From the NCBI GenBank assembly GCA_964496705.1, contig CAZCBJ010000002.1:1488-57664 (forward strand): a DNA stretch of 56,177 bases, written 5' to 3'. The DNA is from an uncultured Anaerolineaceae bacterium. Its GTDB lineage: Bacteria > Chloroflexota > Anaerolineae > Anaerolineales > Anaerolineaceae. Below the pieces are notes generated by a model. It worked only from the letters and a program-made list of their open reading frames with translations, was not told the DNA's origin and made no database searches. How positions within the stretch are numbered: the first letter of the stretch is position 1; each line of letters begins with the position of its first letter. The translations under genes and the position numbers were made by a program. Below, piece by piece: positions 1-56,177 of the stretch.

Positions 1-305
1 ATCCCGTCCGGGTGTTGGGTGATAAAAGCTTCCGCATATTCATCGAATTTCTTGGCGCGCAGGGCGATATGCACAATCAGGTCTGGGCGGACCCTCCCCT
101 GGCTGAGCGCGCGCAGCATTGGGCTTTCCGAGGTGGCCAGCAGCGGATTCAACCTGCGCGTAACTTGCACGGCTTTTTCATCCTGCAGGATGGGGTCTTG
201 TGATTGAGATTCCAGCGCGTGGCAATAAAAGGTGAGGAGGCAGGTTTCGGCTATGTGCGACAGGCGCGGCGACAGCGTGAGTAAATTTTCTTTCAGGTCT
301 GACAT
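1..305 (-). CDS. SAM-dependent O-methyltransferase, LCM/TcmP-like (COG3315-type); N-terminal part only, gene runs off the left edge
   Basis: Absent from the ORF track because it has no stop in the window. Hand translation from the reverse-strand ATG at 305..303 gives MSDLKENLLTLSPRLSHIAETCLLTFYCHALESQSQDPILQDEKAVQVTRRLNPLL...RAKKFDEYAEAFITQHPDG, open to position 1. The xETxLxxxxxRAxES...DP pattern resembles the N-terminus of this methyltransferase family. Confidence 0.5.
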   Translation of the reverse strand, partial: MSDLKENLLTLSPRLSHIAETCLLTFYCHALESQSQDPILQDEKAVQVTRRLNPLLATSESPMLRALSQGRVRPDLIVHIALRAKKFDEYAEAFITQHPDG

Positions 306-322
306 TGTTTATTCCCTTTCTG

Positions 323-344
323 TTACTGACCACATGGTCAGTAA
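323..344. promoter_or_regulatory. Perfect inverted repeat TTACTGACCA-ca-TGGTCAGTAA; candidate operator
   Basis: 10-bp arms at 323-332 and 335-344 with a 2-nt spacer, read directly. It lies 18 bp upstream of the methyltransferase ATG (305) in the gap before the BNR gene. Confidence 0.4.
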
Positions 345-457
345 TCAGTATACGCCGTTAGCAGACTTTGTCAAGCCCCTTTTTTGAGTGGAGGATGGCA
401 GATTTCCCCGAAACAGTCCTCCACTGTCTGCTGCTGCGAACATCCAAAAAGCCAATT

Positions 458-1561
458 CTAAACCTGCCAACGCGTCGCGGCGATAAAACGCTCCTCTTCC
501 GGCCGGGTGTGGAAGTAGTAAGCGCTGACCAGCATCCCATCCGGCATGACGACGCTGCGTGGATAACCCAGGTCCGTCCCACCCCCGTCAGCGCGAAGCA
601 TGATCTCATCTCCCCATGTCTTGCCCTGGTCTGCGCTCAGTCGGGCGCGGATGCCGAAGGGCGGTTTACGCACCCCGTAGATCAGCGCCAGGCGTCCATC
701 CGCAAGACAAGCCAGGCTGGGCGGGTTGCCGCCGGTTCCCGTGTCTGGGACAGGGCGGGCAAGGTAATGAAAGCTGTGTCCATCGTCCTCGGACCGGTAC
801 AGGTCAATCCAACCCGGCTGGCTGAACCCGCCGCGCGCCCAGCCGCGGACTGCGCTCAGGATGCTGCCGTCCGGCAGGCGCTGACTGGAGGGCATGATAT
901 GGTGTTGGGTTTCCGAGCGGCAGACCCACGCTTCCAGCGCAAAATTGAGCCCGCCGTCGCGGGTGCGGGCGCAGATCACCCCGCCGCCTTCTTCGCCGTC
1001 CTGTCGCGAAACGGTCAGAAACAGGGTCAGGTCTTGCGGCCCGTTAACCAGGTAATCGGTGCGCGCCTCAATCCCGGGCAGCCCGAAATCAGGCAGGCAG
1101 TAGGGGCCCTGCCAGGTGAGGGCGCGGTCATGGGTGATATAAAACCAGGATTGCGTGCCGGTTCCCAGCCCGGTGCGCGCGCAAAGCAGCCCAAACCCTT
1201 CACTAATAAAACTTAACTGACCGGGGCAGACGGCAGGCAGCGGCGGCTTGCCCAGCTCAATGGCGCGGCTTATCGAGAGTGAATGGACGACATGCTCGTC
1301 CGCTGAAAACGCCCTGCCTCCGGGTGAGGGGAAAAAGGCATCTTCCACCTGCCAGTGAACGCCGCCGTCGAAGCTGCGAGCCTGCAACACCTGAAAAGTT
1401 TTGCGCGAGTTACAGGCGTGAAAACCTGGCCTGAGTTGGAATTCGGCGGTGACGAACACCAACACAATTTCACTGCCCCAGGCCCACAATCCGTAATTCG
1501 CCGGCCACCCGGCGAAACGCCCCGCCTGTTGGTAAACCAGGCAGTGTTCCACCCGGTTCAT
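458..1561 (-). CDS. BNR/Asp-box repeat protein, exo-alpha-sialidase-like beta-propeller
   Basis: 367-aa ORF with several Asp-box-like motifs (SFDGGVHW, TRDGGLNF, SEDDGHSF, SADQGKTW). Its start overlaps the stop of the upstream GH43 gene in an ATGA arrangement at 1558-1561. Confidence 0.75.
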   Translation of the reverse strand: MNRVEHCLVYQQAGRFAGWPANYGLWAWGSEIVLVFVTAEFQLRPGFHACNSRKTFQVLQARSFDGGVHWQVEDAFFPSPGGRAFSADEHVVHSLSISRAIELGKPPLPAVCPGQLSFISEGFGLLCARTGLGTGTQSWFYITHDRALTWQGPYCLPDFGLPGIEARTDYLVNGPQDLTLFLTVSRQDGEEGGGVICARTRDGGLNFALEAWVCRSETQHHIMPSSQRLPDGSILSAVRGWARGGFSQPGWIDLYRSEDDGHSFHYLARPVPDTGTGGNPPSLACLADGRLALIYGVRKPPFGIRARLSADQGKTWGDEIMLRADGGGTDLGYPRSVVMPDGMLVSAYYFHTRPEEERFIAATRWQV

Positions 1562-3069
1562 CTTCTGCGATATTCGAACCAGTCAAAATCAGCCGGGGCG
1601 TGGTTGGGCTGACCGTTGCCGCTGGCAAACAAACCAATATACACGCCCGTCCAGGCGTTGCCGGGGTCGGCAATTTCAGAGCAGATCAGGCGGCATAATC
1701 CGCTGGCCAGGGTGGCCTGTTCGCTCTGGGTCTGATAACGGAACGTGTAGGTTTGTCCGTCCGAGCTAATCTCCAGCCGCAGTGGATTGTCATCCACTGG
1801 AGCGGAGTAAATTTCCTCAAACATGTCGCCCACCTGTTTCATCACTGCCACGCAGCGCCGCCCGTTGTGCATCGTGATAACCAGGTCATAATGGAACTGA
1901 TTATTCATCAGTACGGTCATACCGGCTTGCTCGTTGGGCGACTGCGGCACAAAATCCACCAGGGAGGAGGCAGAAAAATCGAACGCGTCCTGGCGGCGCC
2001 CGAGGAAGGCGGGTGAAGCCGTGTCGTACAGGGCAACCGGCGATCCGTACAGCCTCAGCCAGCCCGGCCGCTGGCTCAACGACCAATCCGTCTCATGCGG
2101 GTTGCGCAGGAAATTCCACTCAAAGTCCAGGCTGGGGGAGTCAAAATCGTCGTGAAATGGTCGGACGGATGACTGGGCTGGCAGCAGGCTGCTCTCGAAG
2201 CTCTCCGGCATGCGCCCATTGCCGTTGACCAGCGGCCAGCCGTCGGCTGTCCAGGTCAGCGGAGCGAGGAATGTTTCCCGCCCCAGGATGGTGGCGTTGT
2301 TGTACTGGCGGTGGCGGGTGCCCAGGCAGAATATCCACCAGTTGCCCAGGTGATCCTCCACCAGTTCGGCATGACCCAGGTCGCGGATGGGACCGTGAGC
2401 CTGGTCGCGGTGGGTGAGGATCGGGTTGTGCGGGCAGGGGTCAAACGGTCCCCAGGGATTGTCGGCGCGGCCGATCACCTCGCAATGCCCGAAGCGGCTG
2501 CCGCCTTCAGCCGCCATGAGGTAATACCGTCCGTCAATTTTATACAGGTGAGGACCTTCGATGTCGCTGCAGATAAATCCGCTGGTCAGCAGGCGCGGCG
2601 CATGCTTGAGCTGCCCACTGCGCATGTCAATCTCCGCCTGGACGATGCCCACTGTTCCGCGCCGGGTGTAATAGACTTTGCCGTCATCGTCGAAGAACAG
2701 CGAGGGATCGAAAACGTCGGCATCCACCCAGACAGGTTCCGACCACGCTTCGGCCGGGTCGCTGGCGGTGACATAAAAATTGCCCTTCCCGCCCACGTTG
2801 GTGGTGATCATGTAGAACCTGTCCTGGTGGAAGCGGATGGTTGGGGCAAAAATGCCCAGAGAAGCCGGGCGACCCTCCAGGTCCAGTTGGCTGGTGCGGG
2901 TGAGGCAATGGCCGATTTGGCGCCAATTGACCAGGTCGCGGCTGTGATATATGGGCACGCCGGGAAAGTATTCGAAGCTGGAGGTCACCAGGTAATAGTC
3001 CTCTCCCACGCGGCAAAGGCTGGGGTCGGGGTGAAAGCCAGGCAGGATGGGATTGTGGATGAGTGACAT
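1558..3069 (-). CDS. Glycoside hydrolase family 43 (beta-xylosidase / alpha-L-arabinofuranosidase type) with C-terminal beta-sandwich domain
   Basis: MSLIHNPILPGFHPDPSLCRVGEDYYLVTSSFEYFPGVPIYHSRDLVNW is a canonical GH43 N-terminus. The ATG at 3069 is preferred over the track start at 3099 because homologs begin at this motif. Confidence 0.9.
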   Translation of the reverse strand: MSLIHNPILPGFHPDPSLCRVGEDYYLVTSSFEYFPGVPIYHSRDLVNWRQIGHCLTRTSQLDLEGRPASLGIFAPTIRFHQDRFYMITTNVGGKGNFYVTASDPAEAWSEPVWVDADVFDPSLFFDDDGKVYYTRRGTVGIVQAEIDMRSGQLKHAPRLLTSGFICSDIEGPHLYKIDGRYYLMAAEGGSRFGHCEVIGRADNPWGPFDPCPHNPILTHRDQAHGPIRDLGHAELVEDHLGNWWIFCLGTRHRQYNNATILGRETFLAPLTWTADGWPLVNGNGRMPESFESSLLPAQSSVRPFHDDFDSPSLDFEWNFLRNPHETDWSLSQRPGWLRLYGSPVALYDTASPAFLGRRQDAFDFSASSLVDFVPQSPNEQAGMTVLMNNQFHYDLVITMHNGRRCVAVMKQVGDMFEEIYSAPVDDNPLRLEISSDGQTYTFRYQTQSEQATLASGLCRLICSEIADPGNAWTGVYIGLFASGNGQPNHAPADFDWFEYRRR

Positions 3070-3300
3070 ATGCGCTCCATACGGGATATGCAACCGCACA
3101 AGGCAGGTGGCTGATCCTGATCATGCTGATGAACTGCTTCGGTTATACGGGGATTTCCGCATACTATATCATGAATGAGAAAAAAGCGGGGTAAAATTAG
3201 GTCGCCGTTCGTTTTGGATTGCATTTCACCGGTTCAATAACCTTAAACCGCTTAAAACGGTACGAATACCCAACGTGAAAATCACAAACCACGTTCTTCG

Positions 3301-3711
3301 ATGAAAATCATTGTTGATTCTTCCCTTTGCCGCGATTGCCAGGCCTGTATGCTGGCTTGCTCCTTGTTTCATGAGGGGGTGAGCAATCCCACCCTTTCAC
3401 GCGTAGGGGTTGTCAAAAACATGGAGCAGTATTCTTTTCGCATCGATGTTTGCCAGATGTGCACCCAACCGGACTGCCTGGCAGCCTGTCCTTCCGGGGC
3501 GTTGGTGATGGATGAGCGCGGGGTGGTGCAATTCGTCTACGATGATTGCCTGATCTGCGGACTTTGCGCGGATTCCTGTCCTCATAACGCCATTTTCTTC
3601 GATCCCCTGACTGACCGTTATATGAAGTGTGACCTGTGCGCAGGACGGGTGCAGGGACCTTTGTGCGTTGAACTGTGCCCGGTGGGCGCCTTGACGCTGG
3701 AGGAGGTTTGA
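3301..3711 (+). CDS. 4Fe-4S dicluster ferredoxin-domain protein (AOR-associated type)
   Basis: Four Cys clusters: CRDCQACMLAC, CQMCTQPDCLAACP, CLICGLCADSCP, CDLCAGRVQGPLCVELCP. 136 aa. Confidence 0.85.
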   Translation: MKIIVDSSLCRDCQACMLACSLFHEGVSNPTLSRVGVVKNMEQYSFRIDVCQMCTQPDCLAACPSGALVMDERGVVQFVYDDCLICGLCADSCPHNAIFFDPLTDRYMKCDLCAGRVQGPLCVELCPVGALTLEEV

Positions 3712-3712
3712 C

Positions 3713-4066
3713 GTGCCCTGCGGATGGATGGGAAAGATTCTGGAGGTTGACCTTTCGATGGGGAAGGTCGGCACCCGCGACAGCCTGCCCTACATCGAAA
3801 AGACGCTGGGCGAACGGGTGCTGGCATCGCAGATTGCCTGGGATGAATTGCCGCAGGGCATCGACGCCTTTGATTCGCGCAACCTGATCATCATCGCCAC
3901 CGGTCCGCTGACCGGCAAGCTGGTGGACACGATGGGTTTCTTGCGCCTGATGGACGATTACTGCGCTGCTCGCAACTGGGACCTGTGCACCGGTTGGCCG
4001 ACCACCCAGGCTATGATTTATCTCGATATGCAGGAAAATCTGCCTGCATTGGAGCGATTATCCTGA
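3713..4066 (+). pseudogene. Aldehyde:ferredoxin oxidoreductase (tungsten AOR family) relic with in-frame loss of the central ~500 aa
   Basis: The N-terminal ~70 aa (GWMGKILEVDLSMGKV...NLIIIATGPLTGK) match the AOR N-terminal domain. The last ~40 aa (LRLMDDYCAARNWDLCTGWPTTQAMIYLDM) match the AOR C-terminal tail (YYxxRGWxxxGxP). Only 117 aa remain against ~600 expected. GGAGGAGG lies 6-7 nt upstream of the GTG at 3713. Confidence 0.6.
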
Positions 4067-4082
4067 CACACCTGGAGGAAGT

Positions 4083-4934
4083 ATGATCACGATTGCCTTA
4101 TTTGGTGCAGCAGGGAAAATGGGCGGACGCATCTCGCACCGACTGCGCGAAGCGCAGCAATATCGCACGCTGTATGTTGAATCCGGCGAGGCTGGCATCC
4201 AACGCCTGCGCGAACGCGGCGACATGCCGGCTGATCCGAGGGAGGCGGCGTGCAGTGCGGATGTGGTGATATTGTCTGTCCCGGACAAACTGCTGGGCAA
4301 GTTATCCCATGAGGTGGTGCCGTTGCTCAAACCCGGGGCGATGGTCATCTGCCTGGATCCGGCTGCGCCGTTTGGCGGTGAGCTGGCTGAGCGGGCTGAC
4401 ATCACCTATTACATCACGCATCCCTGCCATCCGCCGGTGGTCAACGATGAAACCGACCCCGAAGCGCGCATGGATTTCTTTGGCGCGATCAAAGCCAAGC
4501 AGCATGTAGTCTGCGCGTTGATGCAAGGTCCCGAGGAGGATTATGCCCGTGGGGAAGAGATTGTGCGGGTGATCTTTGCGCCGGTGATGACTGCCCATCG
4601 AGTGACCGTGGAGCAGATGGCCATCCTGGAACCCGCGCTCTCTGAAACGGTGGTGCTGACCTGCATGGTGATCATGACCGAAGCGATTGAGGAGGCGGTC
4701 AAACGCGGGGTGCCGCCGCAGGCGGCGCGTGATTTTGTGCTGGGACATATGAATGTCAATATTGGCATCCTTTTCGGCTACATCGATGCGCAATTGTCGG
4801 ACGGCGCGAAGATGGCCGTCTCACGCGCCCGAACGCGGCTGTTTCAGCCGGATTGGAAGGCGGTCTTTGATCCGGAGCATGTGATGGCTGAGGTGAAGGC
4901 TATCACCCAGGCGATAAACGTAAATAGAGGCTAA
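4083..4934 (+). CDS. NAD(P)-binding dehydrogenase (Rossmann N-terminus, helical 6PGDH/prephenate-DH-like C-terminal domain)
   Basis: MITIALFGAAGKMGGRI is a GxxGxxG dinucleotide fold. A GGAGGA RBS sits before the ATG. The specific substrate is not recognisable. Confidence 0.6.
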   Translation: MITIALFGAAGKMGGRISHRLREAQQYRTLYVESGEAGIQRLRERGDMPADPREAACSADVVILSVPDKLLGKLSHEVVPLLKPGAMVICLDPAAPFGGELAERADITYYITHPCHPPVVNDETDPEARMDFFGAIKAKQHVVCALMQGPEEDYARGEEIVRVIFAPVMTAHRVTVEQMAILEPALSETVVLTCMVIMTEAIEEAVKRGVPPQAARDFVLGHMNVNIGILFGYIDAQLSDGAKMAVSRARTRLFQPDWKAVFDPEHVMAEVKAITQAINVNRG

Positions 4935-4937
4935 GCC

Positions 4938-5327
4938 ATGTTCAAAAAGTTGACCTTTCCCCTACGTGTGCTGGGAGGCGGTTTCCTGGTCTTCAGCGGT
5001 GTCCTGATCTGCGCGGCCGGATTGCAGAGCGCGGAATTGGAAACCACCTTAGGACCGCGCTGGGAAATTGTATTAATTGGAATTGAATTTTTACTGGCAG
5101 GCGCGTACACCCTGTGGATGAAGGGGTGGCCGCGCCTGCCCGGGCTGATCCTGGCGGTGGCATTCTGGGTGGGTCTGGCGGTGTTGATTAACTGGAGCGC
5201 GTTTGGGCCTGGCGAGCACGTACTCACCCGCAATAATCCGTCTGCCGGATCGTTTGGCACACTGGCATTGGTTTGGGATATACTTATTGTATGGTTTCTT
5301 TTTAAGACCATTCGAGGCTATTTCTGA
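4938..5327 (+). CDS. Small integral membrane protein (about 4 TM), unknown function
   Basis: 129-aa ORF with four hydrophobic stretches. It starts 4 nt after the previous stop. Confidence 0.5.
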   Translation: MFKKLTFPLRVLGGGFLVFSGVLICAAGLQSAELETTLGPRWEIVLIGIEFLLAGAYTLWMKGWPRLPGLILAVAFWVGLAVLINWSAFGPGEHVLTRNNPSAGSFGTLALVWDILIVWFLFKTIRGYF

Positions 5328-5344
5328 CGTTTCCAATTGAATAG

Positions 5345-6373
5345 GTGGTGCGTATGGCACAGACTGATGATCTTTTCGCGCAGGCCTTAAAGGCTTACGA
5401 GCAGGGGGATTATCAGCTTGTAAAATCAGCCCTTCACCGGCTGTTGTCTATCAATGTTCGCCATAAAGAAGCCTGGCGCCTGCTTTACCGCTGCAGCGGG
5501 GAAAGCGGGGATTTCCAATCTTTCGTCACCGATTATGTGCGCAGGTATTTTCCCCACCTGCTGCCCCGCGGTCCGGCACAGGGCCTGGAGGGCGAAACTT
5601 TGCCTTCACCTGCGGCGCCGGTGGAAAAGTTGCAGACTGAGCCCGCCGCTGCGCCTCCGCCTGAGCCTGCCGCGGCGATTGCGGCAGCGCCTCAAACAGC
5701 ACCCTTTACGTACACCGAATATGATGAGTGGGCAGAGATGCCTGCCACTGCTGCGCAGGCGGCTGCGCTGGTGGAATGGGGAGAACCGCCTGCTTTCCTG
5801 GTTTCCTCATGTTATCCATTCGATGTGAAATTGGTCTCCGGCTCAGCGCAAGAGATGGTGTATGGCTTGTATCATGGCAGCCAGCGCTTTGTGGATGTGC
5901 GCATCCTGCTCAACCGACGGCAGTATTTTATATGCTTCCAGGAAAAGCCGGTTTACAGCCTGGAGGTGACCGAAGCCAGGCAGATCGCATGGTACGGCTC
6001 GGTGGATGCACTGCGTTATCTCAAGCTACCGCGCGAGGTGGAACTGGGTACCAGCTTCTTTGACGGGCAATACACTCACCTGATTCCTCACTCGCAGCTC
6101 AAGATTGAAAAGTTCTTGCTGGCGTTGAGTGGTGAAAAGGAATCCTTCACAATTGTCTCGCAAGATACAGCCAACCTGCCCGTGCAGGCAAGCCTGCTCA
6201 TCCAGCACACGCGCACCTTCCTGGGACGCAACGACCAGTACTGGTTAACCGTGGAGAGGGATACCGGTCTGCGGCGTTATGATGACCCGTTGGAAGAACT
6301 GCTCTTCCTCGAATTGGTTCGCCAGGCTGTGATAAAATACAACACGCTCCCGCCGGACAAACTTTTACCTTAA
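5345..6373 (+). CDS. Hypothetical protein: TPR-like N-terminus, Pro/Ala-rich linker, unknown C-terminal domain
   Basis: 342-aa ORF with codon usage consistent with its neighbours. The linker is PAAPVEKLQTEPAAAPPPEPAAAIAAAP. No family recognised. Confidence 0.6.
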   Translation: MVRMAQTDDLFAQALKAYEQGDYQLVKSALHRLLSINVRHKEAWRLLYRCSGESGDFQSFVTDYVRRYFPHLLPRGPAQGLEGETLPSPAAPVEKLQTEPAAAPPPEPAAAIAAAPQTAPFTYTEYDEWAEMPATAAQAAALVEWGEPPAFLVSSCYPFDVKLVSGSAQEMVYGLYHGSQRFVDVRILLNRRQYFICFQEKPVYSLEVTEARQIAWYGSVDALRYLKLPREVELGTSFFDGQYTHLIPHSQLKIEKFLLALSGEKESFTIVSQDTANLPVQASLLIQHTRTFLGRNDQYWLTVERDTGLRRYDDPLEELLFLELVRQAVIKYNTLPPDKLLP

Positions 6374-6374
6374 C

Positions 6375-6935
6375 ATGGATGTACGTATGAACTATTGGAA
6401 AACGCACCTCATCCGCCTGCGCGCCATCGAACCCGAGGATGCCCGCATTTTCTATGAATGGAACCAGGACAGCGAAATGGCGCGCAACCTGGATTTCGTC
6501 TGGCCGCCGGGTTCATTCGAAGCTCAAAAGCAGTGGGCGGAGAAGGAATCAACCACCCGACGTGAAGATGACAGTCTGTTCCTGGTGATAGAAAATATGG
6601 CCGGACAGGTGGTGGGGATGATCAGCACGCATCATTGCGACCGCCGCTCTGGAACCTTCAGCTACGGGGTGGGAATCCTTTCGGAACACAAGCGCAAGGG
6701 TTATGCGCGCGAAGCCATCCTGCTGGTACTGCGTTATTACTTTGGAGAATTGCGCTATCAAAAGGTAACGGTGGACATCCATGCCAATAACCCAGATTCA
6801 GTCATCCTGCATGAAAAACTGGGCTTCCAGCCGGAAGGGCGACTTCGCCGCATGTTCTTCTCCCAGGGCGAATATCACGATAGCTTTTATTTTGGGTTGA
6901 CCGCCGAGGAATTCACCCAAAAATATCTTGCGTGA
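6375..6935 (+). CDS. GNAT family N-acetyltransferase (RimJ/RimL-like)
   Basis: LRAIEPEDARIFYEWNQD...HKRKGYAREAILLVLRYYF...HANNPDSVILHEKLGFQPEGRLR is a typical Acetyltransf_3 pattern. Confidence 0.85.
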   Translation: MDVRMNYWKTHLIRLRAIEPEDARIFYEWNQDSEMARNLDFVWPPGSFEAQKQWAEKESTTRREDDSLFLVIENMAGQVVGMISTHHCDRRSGTFSYGVGILSEHKRKGYAREAILLVLRYYFGELRYQKVTVDIHANNPDSVILHEKLGFQPEGRLRRMFFSQGEYHDSFYFGLTAEEFTQKYLA

Positions 6936-6952
6936 TTGCACCCGCCCAGCCG

Positions 6953-8788
6953 TTAATCATCCGCAATCCCATTCTTGAACTGCTTGTCATGCAGAGTCTT
7001 ATATAACCCGCCCCTGGCGAGCAACTCGGCGTGGCTGCCCTCTTCGATGATGCGTCCGTCATCGATGACGCAAATGCGGTCGGCGTTCTTGATGGTGCTC
7101 AATCGATGGGCGATGATCACCGCGCTGCGCCCGGTCAGTAAACGCTCAAGGGCTTGCTGGATGAGGGCTTCGCTGACCGTGTCGATGTTGGCTGTGGCTT
7201 CGTCCAGAATCAGGATGCGCGGGTCGGTGAGCACGGCGCGGGCGATGCACACCAACTGGCGCTGACCGAAAGAAAGGTTGGCGGCATTCTCCAGGATGAT
7301 CGTGTCATAGCCTTCTGGCAAGCCGCTGATAAAGTCATGGGCGTTGGCCATGTGGGCGGCTGCCTGCACCTGTTCGTCGCTGGCAGTGGGATCGCCAAAG
7401 CGTATATTTTCGGCGATGGTGCCAGCGAACAGGAACGAATCCTGCGGCACGATGCCCACCTGACGGTGCAGTGAACGTTGGCGCACGCTGCGCACGTTGA
7501 TGTCATCAATCAATACATCGCCTTGAGTGGCCTCGTAAAATCGGCCGATCAGGTTGGCTACGGTGCTTTTGCCAGCGCCGGTGGGGCCGACCAGGGCGAT
7601 ATGCTCGCCGGGCTGGATGAGCAGGTTGACCTCGTGCAGCACCTCAGGCGTATTCTCGCGGTAGCGGAAGGAGACCCGGCGCAGCTCAACCTTGCCGCGG
7701 ATGACCGGCATGTCCACCGCGTCGGGTTGGTCAACCACATCGCTGCGCGTGTCCAATAGTTTGAGCACCTGTTCGCCGCCAGCCATGGCGGACTGCATGG
7801 TGGTGTAAAGCCGGCTCAGTTCCTGGATGGGCTGGAAGAAACGCGAAACGTAGGAGAGGAAGGCTACCAACACACCCACCGTCACGCCGCCGGCAAGCAC
7901 CTCTCGCCCCCCCGTCCACAACACAACCGCGATGGCCAGCATGCTCAGGAATTCAATGGCCGGCAGGAAGATGAACGACAGCGACATGGCGTTGATGTGC
8001 GCGTCACGGTTGGCCTGGTTCACTTTGTTAAAGCGCTCCTGGGTCATATCTTCCTGGGCAAAGGCTTGAATCACACGCACTCCGGCGATATCCTCAGCCA
8101 GATTGCCCACCACCGCAGCCACGCTGGAGCGGGTCTGGCGGAAGGCGTTCTGAGCGCGTTGGGCGAAGAGCACTGTTGCCAGCACCATCAGCGGCAGCAC
8201 CAGCAGCGCGTACAGGGCCAGTTTGGCTGACATGGAAAACATGATGGTGATGATCCCGGCCAGGATAAAAGCATCGCTGATGAAGGTGATCCAGCCCTGC
8301 GAGAGCAGCTCATTGATCACCGCCACATCGTTGATCACCCGCGAGACGGTCACGCCGACAATGTGGGTGTCGTGATAAGAGAGTGACAGCTTTTCGAGGT
8401 GGCGGAAGAGGTCACTGCGCAGAGTGTTCAGCACGCGCTGACCGACGCGCGGGAGCAGGTATTGCTGCCCGGCTGAGGTGACATACAATCCAACGTAGGA
8501 GGCGCCGGTGATCAGGGCGATGCGCAGCAGCCCGGCGGTGTCGCTGGTGGCAATGTACGAGTCGATGATGATTTTCAACAGGTACGGGATGAGCAGCGTC
8601 AGCCCGGTGGCAGCCAGCATGGCCAGGAAGGCGATCATCAACGGGCGCCAGTGCGGTTTGAGATAGACCAGCAGGCGGGAGACGACCTTCCAGTTGAATG
8701 CCTGCCCTTGATGCTCGCCGTCACCGAACTGGTCCAGCAGCGCGCCCGGCCCCATGTGCGGTCCGCCCACCCCGACACCAAAGCTCAT
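6953..8788 (-). CDS. ABC exporter, fused permease/ATPase (type I exporter half-transporter)
   Basis: Six-TM N-terminal domain, Walker A GPTGAGKST, signature LSFGQRQ, Walker B ILILDEATA. ATGA overlap with the upstream partner at 8785-8788. Confidence 0.9.
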   Translation of the reverse strand: MSFGVGVGGPHMGPGALLDQFGDGEHQGQAFNWKVVSRLLVYLKPHWRPLMIAFLAMLAATGLTLLIPYLLKIIIDSYIATSDTAGLLRIALITGASYVGLYVTSAGQQYLLPRVGQRVLNTLRSDLFRHLEKLSLSYHDTHIVGVTVSRVINDVAVINELLSQGWITFISDAFILAGIITIMFSMSAKLALYALLVLPLMVLATVLFAQRAQNAFRQTRSSVAAVVGNLAEDIAGVRVIQAFAQEDMTQERFNKVNQANRDAHINAMSLSFIFLPAIEFLSMLAIAVVLWTGGREVLAGGVTVGVLVAFLSYVSRFFQPIQELSRLYTTMQSAMAGGEQVLKLLDTRSDVVDQPDAVDMPVIRGKVELRRVSFRYRENTPEVLHEVNLLIQPGEHIALVGPTGAGKSTVANLIGRFYEATQGDVLIDDINVRSVRQRSLHRQVGIVPQDSFLFAGTIAENIRFGDPTASDEQVQAAAHMANAHDFISGLPEGYDTIILENAANLSFGQRQLVCIARAVLTDPRILILDEATANIDTVSEALIQQALERLLTGRSAVIIAHRLSTIKNADRICVIDDGRIIEEGSHAELLARGGLYKTLHDKQFKNGIADD

Positions 8789-10599
8789 GGCTGACTGCCT
8801 TTCCCCTGCCTGAGCTGGCGCTGGTAAATATCGGCATACAGGGCAGATGACTGCAGCAATTGAGCATGAGTGCCGCGGGCGCTGATTGAGCCGCGGTCGA
8901 GGACCAGTATGCAGTCGGCGCGCATCACCGTGCTCAAGCGGTGGGCGATGACGAAGGTGGTGCGCCCGGTCATCAGCCGGTCCAACGCCTGTTGGATCAG
9001 TTCCTCGGTTTCCGAGTCCACGCTGGAGGTGGCATCATCCAACACCAGCAGGCGCGGGTTGGTCAGCAGCGCGCGGGCAATGGCGATGCGCTGTTTTTGC
9101 CCGCCCGAAAGGGTGATGCCGCGCTCGCCGACCATCGTATCGTAGCCCTTGGCGGTCTGCATGATGAATTCGTGCGCTTGGGCTGTGCGGGCGGCAGCTT
9201 CGATCTCCTCCTGGCTGGCAGAGCTTGCCCCAAAGGCGATGTTTTCACGGATGCTGGCGGCGAACAGGGTGGTTTCCTGCAGAACGATGCCGATCTGGCT
9301 GCGCAGCGAGTGCAGGGTGGCGCGGCGGATGTCAAAGCCGTCGATGGTGATGCGCCCTTCCGTCGGGTCGTAGAAGCGCGGCAGCAGGTTGATGATGGTG
9401 GATTTTCCTGAGCCGGTCGGACCGACCAGCGCAATGATCTGGCCGGGCAGGGCTTCGAGATGGATGTGCTTGAGCACCTCGCGCCGCCGCCCGTAGGAGA
9501 AGGATACATCCTCAAAGCGGACATGTCCCTCAAATCGGGGCATTTCGATCGCATCGGGAGCTTCCTTCACCTCTGGAATGGTGTCGAGGATTTCAAATAC
9601 GCGTTCAGCGGCCACACTGGCCATGCTGATCGCAGGAATAATCATGCCCAGCAGGCGCACCGGGTTGAGCAGCTGCCCCAGGTAGGTGGTGAAGGCGACC
9701 AGCTCGCCGATGGTCAGCTCACCGCGCATGACCATCATCCCGCCGTAGTACAGGATGAACACCGAAGCCAGGTTGGCAATCAAAGACAGCATCGAGCTGC
9801 CGGTGGCCTGGACGCGGGCGGAGCGGGCGCTCATTTCATACCAGCGTTCGTTTTCACTTTCGAAGCGGGCAATTTCAGCTTCTTCCTGGGCGAAGGCTTT
9901 GACCACCCGCGCTCCGCGCAGGCTCTGTTCCACCCGCGTGGTCAATACGCCGAGTTGCTTTTGGATGGCGGCGCTGAGCGGGCGGAAATGCTTTCCAAAT
10001 TGGATGGCGCGCCAGGCGAGGATGGGCATGGCGGCCACGCCCAGCAGCGCCAGCCGCGGGTTCATCCAGATCAGCACCACGGCGGTGATCAGCATCATCA
10101 CCGTGCTGTCGAGGACGCGGATGGTGGCGCGCCCGGTGAGGAAGCGGATGCGCTCGACATCCTGGATGGCGCGCGAGAGGATGTCGCCCGCCTGGCTGTG
10201 ATCGTGGAAGGAGAAAGAGAGCAGGGTCAGCTTTTTTTGTAATTCACCGCGCAGGTCGGCGGCAACGTTCTGTGAGGCCGTCTCGCTCCAGCGACCCTGA
10301 AAAAAGGTGACCACGCCGCGCAACACGGTCAACCCGAGCAGTCCGATCACGCTCCAATTGAGCAGGCGCAGGTCGGCTTTGCCGATGCCCTGGTCAATGA
10401 TATGGCGGATCAACTGCGGCGTGGCCATGTTGATCAAGGTGACGCACAACATGCACAGGTAGGCACCCAGGGTCAGGTACCAGTAGGGGCGCAGGTAGCT
10501 GTAGCAGCGCATCAAGACGCCCGCCGAGGGGCGTTGAAGCTGTGCGGCCTTTTGTTCAGACGACCGGATCAGATGATCGAGAAAACCGATACGACGCAT
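8785..10599 (-). CDS. ABC exporter, fused permease/ATPase (heterodimer partner)
   Basis: Walker A GPTGSGKST, signature LSGGQKQR, Walker B LLVLDDATS. Translationally coupled to 6953..8788. Confidence 0.9.
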   Translation of the reverse strand: MRRIGFLDHLIRSSEQKAAQLQRPSAGVLMRCYSYLRPYWYLTLGAYLCMLCVTLINMATPQLIRHIIDQGIGKADLRLLNWSVIGLLGLTVLRGVVTFFQGRWSETASQNVAADLRGELQKKLTLLSFSFHDHSQAGDILSRAIQDVERIRFLTGRATIRVLDSTVMMLITAVVLIWMNPRLALLGVAAMPILAWRAIQFGKHFRPLSAAIQKQLGVLTTRVEQSLRGARVVKAFAQEEAEIARFESENERWYEMSARSARVQATGSSMLSLIANLASVFILYYGGMMVMRGELTIGELVAFTTYLGQLLNPVRLLGMIIPAISMASVAAERVFEILDTIPEVKEAPDAIEMPRFEGHVRFEDVSFSYGRRREVLKHIHLEALPGQIIALVGPTGSGKSTIINLLPRFYDPTEGRITIDGFDIRRATLHSLRSQIGIVLQETTLFAASIRENIAFGASSASQEEIEAAARTAQAHEFIMQTAKGYDTMVGERGITLSGGQKQRIAIARALLTNPRLLVLDDATSSVDSETEELIQQALDRLMTGRTTFVIAHRLSTVMRADCILVLDRGSISARGTHAQLLQSSALYADIYQRQLRQGKGSQP

Positions 10600-10705
10600 T
10601 GGTCAGTCGAGGGGGGAAAAAGGATCAGGCAGAAAGCCTGAAATGAGTATAACAGAAACAACCTGTCAGGCAGGCTTTTCCATGCAGATGATGACAAACG
10701 TTAGA

Positions 10706-12703
10706 TTAAAAAGATTGTTTTTTCCGCGCGAGCCACACCACCAGAGCCACACCCAGCAAGCTGACCAGCAGGCCGAGGGGGACATCCCACGGGCGGTAGC
10801 GGAACTGGAAGGTGTGGACGCCGGCCGGGGCGGTGACCTGCAGCCAGCGGTTGGGCTGCAGCCGGGTAAAGCGCCCATCCATCCAGCCAACCCACCCGTC
10901 GAACGAGTTTTCCTGGACGGTCAGCAGTCCGTCCTGGCTGGTCTGGCAGAACACGTCAATATGTCCGCCGTTCGCGCTGGCTTTACACGGCACCACCTGA
11001 CCATCGGTGGTGCTGACCGCGGCGTAATGGTTGTCGGGGTATTCGACCACGAACATCCCGTCCACCTCGCCGATATAACCGGGTTGGGTCTGAGATTCTT
11101 CGGTGCGGGTGACCTCGATGACAGGCTTGGGGTAATCGCGGTCTTTCCATACCCACGGGCGGTAGAGATGGGCGATTTTCATCCCGCTGCCCAGCGTGGA
11201 GGGCACCATCAGGTATTCGCCATAGGGCATGCCCACCCATTCAGCGCTTTCAGTTTTCAAAATGTCCACCACTTTTGGCGGCACGCCGTCGATCAAGCCC
11301 ATTAATGTCTGACTGAAGCGGTAAACCGGGGAGATGGATAGGATCAAGGGGATGGCAACCACGAACCAGGCGATGGAAATATGCCAGCCTCCGCCGGTCT
11401 CACTGGTGTAGCCGATTTTTGGCCAGTTCAGTTTGAGCAGCAGATCCGCGCTCCAGGCCGCCAACCCTAATATCAGGGGCACAGCCAGCCCGGCGATGAT
11501 CGGCGCGTTGCGGATATACATCACCTCGGGGATGTAGGTTTGCAGGAACTGCATGAAATCCTTGCTGCTGATCAAATACACCAGGCCGATGGTCAGCAGA
11601 AAGTAAAGCAGCAGCCTGCCCTTTTCGCGCGGCACCAATCGCAGCGCACCCAGCGCCAGTAGAATGGGGATCCAGCCGATGTAATTGATATAAATATAGG
11701 CTGAAATATCGGCGCCGAGCATTTTGGCCCGGTAGATACCGATCTCACGGATCACCAGATTGAGCGGTGAGTATTCCAGGGGCTGCAACTGGCTCAAATA
11801 AGGATCGCTGTCTTTGATCACGTTGGGCAGGAAATTCAGCAACGGCACCCAGAAGATGCCCACCAGCAATGCCGCCAGTCCCAGGGCGAGCAAGAAATCC
11901 TTCCACAGCGCTTTGGGCGAGCGGATATCCTGCAGATAAAATAATGCCAGGCCGGTGAGAAAGCCGCCGAAAAGGCCGATCTGGATATAACCTTGTCCCG
12001 CCAGCAGAGTCAAGGCGATCATCACAGCGGTCCACAGCATAGCGCTGCGCTTGCGGGTCAGGGCCAGCTCCAAAGCGGGGGCCAACACCAGCGAAGCTGA
12101 AGCGGTGGATAGCACCAGCATCAACCCGCCATTTTCCATGCGCCCGGCGAGATGTCCGCCCACCACAGCCAGCGCTGCCGCCCATATGCGCGGCATCCAG
12201 CCCAGGCCCATCACCCGCGCCAGCCACCACTGCGCCAGGCCTGCCATGAACAGGCTGACCACCAGGATGACTTTGGCGCCGTTGACCACCCCCCAGATGA
12301 GCGTGGTCACGATGACCAGCGGGTGCAGCACGGCGCCCTGCAATTCGGCGAAAGCCGGCGCGCCGCCGTTGGTGAAGCCGTTCCACAGGATGCACGTGCC
12401 GCATTTTCCCAGAAGCTGCCAGATATAGTGATACTGGGTGACCATTGGCACTTCATTGCCCAGCGGCAGGCGGTTGGGGTCAAAGTCAAACTGGTTGCGC
12501 CCGACGAACAAAGCCCAGGCGGCGATCAGGGCAACCTCAAACAGGGCGGCATAGGGAATTGTCTTGAAACGTGTCCTCTGGAAGAATCCGCTCAATGCAG
12601 CGCGCAGGCGGGCGAGTGGTTTGCGGGCTTGTTCTCGGGGGGCGCTGGACTCCATTCGATCTCCTCTATTTTTTGGGGTAATCTTAATTCTACACCCGAT
12701 CAA
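10706..12703 (-). CDS. Large polytopic membrane protein with extracytoplasmic C-terminal domain (GT-C/YfhO-like glycosyltransferase is a guess)
   Basis: 665 aa with more than 10 hydrophobic segments, followed by a ~180-aa soluble C-terminus and a final TM. No catalytic motif confidently recognised. Confidence 0.6.
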   Translation of the reverse strand: MIGCRIKITPKNRGDRMESSAPREQARKPLARLRAALSGFFQRTRFKTIPYAALFEVALIAAWALFVGRNQFDFDPNRLPLGNEVPMVTQYHYIWQLLGKCGTCILWNGFTNGGAPAFAELQGAVLHPLVIVTTLIWGVVNGAKVILVVSLFMAGLAQWWLARVMGLGWMPRIWAAALAVVGGHLAGRMENGGLMLVLSTASASLVLAPALELALTRKRSAMLWTAVMIALTLLAGQGYIQIGLFGGFLTGLALFYLQDIRSPKALWKDFLLALGLAALLVGIFWVPLLNFLPNVIKDSDPYLSQLQPLEYSPLNLVIREIGIYRAKMLGADISAYIYINYIGWIPILLALGALRLVPREKGRLLLYFLLTIGLVYLISSKDFMQFLQTYIPEVMYIRNAPIIAGLAVPLILGLAAWSADLLLKLNWPKIGYTSETGGGWHISIAWFVVAIPLILSISPVYRFSQTLMGLIDGVPPKVVDILKTESAEWVGMPYGEYLMVPSTLGSGMKIAHLYRPWVWKDRDYPKPVIEVTRTEESQTQPGYIGEVDGMFVVEYPDNHYAAVSTTDGQVVPCKASANGGHIDVFCQTSQDGLLTVQENSFDGWVGWMDGRFTRLQPNRWLQVTAPAGVHTFQFRYRPWDVPLGLLVSLLGVALVVWLARKKQSF

Positions 12704-12738
12704 TCATTCAGCCCATCTGATGCTTTTCGGAGTAGATC

Positions 12739-14331
12739 TTAGAGATATCTCAGCATGTATAAATCCCCCGATGTGAATCCGCGCGCGGCATAATATGTGC
12801 GGGTGCCGATGGCGGCGATGACCGCCAGGCGCTGAAAGCCCTTGGCGCGAGCTATCTCGACCGCCTTATCAATCAGACGCGAGCCCAGTCCGGCGTGCTG
12901 GGCCGCGCCGCTTTGTTCTTCGCCCACCGCCAGCGACTGCCCGAAGACATGCACTTCGCGGATGATCGCCGCGCCGGTCAGCTCTTCCAATCCGAAAGGG
13001 GCGGCGGGATGCTGGGGCAGCGAGAGGCGCAGATAACCGGCAATGCGGTCAGAGGGAGTGACGAAGGAGAGGAAATGCTCTTCGGCGTGGGCGGCGTGAT
13101 AACTGAGATCATCCAGGCACAAATCAGCCGCCGCGACCTTTTCGCCGCGCACCTCACGGCAGCGCACGCAGCGGCAGCGCTGTCCGCGGCGCGCAAGTTC
13201 TGCCAGCACGTCCTGGCGCAGGCTGGTGCGCTTGTTGCCGGCCACCACATGCTGCGAGCCGATGTCGCGGATGACGCGGTTGATCCGGCAGTAAGGCGGG
13301 ATGGACGGCTTGAGGTCGGCGATCAGGCCGATCAACTCATCGGTGGTGTAGGGTTGGTACTCGCCGCGCCGCCAGAAATGGTATAGTTCTGCGCTCTCCA
13401 GTAGCTGGGTGGGATAGATCTTGATCTCATCCGGACAGTAGCCTTCCTGCCACAGGCGGGCGAAATCCTGGCGGTCGGATTCCAGGCTGGCGCCCAGCAG
13501 GTTGGGCATCCAGTGCAGCACGATCTTGAACCCCGCCCGGCGCAGCAGCGCGCAGGCTTGCAGCGTTTCTGCGGCGGTGTGCCCGCGTTTGTTCTGCTCC
13601 AGAATGTGGTCGTTCAGCGACTGCGCGCCCAACTGCACCTTGGTGACTCCCAGGCGGCGCATGCGCACCAGCTCAGCCGGGGTGACCCAATCGGGGCGGG
13701 TTTCAACCACCAGCCCCACGTTGCGGTGCGCTCCGTTCTCGTTGCGCGCCTGGGCTGCTTGCAGCGTGGATGAATCGACCTCGTTCAGCGCATCGAAACA
13801 GCGGCGCATGAACCATTCCTGGTATTCCGGCGAATAAACGCTCCATGTTCCGCCCAAGATGAGCAATTCGATCTTATCGGTGGGATGTCCAACCGCGGCG
13901 TAGGCTTCCAGCCGCGATTTGACCTGCATGTAGGGATCGAAGTTGTTTTGAAAGGCGCGCGCCGCACCCGGTTCATCTTTTAGATAGGATTTGGGCATGC
14001 GCGCTTCAGTGGGACAGAAGACGCATTCGCCCGGGCAGGCGCACGGCCCGGTCAGCACAGTCACGGTGGTCACACCCGAAAGCGTGCGCACCGGCTTCAT
14101 GCGGATGCGCGCGAGCAGAGCGGGGTCAGGCGTCCATTCGCCCGATTCCACCAGCCGGCGGTAGGCTGCCACCAACACGTGCTTGCCCACGTACCCGCCG
14201 CCCGGCAGCGGATGGCGGCGCACGGCTTGGAAGGGATCAACGCCGGCGCGCACCTCCTCCAGCACGCGGCGCGCGGCAGCCAGCATATCGGCGGAATATT
14301 GGCGGGATTTGAGCCATTCGTCAGTATTCAT
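12739..14331 (-). CDS. elp3: Elp3-family radical SAM/GNAT enzyme (tRNA U34 carboxymethyl modification type)
   Basis: 530 aa. Radical-SAM Cys cluster CACPGECVFCP in the N-terminal half. C-terminal GNAT with REVHVFGQS...AQHAGLGSRLIDKAVEIA...AVIAAIGTRTYYAARGF...YMLRYL, which matches the Elp3 C-terminal consensus. Confidence 0.85.
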   Translation of the reverse strand: MNTDEWLKSRQYSADMLAAARRVLEEVRAGVDPFQAVRRHPLPGGGYVGKHVLVAAYRRLVESGEWTPDPALLARIRMKPVRTLSGVTTVTVLTGPCACPGECVFCPTEARMPKSYLKDEPGAARAFQNNFDPYMQVKSRLEAYAAVGHPTDKIELLILGGTWSVYSPEYQEWFMRRCFDALNEVDSSTLQAAQARNENGAHRNVGLVVETRPDWVTPAELVRMRRLGVTKVQLGAQSLNDHILEQNKRGHTAAETLQACALLRRAGFKIVLHWMPNLLGASLESDRQDFARLWQEGYCPDEIKIYPTQLLESAELYHFWRRGEYQPYTTDELIGLIADLKPSIPPYCRINRVIRDIGSQHVVAGNKRTSLRQDVLAELARRGQRCRCVRCREVRGEKVAAADLCLDDLSYHAAHAEEHFLSFVTPSDRIAGYLRLSLPQHPAAPFGLEELTGAAIIREVHVFGQSLAVGEEQSGAAQHAGLGSRLIDKAVEIARAKGFQRLAVIAAIGTRTYYAARGFTSGDLYMLRYL

Positions 14332-14414
14332 AAGATGATTGTGCAGCGCGTAGCTTGAGTTGGGCGGCTTTTGGCCCGGTTCAGGAGATGGTTTTTCAGC
14401 ATGGTTAATTTATA

Positions 14415-15161
14415 ATGGGTTGCATGCGTCCTGAAATTGTCTCAGCGCTTCTTTCCGTTAATAATGAATTCTACCAAACATTCGGCCCGGCGTTCGCAGC
14501 CACCCGGCGGCGCATCCAGCCGGGTGTGCGGCGCATCCTGGACAGCCTGCCAGCCGGCGGGGATTGGCTGGACCTGGGTTGCGGATCGGGGGCGTTGGCG
14601 GTTGAATGGCTCAAAGCAGGGAAGGGCGGCAGGTACACCGGACTGGATTTCAGCCAGCCTTTGCTGACCGAAGCGCGCAGGGCGGCCAGCGGCGCAGGAA
14701 TTGAGTTCCTGGCAGCCGACCTGTCTGCGCCGGATTGGGATGCCCCTCTGGCAGGGCGCAAATTCGATGGGGCGCTGGCTTTTGCGGTGCTGCACCACCT
14801 GCCGGGGGAGGCGCTGCGCCGGCAGGTGGCGGTTAAAGTGCGCAGCTTGTTAAAACCGGGCGGCTGGTTCATCCACTCAGAATGGCAGTTCCAGCATTCG
14901 GCGCGGCTGATGGCGCGCGTCCAGCCCTGGGAGCGCATCGGGCTGCGCGGGGAGGATGTCGAGCCGGGCGACACGCTGCTCGACTGGCGCTTTGCGCTGC
15001 CCGGGCAGAGCGAACAAAGCGGATTGCGCTATGTGCACCTCTTCAACCGCGAGGAGCTGGCCCGGCTGGCAGCCGCAGCAGGATTCACCATTCAGGATGA
15101 ATTTGAATCGGACGGAGAGGGTGGACGGCTGGGTTTGTATCAACGCTGGCGGCGCGAATAA
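14415..15161 (+). CDS. Class I SAM-dependent methyltransferase, Trm9-like
   Basis: Four blocks align by eye with yeast Trm9: FGPAFAATRRRIQPGV (vs IAPHFSQTRYKPWPIV), DLGCGSG, FDGALAFAVLHHLP...LLKPGG (vs FDFAISIAVVHHWS...LRQGG) and LRYVHLFNREELARLAAAAGF (vs YRYYHLYREGELAEDCRQAG). An alternative start is the ATG at 14424. Confidence 0.7.
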   Translation: MGCMRPEIVSALLSVNNEFYQTFGPAFAATRRRIQPGVRRILDSLPAGGDWLDLGCGSGALAVEWLKAGKGGRYTGLDFSQPLLTEARRAASGAGIEFLAADLSAPDWDAPLAGRKFDGALAFAVLHHLPGEALRRQVAVKVRSLLKPGGWFIHSEWQFQHSARLMARVQPWERIGLRGEDVEPGDTLLDWRFALPGQSEQSGLRYVHLFNREELARLAAAAGFTIQDEFESDGEGGRLGLYQRWRRE

Positions 15162-15176
15162 CCAACCCGGAGAGGA

Positions 15177-15458
15177 TCAGGGTCCGCTCAGGATTTCAAT
15201 ATCATCCACGGCCACACTGCCCACCGTGACCAGCACGATCTGCTGGAATTGTGTGTTGCCGACCCGGTCAGGATAGTTTCCGACAGCCTCTTCATTGACA
15301 AACAACGTCCACTGACCGCCAGTGCGCGCGGCGCGCACCCGGTAGTTCTGGTTGCGGGCTGGTTTGGTGGGGGCGATGATCATCTCATCGGTGTGTTTAT
15401 AAGAAATAAAAACTTGATATCCCGCGGTCATGGGCGATATTATAATCCTGACAACCAT
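15177..15458 (-). CDS. Short ORF resembling the C-terminal half of a concanavalin/LamG-like beta-sandwich; possibly a gene fragment
   Basis: 93 aa ending ...GGQWTLFVNEEAVGNYPDRVG...VLVTVGSVAVDDIEILSGP, a typical last-strand pattern of LamG/DUF1080-type domains. Too short for a full domain. Confidence 0.3.
   Translation of the reverse strand: MVVRIIISPMTAGYQVFISYKHTDEMIIAPTKPARNQNYRVRAARTGGQWTLFVNEEAVGNYPDRVGNTQFQQIVLVTVGSVAVDDIEILSGP
15414..15443 (+). promoter_or_regulatory. Candidate sigma70-type promoter for mgtC (TTGATA-18 nt-TATTAT)
   Basis: TTGATA at 15414-15419 and TATTAT at 15438-15443, about 50 nt upstream of the mgtC ATG. The AGGAGG RBS is at 15484-15489. Confidence 0.35.
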
Positions 15459-15494
15459 TATAGATTAAACTTGGTTATCGCAAGGAGGTGTCGG

Positions 15495-16163
15495 ATGGTC
15501 TCTGAATTTGAAATTCTATTGCGCGTGCTGATCGCCGCTGCGCTGGGCGGATTGGTGGGTTGGGAGCGTGAATTGCAGAACCACCCCGCCGGGCTGCGCA
15601 CCCATATCATCCTGGTGGTGGGTGCCTCACTGGCCGCCGCGCTGTCCATCAATCTTTCCATGCTGTTCCGCCCGTCTGGCTCGGGCGGCGACCCCGCCCG
15701 CCTGGCCGCGCAGGTGATCACCGGGGTGGGCTTCCTGGGGGCGGGCGCGATCCTGCGGGATGGGGTCACGGTCAAGGGCCTCACCACTGCCGCTTCTTTA
15801 TGGACGATGGCGGTGGTGGGATTAGCGGTGGGAACCGGCTATTACTTTGTCGGCGCAGGGGTTACCTTGCTGCTGCTGGTGGTGCTGACCGTTTTAACCT
15901 GGTTTGAGAAACGCTTCACCCGTCCGCTGATCAGCTTTTCGGTCGTGTTGAATGCGGTGGACCGCAAGAACCTGGTCGAAGAGGTGCAGCATGTACTGAC
16001 CAGCGGGAATCGCACGCTCACCTCGCTTTCCATCCGGCGCGACCTTCAAGACAAAGATATCCGTCTGGAAGTCAGTGTGGACACCCGCGATGCAGCTTCG
16101 CTGACCCGCATCACCGATGAGCTTTCCACCATCAAAGGGGTTAGAAGCGTTAAGGTCGGCTGA
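15495..16163 (+). CDS. mgtC: MgtC/SapB family protein
   Basis: MVSEFEILLRVLIAAALGGLVGWERE...GLRTHILV...TGVGFLGAGAIL...VKGLTTAASLW is the MgtC signature. The ATG at 15495 with an AGGAGG RBS is preferred over the track start at 15249. Confidence 0.85.
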   Translation: MVSEFEILLRVLIAAALGGLVGWERELQNHPAGLRTHIILVVGASLAAALSINLSMLFRPSGSGGDPARLAAQVITGVGFLGAGAILRDGVTVKGLTTAASLWTMAVVGLAVGTGYYFVGAGVTLLLLVVLTVLTWFEKRFTRPLISFSVVLNAVDRKNLVEEVQHVLTSGNRTLTSLSIRRDLQDKDIRLEVSVDTRDAASLTRITDELSTIKGVRSVKVG

Positions 16164-16164
16164 T

Positions 16165-17592
16165 ATGTCAAGGCTGCTGATTCTCGATATCGATGGTCTG
16201 CGTCAGGATGTATTTCACCGTGCGCTGGCGGAGGGGATGATCCCGCATCTCTCGGCGCTGCTCGGCAATCGACCGCTGCACCTTGACCCGCTCAGCACTG
16301 CGCCCTCGATCACTTTTTGCGCCCAGACAACCATTTTCACCGGTGAGCATCCCGACCGGCACGGCGTGCCTGGCAACCAGTTCTTCGACCGTTTCCTGCC
16401 GCGCTTTTATGCCTTCGATATCGGCGATCAACTGGCTGTGAACGATGCGGTGGCGGTGTTCAGCCCTCCGCCGGGTCTGTTGGACCGCGTGATTGCTGCG
16501 GGCGTGCCAACGCTGTACGAGCTGGCGGCGGCCCGCGGGGTGCAATCGCTGGTAGCTAACCACATGATCGCGCGCGGAGCCAACCGCACCCTGCGCCCGG
16601 GTTTGGTGGAGCTGGCGCGCTTTGTCAAAGGCGGCAGCCTGGCGGGCATATCAGCCGGCGATTTCGACGACCGCATGGTGTCCGCGCTCAGCGCTGCGCT
16701 GCGCCAGGGTGCCAGCCCCGGGGTGATCACCGCCTATTTCATGGGGCTGGATCACCAATCACATTCCCATGGACCCGCTGTGCAGATGGCCTACCTGAGC
16801 GGGGTGGTGGACGGGCAAGTGGGGCGAATGCGCCAGACCCTGGCCGACTTGGGCTGGTTGAATGATCTGCTGGTCGTGGTTGTTTCTGACCACGGCAGCG
16901 TGGCGGTCATTGCGGATGACGCGCATTCACTGCGCCTGGGATTTCCTTTCGACCGCGAGATGGGTTACCTGTTTGATGCGCTGGGCCTGGATGTTCACGA
17001 TTACCCCGGCGAAGGGCCGGATTGCAGCGCGGTGGTGGCCTGCAACGGCGGCCTGGCGCAGGTTTATCTGCGGCGGGAGCAGGCGCCCTGGGCAAGCCCG
17101 GCTGATTTTGCTGAAGTGTGCCGCGTGGCGCAGGCATTCTGGCAGGCAAACCTGGACGGCAGTCATGCGCCCGATCTGAAAGGCTCAATTTCCGCGGTGT
17201 TGGTGCGGGATGTTGAGAGCCAGGGCTGGCAGGCGAATTACCTGGCATTCACCCCGCAAGGTTTGCAGCCGCTGGCCGAGTATTTTTCCGATCATCCAGA
17301 GATTGCCGCGCTGGATGGCGTTGAGCGGTTGGAACACCTGGCCGGCCCGCACAGCGGGGATGTGCTGCTGCTGGCAAACATACCGCAAGGGTATTATTTC
17401 GGCCCGCCCATGCCGGGGGTGCACGGCGGATTGCACCCGGATGAGTCGCTGGCGGTGCTCAGTTTTGGCTTCCCAATCAGCCAGCCGACCGCCCGCAAAA
17501 AGCTGCAGCGCCTGGTTCGTGCGCAGGTCGCAGGTCGCCGGGCGACGCTGGCGGATATGCTGCCCATCCTGCGCCGGTTCAACGGCTGGTAG
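16165..17592 (+). CDS. Alkaline-phosphatase-superfamily enzyme (type I phosphodiesterase / nucleotide pyrophosphatase-like)
   Basis: MSRLLILDIDGLRQDVF... then FMGLDHQSHSHGP and VVVSDHGS metal-ligand motifs. The ATG at 16165 lies 1 nt after the mgtC stop (TGAtATG). Confidence 0.75.
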   Translation: MSRLLILDIDGLRQDVFHRALAEGMIPHLSALLGNRPLHLDPLSTAPSITFCAQTTIFTGEHPDRHGVPGNQFFDRFLPRFYAFDIGDQLAVNDAVAVFSPPPGLLDRVIAAGVPTLYELAAARGVQSLVANHMIARGANRTLRPGLVELARFVKGGSLAGISAGDFDDRMVSALSAALRQGASPGVITAYFMGLDHQSHSHGPAVQMAYLSGVVDGQVGRMRQTLADLGWLNDLLVVVVSDHGSVAVIADDAHSLRLGFPFDREMGYLFDALGLDVHDYPGEGPDCSAVVACNGGLAQVYLRREQAPWASPADFAEVCRVAQAFWQANLDGSHAPDLKGSISAVLVRDVESQGWQANYLAFTPQGLQPLAEYFSDHPEIAALDGVERLEHLAGPHSGDVLLLANIPQGYYFGPPMPGVHGGLHPDESLAVLSFGFPISQPTARKKLQRLVRAQVAGRRATLADMLPILRRFNGW

Positions 17593-17595
17593 GGT

Positions 17596-18420
17596 TCAGC
17601 CCTCGCTGCAATCGCTGCAGGATTGCAGACCGAGCATTTCCTTCACCACCGGCAGCATCTGTTCCACCCACAGGCGGTACATTTCGCCGGAGGGGTGCAG
17701 GCTGTCAAAGGCGATCCAATCCGGGTGTTGCGCAGCCATGCGTGAGATGGCGGTCACGTCCACATACCTTGCCCTGGCTGCCATCGTCTCTGCGTAGTTG
17801 ACGGCATTGAAGGCGTCAATCTGCGCGGCGATCAGCCCGCGGTCAAAGCGCGCGCCGAAGGGGGTGGAACCCCAGTCCGGGATGGATAACACCAGCACCC
17901 GCCCGGGATCGCCGCCCGCCAGGTCAATGGCTTCGCTCAGCGCCTTCTGGAAGGAGGAGCGGTAGGTTTCGGCGTCGCCCCCGCGAAATTGGTCGTTCAC
18001 CCCGATCAACAGGGTGACCAACTGATAAGGACCCACAGGATTCAGACGGAAGACGCCCATCAACATCTCATTGGTGGTCCACCCGGGGCGGGCGATGATT
18101 TGCAGATCGTCGAACACATAGCCATCCTCAGCCAGGCGCATGGCCAACTGGGTGGGGTAGTTCTCGTCTTCGGCGACGGCCTGACCCACGGTATAGGAAT
18201 CTCCCAGCGCCAGGAAGCGCAAACTGGACGGGACGGGCGTGGGCTGCGCGCGCGGGGTGGGCGGGACGGTTGGGCTTGCGCTGGGGGACAGGCTGGGCAG
18301 AGGGGACGGCTCAGAGGTTGGCGGGATGGATGACTGCGGCAGGCAGGCGGTTAGCAGCAGAACTGCCAGGATCAAGACACCCAAAGATCGATATAGCATG
18401 GGTTTTCCAATGAATTCCAT
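17596..18420 (-). CDS. SGNH/GDSL hydrolase lipoprotein
   Basis: Signal peptide with lipobox LLLTAC, a Pro/Ser-rich linker, then ALGDSYTVG (block I), GVNDQ (block III) and DSLHPS (block V). Confidence 0.8.
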   Translation of the reverse strand: MEFIGKPMLYRSLGVLILAVLLLTACLPQSSIPPTSEPSPLPSLSPSASPTVPPTPRAQPTPVPSSLRFLALGDSYTVGQAVAEDENYPTQLAMRLAEDGYVFDDLQIIARPGWTTNEMLMGVFRLNPVGPYQLVTLLIGVNDQFRGGDAETYRSSFQKALSEAIDLAGGDPGRVLVLSIPDWGSTPFGARFDRGLIAAQIDAFNAVNYAETMAARARYVDVTAISRMAAQHPDWIAFDSLHPSGEMYRLWVEQMLPVVKEMLGLQSCSDCSEG

Positions 18421-18511
18421 TGACCCACTATATCATTTTCATGGGGCATTTGGTATGATTTGTACAAGAAAAAATTTAGCTATTTCCTCTCGTACCATAA
18501 AGGAGTGGTTT

Positions 18512-19018
18512 ATGGATACCCTTGAAGCCATTTTTACCCGGCGCAGCATCCGCAAATATCGCGCCGATGCGGTCAGCGAAGACCAAATTGAGACCTTGCT
18601 CAAGGCGGCCATGTTTGCGCCCTCGGCAGCCAACCGCCAGCCCTGGCATTTCATCGTCATCAGCGACCGGTCGCTGCTGGATGCGGTGCCGCAATTCCAC
18701 GAATATGCCGCCTTCCTGCGCGGTGCGCCGCTGGCCATCCTGGTCTGCGCGGATGAAAACCTGCAGAAGGTCGGTTGCTGGGAACAGGACTGCGCGGCAG
18801 CCACACAGAACATCCTGCTGGCTGCGCATGCGCTGGGCCTGGGCACCTGCTGGATCGGCATCCAACCGGTGGCAGAGCGGATCGCAGGCGTCCGCCTCCT
18901 GTTCAATTTACCCGAGCATGTCCAGCCGTTCAGCCTGATCGCGGTCGGGCATCCTGCCGATCAACCGACGCAGCCGGATCGTTATAAACCGGAGCGGGTG
19001 CACACCAACAGTTGGTAG
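18512..19018 (+). CDS. Nitroreductase family protein
   Basis: MDTLEAIFTRRSIRKYRADAVSEDQIETLLKAAMFAPSAANRQPWHFIVI. The ATG at 18512 is preceded by AAGGAG. The track start at 18239 would overlap the convergent/divergent neighbour. Confidence 0.85.
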   Translation: MDTLEAIFTRRSIRKYRADAVSEDQIETLLKAAMFAPSAANRQPWHFIVISDRSLLDAVPQFHEYAAFLRGAPLAILVCADENLQKVGCWEQDCAAATQNILLAAHALGLGTCWIGIQPVAERIAGVRLLFNLPEHVQPFSLIAVGHPADQPTQPDRYKPERVHTNSW

Positions 19019-19023
19019 TTGGT

Positions 19024-20082
19024 CTAGTACCAGCCTTCCTGGTTGACCGTTTCATACATCGCCAGGATGTTTTCCAGCGGGGTCAGCGGCTGGATATTAT
19101 GGCAGGGCGCCAGGATGTACCCACCGCCCGCGCCAAGGATACGCAAGTTGTCGCGCACTTCCTGACGCACCTCCTCCAATGTGCCGAAGGGCAGCGTATA
19201 TTGGTTGTCCACCGCGCCGTGAAAGACCACCTTTGAAGCATAGGTATCCTTAAGCATTTGGCGATCCATGCCGTTGGCGCGCCACTGGATGGGGTTGAGC
19301 GCGTCAATGCCCAGCGCAACCATGTCGGGCAGGATGCGCGTCACGTTGCCGTCGTTGTGGTGAAATACTTTCACCCCGGCGGAGTGGGCAAGATCGATCA
19401 TGCGCTTCATCCCCGGCAGCAGGAAGCGGTGGATGTGGCGGGGGGCTATCATCAGATCGGTCTGCGCGCCCATGTCCTCGGCGACATAGGAGATGAGCAC
19501 TTTTCCAGGGATGGCCTCATAGATGCGCAGCGTGTCCTGATAAGCCAGCTCAAACAGCTTACCCAGGCAGTATTCGACGATTTCTGGATTCTCCACCAGG
19601 TCAATGAAAGCCTGTTCCTGCCCGCGCAGGTTCTTATAGATCAGGAAGGGTTCGGAGCCGCCGCCGCGGATGGGGTAATCCTCCCAGCCTTTGATCTGCT
19701 CGGGCAGGCTGGAATAATCCCACCAATCCGGGGATGGCCAGCGGTAATTGTTTTCTATTTCTGTGACCGATGTGAAGCCAGCCAGTGGCGATTCAATGAC
19801 TTCATCATAGGAGCCGGTGGGGTATTGCACGGTGCGGTAGCGCACCCCAAACACATCCATCCCGGCGGGGATGTCCGCACCGACGTAATGACCGCTAACC
19901 CCGATCGGAAAATCCACGTCCAGCTTGATTAACATTTCGCGGTAATCAGCGCAGCCCAGGTGGCGCATTAATTTTTCGGAGATCTCTGGCGTGCCCCAAT
20001 AATCTGTGGGCACGCGGTCGGGCAGACGTCTATCTAACACAGCCTGCCAGCGTTCACGGGGAGTCATAGATCTTTTGTGCAT
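19024..20082 (-). CDS. Uroporphyrinogen decarboxylase (URO-D) family protein / methyltransferase-like
   Basis: MTPRERWQAVLDRRLPDRVPTDYWGTPE... with a TIM-barrel-length protein of 352 aa, typical of URO-D/MtaA-like paralogs. Confidence 0.75.
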   Translation of the reverse strand: MHKRSMTPRERWQAVLDRRLPDRVPTDYWGTPEISEKLMRHLGCADYREMLIKLDVDFPIGVSGHYVGADIPAGMDVFGVRYRTVQYPTGSYDEVIESPLAGFTSVTEIENNYRWPSPDWWDYSSLPEQIKGWEDYPIRGGGSEPFLIYKNLRGQEQAFIDLVENPEIVEYCLGKLFELAYQDTLRIYEAIPGKVLISYVAEDMGAQTDLMIAPRHIHRFLLPGMKRMIDLAHSAGVKVFHHNDGNVTRILPDMVALGIDALNPIQWRANGMDRQMLKDTYASKVVFHGAVDNQYTLPFGTLEEVRQEVRDNLRILGAGGGYILAPCHNIQPLTPLENILAMYETVNQEGWY

Positions 20083-20146
20083 CGTTGAAAAGCCCTTTCT
20101 GCTTGCCTCAGTCGCGCCGAGGGAGGATGGAAGATGGTGTGAAAGC

Positions 20147-23100
20147 CTAGTTGCAGGTGGTCCTGCTCCAGGTGACGGAGCCGTTGGTGACTGATACCTC
20201 CGGCTGCCCCGCTGGTGGTTGGTTGCCGCTGACCATCACGCTCCTGAGCAGCAATGTGCCGCCGTTGAGCGTCGCCAGGATGCCGTGCGCGCCCGAGCCG
20301 CTGATGATGGAACAGCTCAACGTGACCGCAGCAGACGAGCGGTGGGTGATCTCCAGTCCGGCATAACCTGGCGCGGTTGATCCGTTAGCGTACAGGCTGA
20401 CCTTGCTGAGTATGACGGTGTTGTTGGTATCCAGCTTGAGTCCGTTCTTGCCGTTGTTATTGAAACGGTTGGCGCCGAGGGTGGAGAGGATGCTCAGCGT
20501 GCCTGCGCTGGTGCAGGCTGGGTTGGCCAGGCAAGTGTCCAGATTGGCGCCAAAACCGCCGTTGCCGCTGGCAGAGATATTGTTGAGGGTTAGCGCACCG
20601 CGCGCGCGAACTTCCAGGCCGTCGCCGCTGTTGCGGTCAAAGTTACTGGATGAAATGGTCACCGGCTTGCTGAGCGCGGCAGTTTCGTTGCTGAGCACCG
20701 CGCCGGAGAGCAGATTGTCCGAAGCGTTGACCTTGAGCAATGTGATCGCGCCGCTGGAACGGATTTCGAGACCGATGCTGTCCAGGCCGTTGAACTGCCC
20801 ATTCTGGACGCGGATATCGCCGATGCCGTCGGCATTGCTCAGGTAAGCGCCGCCAGTCGGGCTGCCGTCCAGCAGAGTGCCGTTGACAGTCAGGCTGTTG
20901 AGGGTAATCGCGCCTTTGGCAACCGCGTGCAGACCGTAACCGAAATTGTTGTCAAAATGATTTTCGCCCAGAGTATTCAACAGCGTGATCGCGCCGCTGC
21001 CTTCGCAGGGCAATCCGCTGGTCAGGCAGGCGTCCAAATCTGCGCCGCGACCGCTGTTTCCACTGGCGATGATCGCATTGAGGGTGAGATTGCCCTTCGA
21101 GGTGACCGCAAGACCGTCTCCACTGTTGCCGCTGAAGACGCTGCTTGAGATGGAGACCGCGCGCAGCGCGCCGGTGATGGCGCTGTTGTCCAGGCTGGCG
21201 CCGCTGCCGCCCAGGTTCCAGCTGGCCAAAACGCCGCGCAGGGTCAGCGTTCCTTTCGATTCGACCTTGAGCCCGTAGGCTTCGTTGTGATTGAAGCTGG
21301 AACCGCTGATCGTCACCGGGTTCAAAGCATAGTGGTTGGCGATCCAGGCGCCAAAGCCGGTGTTGGCATTCTCACTGGCGGATGTGCCGTTGATGATAAC
21401 AATCCCGCGTGTGTCAATTTTCAGGCCGCTGCCCTTGTTTTGGTCAAAGTTATTTGCGCCCAGCGAGCTGAGCAGGCTGATGTTGCCGCTCCCTGCACAG
21501 ATTCCGCCGCCGGCTGATTGGCAGTTATCCAGCGCTGCGCCGGGTCCGCTGAGGCTGCCGCTGGCGGAGACATGGTTGAGGGTGATGGATCCCTTTGAAT
21601 CCACGCTCAGTCCGCCGGCAAAGTTGCCGTCAAATTCCGACTGGGTGATGGTCACAATGGGAGCGCCGCCCGGATTCAGGTTGTTCAACAACGCGCCGCT
21701 GCCGGTGAGCGATCCGCTGGAGATCACGCGGCTGAGGGTGATGCTGCCCCAGCTGGTCACCACAAGCCCGTCGTTGTTATTCCCTTCGGCGCGCAGGTTG
21801 GCAGCCGTGACTATACTGGGGGCGACGGCATTGTTCAGGTTCACCCCGCCGCCGCCGTTGCCGCTGGCGGTGGTATCCCGCACGGCGAGGTTGCCGCGAC
21901 CGCTGATCACCAAACCGCTGCCGTAGTTGTTGGAGAAGGCGTTGGCGCCCAACGTGCCCAGGACGCTCACCGCCCCCAGGCTGGAGGTGAGCAGCGCGCC
22001 GGTCCCGCCGCTGTTGCCGCTGGCGCTGACATGGTTGAGGCTGACCGCGCCGGCTGCCAGCACCGCCAAGCCGTCGGAAGGTGAACCGCTGGTGTTGCGG
22101 TCAAAGGTGCTGGAGGTGAGGGTGACCAGCCTGGGTTGTGCAGTTGAGGCCGCGTCACCGATGGTTGCGCCGTGCAGATCATTGTCGTTGGCGTTGACCC
22201 GCAGGAGCGCCACCGAACCGCGGCTGTCAATGCCCAGGCCGCGCTGGTCGTTGGCGTTGAATATGCCGTTGGTGATGGAGATATTCCCGACGCCGCCCAC
22301 ATTGTCAATCAGCGCGCCGTTCCCGCTGTTTCGGCTGGCGCTCAGCCCGTTGAGGGTGATCGTGCCGCCGCTGAGGATGGACAATCCATTTTCGGTATTG
22401 CCGGTGAACAAATTGGCGCCTAGCGTGCTGCTCAGCGTGACACCGGCCGTGTAAGCGCAGCGGTTGGTGTCAAAATCCAACATGCAATTCTCGACGAATA
22501 ATCCGTTGGCACCGTTACCGCCGGCGACGAGCGCGTTGAGCGTCACCGACCCGCGCGAAAAGACCTCGATGCCCATGGAGCCATTGTCAGAAGCGATCAG
22601 CGCGGTCAGGCTGACCGGTTGGGCGCTCAGCGCCGGTTGATTGGATACCGAAACGCCGCTGCCAGTTTCGTTGCGGTTGGCCAGAATATTGCGCATCGTC
22701 ACCGCGCCAAGCACATCAACGTACAGACCGAAGCCGGCATTATCATTGAACAGGCTGTTGGTCACCCGGGTGAGTCCAGCTTTCGCGCTGAACAGCACAG
22801 CGCCGTCACCGAAATTGCTGTGCATGCCGTTTTCAGACGCATCCACCCGGTTGAGCGTGATGGCGCCGGAGTTGTCAATTAACAGACCGCTGTCGTTCAG
22901 GTTTCCGCGGAAGACAGCGTTGTCCAGGGTTACAGCACCGCCTCCGATGACCGTTGCCCCGCCCATCCGATTGTTGGAAGCGCTGAGATTCGCCAGGCTG
23001 ACCGGTCCCGGAGTGAGGCCGATGTCAAAAGCTTGCAGTCCATAACCGCTGGCTTCCAGCAGCGGGTTGTTGCCGAGCCCGTTGCGATCAAAGAGACTGT

Positions 23101-24025
23101 TGCGGATGGTCAGGTTGCGCGCGTATTCGATATAGACGCCGTCTGAGCAGCGGTTGTTGCTCACCACCACGTTGTCGAGCTTGACCGCGTTGATGGCGTG
23201 AATTTCCAGACCGTAATCGTCGAAAGCGGAGCAGTTGCCGTTGTTGCCGCTGAAGCTGCTGTTCAGGATGGTGACCGTGCCGCTGCCTGCGGTGACGTCA
23301 ATCAACGCGCCCGAGTAAGCGCCGGTCGCCGTGACGTTGGTGAGGCTGACGCTGCCGGAATGATTTATGATTTCGATGGCAATATTGCCGTCCGGCGGGT
23401 CGACCAGCAGGTCGTTGAGCCGGATCAGACCGCTGTTGCCCTCCGCGTTCACCTGCCCGCCGAGAATGCTGAAATTGCTCAGGGTCACGTTGGCGTTGCT
23501 GATGAAAACGTTGTTCTGCAGGATGGTGTTGTGGGTTTGCTGACCGGAGACGCTGATGGATTTGTGCACATCGAAGCCGGCGGCGTAAGTGCCCGCGGGC
23601 GCCCACACAGTCCACCCGCTCAACACTTTGCCGTCATTGATGGCGTCCTGGATGACGGTGATATTGCCCAGCGTGCAATTCAATCCGGTGCCGCCCAGCC
23701 ACTTGGGCAGCACGCCGGGCGGACAGCCCTGGACATAATTCACCATCTGCGCTTGAACGGCCAGCCCCTGGGCAGAGACTACCGGGTTGCCCTGAACGTC
23801 TACAAGTTGCCCATCCTGCAAATAGGCAGCCTGGGATGAGTCAGCCACCTCGTCGGGAGACTGTCTGGGGGGGCGGGGCTGTTCAGCGGCAGAGCCGCTG
23901 CCGCTGCCGCCCTCAGGAACCGGTGGTGGGGGAGGCTCCGCCAAAACCGGATGGGACAGCCCGGCCAGCATGGCCAGCAGCAGGCTGAAGGTTGCCAGGA
24001 TTTGTATTCGGTGAGTTTGTTTCAT
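20147..24025 (-). CDS. Secreted giant right-handed parallel beta-helix repeat protein (PbH1-type), putative surface/adhesin protein
   Basis: Signal peptide (MKQTHRIQILATFSLLLAMLAGLSHPVLA), then a PPPPP/GSGSGS linker. More than 40 Gly/Asn/Ser-rich ~22-25-aa coils of the form GxGLxVxSxGxITLNxVxASxN follow. No catalytic motif recognised. Confidence 0.85.
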   Translation of the reverse strand: MKQTHRIQILATFSLLLAMLAGLSHPVLAEPPPPPVPEGGSGSGSAAEQPRPPRQSPDEVADSSQAAYLQDGQLVDVQGNPVVSAQGLAVQAQMVNYVQGCPPGVLPKWLGGTGLNCTLGNITVIQDAINDGKVLSGWTVWAPAGTYAAGFDVHKSISVSGQQTHNTILQNNVFISNANVTLSNFSILGGQVNAEGNSGLIRLNDLLVDPPDGNIAIEIINHSGSVSLTNVTATGAYSGALIDVTAGSGTVTILNSSFSGNNGNCSAFDDYGLEIHAINAVKLDNVVVSNNRCSDGVYIEYARNLTIRNSLFDRNGLGNNPLLEASGYGLQAFDIGLTPGPVSLANLSASNNRMGGATVIGGGAVTLDNAVFRGNLNDSGLLIDNSGAITLNRVDASENGMHSNFGDGAVLFSAKAGLTRVTNSLFNDNAGFGLYVDVLGAVTMRNILANRNETGSGVSVSNQPALSAQPVSLTALIASDNGSMGIEVFSRGSVTLNALVAGGNGANGLFVENCMLDFDTNRCAYTAGVTLSSTLGANLFTGNTENGLSILSGGTITLNGLSASRNSGNGALIDNVGGVGNISITNGIFNANDQRGLGIDSRGSVALLRVNANDNDLHGATIGDAASTAQPRLVTLTSSTFDRNTSGSPSDGLAVLAAGAVSLNHVSASGNSGGTGALLTSSLGAVSVLGTLGANAFSNNYGSGLVISGRGNLAVRDTTASGNGGGGVNLNNAVAPSIVTAANLRAEGNNNDGLVVTSWGSITLSRVISSGSLTGSGALLNNLNPGGAPIVTITQSEFDGNFAGGLSVDSKGSITLNHVSASGSLSGPGAALDNCQSAGGGICAGSGNISLLSSLGANNFDQNKGSGLKIDTRGIVIINGTSASENANTGFGAWIANHYALNPVTISGSSFNHNEAYGLKVESKGTLTLRGVLASWNLGGSGASLDNSAITGALRAVSISSSVFSGNSGDGLAVTSKGNLTLNAIIASGNSGRGADLDACLTSGLPCEGSGAITLLNTLGENHFDNNFGYGLHAVAKGAITLNSLTVNGTLLDGSPTGGAYLSNADGIGDIRVQNGQFNGLDSIGLEIRSSGAITLLKVNASDNLLSGAVLSNETAALSKPVTISSSNFDRNSGDGLEVRARGALTLNNISASGNGGFGANLDTCLANPACTSAGTLSILSTLGANRFNNNGKNGLKLDTNNTVILSKVSLYANGSTAPGYAGLEITHRSSAAVTLSCSIISGSGAHGILATLNGGTLLLRSVMVSGNQPPAGQPEVSVTNGSVTWSRTTCN

Positions 24026-24243
24026 CTCGCTTCCTTTTTCTGATCAGGGGAGTGTTTATTTGTGGAATGATCGACCTGGAGAATTGGATTTCCGAGCCCG
24101 GCCTCCTGTATCATACCCGAAAAATTTTATTTTGTAACCCAATCCATAAGTGCCTGCCTTAACCGAACCTTAACAAAACAATAAACCCTTTGAATGCTGA
24201 GGCTGATATACTCAATCTGATACTGGTGACAGAAGGAAAGCCC

Positions 24244-24672
24244 ATGAAAAAAAAAGTCTTGATTCTCTGCACAGGCAACTCATGCCGTTCGCAAATGACT
24301 GAGGCGATGATCAATCATTACCTGGCCAGCACCTGGCAGGCGTTCAGCGCTGGCACCCAGCCCGCCGGCTACGTGCATCCCCTGGCCCTTCAGGTGTTGG
24401 CTGAGATTGGCATCCTGCACAGCGGGAAATCCAAGTCTGTGGAACAGTTCCAGGGGCAGGCATTTGATCTGGTGATCACTGTGTGCGGCGAGGCGGCGGA
24501 GGATTGTCCGCTGTGGCTGGGACGCGAGAAACGGGTGCATATCGGTTTCATCGATCCCGCCAAAGCAACCGGCTCTCCTGAGGATATCCTGCAGGTTTTT
24601 CGAGTGGTGCGCGATGATATCCGCGAAAAAATCCTTCCTTACCTGACGGAAATCACTCAAAATGCCGGATAA
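24244..24672 (+). CDS. arsC: Arsenate reductase, thioredoxin-coupled LMW-PTP type
   Basis: P-loop LCTGNSCRSQM, the Cys pair VCGEAAEDCP and HIGFIDPA match the S. aureus/B. subtilis ArsC triad. The ATG at 24244 is preferred over the track start. Confidence 0.85.
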   Translation: MKKKVLILCTGNSCRSQMTEAMINHYLASTWQAFSAGTQPAGYVHPLALQVLAEIGILHSGKSKSVEQFQGQAFDLVITVCGEAAEDCPLWLGREKRVHIGFIDPAKATGSPEDILQVFRVVRDDIREKILPYLTEITQNAG

Positions 24673-24728
24673 ATGACCTGACCCAAATGGGGATTGGGTT
24701 GATCCAATTGGAGTAAAATCAGGTTTTG

Positions 24729-26234
24729 ATGTCCAAAACGATCCTGATCATCGGCGGGGGCATCGCCGGCCTGGCTGCCGGTTGTTATGCCCGCATGAAC
24801 GGCTATCAAGCCAAAATCTTTGAATTGCACAGCATCCCGGGCGGGTTGTGCACCTCCTGGGAGCGCAAGAATTATGTGCTGGACGGTTGCATTTCCTACC
24901 TTTTTGGCTCGGGGCAGGGGCAGCCGTTCAGTTACCTGTGGCAAGAGTTGGGCGTGGCGCGCTGGGAGCAGTTCATTCACCTGGACGAATTCATGCGCGT
25001 CAGCGCGGCTGATGGCCAGACCCTCGTTGTACACAGCGACCCTGATCAGCTTGAAGAGCATCTCTGCCAGCTTTCGCCGGCTGACGCGCGCTTGGCCCGC
25101 AGCCTGGCCGACGGGGTGCGGCGTTTCACCCGTTTTGACCTGTCTGTGCAGTACGAGAAGTCGCGCGAGTTGATGACGGGGCCGGATTGGGCAGGATTTG
25201 GGCGCAAGATGATGCCGTTCCTGGGGGACATGGCCCGCTACGCCATGCTGTCGGCCAGTGATTACGCCAAACAATACCGCGATCCATTTTTGCGCGTTGC
25301 GCTGCGCCACGCGTTTGCCTGGCCGGAGCAGCCGATGGTCAGCAGCCTGTCGCTGCTGGCTTCCATGCACACGCGCAACGCCGGATTCCCTGCCGGCGGG
25401 TCGCTGAATTTTGCGCGCGGGATAGAGCAGCGTTTCCGCGACCTGGGCGGCGAAATCCTGTATCAGGCGCAGGTTGAAAAGATTCTGGTGGAAGACGACC
25501 GGGCGGTGGGCGTGCGCCTCTACAATGATGAGATTTACCGCGGCGACAGGGTCATATCAGCCTGCGACGGGCGCGGGACGTTGTTCTATATGCTGGGCAA
25601 GCAATTTGTGCCGCGGAAAATTCGCGGGTATTATGATGGGCATCTTGCGCTGATGCCGATGATCCAGGTCTCGTTGGGCGTGAACCGCGATTTGAGCGAC
25701 CAACCTCATTGGGTCACTCATCTGCTGGATCAGCCCATCTTCATCGGCGGATTGGAGCAGACCGAGATCGAGGTCAAAAACTATTGCTTCGATCCCAGTC
25801 TGGCCCCCAAGGGCAAGTCGGTGGTAGTGGTGCAAATTCCTGCCGTGTATGATTACTGGCAGCGCATCTACGGTCACCGCTTGTATGACACTGAACAGGA
25901 TCAGGTGGCGCAGATTGTGCTGGATTATCTGGAGACGCTCTATCCCGGCATCCGCAGTCAGGTGGAGATGGTGGACGTGGCCACCCCGCTCAGTTACGAA
26001 CGCTACACCGGCAACTGGCAGGGATCGGCCTGCGGTTTCCTGCTCACCAACCGCAGCATGCTAATGCTGCTGAGCGGGATGGAGAAAACGCTCCCCGGGT
26101 TAAAAAATTTCTACATGGCCGGGCAATGGGTCGAACCGGGCGGCAGCGTGGCGATCTCCGCTGTTTCGGGGCGTCAAGTGCTGCAGATGATCTGCGCTGC
26201 AGATGGCAGACGCTTCGAAACCCGAACAGGATGA
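24729..26234 (+). CDS. FAD-dependent oxidoreductase, phytoene desaturase (CrtI)-like family
   Basis: KTILIIGGGIAGLAAGCYARMNGYQAKIFELHSIPGGLCTSW dinucleotide-binding motif plus the C-terminal GQWVEPGGSV motif. Confidence 0.8.
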   Translation: MSKTILIIGGGIAGLAAGCYARMNGYQAKIFELHSIPGGLCTSWERKNYVLDGCISYLFGSGQGQPFSYLWQELGVARWEQFIHLDEFMRVSAADGQTLVVHSDPDQLEEHLCQLSPADARLARSLADGVRRFTRFDLSVQYEKSRELMTGPDWAGFGRKMMPFLGDMARYAMLSASDYAKQYRDPFLRVALRHAFAWPEQPMVSSLSLLASMHTRNAGFPAGGSLNFARGIEQRFRDLGGEILYQAQVEKILVEDDRAVGVRLYNDEIYRGDRVISACDGRGTLFYMLGKQFVPRKIRGYYDGHLALMPMIQVSLGVNRDLSDQPHWVTHLLDQPIFIGGLEQTEIEVKNYCFDPSLAPKGKSVVVVQIPAVYDYWQRIYGHRLYDTEQDQVAQIVLDYLETLYPGIRSQVEMVDVATPLSYERYTGNWQGSACGFLLTNRSMLMLLSGMEKTLPGLKNFYMAGQWVEPGGSVAISAVSGRQVLQMICAADGRRFETRTG

Positions 26235-26248
26235 GACATTTAATCAGC

Positions 26249-26277
26249 TTGACAGCCTGACCTCCTGAAGCTACAAT
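26249..26277 (+). promoter_or_regulatory. Sigma70-type promoter TTGACA-17 nt-TACAAT driving the Mn riboswitch/mntP unit
   Basis: TTGACA at 26249-26254, a 17-nt spacer and TACAAT at 26272-26277. The predicted TSS (~26284) coincides with the 5' end of the riboswitch. Confidence 0.65.
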
Positions 26278-26283
26278 GCTTTT

Positions 26284-26386
26284 TGGTTGGGGAGTAGCTG
26301 CCTGCCTGACGCAGGATGGGCTGTCGACATACCGGAGGAATTCCTCCCGGCTGCCCAATAGCCATGCGAATTGCGAGACCATCCGA
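26284..26386 (+). ncRNA. yybP-ykoY (manganese) riboswitch
   Basis: Conserved blocks are present in order: UUGGGGAGUAGC (26288-26299), GUCGACAUAC (26323-26332), the hairpin CCGGAGGaauuCCUCCCGG, and UUGCGAGACC (26371-26380). It sits directly upstream of an MntP-family gene, the classic context. Confidence 0.7.
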
Positions 26387-26413
26387 AAATTTGCCGTTCG
26401 GAGGTCTTTTCTT
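26377..26413 (+). terminator. Intrinsic terminator forming the riboswitch expression platform
   Basis: GACC-a-UCCGAA (26377-26387) pairs with UUCGGAGGUC (26397-26406), giving a 10-bp stem with a 9-nt loop, followed by UUUUCUU. The 5' arm overlaps the 3' strand of the riboswitch P1 (GAGACC). Confidence 0.65.
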
Positions 26414-26439
26414 ATGCTCTTCCTTGCCAGAGGTATCGC

Positions 26440-26997
26440 TTGAGCCTGATCACATCAATTGTCATTGCCATCGGCCTGGCCATGGATGCTTTCGCTGTGT
26501 CGTTATCCATCGGGACGACCGGTCAGGCGGATGATCTGCGCTCAAAATTCCGTCTGGCGTTTCATTTTGGTTTATTTCAGGCGGGGATGACCCTGGCTGG
26601 ATTTTTCCTGGGAAGCACGATTGCTGCCTTCATTGACCGTTTTGACCACTGGCTGGCGTTTGGTTTGCTGCTGTATGTGGGGATCAACATGATCCGCTCG
26701 GGATTGGATGAGGAGCGCAAGGCTTTCCCCTCCAATCCCAGCAAGGGGCGCTTTCTTGTGATTCTCAGCGTGGCCACCAGCCTGGATGCGCTGGCGGTTG
26801 GGCTGAGCCTGGCCTTTCTAGGCGCGTCCATCTACCTCCCTGCGCTGATCATTGGGTTGGTGGCTTTTGCCTTTTCAGCGTTGGCTTCCATGGCCGGCAC
26901 CCAGCTCGGGGTGAAGTTTGGCAAACGGGTGGAAATTTTGGGCGGATTAATTTTGCTCGGTATCGGGGTGAAAATCTTGATCGAGCATCTGGGCTGA
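26440..26997 (+). CDS. mntP: Manganese efflux pump MntP family
   Basis: LSLITSIVIAIGLAMDAFAVSLSIG and the second repeat SVATSLDALAVGLS are MntP hallmarks. The TTG at 26440 is proposed as the start because the in-frame ATG at 26371 lies inside the riboswitch. The exact start is uncertain. Confidence 0.8.
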   Translation: MSLITSIVIAIGLAMDAFAVSLSIGTTGQADDLRSKFRLAFHFGLFQAGMTLAGFFLGSTIAAFIDRFDHWLAFGLLLYVGINMIRSGLDEERKAFPSNPSKGRFLVILSVATSLDALAVGLSLAFLGASIYLPALIIGLVAFAFSALASMAGTQLGVKFGKRVEILGGLILLGIGVKILIEHLG

Positions 26998-27014
26998 GTG
27001 GATGGAGCGGGGGA

Positions 27015-27908
27015 TTATTTCTTTTCGGCCTGTATGACCACCCAGCGACCGGGTTCGATGTAATCACCTTCGATGCCATTCAATTGGCGCACCAGTTTAT
27101 CATCCATGAGGTGCACCTGGGCGAAGGTGTAGAGGCTGACCCGTTCGCTGACGTATATCGGCTTTAATGGGCCGACCCCGCCCATCACCGATTGCCCGGG
27201 CATGATGATCACCAGCTCTCCCAACAACAGACCGCGCGTATCCGGGATCTGGTTGACTGCGCGAATGAGACCCTCGGTGGTGCGGTAGCGCGTGGTGAGC
27301 AAGATCAAATTGTCGCCAGGCACTACTTTGTGGATGACCACAGTGTAATCCTGGCTGCCGAAGGGCGTTTCAAGCAGCGGTCCCTGGGTGGGAATGGAGG
27401 TCTTGGATGGTGTGAGCGTGGGGGTCACGTAGGTGGTGGTCGGTTGAGGGGAGACGCTCTTATCCAGCGTTGGGCTGGCAGAGGGCTGCAGGGAGGGTGT
27501 GGCCGTGTACAACGGCGGTCGGGGTGTGTTTGTGGCGGTTGGCTCAGCCGATTGGATCATCAATCCTGTGGGCCAACCTTTTCTCACCAGGCTGGCGGCG
27601 ATCAAGCCAATCACCAGAAGGGCGACCATCACCAGGGTCAAGCTCAACAACGGTTTGCGGTCGGGTACCCATTCTTCGGAGCGCAGGTCTTTGGGTATGG
27701 AGGAGGAGCGATGGCGGGTATAGATGGGGCAGCCGGTATGGTGCATGGTGGTGCAGTACGCTTCCGCATGCTCCCCCCGCACAATCCCCGGCGGATCTGC
27801 CCGGTGGCAGTAATTGGGCACGTCCGGGCTCATGGATTGCGTCAACGGATCGTCATACACCCCATAATAGGGGCAGATGGCGGGTGGGTTCTTGGGAATC
27901 TCGTCCAT
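27015..27908 (-). CDS. Single-pass membrane protein: cytoplasmic Cys/His-rich domain, TM, Ser/Thr/Pro linker, extracellular LysM domain
   Basis: N-terminus with CPYYG...YCHR...YCTTMHHTGCP. The TM segment is LLSLTLVMVALLVIGLIAASLV. The linker is PTATNTPRPP...SPQPTTTYVTPTLTPS. The LysM-like segment is YTVVIHKVVPGDNLILLTTRYRTTEGLIRAVNQI. Confidence 0.75.
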   Translation of the reverse strand: MDEIPKNPPAICPYYGVYDDPLTQSMSPDVPNYCHRADPPGIVRGEHAEAYCTTMHHTGCPIYTRHRSSSIPKDLRSEEWVPDRKPLLSLTLVMVALLVIGLIAASLVRKGWPTGLMIQSAEPTATNTPRPPLYTATPSLQPSASPTLDKSVSPQPTTTYVTPTLTPSKTSIPTQGPLLETPFGSQDYTVVIHKVVPGDNLILLTTRYRTTEGLIRAVNQIPDTRGLLLGELVIIMPGQSVMGGVGPLKPIYVSERVSLYTFAQVHLMDDKLVRQLNGIEGDYIEPGRWVVIQAEKK

Positions 27909-27931
27909 GGCAGGTCAAATCATTGAGGCTA

Positions 27932-29629
27932 TCAATCGGTAAAAATGTTTTGTTCTAGGTCTTTGTCTTTGGCTTCGTCTGGGTTGGCAGGTCGCTCAGT
28001 TTTATTGGGTTTGCGTTTTTTGTGCTTCCGCCCCGTAGGATCGTAATACTTCGAGTCATAATAATAATAATACGTGCGGTAATACCCGCCGCGCATGGAT
28101 TTTACGGTCATGTTGTTGTACACGATGCCCAGGATGGGCGCGTTGACCCGGCGCAGCGAATCGATGGTCATCTTGAGCGTCTGCAGTTTGGTTTTGCCCG
28201 GCACCACGACGATTAAAACCCCGTCCGTGTTGGGGGCCAGGGCGACTGCGTCAGTGACCGACAGCACCGGTGGCGTATCCAGAATGATGAGGTCGGCTTC
28301 AGTTTGCAGCTCAAGCAGCAGTGACTGCATGCGCATCGAGCCGAGCAACTCAGCAGGATTGGGCGGAATCTGCCCGGAGGTGACGATGGATAAACCGTTC
28401 ACCTTACTGGGTTGGGCCACACTGTGGTTGTCGTTCTCAGGACGCAGGAAGACGGAGGTGAGTCCGGCCTGGTTTTGCAGACCGAAGACTTTATGCACCG
28501 ATGGACGGCGCAGGTCGGCATCCACCAGGGTCACCTGGGCGCCGCCCTGTGCCAGCACAATCGCCAGATTTGAGGCGATGGTGGTCTTGCCCTCGCCGGG
28601 CATGGGGCTGGTGACCAGAATTTTTTGCAGCGGCGCGCTGACGCTGGCAAAACGCACATTGGTGCGCAAACCGCGAAACCCTTCAGAGACTGGCGAACGC
28701 GGGTGCGCCTGCGTTATGGGGGTATCGGTTTTTTCGAAATGAGACACAATCCCCAACACCGGCACGCCAAACTTGCGGCCAGTTTCCTCGGCGTCCTTGA
28801 CGGTATCATCGAGCATCTCGATCAGAAACACCGTGCCGAAGGACAGCATGATCCCCACCAGGGCGGCCAGCAGCGTGTTTTGCATCACTTTGGGTGCAAT
28901 TGGACTGGTGGGCACGGTCGCCATTTCAAGCTGGGTCAGGCTGGTGGTGGACTGAGACTCGGTCAGTTTGACATCTTCCAGGCTGGTCAGCAACGAGGTA
29001 TAGATATACTGATACTGGGTCAGGCGGGTCATCAACGCGGTCTTTTCGTCCGGGTCGGTGGAGGTCATCACCTGATCGAATGTTTCGGTGATCTGGGCAT
29101 CCACCGAGTCAATCTGGCGCTGCAGGTTTTGCTTGGACAGCGCATAGCGTTCGGCCTGCTGCTGCATGATGCGGTTGGAAAACACCACCACCAGCGTGTT
29201 GGCCACATCGGCGCACAGCTTGGGGTCATTGCCTGTCACAGTGACGGTGATGAGAGGGGTATCGGTTTTCTGGGTGATGGTGATCATCCCGCGCAGCTCG
29301 CCGGGGGAGTTTTCCAGTTGGAGCTGCTGGACAACCGCTTCGAGAACAGGCATGTCGGTCATAATCAGCGTGTAAGTTTTTGCCATGGTCTGGCTGGTGA
29401 TCATGGAGGTGTAATCGGTCGATTGGCTGATGGGCGCCTGATTGACCATGACGCGTGTGGAGGATTCATACACCTTGGGCAGTTGGATGCTGTAGTAGTA
29501 AGTCGCCGCCGCTGCCACAACCGCCGCGAGGATGATCAGCCACAGCCAGTGCCAGACCAACTGTAACAGATGGCGAATGTTGATCCCCTCCTCTTCAGGT
29601 TGTTGTTCGACCCATTGATCCATGAACAC
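27932..29629 (-). CDS. Polysaccharide co-polymerase / BY-kinase (Wzz domain fused to CpsD/CapB-type tyrosine autokinase)
   Basis: N-terminal Wzz-type TM plus coiled region and a second TM. Walker A SPMPGEGKTT, Walker A' VTLVDADLRRP, Walker B LIILDTPP. C-terminal Tyr cluster YYRTYYYYYDSKYYD. Confidence 0.9.
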   Translation of the reverse strand: MFMDQWVEQQPEEEGINIRHLLQLVWHWLWLIILAAVVAAAATYYYSIQLPKVYESSTRVMVNQAPISQSTDYTSMITSQTMAKTYTLIMTDMPVLEAVVQQLQLENSPGELRGMITITQKTDTPLITVTVTGNDPKLCADVANTLVVVFSNRIMQQQAERYALSKQNLQRQIDSVDAQITETFDQVMTSTDPDEKTALMTRLTQYQYIYTSLLTSLEDVKLTESQSTTSLTQLEMATVPTSPIAPKVMQNTLLAALVGIMLSFGTVFLIEMLDDTVKDAEETGRKFGVPVLGIVSHFEKTDTPITQAHPRSPVSEGFRGLRTNVRFASVSAPLQKILVTSPMPGEGKTTIASNLAIVLAQGGAQVTLVDADLRRPSVHKVFGLQNQAGLTSVFLRPENDNHSVAQPSKVNGLSIVTSGQIPPNPAELLGSMRMQSLLLELQTEADLIILDTPPVLSVTDAVALAPNTDGVLIVVVPGKTKLQTLKMTIDSLRRVNAPILGIVYNNMTVKSMRGGYYRTYYYYYDSKYYDPTGRKHKKRKPNKTERPANPDEAKDKDLEQNIFTD

Positions 29630-29692
29630 TCCTCCTGACCCGCTGCACGCAAAAAATTATTATATCAGAAAAAATTTTGAGCAGACAGCCGC

Positions 29693-30232
29693 TCACCGCG
29701 GGCGCCGGGGCACGGTCTTGCGTATCTGGCCGGCGTTCAGCTCGATTGGAAGCTTCTGGTGGCTGAGCATTTCCAGCAGCACACGAACGCGCTGGGTGCC
29801 GCTCAGATTCAAATCGAAAATGGCGCGATATCCCCGCAAAGGGCCTTCGATGATCTCTACTTCCTCGCCAGGCTTGTATTCACCGCGCTCCATCGCGTTT
29901 GGATCGCTATGGATGACTTCCAGCTTGCGGCGCAGCTCAAAGATCAGCGCGTCCGGCACCACCGCCGCTTCGCGACCAAAACAGACCAGACGGGAAACAT
30001 AGGGCATGTATTGCAGGGATGGCAGCGTGCCGTCCTGCAGGTCAACATGTACAAACAGATAACCGGGAAAAAAGGGGCGGATTTTTCGCGAACGGGGATT
30101 GACCGGGCAGACGCGCAGGCGCGGATAAAACACTTCTATATCCTTCAGGATGAGCTGGTTGTGCAGCGCTTCTTCTTTATGCGGTTTGCTTTGCAGAACA
30201 TACCAAAGTTTCGGCATTTTGTCCCCGGGCAA
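29693..30232 (-). CDS. Specialised NusG paralog (RfaH/LoaP/UpxY-like transcription antiterminator)
   Basis: NGN domain WYVLQSKPHKEEALHNQL...VFYPRL...FFPGYLFVHVD and KOW motif GEEVEIIEGPLRGYRAIF. 179 aa. The start may instead be the second Met (30217). Confidence 0.85.
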   Translation of the reverse strand: MPGDKMPKLWYVLQSKPHKEEALHNQLILKDIEVFYPRLRVCPVNPRSRKIRPFFPGYLFVHVDLQDGTLPSLQYMPYVSRLVCFGREAAVVPDALIFELRRKLEVIHSDPNAMERGEYKPGEEVEIIEGPLRGYRAIFDLNLSGTQRVRVLLEMLSHQKLPIELNAGQIRKTVPRRPR

Positions 30233-30273
30233 CTATTTTATCACAAAACCTGTTCCAGGCTGGATTGGGCAGG

Positions 30274-30282
30274 TGGTATAAT
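30274..30282 (+). promoter_or_regulatory. Extended -10 element TGgTATAAT, candidate promoter of the plus-strand glycan operon
   Basis: TGG+TATAAT at 30274-30282 in the 198-bp divergent gap. Only a weak -35 (TTCCAG) is present. It would give a ~140-nt leader containing the hairpin GGAGCGcgtcCGCTCC. Confidence 0.35.
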
Positions 30283-30430
30283 CGGTATAGCCACCGGGTG
30301 AAAACGAGAACCACAAAAATATTGTTGATGTATTTAATTCACGAGGCTTTTTAAGTTTTTTATTTCCCGGTGGAGCGCGTCCGCTCTCCGTTTTGTTGAA
30401 AGGGCGGAGCATGCAAAAAAGGATGAGGGT

Positions 30431-31381
30431 ATGGCAAATTTTGCATTGATTGGCGCAGCCGGGTATATTGCCCCAAGACATTTACGCGCCATCCGTGACA
30501 CCGGGAATCGGTTGGTGGCTGCCGTGGATCCACATGATGCGGTGGGCGTGATGGATCAGTACGCCTTTGATATACGCTTCTTCACCGAAATTGAGCGTTT
30601 TGACCGCCATTTGGAAAAGCTGCGCCGCGGAGCGCTGGAAAATCGGGTGCAGTGGGTTTCGATCTGCTCGCCCAATTACTTGCATGACGCCCATTGCCGG
30701 CTGGCAATGCGCGTGGGCTCGGACGTGATCTGTGAGAAACCATTGGTGATCAACCCGTGGAATCTGGATCAGTTGGCGGAGATTGAAGCTGAAAGTGGAC
30801 GCCGTGTGTTCACTGTACTTCAATTGCGCGTCCACCCTGAGCTGGTGCGGCTCAAGGAACAATTGGCTGCGGGGGCAGGCGGGCAGCGGGATGTTGTTCT
30901 GACCTATGCCACCTCGCGCGGGCAGTGGTACCATCATTCCTGGAAAGGGGTGGCGGAGAAGTCCGGCGGGATTGCCACCAACATTGGCATCCACTTTTTT
31001 GACCTGTTGATGTGGCTGTTCGGGGATGCCGGGGAGGTGCGCGTTTTCCACGACGATGCCCAACGAATGGCAGGATTCATTGAGTTGGAACGCGCCCGGG
31101 TGCGTTGGTTTCTGTCGGTGAATCCGGCTGACCTGCCCTTTACAGCGGAGCCGGGAAAGCGCAGCACATACCGCTCGATCAGCGTGGATGGGCAGGAGAT
31201 AGAATTTTCCGAGGGTTTCAACGACCTGCATACCCGCGTGTATGAGCGCACGCTGGCTGGGCAGGGGTTCACCATTGCCGATGCGCGACCCTCCATCACC
31301 CTCACTCACCGCATACGCCACACACCACTATCCCAGGCCGGGGAACTGGCGCATCCCTTCTTGAGAGCCAATCATGAGTGA
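30431..31381 (+). CDS. Gfo/Idh/MocA-family sugar-nucleotide 3-dehydrogenase (WbpB/WlbA-like)
   Basis: MANFALIGAAGYIAPRHLRAIRDTGNRLVAAVDPHD...ICSPNYLH...EKP pattern of WbpB-type UDP-GlcNAc(A) 3-oxidases. Confidence 0.75.
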   Translation: MANFALIGAAGYIAPRHLRAIRDTGNRLVAAVDPHDAVGVMDQYAFDIRFFTEIERFDRHLEKLRRGALENRVQWVSICSPNYLHDAHCRLAMRVGSDVICEKPLVINPWNLDQLAEIEAESGRRVFTVLQLRVHPELVRLKEQLAAGAGGQRDVVLTYATSRGQWYHHSWKGVAEKSGGIATNIGIHFFDLLMWLFGDAGEVRVFHDDAQRMAGFIELERARVRWFLSVNPADLPFTAEPGKRSTYRSISVDGQEIEFSEGFNDLHTRVYERTLAGQGFTIADARPSITLTHRIRHTPLSQAGELAHPFLRANHE

Positions 31382-31973
31382 AGATGTATTCGTTCACCCT
31401 TCCAGTTATGTGGATGACGGCGCCCTCATTGGCACTGGCACCAAGATCTGGCATTTCTGCCACGTGATGAGTGGGGCGCGCATTGGGCGAGGCTGCTCGC
31501 TCGGGCAGAATGTGCTGGTGGCCAGCGGGGTGGAGATTGGTGACAACGTCAAGATTCAGAACAATGTCTCGCTGTACACCGGTGTGGTGGTGGAGGATGA
31601 TGCCTTTCTGGGACCGTCCATGGTCTTCACCAACGTGATCAATCCGCGCAGCCACGTGACCCGCAAACACGAATATAAAATCACCCGCGTTTGCCGGGGC
31701 GCGTCGGTGGGCGCCAATGCCACCATTGTGTGCGGGGTGACCCTGGGCAAATATTCATTCGTGGGAGCGGGTTCGGTGGTCACCCGGGATGTGCCCGATT
31801 TTGGATTGGTGTACGGCAACCCCGCCCGCCTGCGCGGATGGATGTGCCAGTGTGGTATTCAGCTCGTTTTCTCGCCGTTGGGTGCGGCCGAAACAGCCGT
31901 CTGCGCGGCTTGCGGCGACCGTTATGAGAAACGGGGCAACCTGGTGGCGCCTTTGGGGAAGGAGTCGCCATGA
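31374..31973 (+). CDS. Left-handed beta-helix (hexapeptide) N-acetyltransferase (WbpD/WlbB-like)
   Basis: Repeated hexapeptide pattern (IGTGTKIWHFCHV, IGRGCSLGQNVLV, IGDNVKIQNNVSL). 8-nt overlap with the upstream gene. Confidence 0.8.
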   Translation: MSEDVFVHPSSYVDDGALIGTGTKIWHFCHVMSGARIGRGCSLGQNVLVASGVEIGDNVKIQNNVSLYTGVVVEDDAFLGPSMVFTNVINPRSHVTRKHEYKITRVCRGASVGANATIVCGVTLGKYSFVGAGSVVTRDVPDFGLVYGNPARLRGWMCQCGIQLVFSPLGAAETAVCAACGDRYEKRGNLVAPLGKESP

Positions 31974-33058
31974 TCCCCATGTTGGATCTGGTGGCGCAAT
32001 ATCGCGCGATTCAATCCGAAATTGAGGCTGCGATGCTGGGCGTGCTGGAGAGCGGGCATTTCATCCTCGGCCCGAATGTCAGCGCCTTCGAACAAGAAAT
32101 GGCCGCATACCTGGGTGTTAAACACGCAGTGGGCCTGGCTTCGGGCACCGACGCGCTCATCATTGCGCTGCGCGCGGCGGGGATCGGGGCGGGAGACGAA
32201 GTCATTGTCCCGGCTTATTCATTCTTTGCCACAGCGGGCTGTGTGATGACGGTCGGGGCTACCCCGGTGTTCGTGGACATTGAACCTCACACCTACAGCC
32301 TGGATGCAGATCAGATGGAATCGCGCCTGACGCCGCGCACCCGCGCCATTCTCCCGGTGCATCTCTATGGTCAGCCGGTGGATATGAACGGTGTGTTGTC
32401 GCTGGCCCGCGACCGGGGACTGCTGGTGATCGAAGACAATGCGCAGGCGATCGGCGCTGAATTCCAGGGACGCAAAACCGGCGGATTGGGCGACATTGGC
32501 TGTCTGAGCTTTTACCCGACCAAGAACCTGGGGGCATACGGCGATGCCGGGATGCTGGTGACTAATGATGACCGGCTGGCCGAGTCCGCGCGCATGTTGC
32601 ACACCCACGGCTGGAAGAAGAAATACTTCCCCGAGATGTTGGGGTACAACTCACGGCTGGATGAAATTCAAGCGGCTGTCTTAAGGGTCAAATTGAAGTA
32701 CCTCGACGACTGGAATGCCGGGCGGCGGGAACTGGCGCACGAGTACAGCCGACTTCTGGCTGATGGTCCGGTCAGAGTGCCTTATGAACGACCCGGGGCC
32801 ACCCACGTGTATCACCTGTACATCATCCGCAGCGGGCAGCGCGAAGTATTGCGTGAACGACTCAAAGCGGCTGGGATTGCCAGCGATGTGTATTATCCCC
32901 AGCCCATGCACCTGGCAGTTCCCTGCCGTGCGCTGGGCTGCAAACCGGGTGATTTCCCGGCTGCAGAGCAGGCCTCGCGCGAAACGCTTGCCTTGCCGCT
33001 TTACCCGGAAATGACCTTTGAGCAGGCGGCTGAAGTGGCGCGAATCGTGCAAGGATGA
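31970..33058 (+). CDS. DegT/DnrJ/EryC1/StrS PLP-dependent sugar aminotransferase (WbpE/WlbC-like)
   Basis: MIPMLDLVAQYRAIQSEIEAAM...GPNVSAFEQEMAAYLG...SFYPTKNLGAYGDAGM (catalytic Lys motif). ATGA coupling to the upstream gene. Confidence 0.85.
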   Translation: MIPMLDLVAQYRAIQSEIEAAMLGVLESGHFILGPNVSAFEQEMAAYLGVKHAVGLASGTDALIIALRAAGIGAGDEVIVPAYSFFATAGCVMTVGATPVFVDIEPHTYSLDADQMESRLTPRTRAILPVHLYGQPVDMNGVLSLARDRGLLVIEDNAQAIGAEFQGRKTGGLGDIGCLSFYPTKNLGAYGDAGMLVTNDDRLAESARMLHTHGWKKKYFPEMLGYNSRLDEIQAAVLRVKLKYLDDWNAGRRELAHEYSRLLADGPVRVPYERPGATHVYHLYIIRSGQREVLRERLKAAGIASDVYYPQPMHLAVPCRALGCKPGDFPAAEQASRETLALPLYPEMTFEQAAEVARIVQG

Positions 33059-33171
33059 TGGAGGCGCCTTGGTGATGAACCCTGACCAATGTTGTTTCCA
33101 TCGAGAGAAAGGTTTTTGGTTATTATCCGCAATGGGGTGGTCTGATCCATCGTTCACCCAAGGGGGCCTTA

Positions 33172-34860
33172 ATGAAAGAACCTCTGGAAATTGAAATGCC
33201 GAATTCTTCCACATCAACTCTGCCTTCAAGTCGTCCAAATTTCGAGCGCAGGATGAGCGCCATCCTCAAGCGGCTCTTTGACATCGTGGTTTCATTTTTA
33301 GGCTTGGTGGTGCTCTCGCTGTTTTTAGGTGCCATCGCCTTTGCCATCTGGCGGACGGATCGCAAGCGTGTTCTTTTCTGGGGCAAGCGCGCCGGGCGCA
33401 ACGGAAAAGAGTTTCTCATTGCCAAGTTCCGCACCATGTATGAGAATGAGGCCAGTTATCAGGGAGCAAAAATCACCGCCCAGGATGACCCGCGCATCAC
33501 CCCACTGGGACGCTGGCTGAGGGATACCAAGATCAATGAGCTTCCCCAGTTATGGAATGTGCTGCGCGGCGACATGAGTCTGGTGGGGCCGCGCCCTGAG
33601 GATGTGGACATCGCCGCAGGATGGCCGGAGGATGTGCGCCGTGAGATTCTGTCGGTGCGCCCGGGCATCACCAGCCCGGCGTCGATCCTCTACCGGGATG
33701 AGGAAAAACGGCTGCACAATCAGGGGGTGATGGACGAATATGTCAATGAAATCCTGCCGTCCAAGCTGCGTTTGGACCAGATTTATGTGCGCAGCCGCAC
33801 CTTCCTGGGCGACCTGGATATCATCTTTCTGACCTTCATCGCCCTGATTCCGCGCCTGGGGGAAGTGACGGTCTCGGAAAGCATGCTGTTCTGGGGTCCC
33901 TTTTCGCGCCTCACCTCGCGCCATTTGTACTGGCTGCTGCTGGATGTGCCGATTGCTTTTGTCTCCATCGCGCTGGCTGGCGGCATCTGGCGCCTGGGCG
34001 CGCCATTGGATCTCGGTTTGGGTCAGGCGGTTATGGTCGCTTTTTTTGCGGCATTGTTTTTCAGCGCCATCAACGGCCTGCTGGGTATCAATCGGATTGA
34101 ATGGTCGCGCGCCCAGGCATCGGATGTTTTTGGGCTGGCGCTCTCAGATGGCCTGGCCACTTTTATTTTATATCTGATCGACCTGATTAATCCGGTACGG
34201 CAGCACCTGCCGCTGAGCCTGTGGTCGCTGTTTGGTGTATTCACTTTGCTGGGATTCACGGCAGCCCGCTACCGCTTGCGCCTGGTCACCGGTTTGGCCA
34301 CTCGCTGGCTGCGCTACCGCGGAGGTGCAACCAGCCTGGGTGAGCGCGTGCTGATCGTGGGCGCGGGCGACATGGGCGCTGTCTCAGCCAAGCTGTTGAT
34401 GCAAATTAAATTCCTGCCGGTGTTCTCCATCGTGGGGATGGTGGATGATGATCTACGTAAAAGTGGGATGCGCATGGAGGGCTGTCAGGTGCTGGGCACC
34501 ACCCAGGATATCCCCCGTCTGGTGGATGAAAAAGATATTGGTGTGATCCTGTTTTCCATTACCCGCATCCAGCCCGAAAAACGTAAACAGGTGCTGGCGT
34601 TGTGCCGCCAGACCCCGGCGCGGGTGGTGATGATCCCTGACTTGTTGGATGTTGTCTCCGGGTATTTACGCGCTTCGATCACAGTTGAGGGTGATCATGT
34701 CCACACCAACGGATGGGATGGCTGCATCCCCAAGCAGGTGGTTCTGGATTGGTTGGTGGAGATTGAGGCGTTGACCGAGGCGGACCCCAATCGGGCGGTG
34801 GACCGCATCCGACAATTGGTCAGCCTGGTCCAGAACCCGAAAAGAAAGGAGCAAGTATGA
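33172..34860 (+). CDS. Monotopic phosphoglycosyl transferase (PglC/WbaP-catalytic-type) fused C-terminally to a 4-TM plus Rossmann-like module
   Basis: aa ~30-230: LKRLFDIVVSFLGLVVL...KFRTM...DPRITPLGRWLRDTKINELPQLWNVLRGDMSLVGPRP. aa ~250-400: TM helices. Then ERVLIVGAGDMGAVSAKLL...IVGMVDDD...VLG, the module normally found N-terminal in WbaP/PglF(CapD). Confidence 0.85.
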   Translation: MKEPLEIEMPNSSTSTLPSSRPNFERRMSAILKRLFDIVVSFLGLVVLSLFLGAIAFAIWRTDRKRVLFWGKRAGRNGKEFLIAKFRTMYENEASYQGAKITAQDDPRITPLGRWLRDTKINELPQLWNVLRGDMSLVGPRPEDVDIAAGWPEDVRREILSVRPGITSPASILYRDEEKRLHNQGVMDEYVNEILPSKLRLDQIYVRSRTFLGDLDIIFLTFIALIPRLGEVTVSESMLFWGPFSRLTSRHLYWLLLDVPIAFVSIALAGGIWRLGAPLDLGLGQAVMVAFFAALFFSAINGLLGINRIEWSRAQASDVFGLALSDGLATFILYLIDLINPVRQHLPLSLWSLFGVFTLLGFTAARYRLRLVTGLATRWLRYRGGATSLGERVLIVGAGDMGAVSAKLLMQIKFLPVFSIVGMVDDDLRKSGMRMEGCQVLGTTQDIPRLVDEKDIGVILFSITRIQPEKRKQVLALCRQTPARVVMIPDLLDVVSGYLRASITVEGDHVHTNGWDGCIPKQVVLDWLVEIEALTEADPNRAVDRIRQLVSLVQNPKRKEQV

Positions 34861-35855
34861 AAGCAGATTACTGGCGGGGCCGGCAGGTTCTGGTCACCGG
34901 CGCGGGCGGGTTCATCGGCAGTCACCTCGTGGAGCAGCTGGCCCTGACTGGTGCTGAGGTGCGTGCCTTTGTGCGTTACAATTCGCGCGGCGATCCGGGA
35001 TTGCTGCGCATGCTGCCACCGGCTTTGTTCAAGCAGGTGCACGTCATTGCGGGCGACCTGCGCGATCCGTCGGCGATGCTGAATGCCACCCGCGGAATTA
35101 ACCATGTCTTCCACCTCGGCGCGTTGATTGCCATCCCCTATTCTTACCATCATCCGGTGGAGGTGATTGAGACCAATATCATCGGCACGCTCAACGTGTT
35201 AAACGCAGCCCGCGAGCAGGGCGTTGAGCGTGTGGTGCACACTTCCACCAGTGAAGTGTACGGCACTGCACAGCGTGTGCCGATGGATGAAGCCCACCCG
35301 CTGCAAGGTCAATCGCCTTATTCAGCCAGCAAGATCGGCGCGGATAAAATTGCCGAAAGTTATTTTCGATCGTTCGATTTGCCGGTGGTCACACTGCGCC
35401 CGTTCAACACCTACGGCCCGCGCCAATCCGCGCGGGCGGTCATCCCCACCATCATCACGCAGGCATTGACCGGCGAGGTGGTAAAGTTGGGCAACCTGGA
35501 AGCCCGCCGCGACCTGACCTATGTAGCCGATACGGTGAACGGCTTTTTGTGCGTCGCTGAAGCAGAGCATGTGGAAGGCGACACCTTTAATCTGGGCACC
35601 GGTCAGGAGGTCAGCGTGGGGGAGTTGGTCGAGGTGATTTTCTCGCTGCTGGGGAAAACTCCCGCGGTGGAGGTGGAACGCGAGCGGCTGCGCCCTGAGA
35701 AAAGCGAGGTGCAGCGTTTGCTGTCCGACAACTCGTCCGCCCGCCAACGGCTGGGTTGGCAGCCAGAGATGCCGCTGCGTGAGGGATTGCGCCGCACGAT
35801 TGATTGGATCGCTGCCCACCTGTCCATGTATCAGACCGACCATTATCAGCTGTGA
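34857..35855 (+). CDS. NDP-sugar 4,6-dehydratase, LegB-like extended SDR
   Basis: VLVTGAGGFIGSHLVEQL, FVRYNSRGDPG, HLGALIAIPYSY, TSTSEVYGTA, PMDEAHPLQGQSPYSASKIGADK and RPFNTYGPRQSARAVIP closely resemble what I recall of Campylobacter LegB. Confidence 0.75.
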   Translation: MKADYWRGRQVLVTGAGGFIGSHLVEQLALTGAEVRAFVRYNSRGDPGLLRMLPPALFKQVHVIAGDLRDPSAMLNATRGINHVFHLGALIAIPYSYHHPVEVIETNIIGTLNVLNAAREQGVERVVHTSTSEVYGTAQRVPMDEAHPLQGQSPYSASKIGADKIAESYFRSFDLPVVTLRPFNTYGPRQSARAVIPTIITQALTGEVVKLGNLEARRDLTYVADTVNGFLCVAEAEHVEGDTFNLGTGQEVSVGELVEVIFSLLGKTPAVEVERERLRPEKSEVQRLLSDNSSARQRLGWQPEMPLREGLRRTIDWIAAHLSMYQTDHYQL

Positions 35856-35928
35856 TCCAAGGCGAGTTGCCGTTCAGGTGTAAAATTAAACTGGTAGACA
35901 GCATGATTGTGCATATAAGGAGGAGCAA

Positions 35929-36639
35929 ATGAAGGCAGTTGTTTTGGCAGGGGGCAAAGGGACACGGCTGGCGCCCTACACCAAAGTCATTCCCAAACCG
36001 TTGATGCCCATCGGAGATATGCCCATCCTCGAAGTGATGCTGCGCCAGATCAAGCGTGCCGGTGTGGATGAGGTAACGCTGGCCGTGGGGCATATGGGGC
36101 AGTTGCTGCAGGCTTTCTTCAACAATGGCGCGCAATATGGATTGTCGATTCGTTACAGCATGGAGCAACAGCCGCTGGGAACCGCCGGACCGCTCAGCCT
36201 GATCGAAGGGCTGGATACCTCTTTTTTGGTGATTAACGGTGACACCCTCACCTCGCTGGATTTCCGGGATTTCATCAATTACCATCATGCCAATAACGCA
36301 GCGGCCACCATTGCCATGTACTGCCGCAAGGTGCATGTGGACCTGGGCGTTATCCAGACCAATGAAAACAAAGAAGTCATCGGGTATATTGAAAAGCCGA
36401 CCTACGAATTCATGGTCAGCATGGGCATCTACCTGTTTGACCCGCGGGTGCTGGAATACATCCCGTATAACCAGTACCTGGATTTTCCGCAGTTGGTGCA
36501 CAAATTGATCCAGGCTAACGAGCGCGTGATGGGTTATTACTTTGCCGATTACTGGAAAGATCTGGGGCGCCCGGATGATTACGAACAGGCGATTGCCGAT
36601 TTTGAAAACATGCGCTCGATCTTTCTGAATGGAGAATAA
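35929..36639 (+). CDS. Sugar-1-phosphate nucleotidyltransferase (PtmE/RmlA-like fold)
   Basis: MKAVVLAGGKGTRLAPYTKVIPKPLMPI signature. AAGGAGG RBS. Confidence 0.85.
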   Translation: MKAVVLAGGKGTRLAPYTKVIPKPLMPIGDMPILEVMLRQIKRAGVDEVTLAVGHMGQLLQAFFNNGAQYGLSIRYSMEQQPLGTAGPLSLIEGLDTSFLVINGDTLTSLDFRDFINYHHANNAAATIAMYCRKVHVDLGVIQTNENKEVIGYIEKPTYEFMVSMGIYLFDPRVLEYIPYNQYLDFPQLVHKLIQANERVMGYYFADYWKDLGRPDDYEQAIADFENMRSIFLNGE

Positions 36640-36641
36640 AA

Positions 36642-37787
36642 ATGGACTGGCGCGTAACGCTGGCTGATCTGGATATCGGTGCGGAAGAAGAACAGGCTGT
36701 AGTGGGAGTCATCCGGCGCAAGTGGCTGACCATGGGCGAGGTGACTCAGCGTTTTGAAGAGGAATTCGCATCCCTGACTGGTGCGAAGCATGCCTTCGCG
36801 GTGACCAATGCCACCGTTGGACTGCACCTGGCCTGTGTGGCGGCGGGGTTGGGGCCGGGTGATGAGGTCATTCTACCGTCGCTGACGTTTGTGGCTACGG
36901 CGGCAGCGGTGTTGTATACAGGCGCGGTGCCGGTGTTTGCGGATATTCAAGGTGAAGATGACCTGACCATCGCACCGCAGGCCATCGAGCGCTGCATCAC
37001 CTCGCGCACACGGGCGATCATGGTGATGCATTACGGCGGATACGCCTGCGACATGCCTGCCATCCTGGCGCTGGCAGAGCAGCATGGGCTGCAGGTGTTG
37101 GAAGATGCCGCTCATGCTCCCGGTTCCTGGTTGGAGCAGAGGCATCTGGGCACCTGGGGTCGGATTGGCGTGTTCAGCTTCTTTTCCAACAAGAATCTGG
37201 CTACCGGCGAAGGGGGCATGTTGGTCACCGATGAGGATGAACTGGGCGCGCGTTTGCACACCCTGCGCTCGCATGCCATGACCACGCTCACCTGGGATCG
37301 TCACCGCGGACATGCCTGGAGCTATGATGTGACCGATGTGGGCTACAACTACCGCCTGGACGAAATCCGCTCGGCCATCGGTCTGGTGCAGTTGCACAAG
37401 CTGGAGCATCACAACCAACGCCGGCGTGATTTAAGTGCGCTGTACTGGCGCTTATTCCAGGAGCAGTCGCCGGAGGTGGGGCTGCCCTTCCGCACTCACG
37501 CAAGCATCTCCTCGGGGCACCTGTTCCCGATTTTGCTGCCGCCCGGCTGCGATAAAATTCGCTTCATGGAACACATGAAAGCACAGGGGATCCAAACCAG
37601 CATCCACTATCCACCAATTCACACCTTCAGTTATTACCGCAGGCAGTTTCCGCAGGTAACGCTGCCGCTGACTGAACAAATAGCGGCGCGCGAAGTGACG
37701 CTGCCGCTGCACCCATTGATGAACGAGGAGACGGTGGCGGATGTGGTCGCCTGTGTGCGAGACAGTCTTCGTGTAGCCGTGGATTAA
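36642..37787 (+). CDS. DegT/DnrJ/EryC1/StrS sugar aminotransferase (LegC/4-aminotransferase-like)
   Basis: VTQRFEEEFASLTGAKHAFAVTNATVGLHLA...SFFSNKNLATGEGGML catalytic Lys motif. Confidence 0.85.
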   Translation: MDWRVTLADLDIGAEEEQAVVGVIRRKWLTMGEVTQRFEEEFASLTGAKHAFAVTNATVGLHLACVAAGLGPGDEVILPSLTFVATAAAVLYTGAVPVFADIQGEDDLTIAPQAIERCITSRTRAIMVMHYGGYACDMPAILALAEQHGLQVLEDAAHAPGSWLEQRHLGTWGRIGVFSFFSNKNLATGEGGMLVTDEDELGARLHTLRSHAMTTLTWDRHRGHAWSYDVTDVGYNYRLDEIRSAIGLVQLHKLEHHNQRRRDLSALYWRLFQEQSPEVGLPFRTHASISSGHLFPILLPPGCDKIRFMEHMKAQGIQTSIHYPPIHTFSYYRRQFPQVTLPLTEQIAAREVTLPLHPLMNEETVADVVACVRDSLRVAVD

Positions 37788-37788
37788 G

Positions 37789-39159
37789 ATGCGCGCGTTG
37801 GACCGCCATGTTGCCTTGATTTTGATGGGGCTGCATTGGGCGCTGCTGTTGGTTGCAGCGCCTTTTTTGCTTTTTCCCACCCCTGATCACAGCCCGGCCC
37901 TGCTGTTGGTGCCGTTCAGCCTGCTGCTTGCCTGGGCGGCCAGCCGCCGGGCGCTGCCGGTGACGGCGATGAACGTCCCCATTCTGCTGCTGGCCACCAT
38001 GCTGCTGGTCAGCCTGTGGGCCACCTTTGATCTTAGCCACAGTCTGCCGAAGATCGCGGGCTTGCTGTGGGGATTGGCTGTGTTCTTCGCCTTTGCCCGC
38101 GCAGCCCAGTCGCACACCGGTTGGGGATGGAGCCTGGCTGGTTTTCTGGCGGCGGGATGCGCTGTGGCAGCCGTCAGCCTGCTGGGCACAGCCTGGGTTT
38201 CCAAATTTACCCTGTTGGCTCCTTTTCTCGCGCGTTTCCCGCAGGTTTTCACGGGACTGGCGGGGGCTGAGAGCGGGATTCATCCCAACGAGGTGGCCGG
38301 GGCGCTGCTGTGGGTGCTGCCCGTTTTCCTGGTGATTTTATCCGCCATGTTGTTGCGTCCGTCGGGCTGGTTTTCGCGCCGCAGATTGTGGCACGCTTTC
38401 AGTGTGGTTGCGCTGGCCCTTGGCGGGCTGTTCTGCCTGGTGGCCTTTCTGCTCTCGCAATCGCGGGGCGGTTATCTCAGTTTTCTGCTGGCCGCGCTGC
38501 TGGCATTCTGGGCGGCTTTGCCCCGGCGCTGGCGTTGGATTTCATTGGTGGTGATGGTTCTGGTTGCTGCGGCAGGCGGCGTGTACATTCAGCAGCAGGG
38601 AGGTTTGAACCAATTGTGGATGCGCCTGGCCAGTCAGGCGGATAACAGCGCATCCTGGTCATTGAGCACCCTGGCAGGCAGGCTGGACATCTGGGCGCGC
38701 GCCATCTACGCCATTGGCGATTTCCCCCTCACCGGGATGGGAATGAACAACTTCCGCAGGGTGGTGCATTTGTTGTACCCCCTGGCGGAGAATCCGCCCG
38801 ATCGGGACTTTGGACATGCGCACAATGAGTTTTTGCAGACCGGGTTGGATCTGGGCATCCCTGGGCTTATAGCGCTGGCTTCCACCTATATATCCGGATT
38901 CTGGATGCTGCTGCGGATGTGGAAACGCGCCGGGCAGATGCCTCATGCGGATATATTCGTGGGTGAGCGCCTGGATGAAGGCCGGCGGTTCATCGAGCGC
39001 AGCCTGGCGCTCGCGCTGGGCACAGGTTTGTTGGCCCATTTCTTCTACGGCATGACCGACGCGGTGGCGCTGGGCGCCAAACCGGGATTTCTTTTCTGGA
39101 TGCTGCTGGGCTTGATCGCCGGTTTATATAACCGGCAGCAAGAGGGGGCGGGCGGATGA
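37789..39159 (+). CDS. O-antigen ligase/polymerase family (Wzy_C) membrane protein
   Basis: More than 10 TM segments and a periplasmic-loop motif GHAHNEFLQTGLDLGIPGL, typical of the WaaL/Wzy/PglL family. Confidence 0.75.
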   Translation: MRALDRHVALILMGLHWALLLVAAPFLLFPTPDHSPALLLVPFSLLLAWAASRRALPVTAMNVPILLLATMLLVSLWATFDLSHSLPKIAGLLWGLAVFFAFARAAQSHTGWGWSLAGFLAAGCAVAAVSLLGTAWVSKFTLLAPFLARFPQVFTGLAGAESGIHPNEVAGALLWVLPVFLVILSAMLLRPSGWFSRRRLWHAFSVVALALGGLFCLVAFLLSQSRGGYLSFLLAALLAFWAALPRRWRWISLVVMVLVAAAGGVYIQQQGGLNQLWMRLASQADNSASWSLSTLAGRLDIWARAIYAIGDFPLTGMGMNNFRRVVHLLYPLAENPPDRDFGHAHNEFLQTGLDLGIPGLIALASTYISGFWMLLRMWKRAGQMPHADIFVGERLDEGRRFIERSLALALGTGLLAHFFYGMTDAVALGAKPGFLFWMLLGLIAGLYNRQQEGAGG

Positions 39160-39431
39160 TCAACTGGGTTGCGCTGGGAATCAACGCGCTGTGGATCCTC
39201 GGACTGGGATTGGCGCTGGCGGGGCTTGGTTTTGCGTGGCAAACCAGAGCCTCGGAAGAGAGCAGGCTGGGAAATCATCATGCGCGGCGCGCGGTCTGGG
39301 CGGTTATCTGTGCAGGGTTGCTGTTGTTTTGCATGGCCTGGTCGGCATTGGCTGAGCTGCTTTGGATGCAAATCGCCTGGGGCGCCCTGGCGATTGGTTT
39401 TGCCTATCTGGCCTGGCGCAATCGCACATGA
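39156..39431 (+). CDS. Small membrane protein (about 3 TM), unknown
   Basis: 91-aa hydrophobic ORF, ATGA-coupled at both ends (39156-39159 and 39428-39431). Confidence 0.45.
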   Translation: MINWVALGINALWILGLGLALAGLGFAWQTRASEESRLGNHHARRAVWAVICAGLLLFCMAWSALAELLWMQIAWGALAIGFAYLAWRNRT

Positions 39432-40462
39432 ACGCAATTGATCGCAGCGATTCCACCCGCAAACCAGGCGCCTGGCGCTGGGGCATCGGTTTGCTGGTCA
39501 GTCTGGCGTGCATATACCTGGCGTTGCGCGAGGTGAATTGGTCTGAGGTGGACATGAGGCTGCGCGAAGCCGACCTGTGGCTGCTGACCCTGGGAGTGGG
39601 CAGCGTGCTGGCCACTTTCTTGGCCAAAGCCAGGCGCTGGACGCGCATCTTCCCGCGCGAACAACGCCCTCGCCTTGCAACCGCTTTCCGCATCCAATCC
39701 ATCGGCATGCTGCTCAACACCTTTTTGCCGGCCCGTCTGGGAGACCTGGGGCGGGCTTATTGGATGGGTGAAGCCCAATCCTTGCGCAAAGCCTTCGCGC
39801 TGGGCACGCTGGTGGTGGAAAAGCTGATGGATTTAATCCTGGTGGTCTTGACGCTGGGGGTTGTGATGCTGCAAATGTCGCTTCCAGATTGGATTCTGAT
39901 CCCCTGGCAGCGGCTTTCCATCGCGGTCGGGCTGGCGGTGCTGGTGGTTGGCGGAGTGATCTGGCAGCGGATGGCACTGCTGCGACTGATTCAGCGCGTC
40001 AGCGGGCGCGCGCAGCAGCCCTGGCTGGCTTGGCTGAGTGAACAGGCGGCGGCTGGGGTTGAAAGTTTCAGCATGTTGGGACAGGCAGGACAACTATCCG
40101 TGGTGGTGGTCTGGTCGTTGATCGCCTGGGGGTTGTCCGCCTCGACCAATGCCATCCTGTTCCTGGCGCTGGGGGTCAAGGTGCCGCCGGGAGCGGCCTG
40201 GCTGCTGTTGGTTGTTTTACAGCTCGGGGTGGCCGTGCCGTCTTCGCCCGGGCGGATTGGCGTGTTTCATTACCTGACCTTGCTGGTGCTGCAGCTTTAT
40301 GGGGTGGCGCATGGCGTCGCCCTCAGCGTGGGCATCCTGCTGCATCTGGTGGTGGTGGGCAGTATCACCGCGGTTGGGCTGATTTGCCTCTGGCGGCAAA
40401 AGATCACCTGGGCTGACTTGCGCCAGCATTTTGCACGTTTCAATCCACGGGAGGGAAATTGA
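39428..40462 (+). CDS. UPF0104 / LPG-synthase-TM (flippase-like) family membrane protein
   Basis: LVSLACIYLALREVNWSEVDMRLREADLWLLTLGVGSVLATFLAKARRWTRIF and a later RIGVFHY motif are typical of the family. The ATG at 39428 is preferred over the track start at 39362. Confidence 0.75.
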   Translation: MNAIDRSDSTRKPGAWRWGIGLLVSLACIYLALREVNWSEVDMRLREADLWLLTLGVGSVLATFLAKARRWTRIFPREQRPRLATAFRIQSIGMLLNTFLPARLGDLGRAYWMGEAQSLRKAFALGTLVVEKLMDLILVVLTLGVVMLQMSLPDWILIPWQRLSIAVGLAVLVVGGVIWQRMALLRLIQRVSGRAQQPWLAWLSEQAAAGVESFSMLGQAGQLSVVVVWSLIAWGLSASTNAILFLALGVKVPPGAAWLLLVVLQLGVAVPSSPGRIGVFHYLTLLVLQLYGVAHGVALSVGILLHLVVVGSITAVGLICLWRQKITWADLRQHFARFNPREGN

Positions 40463-40463
40463 A

Positions 40464-42050
40464 ATGCGCATTTCGGTGATCGTGCCAGCTTATAACGCCG
40501 CCGACATTCTGGCAGATTGCCTGGATGCGCTCCTGGCGCAGACCCGCGCTCCAGAGGAGATCATCGTCGTGGATGACGGCTCCAGCGATAAAACCGCTGA
40601 GATCGCCTGTTCGAAGGGCGTTGTGGTGCTGACGCAACCCAATCAGGGGCCGGCTGCTGCGCGCAATCGCGGAGCAGAACAGGCCAGCGGCGATGTGCTG
40701 CTCTTTACCGACGCAGACTGCGCGCCTGCGCCGGACTGGGTGGAGCGGTTGATCGCACCGTTTGCTGATGCGGACGTGATCGGGGCGAAAGGCGCTTACC
40801 TTTCCTGCCAGATGGGGGTCGTGCCGCGCTTTGTGCAGCAGGAATATGAGTCCAAGTACCGCCGGCTGTTGCGCCAGTCATCCATCGATTTCATTGACAC
40901 CTATTCCGCCGCCTACCGGCGCGCAATTTTCCTGGAAAACGGCGGCTTCGATCCTTCCTTCCCGGTGCCTTCGGTGGAAGATCAAGACCTTTCCTTCCGC
41001 CTGGCGCGCAAGGGCTACCGCATGGTTTTCGTCCCCCAAGCCCGGGTGGTCCACCGCCATGACGCCAATCTGGGCGAGTATGTGCGGCGAAAATCCGGGA
41101 TTGGTTACTGGAAGGCGCTTCTGTTGCGCTTTTTGCCGGAGAAAACGTTTGCCGATTCGCACACGCTGCCTTCGCAGCGTTGGCAGATCTTGTTTCTGGG
41201 TTTGGCGCTGGCTGGTGTGTTTGCCAGCGCATTTTGGGTGCACGCTTTTTGGTTATCGGTTGTTACGATTGCATTGTTCCTGATCAGCGGAGGCGACTTC
41301 CTGGCCCAAATCGCGAAGCACGATCGTTCCATTCTGTGGGCGGCGCCGGGTCTGTTGTTCTGCCGCGCAGCCGCATTGGGCTGGGGGCTGCTGGTCGGTT
41401 TTCTGAACCCGCCGACGGCTTCTTTGCGCGTTTCTGGCGGTCTGCATGCCTATGAGTTGATCGCCAAGCGCGGGATGGACATCCTGGGTGCCCTGGTGGG
41501 ATTGGTCGTGTTTGCTCCGCTGATTGCGGTCTGTGCGCTGGCGGTCAAGCTGGACAGCCCGGGTGCGGCGTTTTTTGTGCAAGAACGGGTGGGAAAGAAC
41601 GGGCGGCTTTTTAAAATTATCAAGCTGCGCAGCATGCGGATGGGGGCTGAGCGGCAGGTGGAGCAGGTTTTGGCTGAAAATCCGCTGGCAGGCCCGGCCT
41701 TTAAACTGCCAGCCGACCCGCGTCTGACGCGCTTGGGGCGCTTTTTGCGGCGCTGGAGCCTGGATGAGCTGCCCAACCTGTGGAATGTGCTGCGCGGCGA
41801 TATGAGCCTGGTGGGGCCGCGTCCGGAGGAGAGCTGGGTGGTGGCGCGCTACACCGACCATCAGCGCTTGAGGCTGCTGGTCAAGCCCGGCATGACCGGT
41901 CCCATGCAGGTCAGCGGGCGGGGGGATCTGGATTTTGACGTGCGGCTTGAGCTGGAATTGGATTACATCCGCAATTACAGCCTGTGGCGCGATCTGGAGA
42001 TACTGGCGCGAACCCCGGGCGCTGTGATTTGTGGTAGGGGAGCCTATTGA
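40464..42050 (+). CDS. Bifunctional GT2 glycosyltransferase - TM segment - phosphoglycosyl transferase fusion
   Basis: N-terminus ISVIVPAYNAA...VVDDGSSDKT...FTDADC...VEDQDLSFR (GT2). Central TM helices. C-terminus AKRGMDILGALVGLVVFAPL...KLRSM...DPRLTRLGRFLRRWSLDELPNLWNVLRGDMSLVGPRP (bacterial sugar transferase). The ATG at 40464 lies 1 nt after the previous stop. Confidence 0.85.
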   Translation: MRISVIVPAYNAADILADCLDALLAQTRAPEEIIVVDDGSSDKTAEIACSKGVVVLTQPNQGPAAARNRGAEQASGDVLLFTDADCAPAPDWVERLIAPFADADVIGAKGAYLSCQMGVVPRFVQQEYESKYRRLLRQSSIDFIDTYSAAYRRAIFLENGGFDPSFPVPSVEDQDLSFRLARKGYRMVFVPQARVVHRHDANLGEYVRRKSGIGYWKALLLRFLPEKTFADSHTLPSQRWQILFLGLALAGVFASAFWVHAFWLSVVTIALFLISGGDFLAQIAKHDRSILWAAPGLLFCRAAALGWGLLVGFLNPPTASLRVSGGLHAYELIAKRGMDILGALVGLVVFAPLIAVCALAVKLDSPGAAFFVQERVGKNGRLFKIIKLRSMRMGAERQVEQVLAENPLAGPAFKLPADPRLTRLGRFLRRWSLDELPNLWNVLRGDMSLVGPRPEESWVVARYTDHQRLRLLVKPGMTGPMQVSGRGDLDFDVRLELELDYIRNYSLWRDLEILARTPGAVICGRGAY

Positions 42051-42250
42051 TTGGATGGCTATGCCGAGGACAACGACATTGAATTACGCCAGAAGATCGG
42101 CGTGCTTACCCCCAATGACAACGTGCGCCTGAGGGTGGTGGGCTTGATGGCCAAGGGGAGGGCCGGGGTTGACCAACAACGGCGCGTTTGGTGTCGTCCC
42201 GATTCGCACTGCGCGGCGCCTGTTTGAGCGAGAAGACGAAGCGCCTCACG
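42051..42250 (+). pseudogene. Frameshifted fragment of a MacB/FtsX-type ABC permease extracytoplasmic domain
   Basis: One frame reads DNDIELRQKIGVLTPNDNVRLRVVGLMAKG. After a 1-nt shift a second frame reads NNGAFGVVPIRTARRLFEREDE. Together these look like the MacB_PCD core (xxVVGxxxxxG...vPlxtAqxLF). No TM part and no start. Confidence 0.4.
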
Positions 42251-42274
42251 CACACGCATCATGGATGCGAATCG

Positions 42275-42820
42275 TTATGTATTTGATCCAGGGGCTAACA
42301 GACGGACGTAGAAATCGGCCCGTTCCCTGACCTCGTCCACCTGGTTGATGTGGATCACCTGTTCGGCTTTGATGCGGTGGAGAGCCACCGGGAGCAGCTC
42401 CGGCCGCACCACCACCAGCGCGTGGGTGTACCGCTCTGAGGCCAACGCATCAAACGCGCTCAGCCAGCCGGAGGCTTGTTCAAATTCAAGCGGACCCAGC
42501 TCATCCACCACCAGTACATCACAGGGCACGCTGGCAGCCAGCACCCGGTTGCCCCACTCGATCACCTGTGGGTCGAAAAACAGCGGGCCGTAGGCCAGGT
42601 CGCTTTCGGCCAGGCGCTGGATGCCGGCCAGACGGCGCCTTTCTTCACCGCGGATATCCTCGGCCCAAATGCTCTCTTTTTCCCCGTTCAGGTACAGCGC
42701 GGGTGAGAGAATGCCGGCCACATCCATGCCCAGCTTCTGCGCCTTTCTCACAAAGGTCTGACAAAAGGTGGTTTTTCCGCAGCCACGAAAACCGGAAACA
42801 ATCCATTGTTTTACAGCCAT
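42275..42820 (-). CDS. P-loop NTPase, THEP1/DUF2478-like
   Basis: Walker A SGFRGCGKTT, Walker B-like VLVVDELGPLE, 181 aa. 10-nt overlap with the upstream ABC ATPase gene. Confidence 0.65.
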   Translation of the reverse strand: MAVKQWIVSGFRGCGKTTFCQTFVRKAQKLGMDVAGILSPALYLNGEKESIWAEDIRGEERRRLAGIQRLAESDLAYGPLFFDPQVIEWGNRVLAASVPCDVLVVDELGPLEFEQASGWLSAFDALASERYTHALVVVRPELLPVALHRIKAEQVIHINQVDEVRERADFYVRLLAPGSNT

Positions 42821-43587
42821 GATATTTGTCGTCTCCCTTCCACCTGGATAATTTTAACCGGAACACGATAAATGCGCGATAAATTTTCCGGGTTGGCAAC
42901 CAATTCGGTGGGACCTGAAACCAGGACGTTGCCCTTCTCCATAAGCACGGCCTCATCACTCACCGCCAAAGCGATATCTGGTTCATGGGTGGTCAGCAGG
43001 ATGGTGGCGCCGCGGGATTGCAGGTCGCGCAGGATCTGCACCAGGCGGTATTTGTTGCTCAGATCCAGGTGAGAGGTGGGCTCATCCAGCAGCAGCAGGC
43101 TGGGCTCTTGGGCAAGCGCGCGGGCAGCCAGCACCAACTGGCGCTCTCCGCCGCTGATGCCGAGGATGGAGTGGTCGTACAATTCAGCCGCTCCCACCTT
43201 TTCAAGCGCGCCGTAGGCGATTTCCTCATCCGTCCGGGTGGGCATGCCCAGCGGCGGCAGATAAGGCGCGCGACCGAGGAGCACATATTCCAGCACGCTG
43301 TACTCAAAGGGGGTGTGCTCGCTTTGCGGGATGAGGGCGATCTCCTGACCCAGCTCACGACGGCTGTAAGACTGGATGGGTTTTCCGCGAAATGCGATCG
43401 TGCCTGCCCAGGGTTTGAGCCAGCCGAGGGCCAGAAAAAGCAGCGTGGTTTTCCCGGCGCCGTTGGGTCCGAGGATGGCGGTGATGCTGCCGGTCCTGAT
43501 CGCCAGGTTGAGACCGCTCAGCACAGGCGGGAGATGCCGGTCATAGCCGAAGTGAAGGTTTTGAAAAGACAGCAGGGGCGCGCTCAT
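42811..43587 (-). CDS. ABC importer ATPase, FepC/BtuD/FhuC type
   Basis: Walker A GPNGAGKTT, signature ISGGERQ, Walker B LLLLDEPTSHLD. Confidence 0.9.
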   Translation of the reverse strand: MSAPLLSFQNLHFGYDRHLPPVLSGLNLAIRTGSITAILGPNGAGKTTLLFLALGWLKPWAGTIAFRGKPIQSYSRRELGQEIALIPQSEHTPFEYSVLEYVLLGRAPYLPPLGMPTRTDEEIAYGALEKVGAAELYDHSILGISGGERQLVLAARALAQEPSLLLLDEPTSHLDLSNKYRLVQILRDLQSRGATILLTTHEPDIALAVSDEAVLMEKGNVLVSGPTELVANPENLSRIYRVPVKIIQVEGRRQISWL

Positions 43588-44624
43588 CGTTCGATTTTTA
43601 CCCCCCGCGATACCATCAGGATGATGAAAATTCCTGCGCCGAGCAGCGAGGTGAGGATGCCGATGGGGATTTCACCGGCCAGCAGGCTGCGTGAGAGGTC
43701 ATCGCACAGGATGGCGAATATCCCGCCCAGCAGCATAGCGCCGGGCAGGGTGTAGCGCGTGTCGGAGCCAAACAGGCGGCGGGCGATGTGGGGCATGATC
43801 AAGCCGACCCAACCCACCATCCCAGCCACCGAGATGACCGCCGCGGCAGGCAGCACCGCCGCGGTGATTAACAGCAACCGCTCGCGTTTGGGCGCGGCAC
43901 CGAGTGAAAAGGCGGTTTCTTCATGCAACGATAACAGGTTGAGCCGCCAGCGGAAGAGGAAGAGCACACTCAATCCCAGCAGGCTGGCGGGCAGGATTGA
44001 AAAGAACTGACGCCAGGTGATGCTGGATAGCCCGCCCAACAACCAAAAGGTGATTTCCGGGAGCTGGCTCAAAGGATCGGCGATGTATTTGAGCACGCCC
44101 AGTCCGGCTGAATACAGGGCAGAAATGGCGATGCCCGACAACACCAGGCGCAGCACCCAGCCGCCGTAGCGGATGCGCCGCGCCAGAAAGTACGAGAACG
44201 CCAGCCCGCTGAAGGCGAACACCACCGCTGCCCCCTGGGTGACAGCCGCGGAGGCGCCAAGGAAGACGATGGACAACGCTGCGCCGAAGGCCGCTCCCTG
44301 GGAAACACCCAGGAAGCCCGGTTCAACCAGCGGATTGCCAAACAGCATCTGGAACACCGCGCCGGAAGCGGCCAGCGAAATTCCCATCAACAGCGCCGTG
44401 AGCAGGCGCGGCAGGCGCAGGTTGAACACCAGCAGCCGGGCGAGATCATCCTGCTGAATTTGCGCAGGGGAGATCAGGCCCAGGCTGGGGTAGCGCCCCC
44501 ACAGAAGCGAGAGGAGGAAGAAAATCCCCAATCCCACGCTTAGCCAGACCAGGATGCGCAGGCGAACATGGTTTCGCAAGAGGACCTGCTGCACAGCGGA
44601 GTCAGGGAAGTTGGCAGAACTCAA
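43584..44624 (-). CDS. FecCD-family ABC importer permease (BtuC/FepD-like)
   Basis: 346 aa with about 9-10 TM segments. Motifs RLPRLLTALLMGISLAASGAVFQMLFGNPLVEPGFLGVSQGAA and IPIGILTSLLGAGIFIILM. Confidence 0.9.
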   Translation of the reverse strand: MSSANFPDSAVQQVLLRNHVRLRILVWLSVGLGIFFLLSLLWGRYPSLGLISPAQIQQDDLARLLVFNLRLPRLLTALLMGISLAASGAVFQMLFGNPLVEPGFLGVSQGAAFGAALSIVFLGASAAVTQGAAVVFAFSGLAFSYFLARRIRYGGWVLRLVLSGIAISALYSAGLGVLKYIADPLSQLPEITFWLLGGLSSITWRQFFSILPASLLGLSVLFLFRWRLNLLSLHEETAFSLGAAPKRERLLLITAAVLPAAAVISVAGMVGWVGLIMPHIARRLFGSDTRYTLPGAMLLGGIFAILCDDLSRSLLAGEIPIGILTSLLGAGIFIILMVSRGVKIER

Positions 44625-45727
44625 GGCAGGTCGCCCTTGAAAGCCGGGCGGATTTTCTCCTCAAAGACTTTGGCATCCAGGCCGTAGACCGTCTGGTAGA
44701 ACTGCTGGGCGGTCTGAACGATATCAGTTTGGGGGAACCGGTCGGGGTGTATGCGGGTTGCCAGCCAGGTGAGGCCAAGCACCCAGCGCGCGTCCGGCTG
44801 ATCCCAACTGTAGAAGTCCCTGGCGAAGGCGTAGAGTTTGCCCTCTTTTACGGCGCGCAGCGCCTGCCATTGGGCGTCTTCTTTCAGCTTGCCCACCACT
44901 TCAGAGGGATTGGCGAAATAAGAAATGACGAAAATCTGATCGGCGTCCCAGGCGGCAATCTGTTCCAGGGTCACCTTGGTCCAGCCCTTGCCGGGGTTGG
45001 CATCCGCCCAGATGGGCTCGCCGCCCGCCATTTCCACGAGGCGGGTTTGCATCCAGCTCATCGGCGGCACGTTGAAGGCCACCACGCCGTCCTTGTCCGA
45101 ATAATACAGCAGCAGAATGCGCGGTTTTTGGGAGACATCCTTGACCGCGTTTTGCACATTCGCCACCTGGTTTTGATAATAGCTGATCAATTGCTGGGCG
45201 CGGGCCTCGTTCTGGAAGATCTTGCCCAAATTGGTCAGATCGCGCTCGTATTGTTCAGGCGTCTCCAAATCTACGTACAGGACAGGGATGTTGAGCGTTT
45301 CCACGCTCATACCCATGCTCTCGCGCAGATAACTCTTCAGGATCACCAGGTCGGGCCTGGCGGCGGCGATCTGTTCAGCGGAGGCTTCCTGCTCGAGGAT
45401 GGTTTTTTCCTCATAATTTGGGTCGATCAGCAGGTTGAAAGCGGCAGAACTTTGACCGGACTTGCCCAACGCGACCACGCGTTGCGCGGCTTCGGGAAAC
45501 ATATATACGGCGTCCATGACCAGCGTGAGGGCTTTGCCGGTGATGGCGATGCGCTGCGGTGCTTTCTCCAGCTTGACCTCACGGTCCAGGGCGTCGGTGA
45601 CGATAATGGGTGCGGCACTGGCGGTGGTCGGCTCGGCCGGTTGATCAGCGGCCGGCGGCACGGCCTGTGGCGTACAGGCGCTGAGGATGAACAGTGTGAC
45701 GAAAAGCGCGAATAAGATTTTTTTCAT
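44621..45727 (-). CDS. Periplasmic-binding-protein type 2 lipoprotein (BtuF/FepB/FhuD-like chelate binding protein)
   Basis: Lipobox FILSAC, a Pro/Ala linker, then RIAITGKALTLVMDAV...PDLVIL...IAAWDADQIFV, typical of class III SBPs. Confidence 0.85.
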   Translation of the reverse strand: MKKILFALFVTLFILSACTPQAVPPAADQPAEPTTASAAPIIVTDALDREVKLEKAPQRIAITGKALTLVMDAVYMFPEAAQRVVALGKSGQSSAAFNLLIDPNYEEKTILEQEASAEQIAAARPDLVILKSYLRESMGMSVETLNIPVLYVDLETPEQYERDLTNLGKIFQNEARAQQLISYYQNQVANVQNAVKDVSQKPRILLLYYSDKDGVVAFNVPPMSWMQTRLVEMAGGEPIWADANPGKGWTKVTLEQIAAWDADQIFVISYFANPSEVVGKLKEDAQWQALRAVKEGKLYAFARDFYSWDQPDARWVLGLTWLATRIHPDRFPQTDIVQTAQQFYQTVYGLDAKVFEEKIRPAFKGDLP

Positions 45728-45732
45728 TTTTA

Positions 45733-46284
45733 TTATCTCTCCTTGGATTTTATTACGAAGGTGGGTAATATTTCTTGCAGCCAGTGAAGTATCGCCTGGA
45801 CCTGTTTTAATCGAAAGCTAAATACATACCGAGAATATCCCTGGCTGCTCTCCATTTGTGCGGTCAAGGATGCCAGCCATCCACGGCAAATAGCTTCCTG
45901 CTGTTGAAATAGTGAAGTGACCTCATCGGGATCAGCCTCGTTCAAAAAAGCAAGCCGCGATAGGAAATCCTGGCGAAAATAGCGCGCGGAGCGCACCGGG
46001 GTCAGCAGCCAGACACGAAAAGCCTGTTCACCGGCCGAGGTGACCTGGTATTGCTTGCGCTGGGGCGCTGAAGCGCCCGGGGTGCGTTCGGCGCTCAGGA
46101 AACCAAGCCGCTCCAGCTTTTCCAATGCAGCATACAGGCTGCCGGTTTTGACCTGCCAGATCACGCCCATACCACCCGTTTGATTCCAGATATGCAGCAG
46201 TTCATAGCCGTGCACTGGCTGGCGGCGGACCAACCCAAGGACGACATATTCGAGGCGTAAGGGGAGGGCGGGACGTGGGGACAT
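45733..46284 (-). CDS. PadR family transcriptional regulator
   Basis: LEYVVLGLVRRQPVHGYELLHIW...GSLYAALEKLERLGFL winged-helix signature. Confidence 0.85.
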   Translation of the reverse strand: MSPRPALPLRLEYVVLGLVRRQPVHGYELLHIWNQTGGMGVIWQVKTGSLYAALEKLERLGFLSAERTPGASAPQRKQYQVTSAGEQAFRVWLLTPVRSARYFRQDFLSRLAFLNEADPDEVTSLFQQQEAICRGWLASLTAQMESSQGYSRYVFSFRLKQVQAILHWLQEILPTFVIKSKER

Positions 46285-46302
46285 GGCGAAGGCAACTTAC
46301 CA

Positions 46303-46354
46303 CTATTCATTAAATGAATAACTGGTATTTTACCCTTCTGTGTTAGGTTTGTCA
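46303..46354 (-). promoter_or_regulatory. Consensus sigma70 promoter (TTGACA-17 nt-TAAAAT) with a perfect 17-bp palindromic operator over the TSS
   Basis: On the minus strand, TTGACA is at 46354-46349, the spacer is 17 nt, and TAAAAT is at 46331-46326. The palindrome TATTCATTaAATGAATA at 46303-46319 begins 6 nt downstream of the -10 and ends 19 nt upstream of the padR ATG. Confidence 0.7.
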
Positions 46355-46401
46355 ATTTAAAAAAAATAGGCCTGGTGCGAATGACCTGTGACGAAGCTTG
46401 C

Positions 46402-47181
46402 CTACCCTGCATCGGCGGAGAACGCCGTTTGCGGGACCTGCCCGGTTTCCACAGTCACCAGGCGCACTCCCTGAACCCGCACCTGGCGAAAATTGGCTCC
46501 CTGACGCACATACGGCAGGACGGCCTGGGGATGGGTGACGACGGAGCCGGACAGCACATGAACGCCGAAATCGAACATGAGCGGCGAGAGCGGTGTGCTG
46601 GGGCCGAGGAGCAGCACCCTGGCGCCGGGCTTGCGCAACTGCATGATCCCCTCGAAGGTGTGGTTGATCAGCGTGGTGGAGGTGATGGCCAGGATATCCG
46701 CCTGTGGGATGACATCCGGCGCGGCAGAAGCGGGCAGGTCATCCTCGCGGGGATTAAGCTCCAGCACCCACAATGTCTTGACTTTTTCGCGCAGAGATTG
46801 CACGAAGGGGAAATGCCCGATCAATGCCACCTGGCTGTAGGCCCCGTGGCGGGCAATGTAATCCTCGGCGGCCAGGTCAACCATGTTGTCGATGGGCGGC
46901 AGCAGCGCATTGATGGTCGCCAACCCGACGCTGACCTCGGTGAAGCTCTTGGAAAAGACCAGTTGAGCCAGTTGCAGCGCGTCGAACCCCTCGAGCTGAC
47001 CGGCGGCTTCCACAGCCGGCAGCCGCGCATGCTCAAATTCCGGGTTGGATTGCGTGGCTGCCAATCCGCAGCGCTGCACACCCTGGGTTTCGACCAGTAC
47101 GGCAGTCCAATGCAGACCGATGGCCACACTGACGACCTTTCCGTCCGATAAGTTTGATATCAAGCATTTAAAGATATCCAA
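46402..47181 (-). CDS. DUF4213/DUF364 protein (Rossmann-like, so-called putative heavy-metal chelation domain)
   Basis: VSVAIGLHWTAVLVETQGVQRCGLAAT (DUF4213-like), and VALIGHFP...ADILAITSTTLINHTF...VLLLGPSTPLSPLMFDFGVHVLSG (DUF364-like). The apparent start is a TTG. Confidence 0.7.
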   Translation of the reverse strand: MDIFKCLISNLSDGKVVSVAIGLHWTAVLVETQGVQRCGLAATQSNPEFEHARLPAVEAAGQLEGFDALQLAQLVFSKSFTEVSVGLATINALLPPIDNMVDLAAEDYIARHGAYSQVALIGHFPFVQSLREKVKTLWVLELNPREDDLPASAAPDVIPQADILAITSTTLINHTFEGIMQLRKPGARVLLLGPSTPLSPLMFDFGVHVLSGSVVTHPQAVLPYVRQGANFRQVRVQGVRLVTVETGQVPQTAFSADAG

Positions 47182-47274
47182 TATATACCCTTTTCCCAGG
47201 AGGATGAATTGCTTTGAGTCTACTATGAAATCGACCGCTCCTCCTTTGGCGGCTGTGGTTTTTTTAACCTGGTT

Positions 47275-47370
47275 TCAACGAATGCTTTGCAGCCAGGCGA
47301 AAACAAGCGCCACGATCAGGCTGATCAGCCCAATGCCGACTGCGATGAGGGTGGAAATTTTCTGTCGCAT
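47275..47370 (-). CDS. Candidate 31-aa single-TM micropeptide
   Basis: Not in the track. Minus-strand GGAGGGG then 5 nt then ATG (47370) gives MRQKISTLIAVGIGLISLIVALVFAWLQSIR, stop at 47277-47275. The RBS overlaps the stop codon of the upstream flavocytochrome gene. Confidence 0.35.
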   Translation of the reverse strand: MRQKISTLIAVGIGLISLIVALVFAWLQSIR

Positions 47371-47380
47371 GTTTCCCCTC

Positions 47381-48712
47381 CTATACCAAGTCGAAGCGCT
47401 CTGAGTGGAAATCCCCGGGCCATGTACCCAGTTGATCCATTAACCGTTCTACTGCGTTCATCATCGGCGCGGGACCGCAGATGAAAATTTCCACCCGGTT
47501 GGGCTGGTGGGTGTCTGGCAGGCGATTTTTCAGGATTTCCAGGCTGACGAACCCTTTTTCGCCTTCCCAATCGGGCGGTGGATTTTCCAGCACATGGGTG
47601 ACGCGCAGGTTCAGGCGGCTGCTGAGGGTTTCAATTTCTTCACGGAAAATGACCTGTTCCCAATCCTTGTTGGCATAAATAAGGGTCAGCGGGCGCTGAT
47701 CGCCGCGGTCTGCCAGGGAGCGCAGCATGCTCATGATGGGCGTAATGCCCACGCCGCCGGCGATGAAAGCCAGCTCGCTGGCGTGCGGATGGCGGTCGCA
47801 GGAAAAAGATCCAAACGGTCCATCCACATAGACTGTCTCGCCGGGCTTGAGGTCTTTGATCTTGCCCGTGAAATCCCCAAGGGCTTTGATGGTGAAGGAC
47901 AATTGGTGCGTCTGTTCGCTGCTGGAGGAGATGGAGAAAGGGTGTTCCGTGTCGGCAAAGGGCGAATCGCGGACGGTGATCCAGGCAAACTGGCCGGGGG
48001 TGAAGCGGAATCCGGGGTGATTGACCGGACGCACCGTCACCGTCCAGGTGTTGCTGCGCTCTGCTTTCACCTCGCTGATCTGATACGGCTTTCGTTTCAT
48101 CATCAGCGGCTTGATCAGGCGGGTATACCCCAGCAGGCCAATCCAGAACAATCCGTAACCGCCCCACAATACACGTTTCCAGGGCAGGTCCACGTAATGA
48201 CCGACCAAAAGGATGTGCACCAGAGCCAGTGCAACCGCTGCCATGGCCAAGATGGCATGCCAAATACGCCAGCGGGTGTATTCGATTTTCCACTTTTTCC
48301 GCCAGACTGAGAGGCTGATCACCCCCAGCAGCGCCAGCACGGCGGTGACTGCGGCGCGCGCGCGCCAGGGCGCCGACCACAGTGCCAGCAGTTTGAGGTT
48401 TTCCAGATCGAGGATGAACAATAACAGGGGATGTGCCAGGATAAGAGCCAGAGCGACAAAGGATATCTGACGGTGGAAATGATAAACAATATCGGCGCCG
48501 TAGGGGGCTTTGAGCCATTTGAAACGGGCGGTGAGCGCGAATTGCAGCGCCATCATTGCCAGGCCGATGAAGCCCAGACTCACCGACAGCTCGCGCAGGA
48601 ATTCCCGCCCCACCGGATGCGGGGCGATGAACATGACCAGGACAGGTGAAAGAATCAACAGCAGGTAGATCAGCGCCCACAACAACCCTTGTACGATTAA
48701 CTTAAGTCTCAT
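47381..48712 (-). CDS. NOX/FRE-type flavocytochrome: ferric-reductase 6-TM di-haem domain fused to an FAD/NAD(P)H-binding FNR-like domain
   Basis: Two His pairs, each separated by 13 residues, in TM helices (FHRQISFVALALILAH and WHAILAMAAVALALVH). FAD motif HPFSISS. NAD motif FIAGGVGITP. C-terminal ICGP. Confidence 0.8.
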   Translation of the reverse strand: MRLKLIVQGLLWALIYLLLILSPVLVMFIAPHPVGREFLRELSVSLGFIGLAMMALQFALTARFKWLKAPYGADIVYHFHRQISFVALALILAHPLLLFILDLENLKLLALWSAPWRARAAVTAVLALLGVISLSVWRKKWKIEYTRWRIWHAILAMAAVALALVHILLVGHYVDLPWKRVLWGGYGLFWIGLLGYTRLIKPLMMKRKPYQISEVKAERSNTWTVTVRPVNHPGFRFTPGQFAWITVRDSPFADTEHPFSISSSSEQTHQLSFTIKALGDFTGKIKDLKPGETVYVDGPFGSFSCDRHPHASELAFIAGGVGITPIMSMLRSLADRGDQRPLTLIYANKDWEQVIFREEIETLSSRLNLRVTHVLENPPPDWEGEKGFVSLEILKNRLPDTHQPNRVEIFICGPAPMMNAVERLMDQLGTWPGDFHSERFDLV

Positions 48713-48788
48713 CTTTTCATCCCGTCGCGATACCCGTAGGCGCCGGGGCTTATTGCAGGCTCCCGGCTTGGTGCATTGAAAATTGGCC

Positions 48789-51704
48789 TTATTTTGCTGA
48801 CGCGCGCAGACCCTCTTTCACCCGCGCGGGCGTGTAGGGAATCTCACGAATCCACACGCCGGTGGCGTTGTGCAGCGCGCTGGCGATGCCCGGGCCGGCG
48901 CCGTCCAGAGCCATCTCGGCCACCGATTTGACACCAAACGGCCCGCTGGGCTCATAGGTTTGCACAAATATCACATCCATGGCTGGCATTCCGGCAGCGT
49001 GGGCAATTCGATAGGTCAGTAAATCTGTGGTGAGAGGTTGGCCATCAGGGGTGAACAACATTTCCTCGGTGAGGGCAAAGCCCAGCGCCATGGCCATGCC
49101 GCCTTCCACCTGCCCGGCAGCAGTGATCGGATTGACCACCCGGCCGCAGTCCACCACCATCAACATGCGCTCGACGTCGATCACGCCTGTCTCCGTATCC
49201 ACCACAATTTCGACAAACTGCGCAGCCATGGGTGGCGGGCTGAGCTCGGCAGCATGGGAGGCTGAGGCGATGATTTGGTGCTGGTTGAGTTGATGCAGGC
49301 TGCTCAGGCCGACTTCGGCATAGGTCACTGACCTGCCGTCAGCGGCAATCACATGTTGATCCTCAATCCTGAGCGCTTGGCTTGGAATGCCCAGCATATC
49401 GGCGGCATGGGCGATGATCTGACCTTTGACATCCTCAGCAGCTTTGTGCACCGCGCCGCCGCTGACATAGGTGGTGCTGCTGGCGTAGGCACCTTTGTCA
49501 AAGGGCGTCAAATCGGTATCGGCAGCATAGACGATGATGTCTTCTGGTCGGGTTTCCAACACTTCGGCGGCAATTTGGCTGAGGACGGTATCTGCGCCGG
49601 TGCCCAGGTCGGTGGCGCCGACCATCAAGTTGAATGAGCCGTCGTCATTCATTTTCAAGGTGGCCGCGGCCATGTCCAGGTTGGCTACAGCGGTGCCGTG
49701 CATGGCAACCGACATGCCCATACCGCGGCGGTAGCGCCCGGTTTGCGCCTGATTTTTTTGCCGCTTGGCGTAAAAATCGCTGGCTTTGAGGCCAATGGAG
49801 ACGCAGTCGGCCAGGCCGCTGGAGAGCAAAGATTGTTTGGTGCCTGCGCGCCCTTCGCCCAGCGCTTCGGCCAGGTGCATGGTGTCGCCAACTTTGATCC
49901 AATTGTTGCGCTTGAATTCAGCCACATCCAGCCCGAGATGTTCGGCGACTTCTTCCATCAGCACTTCGATGCCGTACTGGCACTGGGTGGCGCCGTAACC
50001 GCGCAGCGCACCGGCTGGAGGGGTATTGGTATAAACGACGTCGCAGCTGAATCGTGCGTTGGGCGGGTTGTAGAGGGTCAGTCCCTTGAAGCCGCCGACC
50101 ATGTTGACTGTCAGGCCGTGCGTGCCGTATGCGCCAGTGTTTCCGATCAAATACAGGCTGGCGGCAGTCACCTTCCCCTGTCTGACGCCCACCTTATAAC
50201 GCATGATGCTGGCGTGGCGCGAGCGCGATCCGATGAACTCCTGGGCGCGGGTATATTCCATGCGCACCGGACGGCCGGTGGCCAGGGTGAGGTGCGCGCA
50301 CAGGTCTTCGAGGATCATCTCCTGTTTGTTGCCAAAACCGCCGCCGATGCGCGGCTTGATGACGCGAATCTTCTTGACCGGCAGGTTGATCAGCGGGGCG
50401 ACCATGCGCCGGATATGGAAAGGAACCTGAGTGCTGGTGCGTATCACCAGGCGGTCATCTTCGTCCAGATAGGTGATGCATACATGCGGCTCAAGGTGAA
50501 CATGCTGCTGTTTGGGAGTTCGGTATTCACCTGCCAACACAAAATCAGCCTCGGCGAAGGCGGTGTCCACATCCCCCACCTCGGCGGCGATGTGGTGCAC
50601 GATGTTATGCCGGGCGTCATGGATACCTTCGGTGTCGGGTTCATCATGAATGATAGGGGCGCCGTCCTGCATGGCCTGTTGTGGGTCCACCACGGCAGGC
50701 AGAATCTCGTAGTCCACCTCGATCATGGACAAAGCCTGCTGGGCAATCTCTGGCGTTTCAGCAGCGAGGATGGCGACGCGGTCGCCGACATGGCGCACTT
50801 TCGTGTCCAGGCTGACCTGGTCGTAGGGCAACGGTTGAGGGTAGGTCTGACCGCCGGAGGCGTATTTGACCCGCGGGATATCCTGGTGGGTCAGCACGGC
50901 GACCACACCGGGCAGTGAGCGCGCGCGGCTGGCGTCAATGCGTGTAATCCGCGCATGGGCATGCGGGCTGGTGAGCAGTGCGCCATAGAGCATGCCGGGG
51001 AGGGAGAAATCATCGGTGAACACCGGTCGCCCCTGGGCCAGCTTGTTGCCGTCCACCTTGCGTTCCGCTTTTCCCACCACTTTCAGGGATTGCATTCCGG
51101 CGGGCGTGAATATCAGCGGTGGCAGTGGATGACGGCTGCCGTCGCGGCGGTAAAAGGATTCGGGCAGCTCTGCCTGGCTGGGATCGGCGGGCAGCGGTCG
51201 GTGTAGAGGGGAGAGAGCTTCCACCGTCCCGCCTTGCAGCATCTCTGCTGCGCGCTGGGCAGCATCCACTGCGCGAACATAGCCGGTGCAGCGGCACAGC
51301 ACCTGGTCCAGCGCGGCGCGGATTTCGGTTTCGCTCGGGTGAGGATTTTTATCCAACAAAGCTTTGACCACGAGGACCTGCGCCGGTGTGCAATAGCCGC
51401 ACTGGATGGCGCCAGTCTCGACGAAGGCTTGCTGTATCGGGTGGAGATGTTGTCCCTGGCTTAGCCCTTCGATGGTCAGGATGTTTTTACCATCGGCTTC
51501 AACGGCTTTCATGTTGCAACTGGTCGCTGGTTCGCCATTGATCAGCACCACGCATACCCCGCAGGTGCCATCGTCGCAGCCGTATTTTGCACCGGTGTAG
51601 CCAAAACGGCGCAAAGCGCGCAGCAAAGTTTCCTCTTCGCCGACCAGCAGCGTTTTCGGTATCTGGTTAATCACCACACTGATCTGTCTCTTTGCCGTTG
51701 TCAT
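48789..51704 (-). CDS. Mop-type molybdopterin aldehyde oxidoreductase: [2Fe-2S]x2 domains fused to xanthine-dehydrogenase-family Mo-binding subunit, no FAD domain
   Basis: N-terminus CDDGTCGVCVVLINGEPATSCN, then CGYCTPAQ...CRCTGY. The following ~800 aa carry XDH-family a/b-hammerhead and Moco domains (GGGFGNK, ...GxGE-like regions). 971 aa, comparable to D. gigas MOP architecture. Confidence 0.85.
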   Translation of the reverse strand: MTTAKRQISVVINQIPKTLLVGEEETLLRALRRFGYTGAKYGCDDGTCGVCVVLINGEPATSCNMKAVEADGKNILTIEGLSQGQHLHPIQQAFVETGAIQCGYCTPAQVLVVKALLDKNPHPSETEIRAALDQVLCRCTGYVRAVDAAQRAAEMLQGGTVEALSPLHRPLPADPSQAELPESFYRRDGSRHPLPPLIFTPAGMQSLKVVGKAERKVDGNKLAQGRPVFTDDFSLPGMLYGALLTSPHAHARITRIDASRARSLPGVVAVLTHQDIPRVKYASGGQTYPQPLPYDQVSLDTKVRHVGDRVAILAAETPEIAQQALSMIEVDYEILPAVVDPQQAMQDGAPIIHDEPDTEGIHDARHNIVHHIAAEVGDVDTAFAEADFVLAGEYRTPKQQHVHLEPHVCITYLDEDDRLVIRTSTQVPFHIRRMVAPLINLPVKKIRVIKPRIGGGFGNKQEMILEDLCAHLTLATGRPVRMEYTRAQEFIGSRSRHASIMRYKVGVRQGKVTAASLYLIGNTGAYGTHGLTVNMVGGFKGLTLYNPPNARFSCDVVYTNTPPAGALRGYGATQCQYGIEVLMEEVAEHLGLDVAEFKRNNWIKVGDTMHLAEALGEGRAGTKQSLLSSGLADCVSIGLKASDFYAKRQKNQAQTGRYRRGMGMSVAMHGTAVANLDMAAATLKMNDDGSFNLMVGATDLGTGADTVLSQIAAEVLETRPEDIIVYAADTDLTPFDKGAYASSTTYVSGGAVHKAAEDVKGQIIAHAADMLGIPSQALRIEDQHVIAADGRSVTYAEVGLSSLHQLNQHQIIASASHAAELSPPPMAAQFVEIVVDTETGVIDVERMLMVVDCGRVVNPITAAGQVEGGMAMALGFALTEEMLFTPDGQPLTTDLLTYRIAHAAGMPAMDVIFVQTYEPSGPFGVKSVAEMALDGAGPGIASALHNATGVWIREIPYTPARVKEGLRASAK

Positions 51705-51782
51705 CTTGGGGCCTCCTTATACTACCCGTTCCAGATATACAGGTTTTATTCAATCAGGTCTTGTGGAAAATCGTTTTTGTCG

Positions 51783-51862
51783 GGAAGATCATCTTCCATC
51801 TTCAGTTTACCCGAAACTTTTTAGCTTGTCGATAATTTCACGGCGCATCGCAAGCTTGTCGA
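51783..51862. promoter_or_regulatory. Palindrome GGAAGATcATCTTCC plus a 10-bp direct repeat AGCTTGTCGA x2 (30-bp phasing) upstream of the Mop gene
   Basis: Palindrome at 51783-51797. Direct repeats at 51823-51832 and 51853-51862. All lie in the 176-bp gap between the yggS stop and the mop start. Confidence 0.3.
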
Positions 51863-51880
51863 ACCTTTTGATGAAGGTCC

Positions 51881-52549
51881 TCATCTCGATCGTTCACCAA
51901 ACAGGCGGGTGCCAAGGCGCACGATGTTGGCGCCCTCTTCAATGGCGACCAGATAGCTGCCGCTCATCCCCATTGACAGGTATTGCATGCTCACATTCGT
52001 AAGGTTTAGCCCGCCCAGGTGTTCATACAGCCGGCGCGTGGTACGGAAATAGGGCCGGCTTTGCTCAGGCTCGCCGGTCAGCGGGCCCAGGGTCATCAAG
52101 CCCTGAACGCGCAGGTGCGGCAGCGCGCTGATATGCAATACCAGCTCTTCGGCGGCTTCTGGAAACACGCCGCTTTTATTGTCCTCTCGCCCGCTGTTGA
52201 TTTCGATCAAGATGGGCAGGGTTTTGCCCGCCGCAGCGCAGTGGCGGTCGAGCTGTGCGGCGAGGGCGAGCGAATCGACGGTTTCAATCATGTCGAACAA
52301 TTCGACCGCGGTTTTGGCTTTGTTGCGCTGCAGGTGACCGATCATGTGCCACTCCGCGCGCGCGCCGAGCGCCTGGATGATGGGAGAGGCCTCCTGCACG
52401 TAGTTGTAGCCGAACAACCTGATCCCGGCCTGGATGGCTTCCTCGACCTCGGCCAAGCTGCGCGTCTTGGCAGCGGCCAGCAAAAGGACGCCGGGCGGGA
52501 GGGTGGCTTGAATCTGTTGGACGACTCGGGTGATTGGCGTGGATTTCAA
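51881..52549 (-). CDS. yggS: YggS family pyridoxal-5'-phosphate homeostasis protein
   Basis: LLAAAKTRS...FGYNYVQE...WHMIGHLQRNK...LSMGMSGSY...GANIVRLGTRLFG matches the YggS/PROSC signature. Confidence 0.9.
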   Translation of the reverse strand: MKSTPITRVVQQIQATLPPGVLLLAAAKTRSLAEVEEAIQAGIRLFGYNYVQEASPIIQALGARAEWHMIGHLQRNKAKTAVELFDMIETVDSLALAAQLDRHCAAAGKTLPILIEINSGREDNKSGVFPEAAEELVLHISALPHLRVQGLMTLGPLTGEPEQSRPYFRTTRRLYEHLGGLNLTNVSMQYLSMGMSGSYLVAIEEGANIVRLGTRLFGERSR

Positions 52550-52612
52550 ATGGAGATCATCCTTTGGCGCGGGGATTCCTTGATCCTATTCAGGTCTGCG
52601 CCTGCATCTGGA

Positions 52613-52843
52613 TTATACAGCCGGAGTGCGATTAATCGCCTGCCCATTGACGCGCAGTTTCGTATCTACCAGAGATTTGCGGATCGCAAGAGGGTCAGGC
52701 CTAATGCCCAGACCGGGGCGTTCAGGCAGGTGGATCATGCCGCTGGGGTCAGGCTCCAGGTGCTCGCAGGTCAGCTTAATTGCCAGACGCGACATGGAGA
52801 TTGCGCCGTTGAGCATGATGGCCAGCGTGCACTGGGCGGCCTG
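52613..52843 (-). pseudogene. C-terminal remnant of an enolase-superfamily (mandelate racemase/muconate lactonising) enzyme
   Basis: The open frame QAAQCTLAIMLNGAISMSRLAIKLTCEHLEP...GMIHLPERPGLGIRPD resembles the last ~75 aa of MR/MLE enzymes (...GxIxxPxxPGLGIxxD). A stop lies immediately upstream at 52844-52846 and ~300 N-terminal aa are missing. Confidence 0.45.
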
Positions 52844-52941
52844 TCATTTGGTCTACTTCTTCGCCATATTTCCTTCCAATTGAGAATGAGCCGGTGCTGA
52901 TGCAGATTGCCCGGCTCATTTTCGTTTACGGAGGAAGACCT

Positions 52942-53120
52942 ATCCGCAGATAACGCAGATAGTCGCAGATGAATGCGGAATTTGATCAACCAATTGCTAA
53001 TCAGCCTGGTCCGCTGATAAAGAAGAAATCAAAGATAAATATATTAATATTATTTTAATTATAAAAAATAAAATAAAATAAAATAAAATTATATCTGCGG
53101 CATCTGCGAAATCTGCGGAT
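52942..53120. repeat. 179-bp element: inverted arrays of three CGCAGAT heptamers flanking an extremely AT-rich core with (AAAAT)5
   Basis: Left arm: CGCAGAT at 52945, 52954 and 52964. Right arm: ATCTGCG at 53093, 53102 and 53111. The outermost 10 bp, ATCCGCAGAT / ATCTGCGGAT, are perfect inverted repeats. 53017-53094 (78 nt) contains 4 G/C by hand count. (AAAAT)5 is at 53065-53089. Confidence 0.6.
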
Positions 53121-53129
53121 TCTCTTGGT

Positions 53130-54344
53130 TTATTCCCAGGCAGGCTGCCGGGCGGGCTGTTTGGGTTGGCGGGAGAGCAGCCAGGCGGCCAATAGGAACA
53201 TCAGCGCGGCCAGCAGGAAAGGCGAGCCGCGCAGCATGTTCTGGTAGATGGCGCCGCCGAGGAAGGAGCCGAGCATGTTCATCAGGCTGCCCAGCGCGGT
53301 GGTCACGCCCATCAGCACACCCTGTTCGCCGGGTTTGACCTTGCTGACGGTCAGCGAGGTGAGCATTGGCCAGAAGAAGGCGTTGATGCCGCGCGAGAGG
53401 ATGTTGATGGGGAATATCATCCACAGCGCGGGGGCGAAGAAGGCGCCCAGCGCGCCGGGAGCCTGCAGCAGCAGGCTGGTGACCGCGACGCGCTCCTCGC
53501 CGAAGCGCTTGACCGTGCGGCTGACCAGGAAGAGCTGCACGATGCCCGAGGCGATGCCGTAACAGGCCAGCAGCAGCCCCACCTGGGAGGGCTGGGCGTC
53601 GAACTTGTGGATGAGGAAGAGCGATTCGGTGCTGGTGACGCCGTTGAAGGCCAGGTTGAACAGGCAGGCGACGATCAGGATGGCGCCCAGGCCGGGTTTG
53701 CGCGCCATCTCGCCGATGGCGGCCAGCGGGTTGGCGTCGTTGAAGCGCAGCGGCTGGCGGATGCGCTGGGCGGGGGGCAGCGATTCGGGCAGGAGGAAGA
53801 TGCCCAGCGCCAGGTTGATCAGCGCCATGAGCGCGGCAGCGAAGGCCGGCGCGCTCAGGTTCCACTGCCCCAGCACGGCGCCCATCGCCGGGCCCAACAC
53901 CAGACCAATCGACCAGGCCATGCCGATCAGGGCGAAGTTCTTGGCGCGTTCTGCGGGCTTGGACACGTCGGCAATGTAAGCCGAGCAGGCCGACATGTTG
54001 CCGCCGGTGATGCCGCTGATCACCCGCGAGAGGAACAGCACCCACAACGCCCCGCCCAGGCCGAAGATCAGGTAGCCCACCGCCGTGCCGAATACGCTGA
54101 CCAGGATCACCGGGCGGCGGCCGAAGCGGTCGCTGAGCTTGCCCAGCAGCGGAGCGGCCAGGAACTGGGCGGCGGCGTAAAGCACCGAGAGCATGGTCAC
54201 GTCGACGGCGCTGTCGGAGTACTTTTGAACGATGAAGGCGGCCACCGGGGCGAGCAGCATCAGCCCGATCACGTCGAGGAGCAGGATGAAGAAAATGACC
54301 AGGATGGCCGGACGGGTGGAGCGGGTGGGGGTGGGAGTTTGCAC
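53130..54344 (-). CDS. MFS transporter, DHA1/TetA-like efflux pump
   Basis: 12 TM segments. Motif A GKLSDRFGRRPVIL. Motif C-like GPAMGAVLG. Confidence 0.9.
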   Translation of the reverse strand: MQTPTPTRSTRPAILVIFFILLLDVIGLMLLAPVAAFIVQKYSDSAVDVTMLSVLYAAAQFLAAPLLGKLSDRFGRRPVILVSVFGTAVGYLIFGLGGALWVLFLSRVISGITGGNMSACSAYIADVSKPAERAKNFALIGMAWSIGLVLGPAMGAVLGQWNLSAPAFAAALMALINLALGIFLLPESLPPAQRIRQPLRFNDANPLAAIGEMARKPGLGAILIVACLFNLAFNGVTSTESLFLIHKFDAQPSQVGLLLACYGIASGIVQLFLVSRTVKRFGEERVAVTSLLLQAPGALGAFFAPALWMIFPINILSRGINAFFWPMLTSLTVSKVKPGEQGVLMGVTTALGSLMNMLGSFLGGAIYQNMLRGSPFLLAALMFLLAAWLLSRQPKQPARQPAWE

Positions 54345-54389
54345 GATGCCTCGCGGGGAAAGTGATGAACGGGTGGATTATAAACCCAT

Positions 54390-54422
54390 CAAAAAAACCC
54401 CGCCAGACCAGGGCTGGCGGGG
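54390..54422 (-). terminator. Intrinsic terminator downstream of the TPR gene
   Basis: The minus strand reads CCCCGCCAG-ccctggt-CUGGCGGGG followed by UUUUUUU (plus-strand A-run 54391-54397). 9-bp GC-rich stem. Confidence 0.7.
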
Positions 54423-54445
54423 CAGGGTGCGGTGGGAGGACGGGA

Positions 54446-55129
54446 TCAGGGCGCGGGGGTCAGGCGCTGTTCGAGCAGGTCGGCATCTTGAAGAGAGCGG
54501 TCAAAACGCGATAAACGGTAGAAGCGCAGCGCCAGGGTGAAATCCCCTTTTTGCTCATACAGTTTTCCGGCATTCCAGCAGCCGTGATTGCCTGGGTCGC
54601 CGTTGTAGCAGCAGTTGATCAGCGAGTCGATCGCCTCGGCGGTGAAGCCCTGCGCGCGCTGGCGGGCGCCCAGGCGGCACCAGGCCAGCCCGTCGTGGGG
54701 GTGGGCGGCGGTGATCTGCGCGTACAGCTCCAGCGCGCGCTGCGGGTCGCTGGGGGTGAGGGCGTCGGCCAGCCAGAAGAGGGCGCTGCGCTCCTGCGGG
54801 TAGAGCGCGGCAGCCCACCGGGCGAGGGCCAGGTCTTTGGGGGCGATGCGCTGGACCATCTGCATGTGAAAGGGGGAGCAGGCCAGCAGCCGGGCCAGCG
54901 CGGGACGGGCGGATTCCAGCGAGGTGCGGCGCAGCAGGGTGAGGGTGTGCAGCCAGGCGAGGCGGCAGTCGGCGGGGGAGGCGGAGAGGGACTGGGAGAG
55001 GCTCATTGAGCTTCGATAGAGCGGTAAAGCGGCCAGGTTGTGCGAAACAGCCTGCGAGAGCGGCCAGGACGCCAGCGCGACCAGAGATATCAGCAGGATC
55101 AAAGGAAGCGATCGTTGCAGGCGAATCAT
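54446..55129 (-). CDS. Secreted/membrane-anchored TPR-repeat protein
   Basis: MIRLQRSLPLILLISLVALASWP signal/anchor, then Ala/Leu-rich TPR-like helices (ALELYAQITAAHPHDGLAWCRLG..., AGKLYEQKGDFTLALRFYRL). The ATG at 55129, 4 nt after the upstream stop, is preferred over 55231. Confidence 0.65.
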   Translation of the reverse strand: MIRLQRSLPLILLISLVALASWPLSQAVSHNLAALPLYRSSMSLSQSLSASPADCRLAWLHTLTLLRRTSLESARPALARLLACSPFHMQMVQRIAPKDLALARWAAALYPQERSALFWLADALTPSDPQRALELYAQITAAHPHDGLAWCRLGARQRAQGFTAEAIDSLINCCYNGDPGNHGCWNAGKLYEQKGDFTLALRFYRLSRFDRSLQDADLLEQRLTPAP

Positions 55130-55133
55130 TGAG

Positions 55134-56177
55134 CTAGGTGATATGTATGCTTCCGCTGACAAACTCAGGCACTTTGCCTTTGCTATCCCCCCAGCGGTTA
55201 TAGAACCTGAACAGCCCAAGCAGGAAACCAAGGCCGTAACCCAGATGCAGGATTGTAAAGCATAGGGGCAGTTGCGCCAGAAACTTCCAACTACTGCGCG
55301 AGGCTATCAAGCTGGCAGCGGACAGGTTGGCGGTCAGGTAGCTGCCTGCAGCCAGCGCCAGGAAGATCCAGCCCCAGGGGAAGAGCAGGGACAGTAGCAG
55401 CGAGCCCAGCAGACCGCCAGCAAAAAGCGGCGGCACAAATTGACGCGGGCGCATCTGCCGGGGATGTTTTTGCAGTACGCGCACCTTGTAAAATCCGTAC
55501 TGATAAAATTGCTTCCAGAGGGATGAAAAGGTTGGACGATTGTAATACAAGCTGTTGATGTCGGGCGAGCAGACGATTTTCCCGCCGCTTTTTCGCAGGC
55601 GGTAGCTGAACTCATCGTCCTGATCGCGCACCAGTTCCTCGTCAAAACCGCCCAGCTCAATATACACCTTTCGCTGGCACAGGCCCATAAAGACGGTGTC
55701 GACCTCTTCTTCTTGTTTGGTGTAGCGGAAGCGGGCGTCGCCCATGCCGAAGGGTGTGCTGGTGGCCAGGGAGATGACCTTGGCCAGCTGGGTTTGACCG
55801 ATGGCCTGCACCGGCCCGCCGACCATGTGCGCACCGGTGCGCTGTAATACCTCAACCGCTTTGCTGACATAATCCTGGGCGAGGACGGAGTGGCCGCTGA
55901 CAATTCCGATCAAATCGCCGTGGGATTGCTGGATGCCCAGGTTCCAGGCTGCGGATTGGATGATTTTAGGATTGCGCAGCAGTTTCAATCGCGGATTGGC
56001 TGCAGCTAATTCCTGCAGGATTTCCCAGGAGCCGTCGGTGGACATGCCGTCGATGACGATGATTTCGACTGCTTCCGGGGGGTAATCCTGCATGAGCAAT
56101 GATTGGACGCAGTAGCCAATATAGTTGGCTTCGTTGCGAACCGGGACGAGGAGGGAGACTGTGGGATTATTGTTCAT
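55134..56177 (-). CDS. GT2 family glycosyltransferase with C-terminal TM helices
   Basis: VSLLVPVRNEANYIGYCVQSLLMQDYP...IIVIDGMSTDGS...DQDDEFSYR. The start codon is the last 3 nt of the window. Confidence 0.85.
   Translation of the reverse strand: MNNNPTVSLLVPVRNEANYIGYCVQSLLMQDYPPEAVEIIVIDGMSTDGSWEILQELAAANPRLKLLRNPKIIQSAAWNLGIQQSHGDLIGIVSGHSVLAQDYVSKAVEVLQRTGAHMVGGPVQAIGQTQLAKVISLATSTPFGMGDARFRYTKQEEEVDTVFMGLCQRKVYIELGGFDEELVRDQDDEFSYRLRKSGGKIVCSPDINSLYYNRPTFSSLWKQFYQYGFYKVRVLQKHPRQMRPRQFVPPLFAGGLLGSLLLSLLFPWGWIFLALAAGSYLTANLSAASLIASRSSWKFLAQLPLCFTILHLGYGLGFLLGLFRFYNRWGDSKGKVPEFVSGSIHIT

Follow-up and report, generated by a model that had tools for sequence, protein, structure and literature searches.

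RESULTS

A divergent pair of genes in an Anaerolineaceae bacterium

The window, i.e., the whole stretch of 56,177 nucleotides that was analysed from a contig of an uncultured Anaerolineaceae bacterium, includes two genes transcribed away from each other. The first is elp3 (12739..14331, minus strand), encoding a protein of 530 aa that is a radical-SAM and GNAT homolog of the tRNA uridine-34 carboxymethyl synthase by TIGR01211 and Pfam. The second (14415..15161, plus strand) is an ORF of 248 aa for a Trm9-like class I SAM-dependent methyltransferase, a candidate tRNA (carboxymethyluridine-34-5-O)-methyltransferase. The preliminary description, made from the letters alone, had reported two ORFs on opposite strands, 83 bp apart, and both coordinates and divergent orientation are correct. 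The coordinates and length of the methyltransferase ORF also hold, but the protein itself probably has 245 aa. We place the likely true start at the second ATG (14424), because a database protein that is 100% identical (P0001) has this length and every homolog starts at the position of M4.

The divergent spacer (14332..14414) measures 83 bp, extending to 92 bp with the methyltransferase start at 14424, and presumably contains both promoters. In relatives, the spacer between Elp3 and the methyltransferase ranges from 16 to 336 bp, with a median of 38 bp. A promoter scan of the region was uninformative, giving a single weak consensus match inside the methyltransferase ORF, and a hairpin in the spacer (14354-14385) was not significant (z -1.85). 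We found no tRNA genes within the window.

The Elp3 protein

The earlier assignment of the first gene to Elp3 was exact in its coordinates and is confirmed by the TIGR01211 model, which scores 475.8 bits (cutoff 350) and aligns residues 72-529 with model positions 51-521. The protein includes the Pfam domains PF04055 (Radical_SAM), PF16199 (Radical_SAM_C), and PF00583 (GNAT). The nearest solved structure is the Elp3 of D. mccartyi (5l7j, 373.6 bits), and the archaeal MinElp3 scores approximately 361 bits. The motifs CPGECVFC (the CxxxCxxC cluster), CRCVRC, and QHAGLG (acetyl-CoA) pair with CPGKCIYC, CRCIRC, and QHRGLG of D. mccartyi. Hence, the protein belongs to the Elp3 family and keeps all the catalytic motifs. 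Relative to the D. mccartyi protein, it has an N-terminal extension of approximately 75 residues; in archaeal Elp3, this extension plays an important part in tRNA binding (PMC6367351).

Are stand-alone Elp3 rare in bacteria, as initially stated? They are less rare than this: when the D. mccartyi Elp3 was used as a query, at least 7996 of the 8000 scored proteins had E<=1e-30, and most of the best-scoring named matches were labelled Dehalococcoidia or Chloroflexota. A 2026 paper mentions stand-alone Elp3 in “numerous bacteria” (PMC13315578).

The methyltransferase and its family

The four motifs initially recognized by eye in the methyltransferase, FAATRRRIQPGV, DLGCGSG, FDGALAFAVLHH...GG, and RYVHLFNREEL, are all present and align to yeast Trm9 by BLASTP and hhalign. 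Pfam matches are restricted to generic methyltransferase domains, and no NCBIfam model, those of non-tRNA families included, reaches its curated cutoff on the protein. We considered an identity as CmoM or CmoA and rejected it, as neither had an NCBIfam match at E<=0.01; CmoA/YecO appeared as a weak match (21.9 bits) when the family profile was searched against the PDB. The AF2 model (pLDDT of 94.3) predicts a class I fold with the lid topology of Trm9, i.e., a two-stranded antiparallel lid between beta5 and alphaE, made of strands 186-193 and 201-208, which are followed by a helix (212-221). This two-stranded topology is known from YlTrm9 (PMC4678810). Foldseek searches revealed that the lidded class I fold is not unique to Trm9.

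The family is large, with 644 clusters at E<=1e-30 in a search of a representative library; the best 150 of the 644 clusters, which are those listed, contain no outgroups. Many homologs carry the JGI name TRM9 and others do not, and some sources name homologs benzoquinol methylase. Three long members have DUF559 insertions, and none of the long members is a fusion with Trm112. A six-frame scan of the window revealed no Trm112-like signature, and none was found beside the pair. Close to the Dehalococcoidia pairs (see below) lies a small ORF for a zinc-ribbon protein; its reading as an analogue of Trm112 is not supported, since it has no match to the Trm112p Pfam domain.

Similarity to Trm9

How close is this methyltransferase to Trm9? 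BLASTP aligns it with yeast Trm9 (E of 1e-13) over residues 17-150 versus 15-138, and additionally over 205-234 versus 241-271. Profile-profile comparison of the family with yeast Trm9 by hhalign gave a probability of 98.0% (E of 1.8e-13, 209 columns), in an alignment that runs from the N-terminal helix through the C-terminal motif. Neither this comparison nor the search of family models, in which no non-tRNA family passed its curated cutoff, refutes the Trm9 reading.

In PDB and Foldseek searches, Trm9 is not the top match. Its PDB entry 5cm2_Z is approximately 25th with phmmer and approximately 10th with the family profile; on that profile, the complete ScTrm9 sequence reaches 44.7 bits and only ties with the top generic PDB match (43.9 bits). 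Foldseek places Trm9 27th, amid many lidded class I methyltransferases, and cannot tell it from TylM1, CcbJ, CypM-type, and other lidded enzymes. The top PDB and Foldseek matches are small-molecule or uncharacterised methyltransferases. Finally, a profile of the lid and C-terminal part had zero matches in the PDB, Trm9 included, and therefore the C-terminal similarity to Trm9 is at the level of motifs only. A Trm9 function is suggested chiefly by the gene neighbourhood and the residues of the active site rather than by overall resemblance.

Conservation of the active site

The residues essential for the activity of Trm9 were defined by mutagenesis (PMC4678810). We counted their equivalents in 115 sequences, i.e., the window protein and 114 family members with 32-57% identity to it. 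Of eight residues essential to yeast Trm9, six hardly vary across the family. Among the residues counted, R29 corresponds to R31 (112/115), the SAM-binding D72 to D78 (111/115), H115 to H127 (103/115), H116 to H128 (all 115), the base-stacking W145 to W157 (again all 115), and R241 to R205 (109/115). In the alignment A1, R31, H127/H128, R205, and D78 are invariant, and they were paired with Trm9 by BLASTP, hhalign, and MAFFT. The second base-stacking residue, W168, probably corresponds to W191 in the lid strand (113/115), as supported by a three-way alignment and by the spacing between W179 and R192 in YlTrm9, which is 13, versus 14 in the window protein. A first MAFFT run and hhalign paired W168 instead with W172, which is also near-invariant.

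Two positions differ. Y243 is replaced by V207 in the window protein, and by V, C, I, or A in most family members. N271 is replaced by R238, at a position where 41 of the 115 sequences have N, 27 have D, and 25 have R. Mutants of Y243 and N271 in yeast lose approximately 90-96% of the activity (PMC4678810). Furthermore, an insert of approximately 16 residues (RxQPW) between beta5 and the lid is conserved in the family and absent from Trm9. The methyltransferase is homologous to Trm9, with a mostly conserved active site.

Linkage to Elp3 across Chloroflexota

Elp3 lies upstream of the methyltransferase in 56 of the 67 metagenome loci that could be evaluated, and the genes are divergent in all 56. 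The distance is at most 400 bp in 51 of the 67 loci and at most 3 kb in five more. At the remaining 11 loci there is no adjacent Elp3, nor is there one at the loci of P0021 and P0265. The divergent pair is also found at the locus L028, and the pairing holds when the methyltransferase is only 40% (L116) or 32% (L109) identical to that of the window. The flanking genes of the window are not kept beside the pair: across 87 loci of the methyltransferase family (L022-L108), we found one phosphodiesterase, five weak ABC-transporter matches, and nothing else. The functional coupling of the methyltransferase to Elp3 is seen as gene linkage only. No such methyltransferase was present within 4 kb of Elp3 in the seven Methanomicrobiales loci that were sampled. 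These loci came from a scan of contigs with a single Elp3 protein, which retrieved mostly Elp3 of Methanomicrobiales and distant radical-SAM genes of Clostridia.

In a second lineage, that of Dehalococcoidia (loci L117, L118, and L121, with D. mccartyi CP019867.1 among them), Elp3 likewise has a methyltransferase gene in divergent orientation, at a distance of 43-159 bp. The one of D. mccartyi itself (L117) is a class I enzyme of 224 aa, 43 bp upstream of elp3, that scores 55 bits on the yeast Trm9 profile and has the motifs VPW and RYYRLY and a C-terminal RN. Against the yeast Trm9 profile, the Dehalococcoidia enzymes reach 55-72 bits (19 bits for a generic UbiE-like methyltransferase), and against that of the window family 47-70 bits (no match for the UbiE-like protein). 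They keep the position of Y243 (RYY[HR]L[FY]), and their C-terminal RN is a candidate equivalent of N271 that MAFFT leaves unaligned to the DN of Trm9. In PDB searches with these proteins, Trm9 comes 6th or 7th, after uncharacterised archaeal and bacterial methyltransferases. Judged by sequence, the neighbour of Elp3 in D. mccartyi is of a different subfamily, more Trm9-like than that of the window. Hence, the adjacency of Elp3 and a methyltransferase is conserved across Chloroflexota, in two lineages and with differing flanks.

DISCUSSION

A candidate module for wobble-uridine modification

The preliminary description had read the pair as an Elp3/Trm9 pathway of wobble modification. This is supported by the conserved divergent linkage, by the hhalign probability of 98%, and by the conservation of most Trm9 residues. 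We propose that the two genes form a conserved divergent module for Elongator-type modification of wobble uridines in a Chloroflexota bacterium. First, the stand-alone Elp3, with its [4Fe-4S]/SAM radical and acetyl-CoA-binding GNAT domains, would carboxymethylate C5 of U34 in a subset of tRNAs (cm5U), a step suggested by orthology to the D. mccartyi and archaeal Elp3. The methyltransferase would then bind SAM, with R31, H127/H128, and R205 positioning the carboxylate of cm5U as in Trm9 and W157/W191 stacking the base, and produce mcm5U34 by methyl-esterification; residue conservation and gene linkage point to this second step. We regard this conversion of cm5U34, made by Elp3, into mcm5U34 as the likeliest function of the pair and a reasonably probable one, with substrates and product inferred from the sequences.

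Alternatively, the methyltransferase could act with Elp3 on tRNA without making mcm5U. The methyl group might go to a different atom in the side chain of cm5U/ncm5U or in the base, or to a neighbouring nucleotide, resulting in an xcm5U derivative specific to bacteria. The linkage to Elp3 is equally strong for both possibilities, and the replacement of modelled substrate contacts of Trm9 (Y243 by V207 and N271 by R238), as well as the conserved RxQPW insert, fits this alternative. Yet, the residues proposed for carboxylate binding and catalysis (R29, H116, and R241), together with W145, are near-invariant. Furthermore, the Dehalococcoidia partners keep Y243 and have a candidate equivalent of N271, which argues for one chemistry across the module. 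We consider a different product unlikely.

That the enzyme is a generic class I methyltransferase with a non-tRNA substrate, such as a small molecule or a quinone, and that its adjacency to Elp3 is meaningless, seems to us rather improbable. Its generic Pfam domains, the lack of an NCBIfam model above cutoff, the small-molecule or uncharacterised enzymes among the top PDB and Foldseek matches, the benzoquinol methylase names of some homologs, and the lack of PDB matches to the lid-only profile are in line with such a role. However, the divergent pair is kept at 56/67 loci despite complete turnover of the flanks, persists down to 32% identity, and recurs in Dehalococcoidia with a different and more Trm9-like subfamily, and the catalytic residues of Trm9 are conserved. 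Finally, it is very improbable that Elp3 here is not a tRNA cm5U synthase and acetylates or alkylates a protein or another RNA, with the methyltransferase in that same pathway: direct evidence and nucleoside data for xcm5U derivatives in bacteria are lacking and the activity of the D. mccartyi enzyme in vitro is very weak (PMC7663514), but tRNA specifically triggers acetyl-CoA hydrolysis by the D. mccartyi, archaeal, and yeast Elp3 (PMC6367351), the window Elp3 scores above the TIGR01211 cutoff with every catalytic motif retained, and the enzyme encoded next to it is similar to a tRNA U34 methyltransferase.

Returning to the formation of mcm5U34, what could it imply for the phylum? Since the pair recurs across Chloroflexota, including beside the Elp3 of Dehalococcoides, the phylum probably produces a “eukaryote-type” modification of its tRNA that was never shown in the bacterial domain. 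A more ambitious proposal, to which we would give somewhat less than even chances, is that Anaerolineae and Dehalococcoidia have a self-contained Elp3/Trm9 module making mcm5U-type wobble uridines, in which the Anaerolineae enzyme would be independent of Trm112 and have a remodelled uracil site (V for Y243, R/N/D for N271, and the RxQPW insert).

If true, a modification so far attributed to eukaryotes and archaea would also occur in bacteria. The D. mccartyi Elp3 is the bacterial structural model of the Elongator field, and a Trm9-like gene adjoins that very elp3. The pair predicts mcm5U as end product and therefore tells experimenters which nucleoside to seek. The small and probably stand-alone bacterial homologs of Trm9 could serve structural work on the recognition of cm5U-tRNA. 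They also bear on the origin of the Elp3/Trm9 pathway, which could be ancestral or result from transfer between archaea and bacteria.

Comparison with known systems

The eukaryotic Trm9-Trm112 and ALKBH8-TRMT112 enzymes (structure 5CM2) share with the window methyltransferase the class I fold and the two-stranded lid between beta5 and alphaE. The motifs common to eukaryotic Trm9 and the window family include the N-terminal helix Y..F..TR, HH after beta4, W after beta5, the lid strand [DE]xLxxW, and RYxHL[FY]xxxEL. Eukaryotic Trm9 works downstream of Elp3, as is proposed here for the window enzyme. The window protein differs from it in sequence (approximately 26-31% identity), in the changes of Y243 to V and N271 to R, in the extra RxQPW insert, and in its bacterial host. 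The partner of eukaryotic Trm9 is Trm112, whereas no such partner was found in the window. A review of Trm112 stated that the methyltransferases dependent on Trm112 have no detectable homologs in bacteria (PMC5372719).

Archaeal systems, compared by description, combine a stand-alone Elp3, without Elp1/2/4-6, and an ortholog of Trm9, in the two-step scheme that is also proposed for the window. In Haloferax volcanii (HVO_1032), formation of mcm5U dependent on Trm9-Trm112 was demonstrated (PMC6144793). Archaeal Trm9 needs Trm112 in vivo, and a cluster of Elp3 and Trm9 genes was already remarked in Sulfolobus solfataricus (PMC6144793, PMC5372719). Hence, the initial suggestion that such a two-gene bacterial module is uncharacterised stands for the searchable literature, but the module is not new in kind, given the clustering in Sulfolobus and the mcm5U of Haloferax.

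The characterised bacterial Elp3, that of D. mccartyi (5L7J), resembles the window Elp3 in family and phylum and differs from it in being shorter (459 aa), without the N-terminal extension. CmoM, the bacterial mcmo5U34 methyl ester synthase, is a class I methyltransferase that esterifies a carboxymethyl-type side chain of U34. The enzyme proposed here would similarly be a class I methyltransferase acting by methyl-esterification at U34, but CmoM acts after CmoA/CmoB and not after Elp3. The pair would be a bacterial addition to a known pathway and reveals no new kind of chemistry.

Proposed function of the pair

We propose that the divergent elp3 and methyltransferase genes could encode two steps of tRNA wobble uridine modification. 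Elp3 would carboxymethylate U34, and the methyltransferase would methyl-esterify the resulting cm5U to mcm5U, using an Arg/His/Arg carboxylate cradle and tryptophan stacking as in Trm9. We hold this full two-step scheme to be the most likely reading, with moderate confidence, and our confidence in the carboxymethylation step is higher. The strongest evidence for the Trm9-like reading is the gene linkage to Elp3.

The two genes and their spacer

The ORF listing bears out exactly the coordinates, the divergent orientation and the 83-bp gap (14332-14414) of the preliminary description. The gene on the minus strand (12739-14331) encodes a 530-aa protein with Radical_SAM, Radical_SAM_C and GNAT domains (Pfam), which passes the TIGR01211 (ELP3; NCBIfam) check proposed earlier, its 475.8 bits lying well above the curated cutoff (350). 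Its closest solved structures are the Elp3 of Dehalococcoides mccartyi (DmcElp3; 5l7j, 373.6 bits) and that of the archaeon M. infernus (~361 bits), and, aligned residue by residue with DmcElp3, the protein keeps the cluster motif CPGECVFC, CRCVRC and the QHAGLG motif for acetyl-CoA. The Elp3 hallmarks reported earlier thus hold and, judged by its sequence, the protein is unambiguously an Elp3. Its residues 1-75 form an N-terminal extension (~75 residues) with no counterpart in DmcElp3; it is conserved in relatives, whose tblastn alignments begin at residues 1-6. Binding of tRNA by archaeal Elp3 depends in part on an extended N-terminus (PMC6367351), which is similar in length to the extension found here but does not align with it.

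The gene on the plus strand (14415-15161) encodes a class I methyltransferase. It was described as having 248 aa, which is the length of the ORF, but the true start is probably the second ATG, at 14424, because the identical database protein (P0001) has 245 aa and the homologs all begin at the equivalent of M4. Among related metagenomic loci (51 within L029-L108), the divergent start codons are 16-336 bp apart, with a median of 38 bp. Two conventional leadered promoters would not fit into such spacers, so that transcripts may be leaderless or promoters may lie within the partner gene. In the window, a leaderless start at the ATG at 14424 would agree with the TATAAT present at 14410-14415. The spacer also contains a 12-bp hairpin followed by a T-run (14354-14385, plus strand), whose folding energy does not differ significantly from that of shuffled sequences (z -1.85; 10 of 200 fold equally well).

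Resemblance to Trm9

How close is the methyltransferase to Trm9? Its Pfam matches are to generic class I methyltransferase models only, and no NCBIfam model comes near its cutoff. Many homologs are named "tRNA (uracil-5-)-methyltransferase TRM9" by the JGI pipeline; the NCBI name is the generic class I methyltransferase. Clustered at 50% identity, the family comprises 644 groups below E 1e-30, and its members with a named organism are from Chloroflexi, Anaerolineaceae or Longilinea. In three members from the representative library (P0138, P0144 and P0154), a DUF559 (Vsr-like endonuclease) domain interrupts the enzyme between its SAM-binding and lid halves.

BLASTP aligns the window protein with yeast Trm9 (ScTrm9; NP_013698.1, P0121, confirmed by exact look-up) at E 1e-13 and 31% identity (17-150 versus 15-138), with a second segment pairing RYVHLF...FESD with RYYHLY...FERD. 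Comparison by hhalign of a 33-member alignment of the family (A1) with a 27-member yeast Trm9 alignment gives 98.0% probability and E 1.8e-13 over 209 columns (15-233 versus ScTrm9 13-270). Against the PDB, the Trm9 of structure 5cm2 (YlTrm9; 5cm2_Z) ranks ~25th by phmmer with the window protein (23.7 bits) and ~10th by hmmsearch with A1 (35.9 bits), being in the latter the sole match aligned end to end. Full-length ScTrm9 reaches 44.7 bits with A1, a tie with the best generic match (3dtn, 43.9). Foldseek with an AF2 model (pLDDT 94.3) places Trm9 27th, yet with the highest target-normalised TM-score (0.76). The lid, or C-terminal third, of the family alone has no match in the PDB, Trm9 included. 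Overall similarity does not single out Trm9 among methyltransferases, and the specific evidence therefore lies at the residue level.

The activity of ScTrm9 needs R29, D72, H116, W145, W168, R241, Y243 and N271, and H115 contributes (Létoquart et al., PMC4678810). We counted their equivalents in 115 sequences, the window protein and 114 family representatives 32-57% identical to it. R29 corresponds to R31 (112/115), D72 to D78 (111/115), H115 to H127 (103/115), H116 to H128 (115/115), W145 to W157 (115/115), W168 to W191 (113/115) and R241 to R205 (109/115), so that, besides H115, the family conserves six of the eight residues that are essential. The pairing of W168 is ambiguous, W172 being chosen by hhalign and one MAFFT run. 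We favour W191, because it belongs to the first strand of the lid, because its spacing to R205 is 14 versus 13 between W179 and R192 of YlTrm9, and because QDVLVPW, ETLVPW and GDTLLDW coincide in a three-way alignment. The two essential residues that differ are Y243, replaced by V207 (mostly V, C, I or A across the family), and N271, replaced by R238 (N in 41, D in 27 and R in 25 of the 115). Compared with Trm9, the family carries an additional conserved insert (RxQPW) ahead of the lid. The likeness to Trm9 first noted by eye is upheld by the BLASTP and hhalign alignments and by these six residues, but does not make Trm9 the top match in phmmer, hmmsearch or Foldseek. A less probable rival is an Elp3-coupled methyltransferase with a different product; the two replaced residues speak for it and the conserved ones against it.

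Conservation of the linkage

Scanning metagenomes with A1 gave 80 loci with methyltransferases 49-65% identical to the query, and 67 of them have sufficient upstream sequence. Elp3 lies within 400 bp of the methyltransferase in 51 of these 67 loci and 0.66-3 kb upstream in 5 more, while 11 have no upstream Elp3; the strands are opposite in all 56 paired loci. Divergent Elp3 genes accompany methyltransferases at 59% (L028, 105 bp), 40% (P0165 on L116, 33 bp) and 32% identity (P0269 on L109, 70 bp), and none is adjacent to P0021 (67%) or P0265 (33%).

The neighbours in the window (ABC transporters, a 665-aa membrane protein, MgtC, a phosphodiesterase and a GDSL lipase) are not tRNA-related, and the window has no tRNA genes. 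These neighbours are not retained beside the pair in any of 87 loci of the family (L022-L108), where the only matches to the flanking genes are one phosphodiesterase and five weak ABC-transporter matches; hence it is the pair, and not the region, that is conserved. An unrelated methyltransferase lying beside Elp3 by chance is hard to square with these linkage data. A further, less probable rival is a role of Elp3 outside tRNA. The gene of the 665-aa multi-pass membrane protein (10706-12703, minus strand; no Pfam match) follows elp3 in the same direction after 35 bp and is possibly co-transcribed with it. Farther on, the window encodes a 1292-aa right-handed beta-helix protein (20147-24025, minus strand).

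The pairing, whose conservation had been proposed as a check, extends to Dehalococcoidia. We traced DmcElp3 from its PDB alignment to its database entry and relatives and examined the contigs that carry them. In D. mccartyi (CP019867.1, L117), a 224-aa methyltransferase (7283-7957, minus strand) is encoded 43 bp upstream of the divergent Elp3 gene (8001-9380, plus strand). Contigs L118 (7252-7926, minus strand; 74 bp) and L121 (3191-3841, minus strand; 159 bp) have the same divergent arrangement, and on L119 Elp3 has no adjacent methyltransferase. Since L117, L118 and L121 are mutually syntenic (RuvB-QueH-GNAT...), they count as one observation. QueH (epoxyqueuosine reductase, tRNA modification) and a GNAT acetyltransferase lie upstream of the methyltransferase in all three, syntenic with the pair. 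On L120 (NCBI label Bacteroidota bacterium; 1514-5527), a contig cut off upstream of Elp3, two genes separate Elp3 from those for SAM synthetase and AdoHcy hydrolase, which are found 2.5-4 kb downstream.

On the yeast Trm9 profile, the Dehalococcoidia methyltransferases reach 55.2 and 72.1 bits, and on A1 they reach 47.4 and 69.9; for a UbiE-like generic methyltransferase of L119, one profile gives 19.3 bits and the other nothing. PDB searches with the Dehalococcoidia proteins place Trm9 6th or 7th. They keep VPW and RYY(H/R)L(Y/F), and therefore the Y243 position, and their C-terminal RN is by eye a candidate equivalent of N271, which MAFFT did not align to the DN of Trm9. By these comparisons, they belong to a different subfamily, closer to Trm9 than that of the window, and link Trm9 with the Anaerolineae family. 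That the pairing is found again in another class, beside wholly different flanks and with another methyltransferase subfamily, is independent support.

In eukaryotes and Haloferax, Trm9 requires Trm112 (PMC6144793). We found no Trm112-like ORF within the window, no Trm112 fusions among family members and no convincing candidate beside Elp3/methyltransferase pairs. In Dehalococcoidia, a conserved 72-75 aa zinc-ribbon ORF (CPxC-x18-CxxC) is found two or three genes away from the methyltransferase (L117 6423-6650, L118 6387-6605 and L121 2691-2909, all minus strand); it has no Trm112p match in Pfam, and neither the window nor the Anaerolineae loci encode a homolog.

Comparison with known systems

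The clustering of Elp3 and Trm9 in Sulfolobus solfataricus and the production of mcm5U by Trm9-Trm112 in Haloferax are already known (PMC6144793, PMC5372719), as is stand-alone Elp3 in bacteria (PMC6367351, PMC13315578). For bacteria, a 2017 review of Trm112 considered homologs of its partner methyltransferases not detectable (PMC5372719), and a 2020 review of Elongator found evidence for xcm5U lacking (PMC7663514). In the searchable literature, which excludes the original DmcElp3 paper, we found no mention of the methyltransferase adjoining DmcElp3 and no description of a bacterial Trm9 homolog; within that scope, the earlier view that such a two-gene bacterial module is uncharacterised holds. 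The scheme makes a solid prediction that can be tested directly. The pair is a bacterial addition to a known pathway, not a new kind of system.
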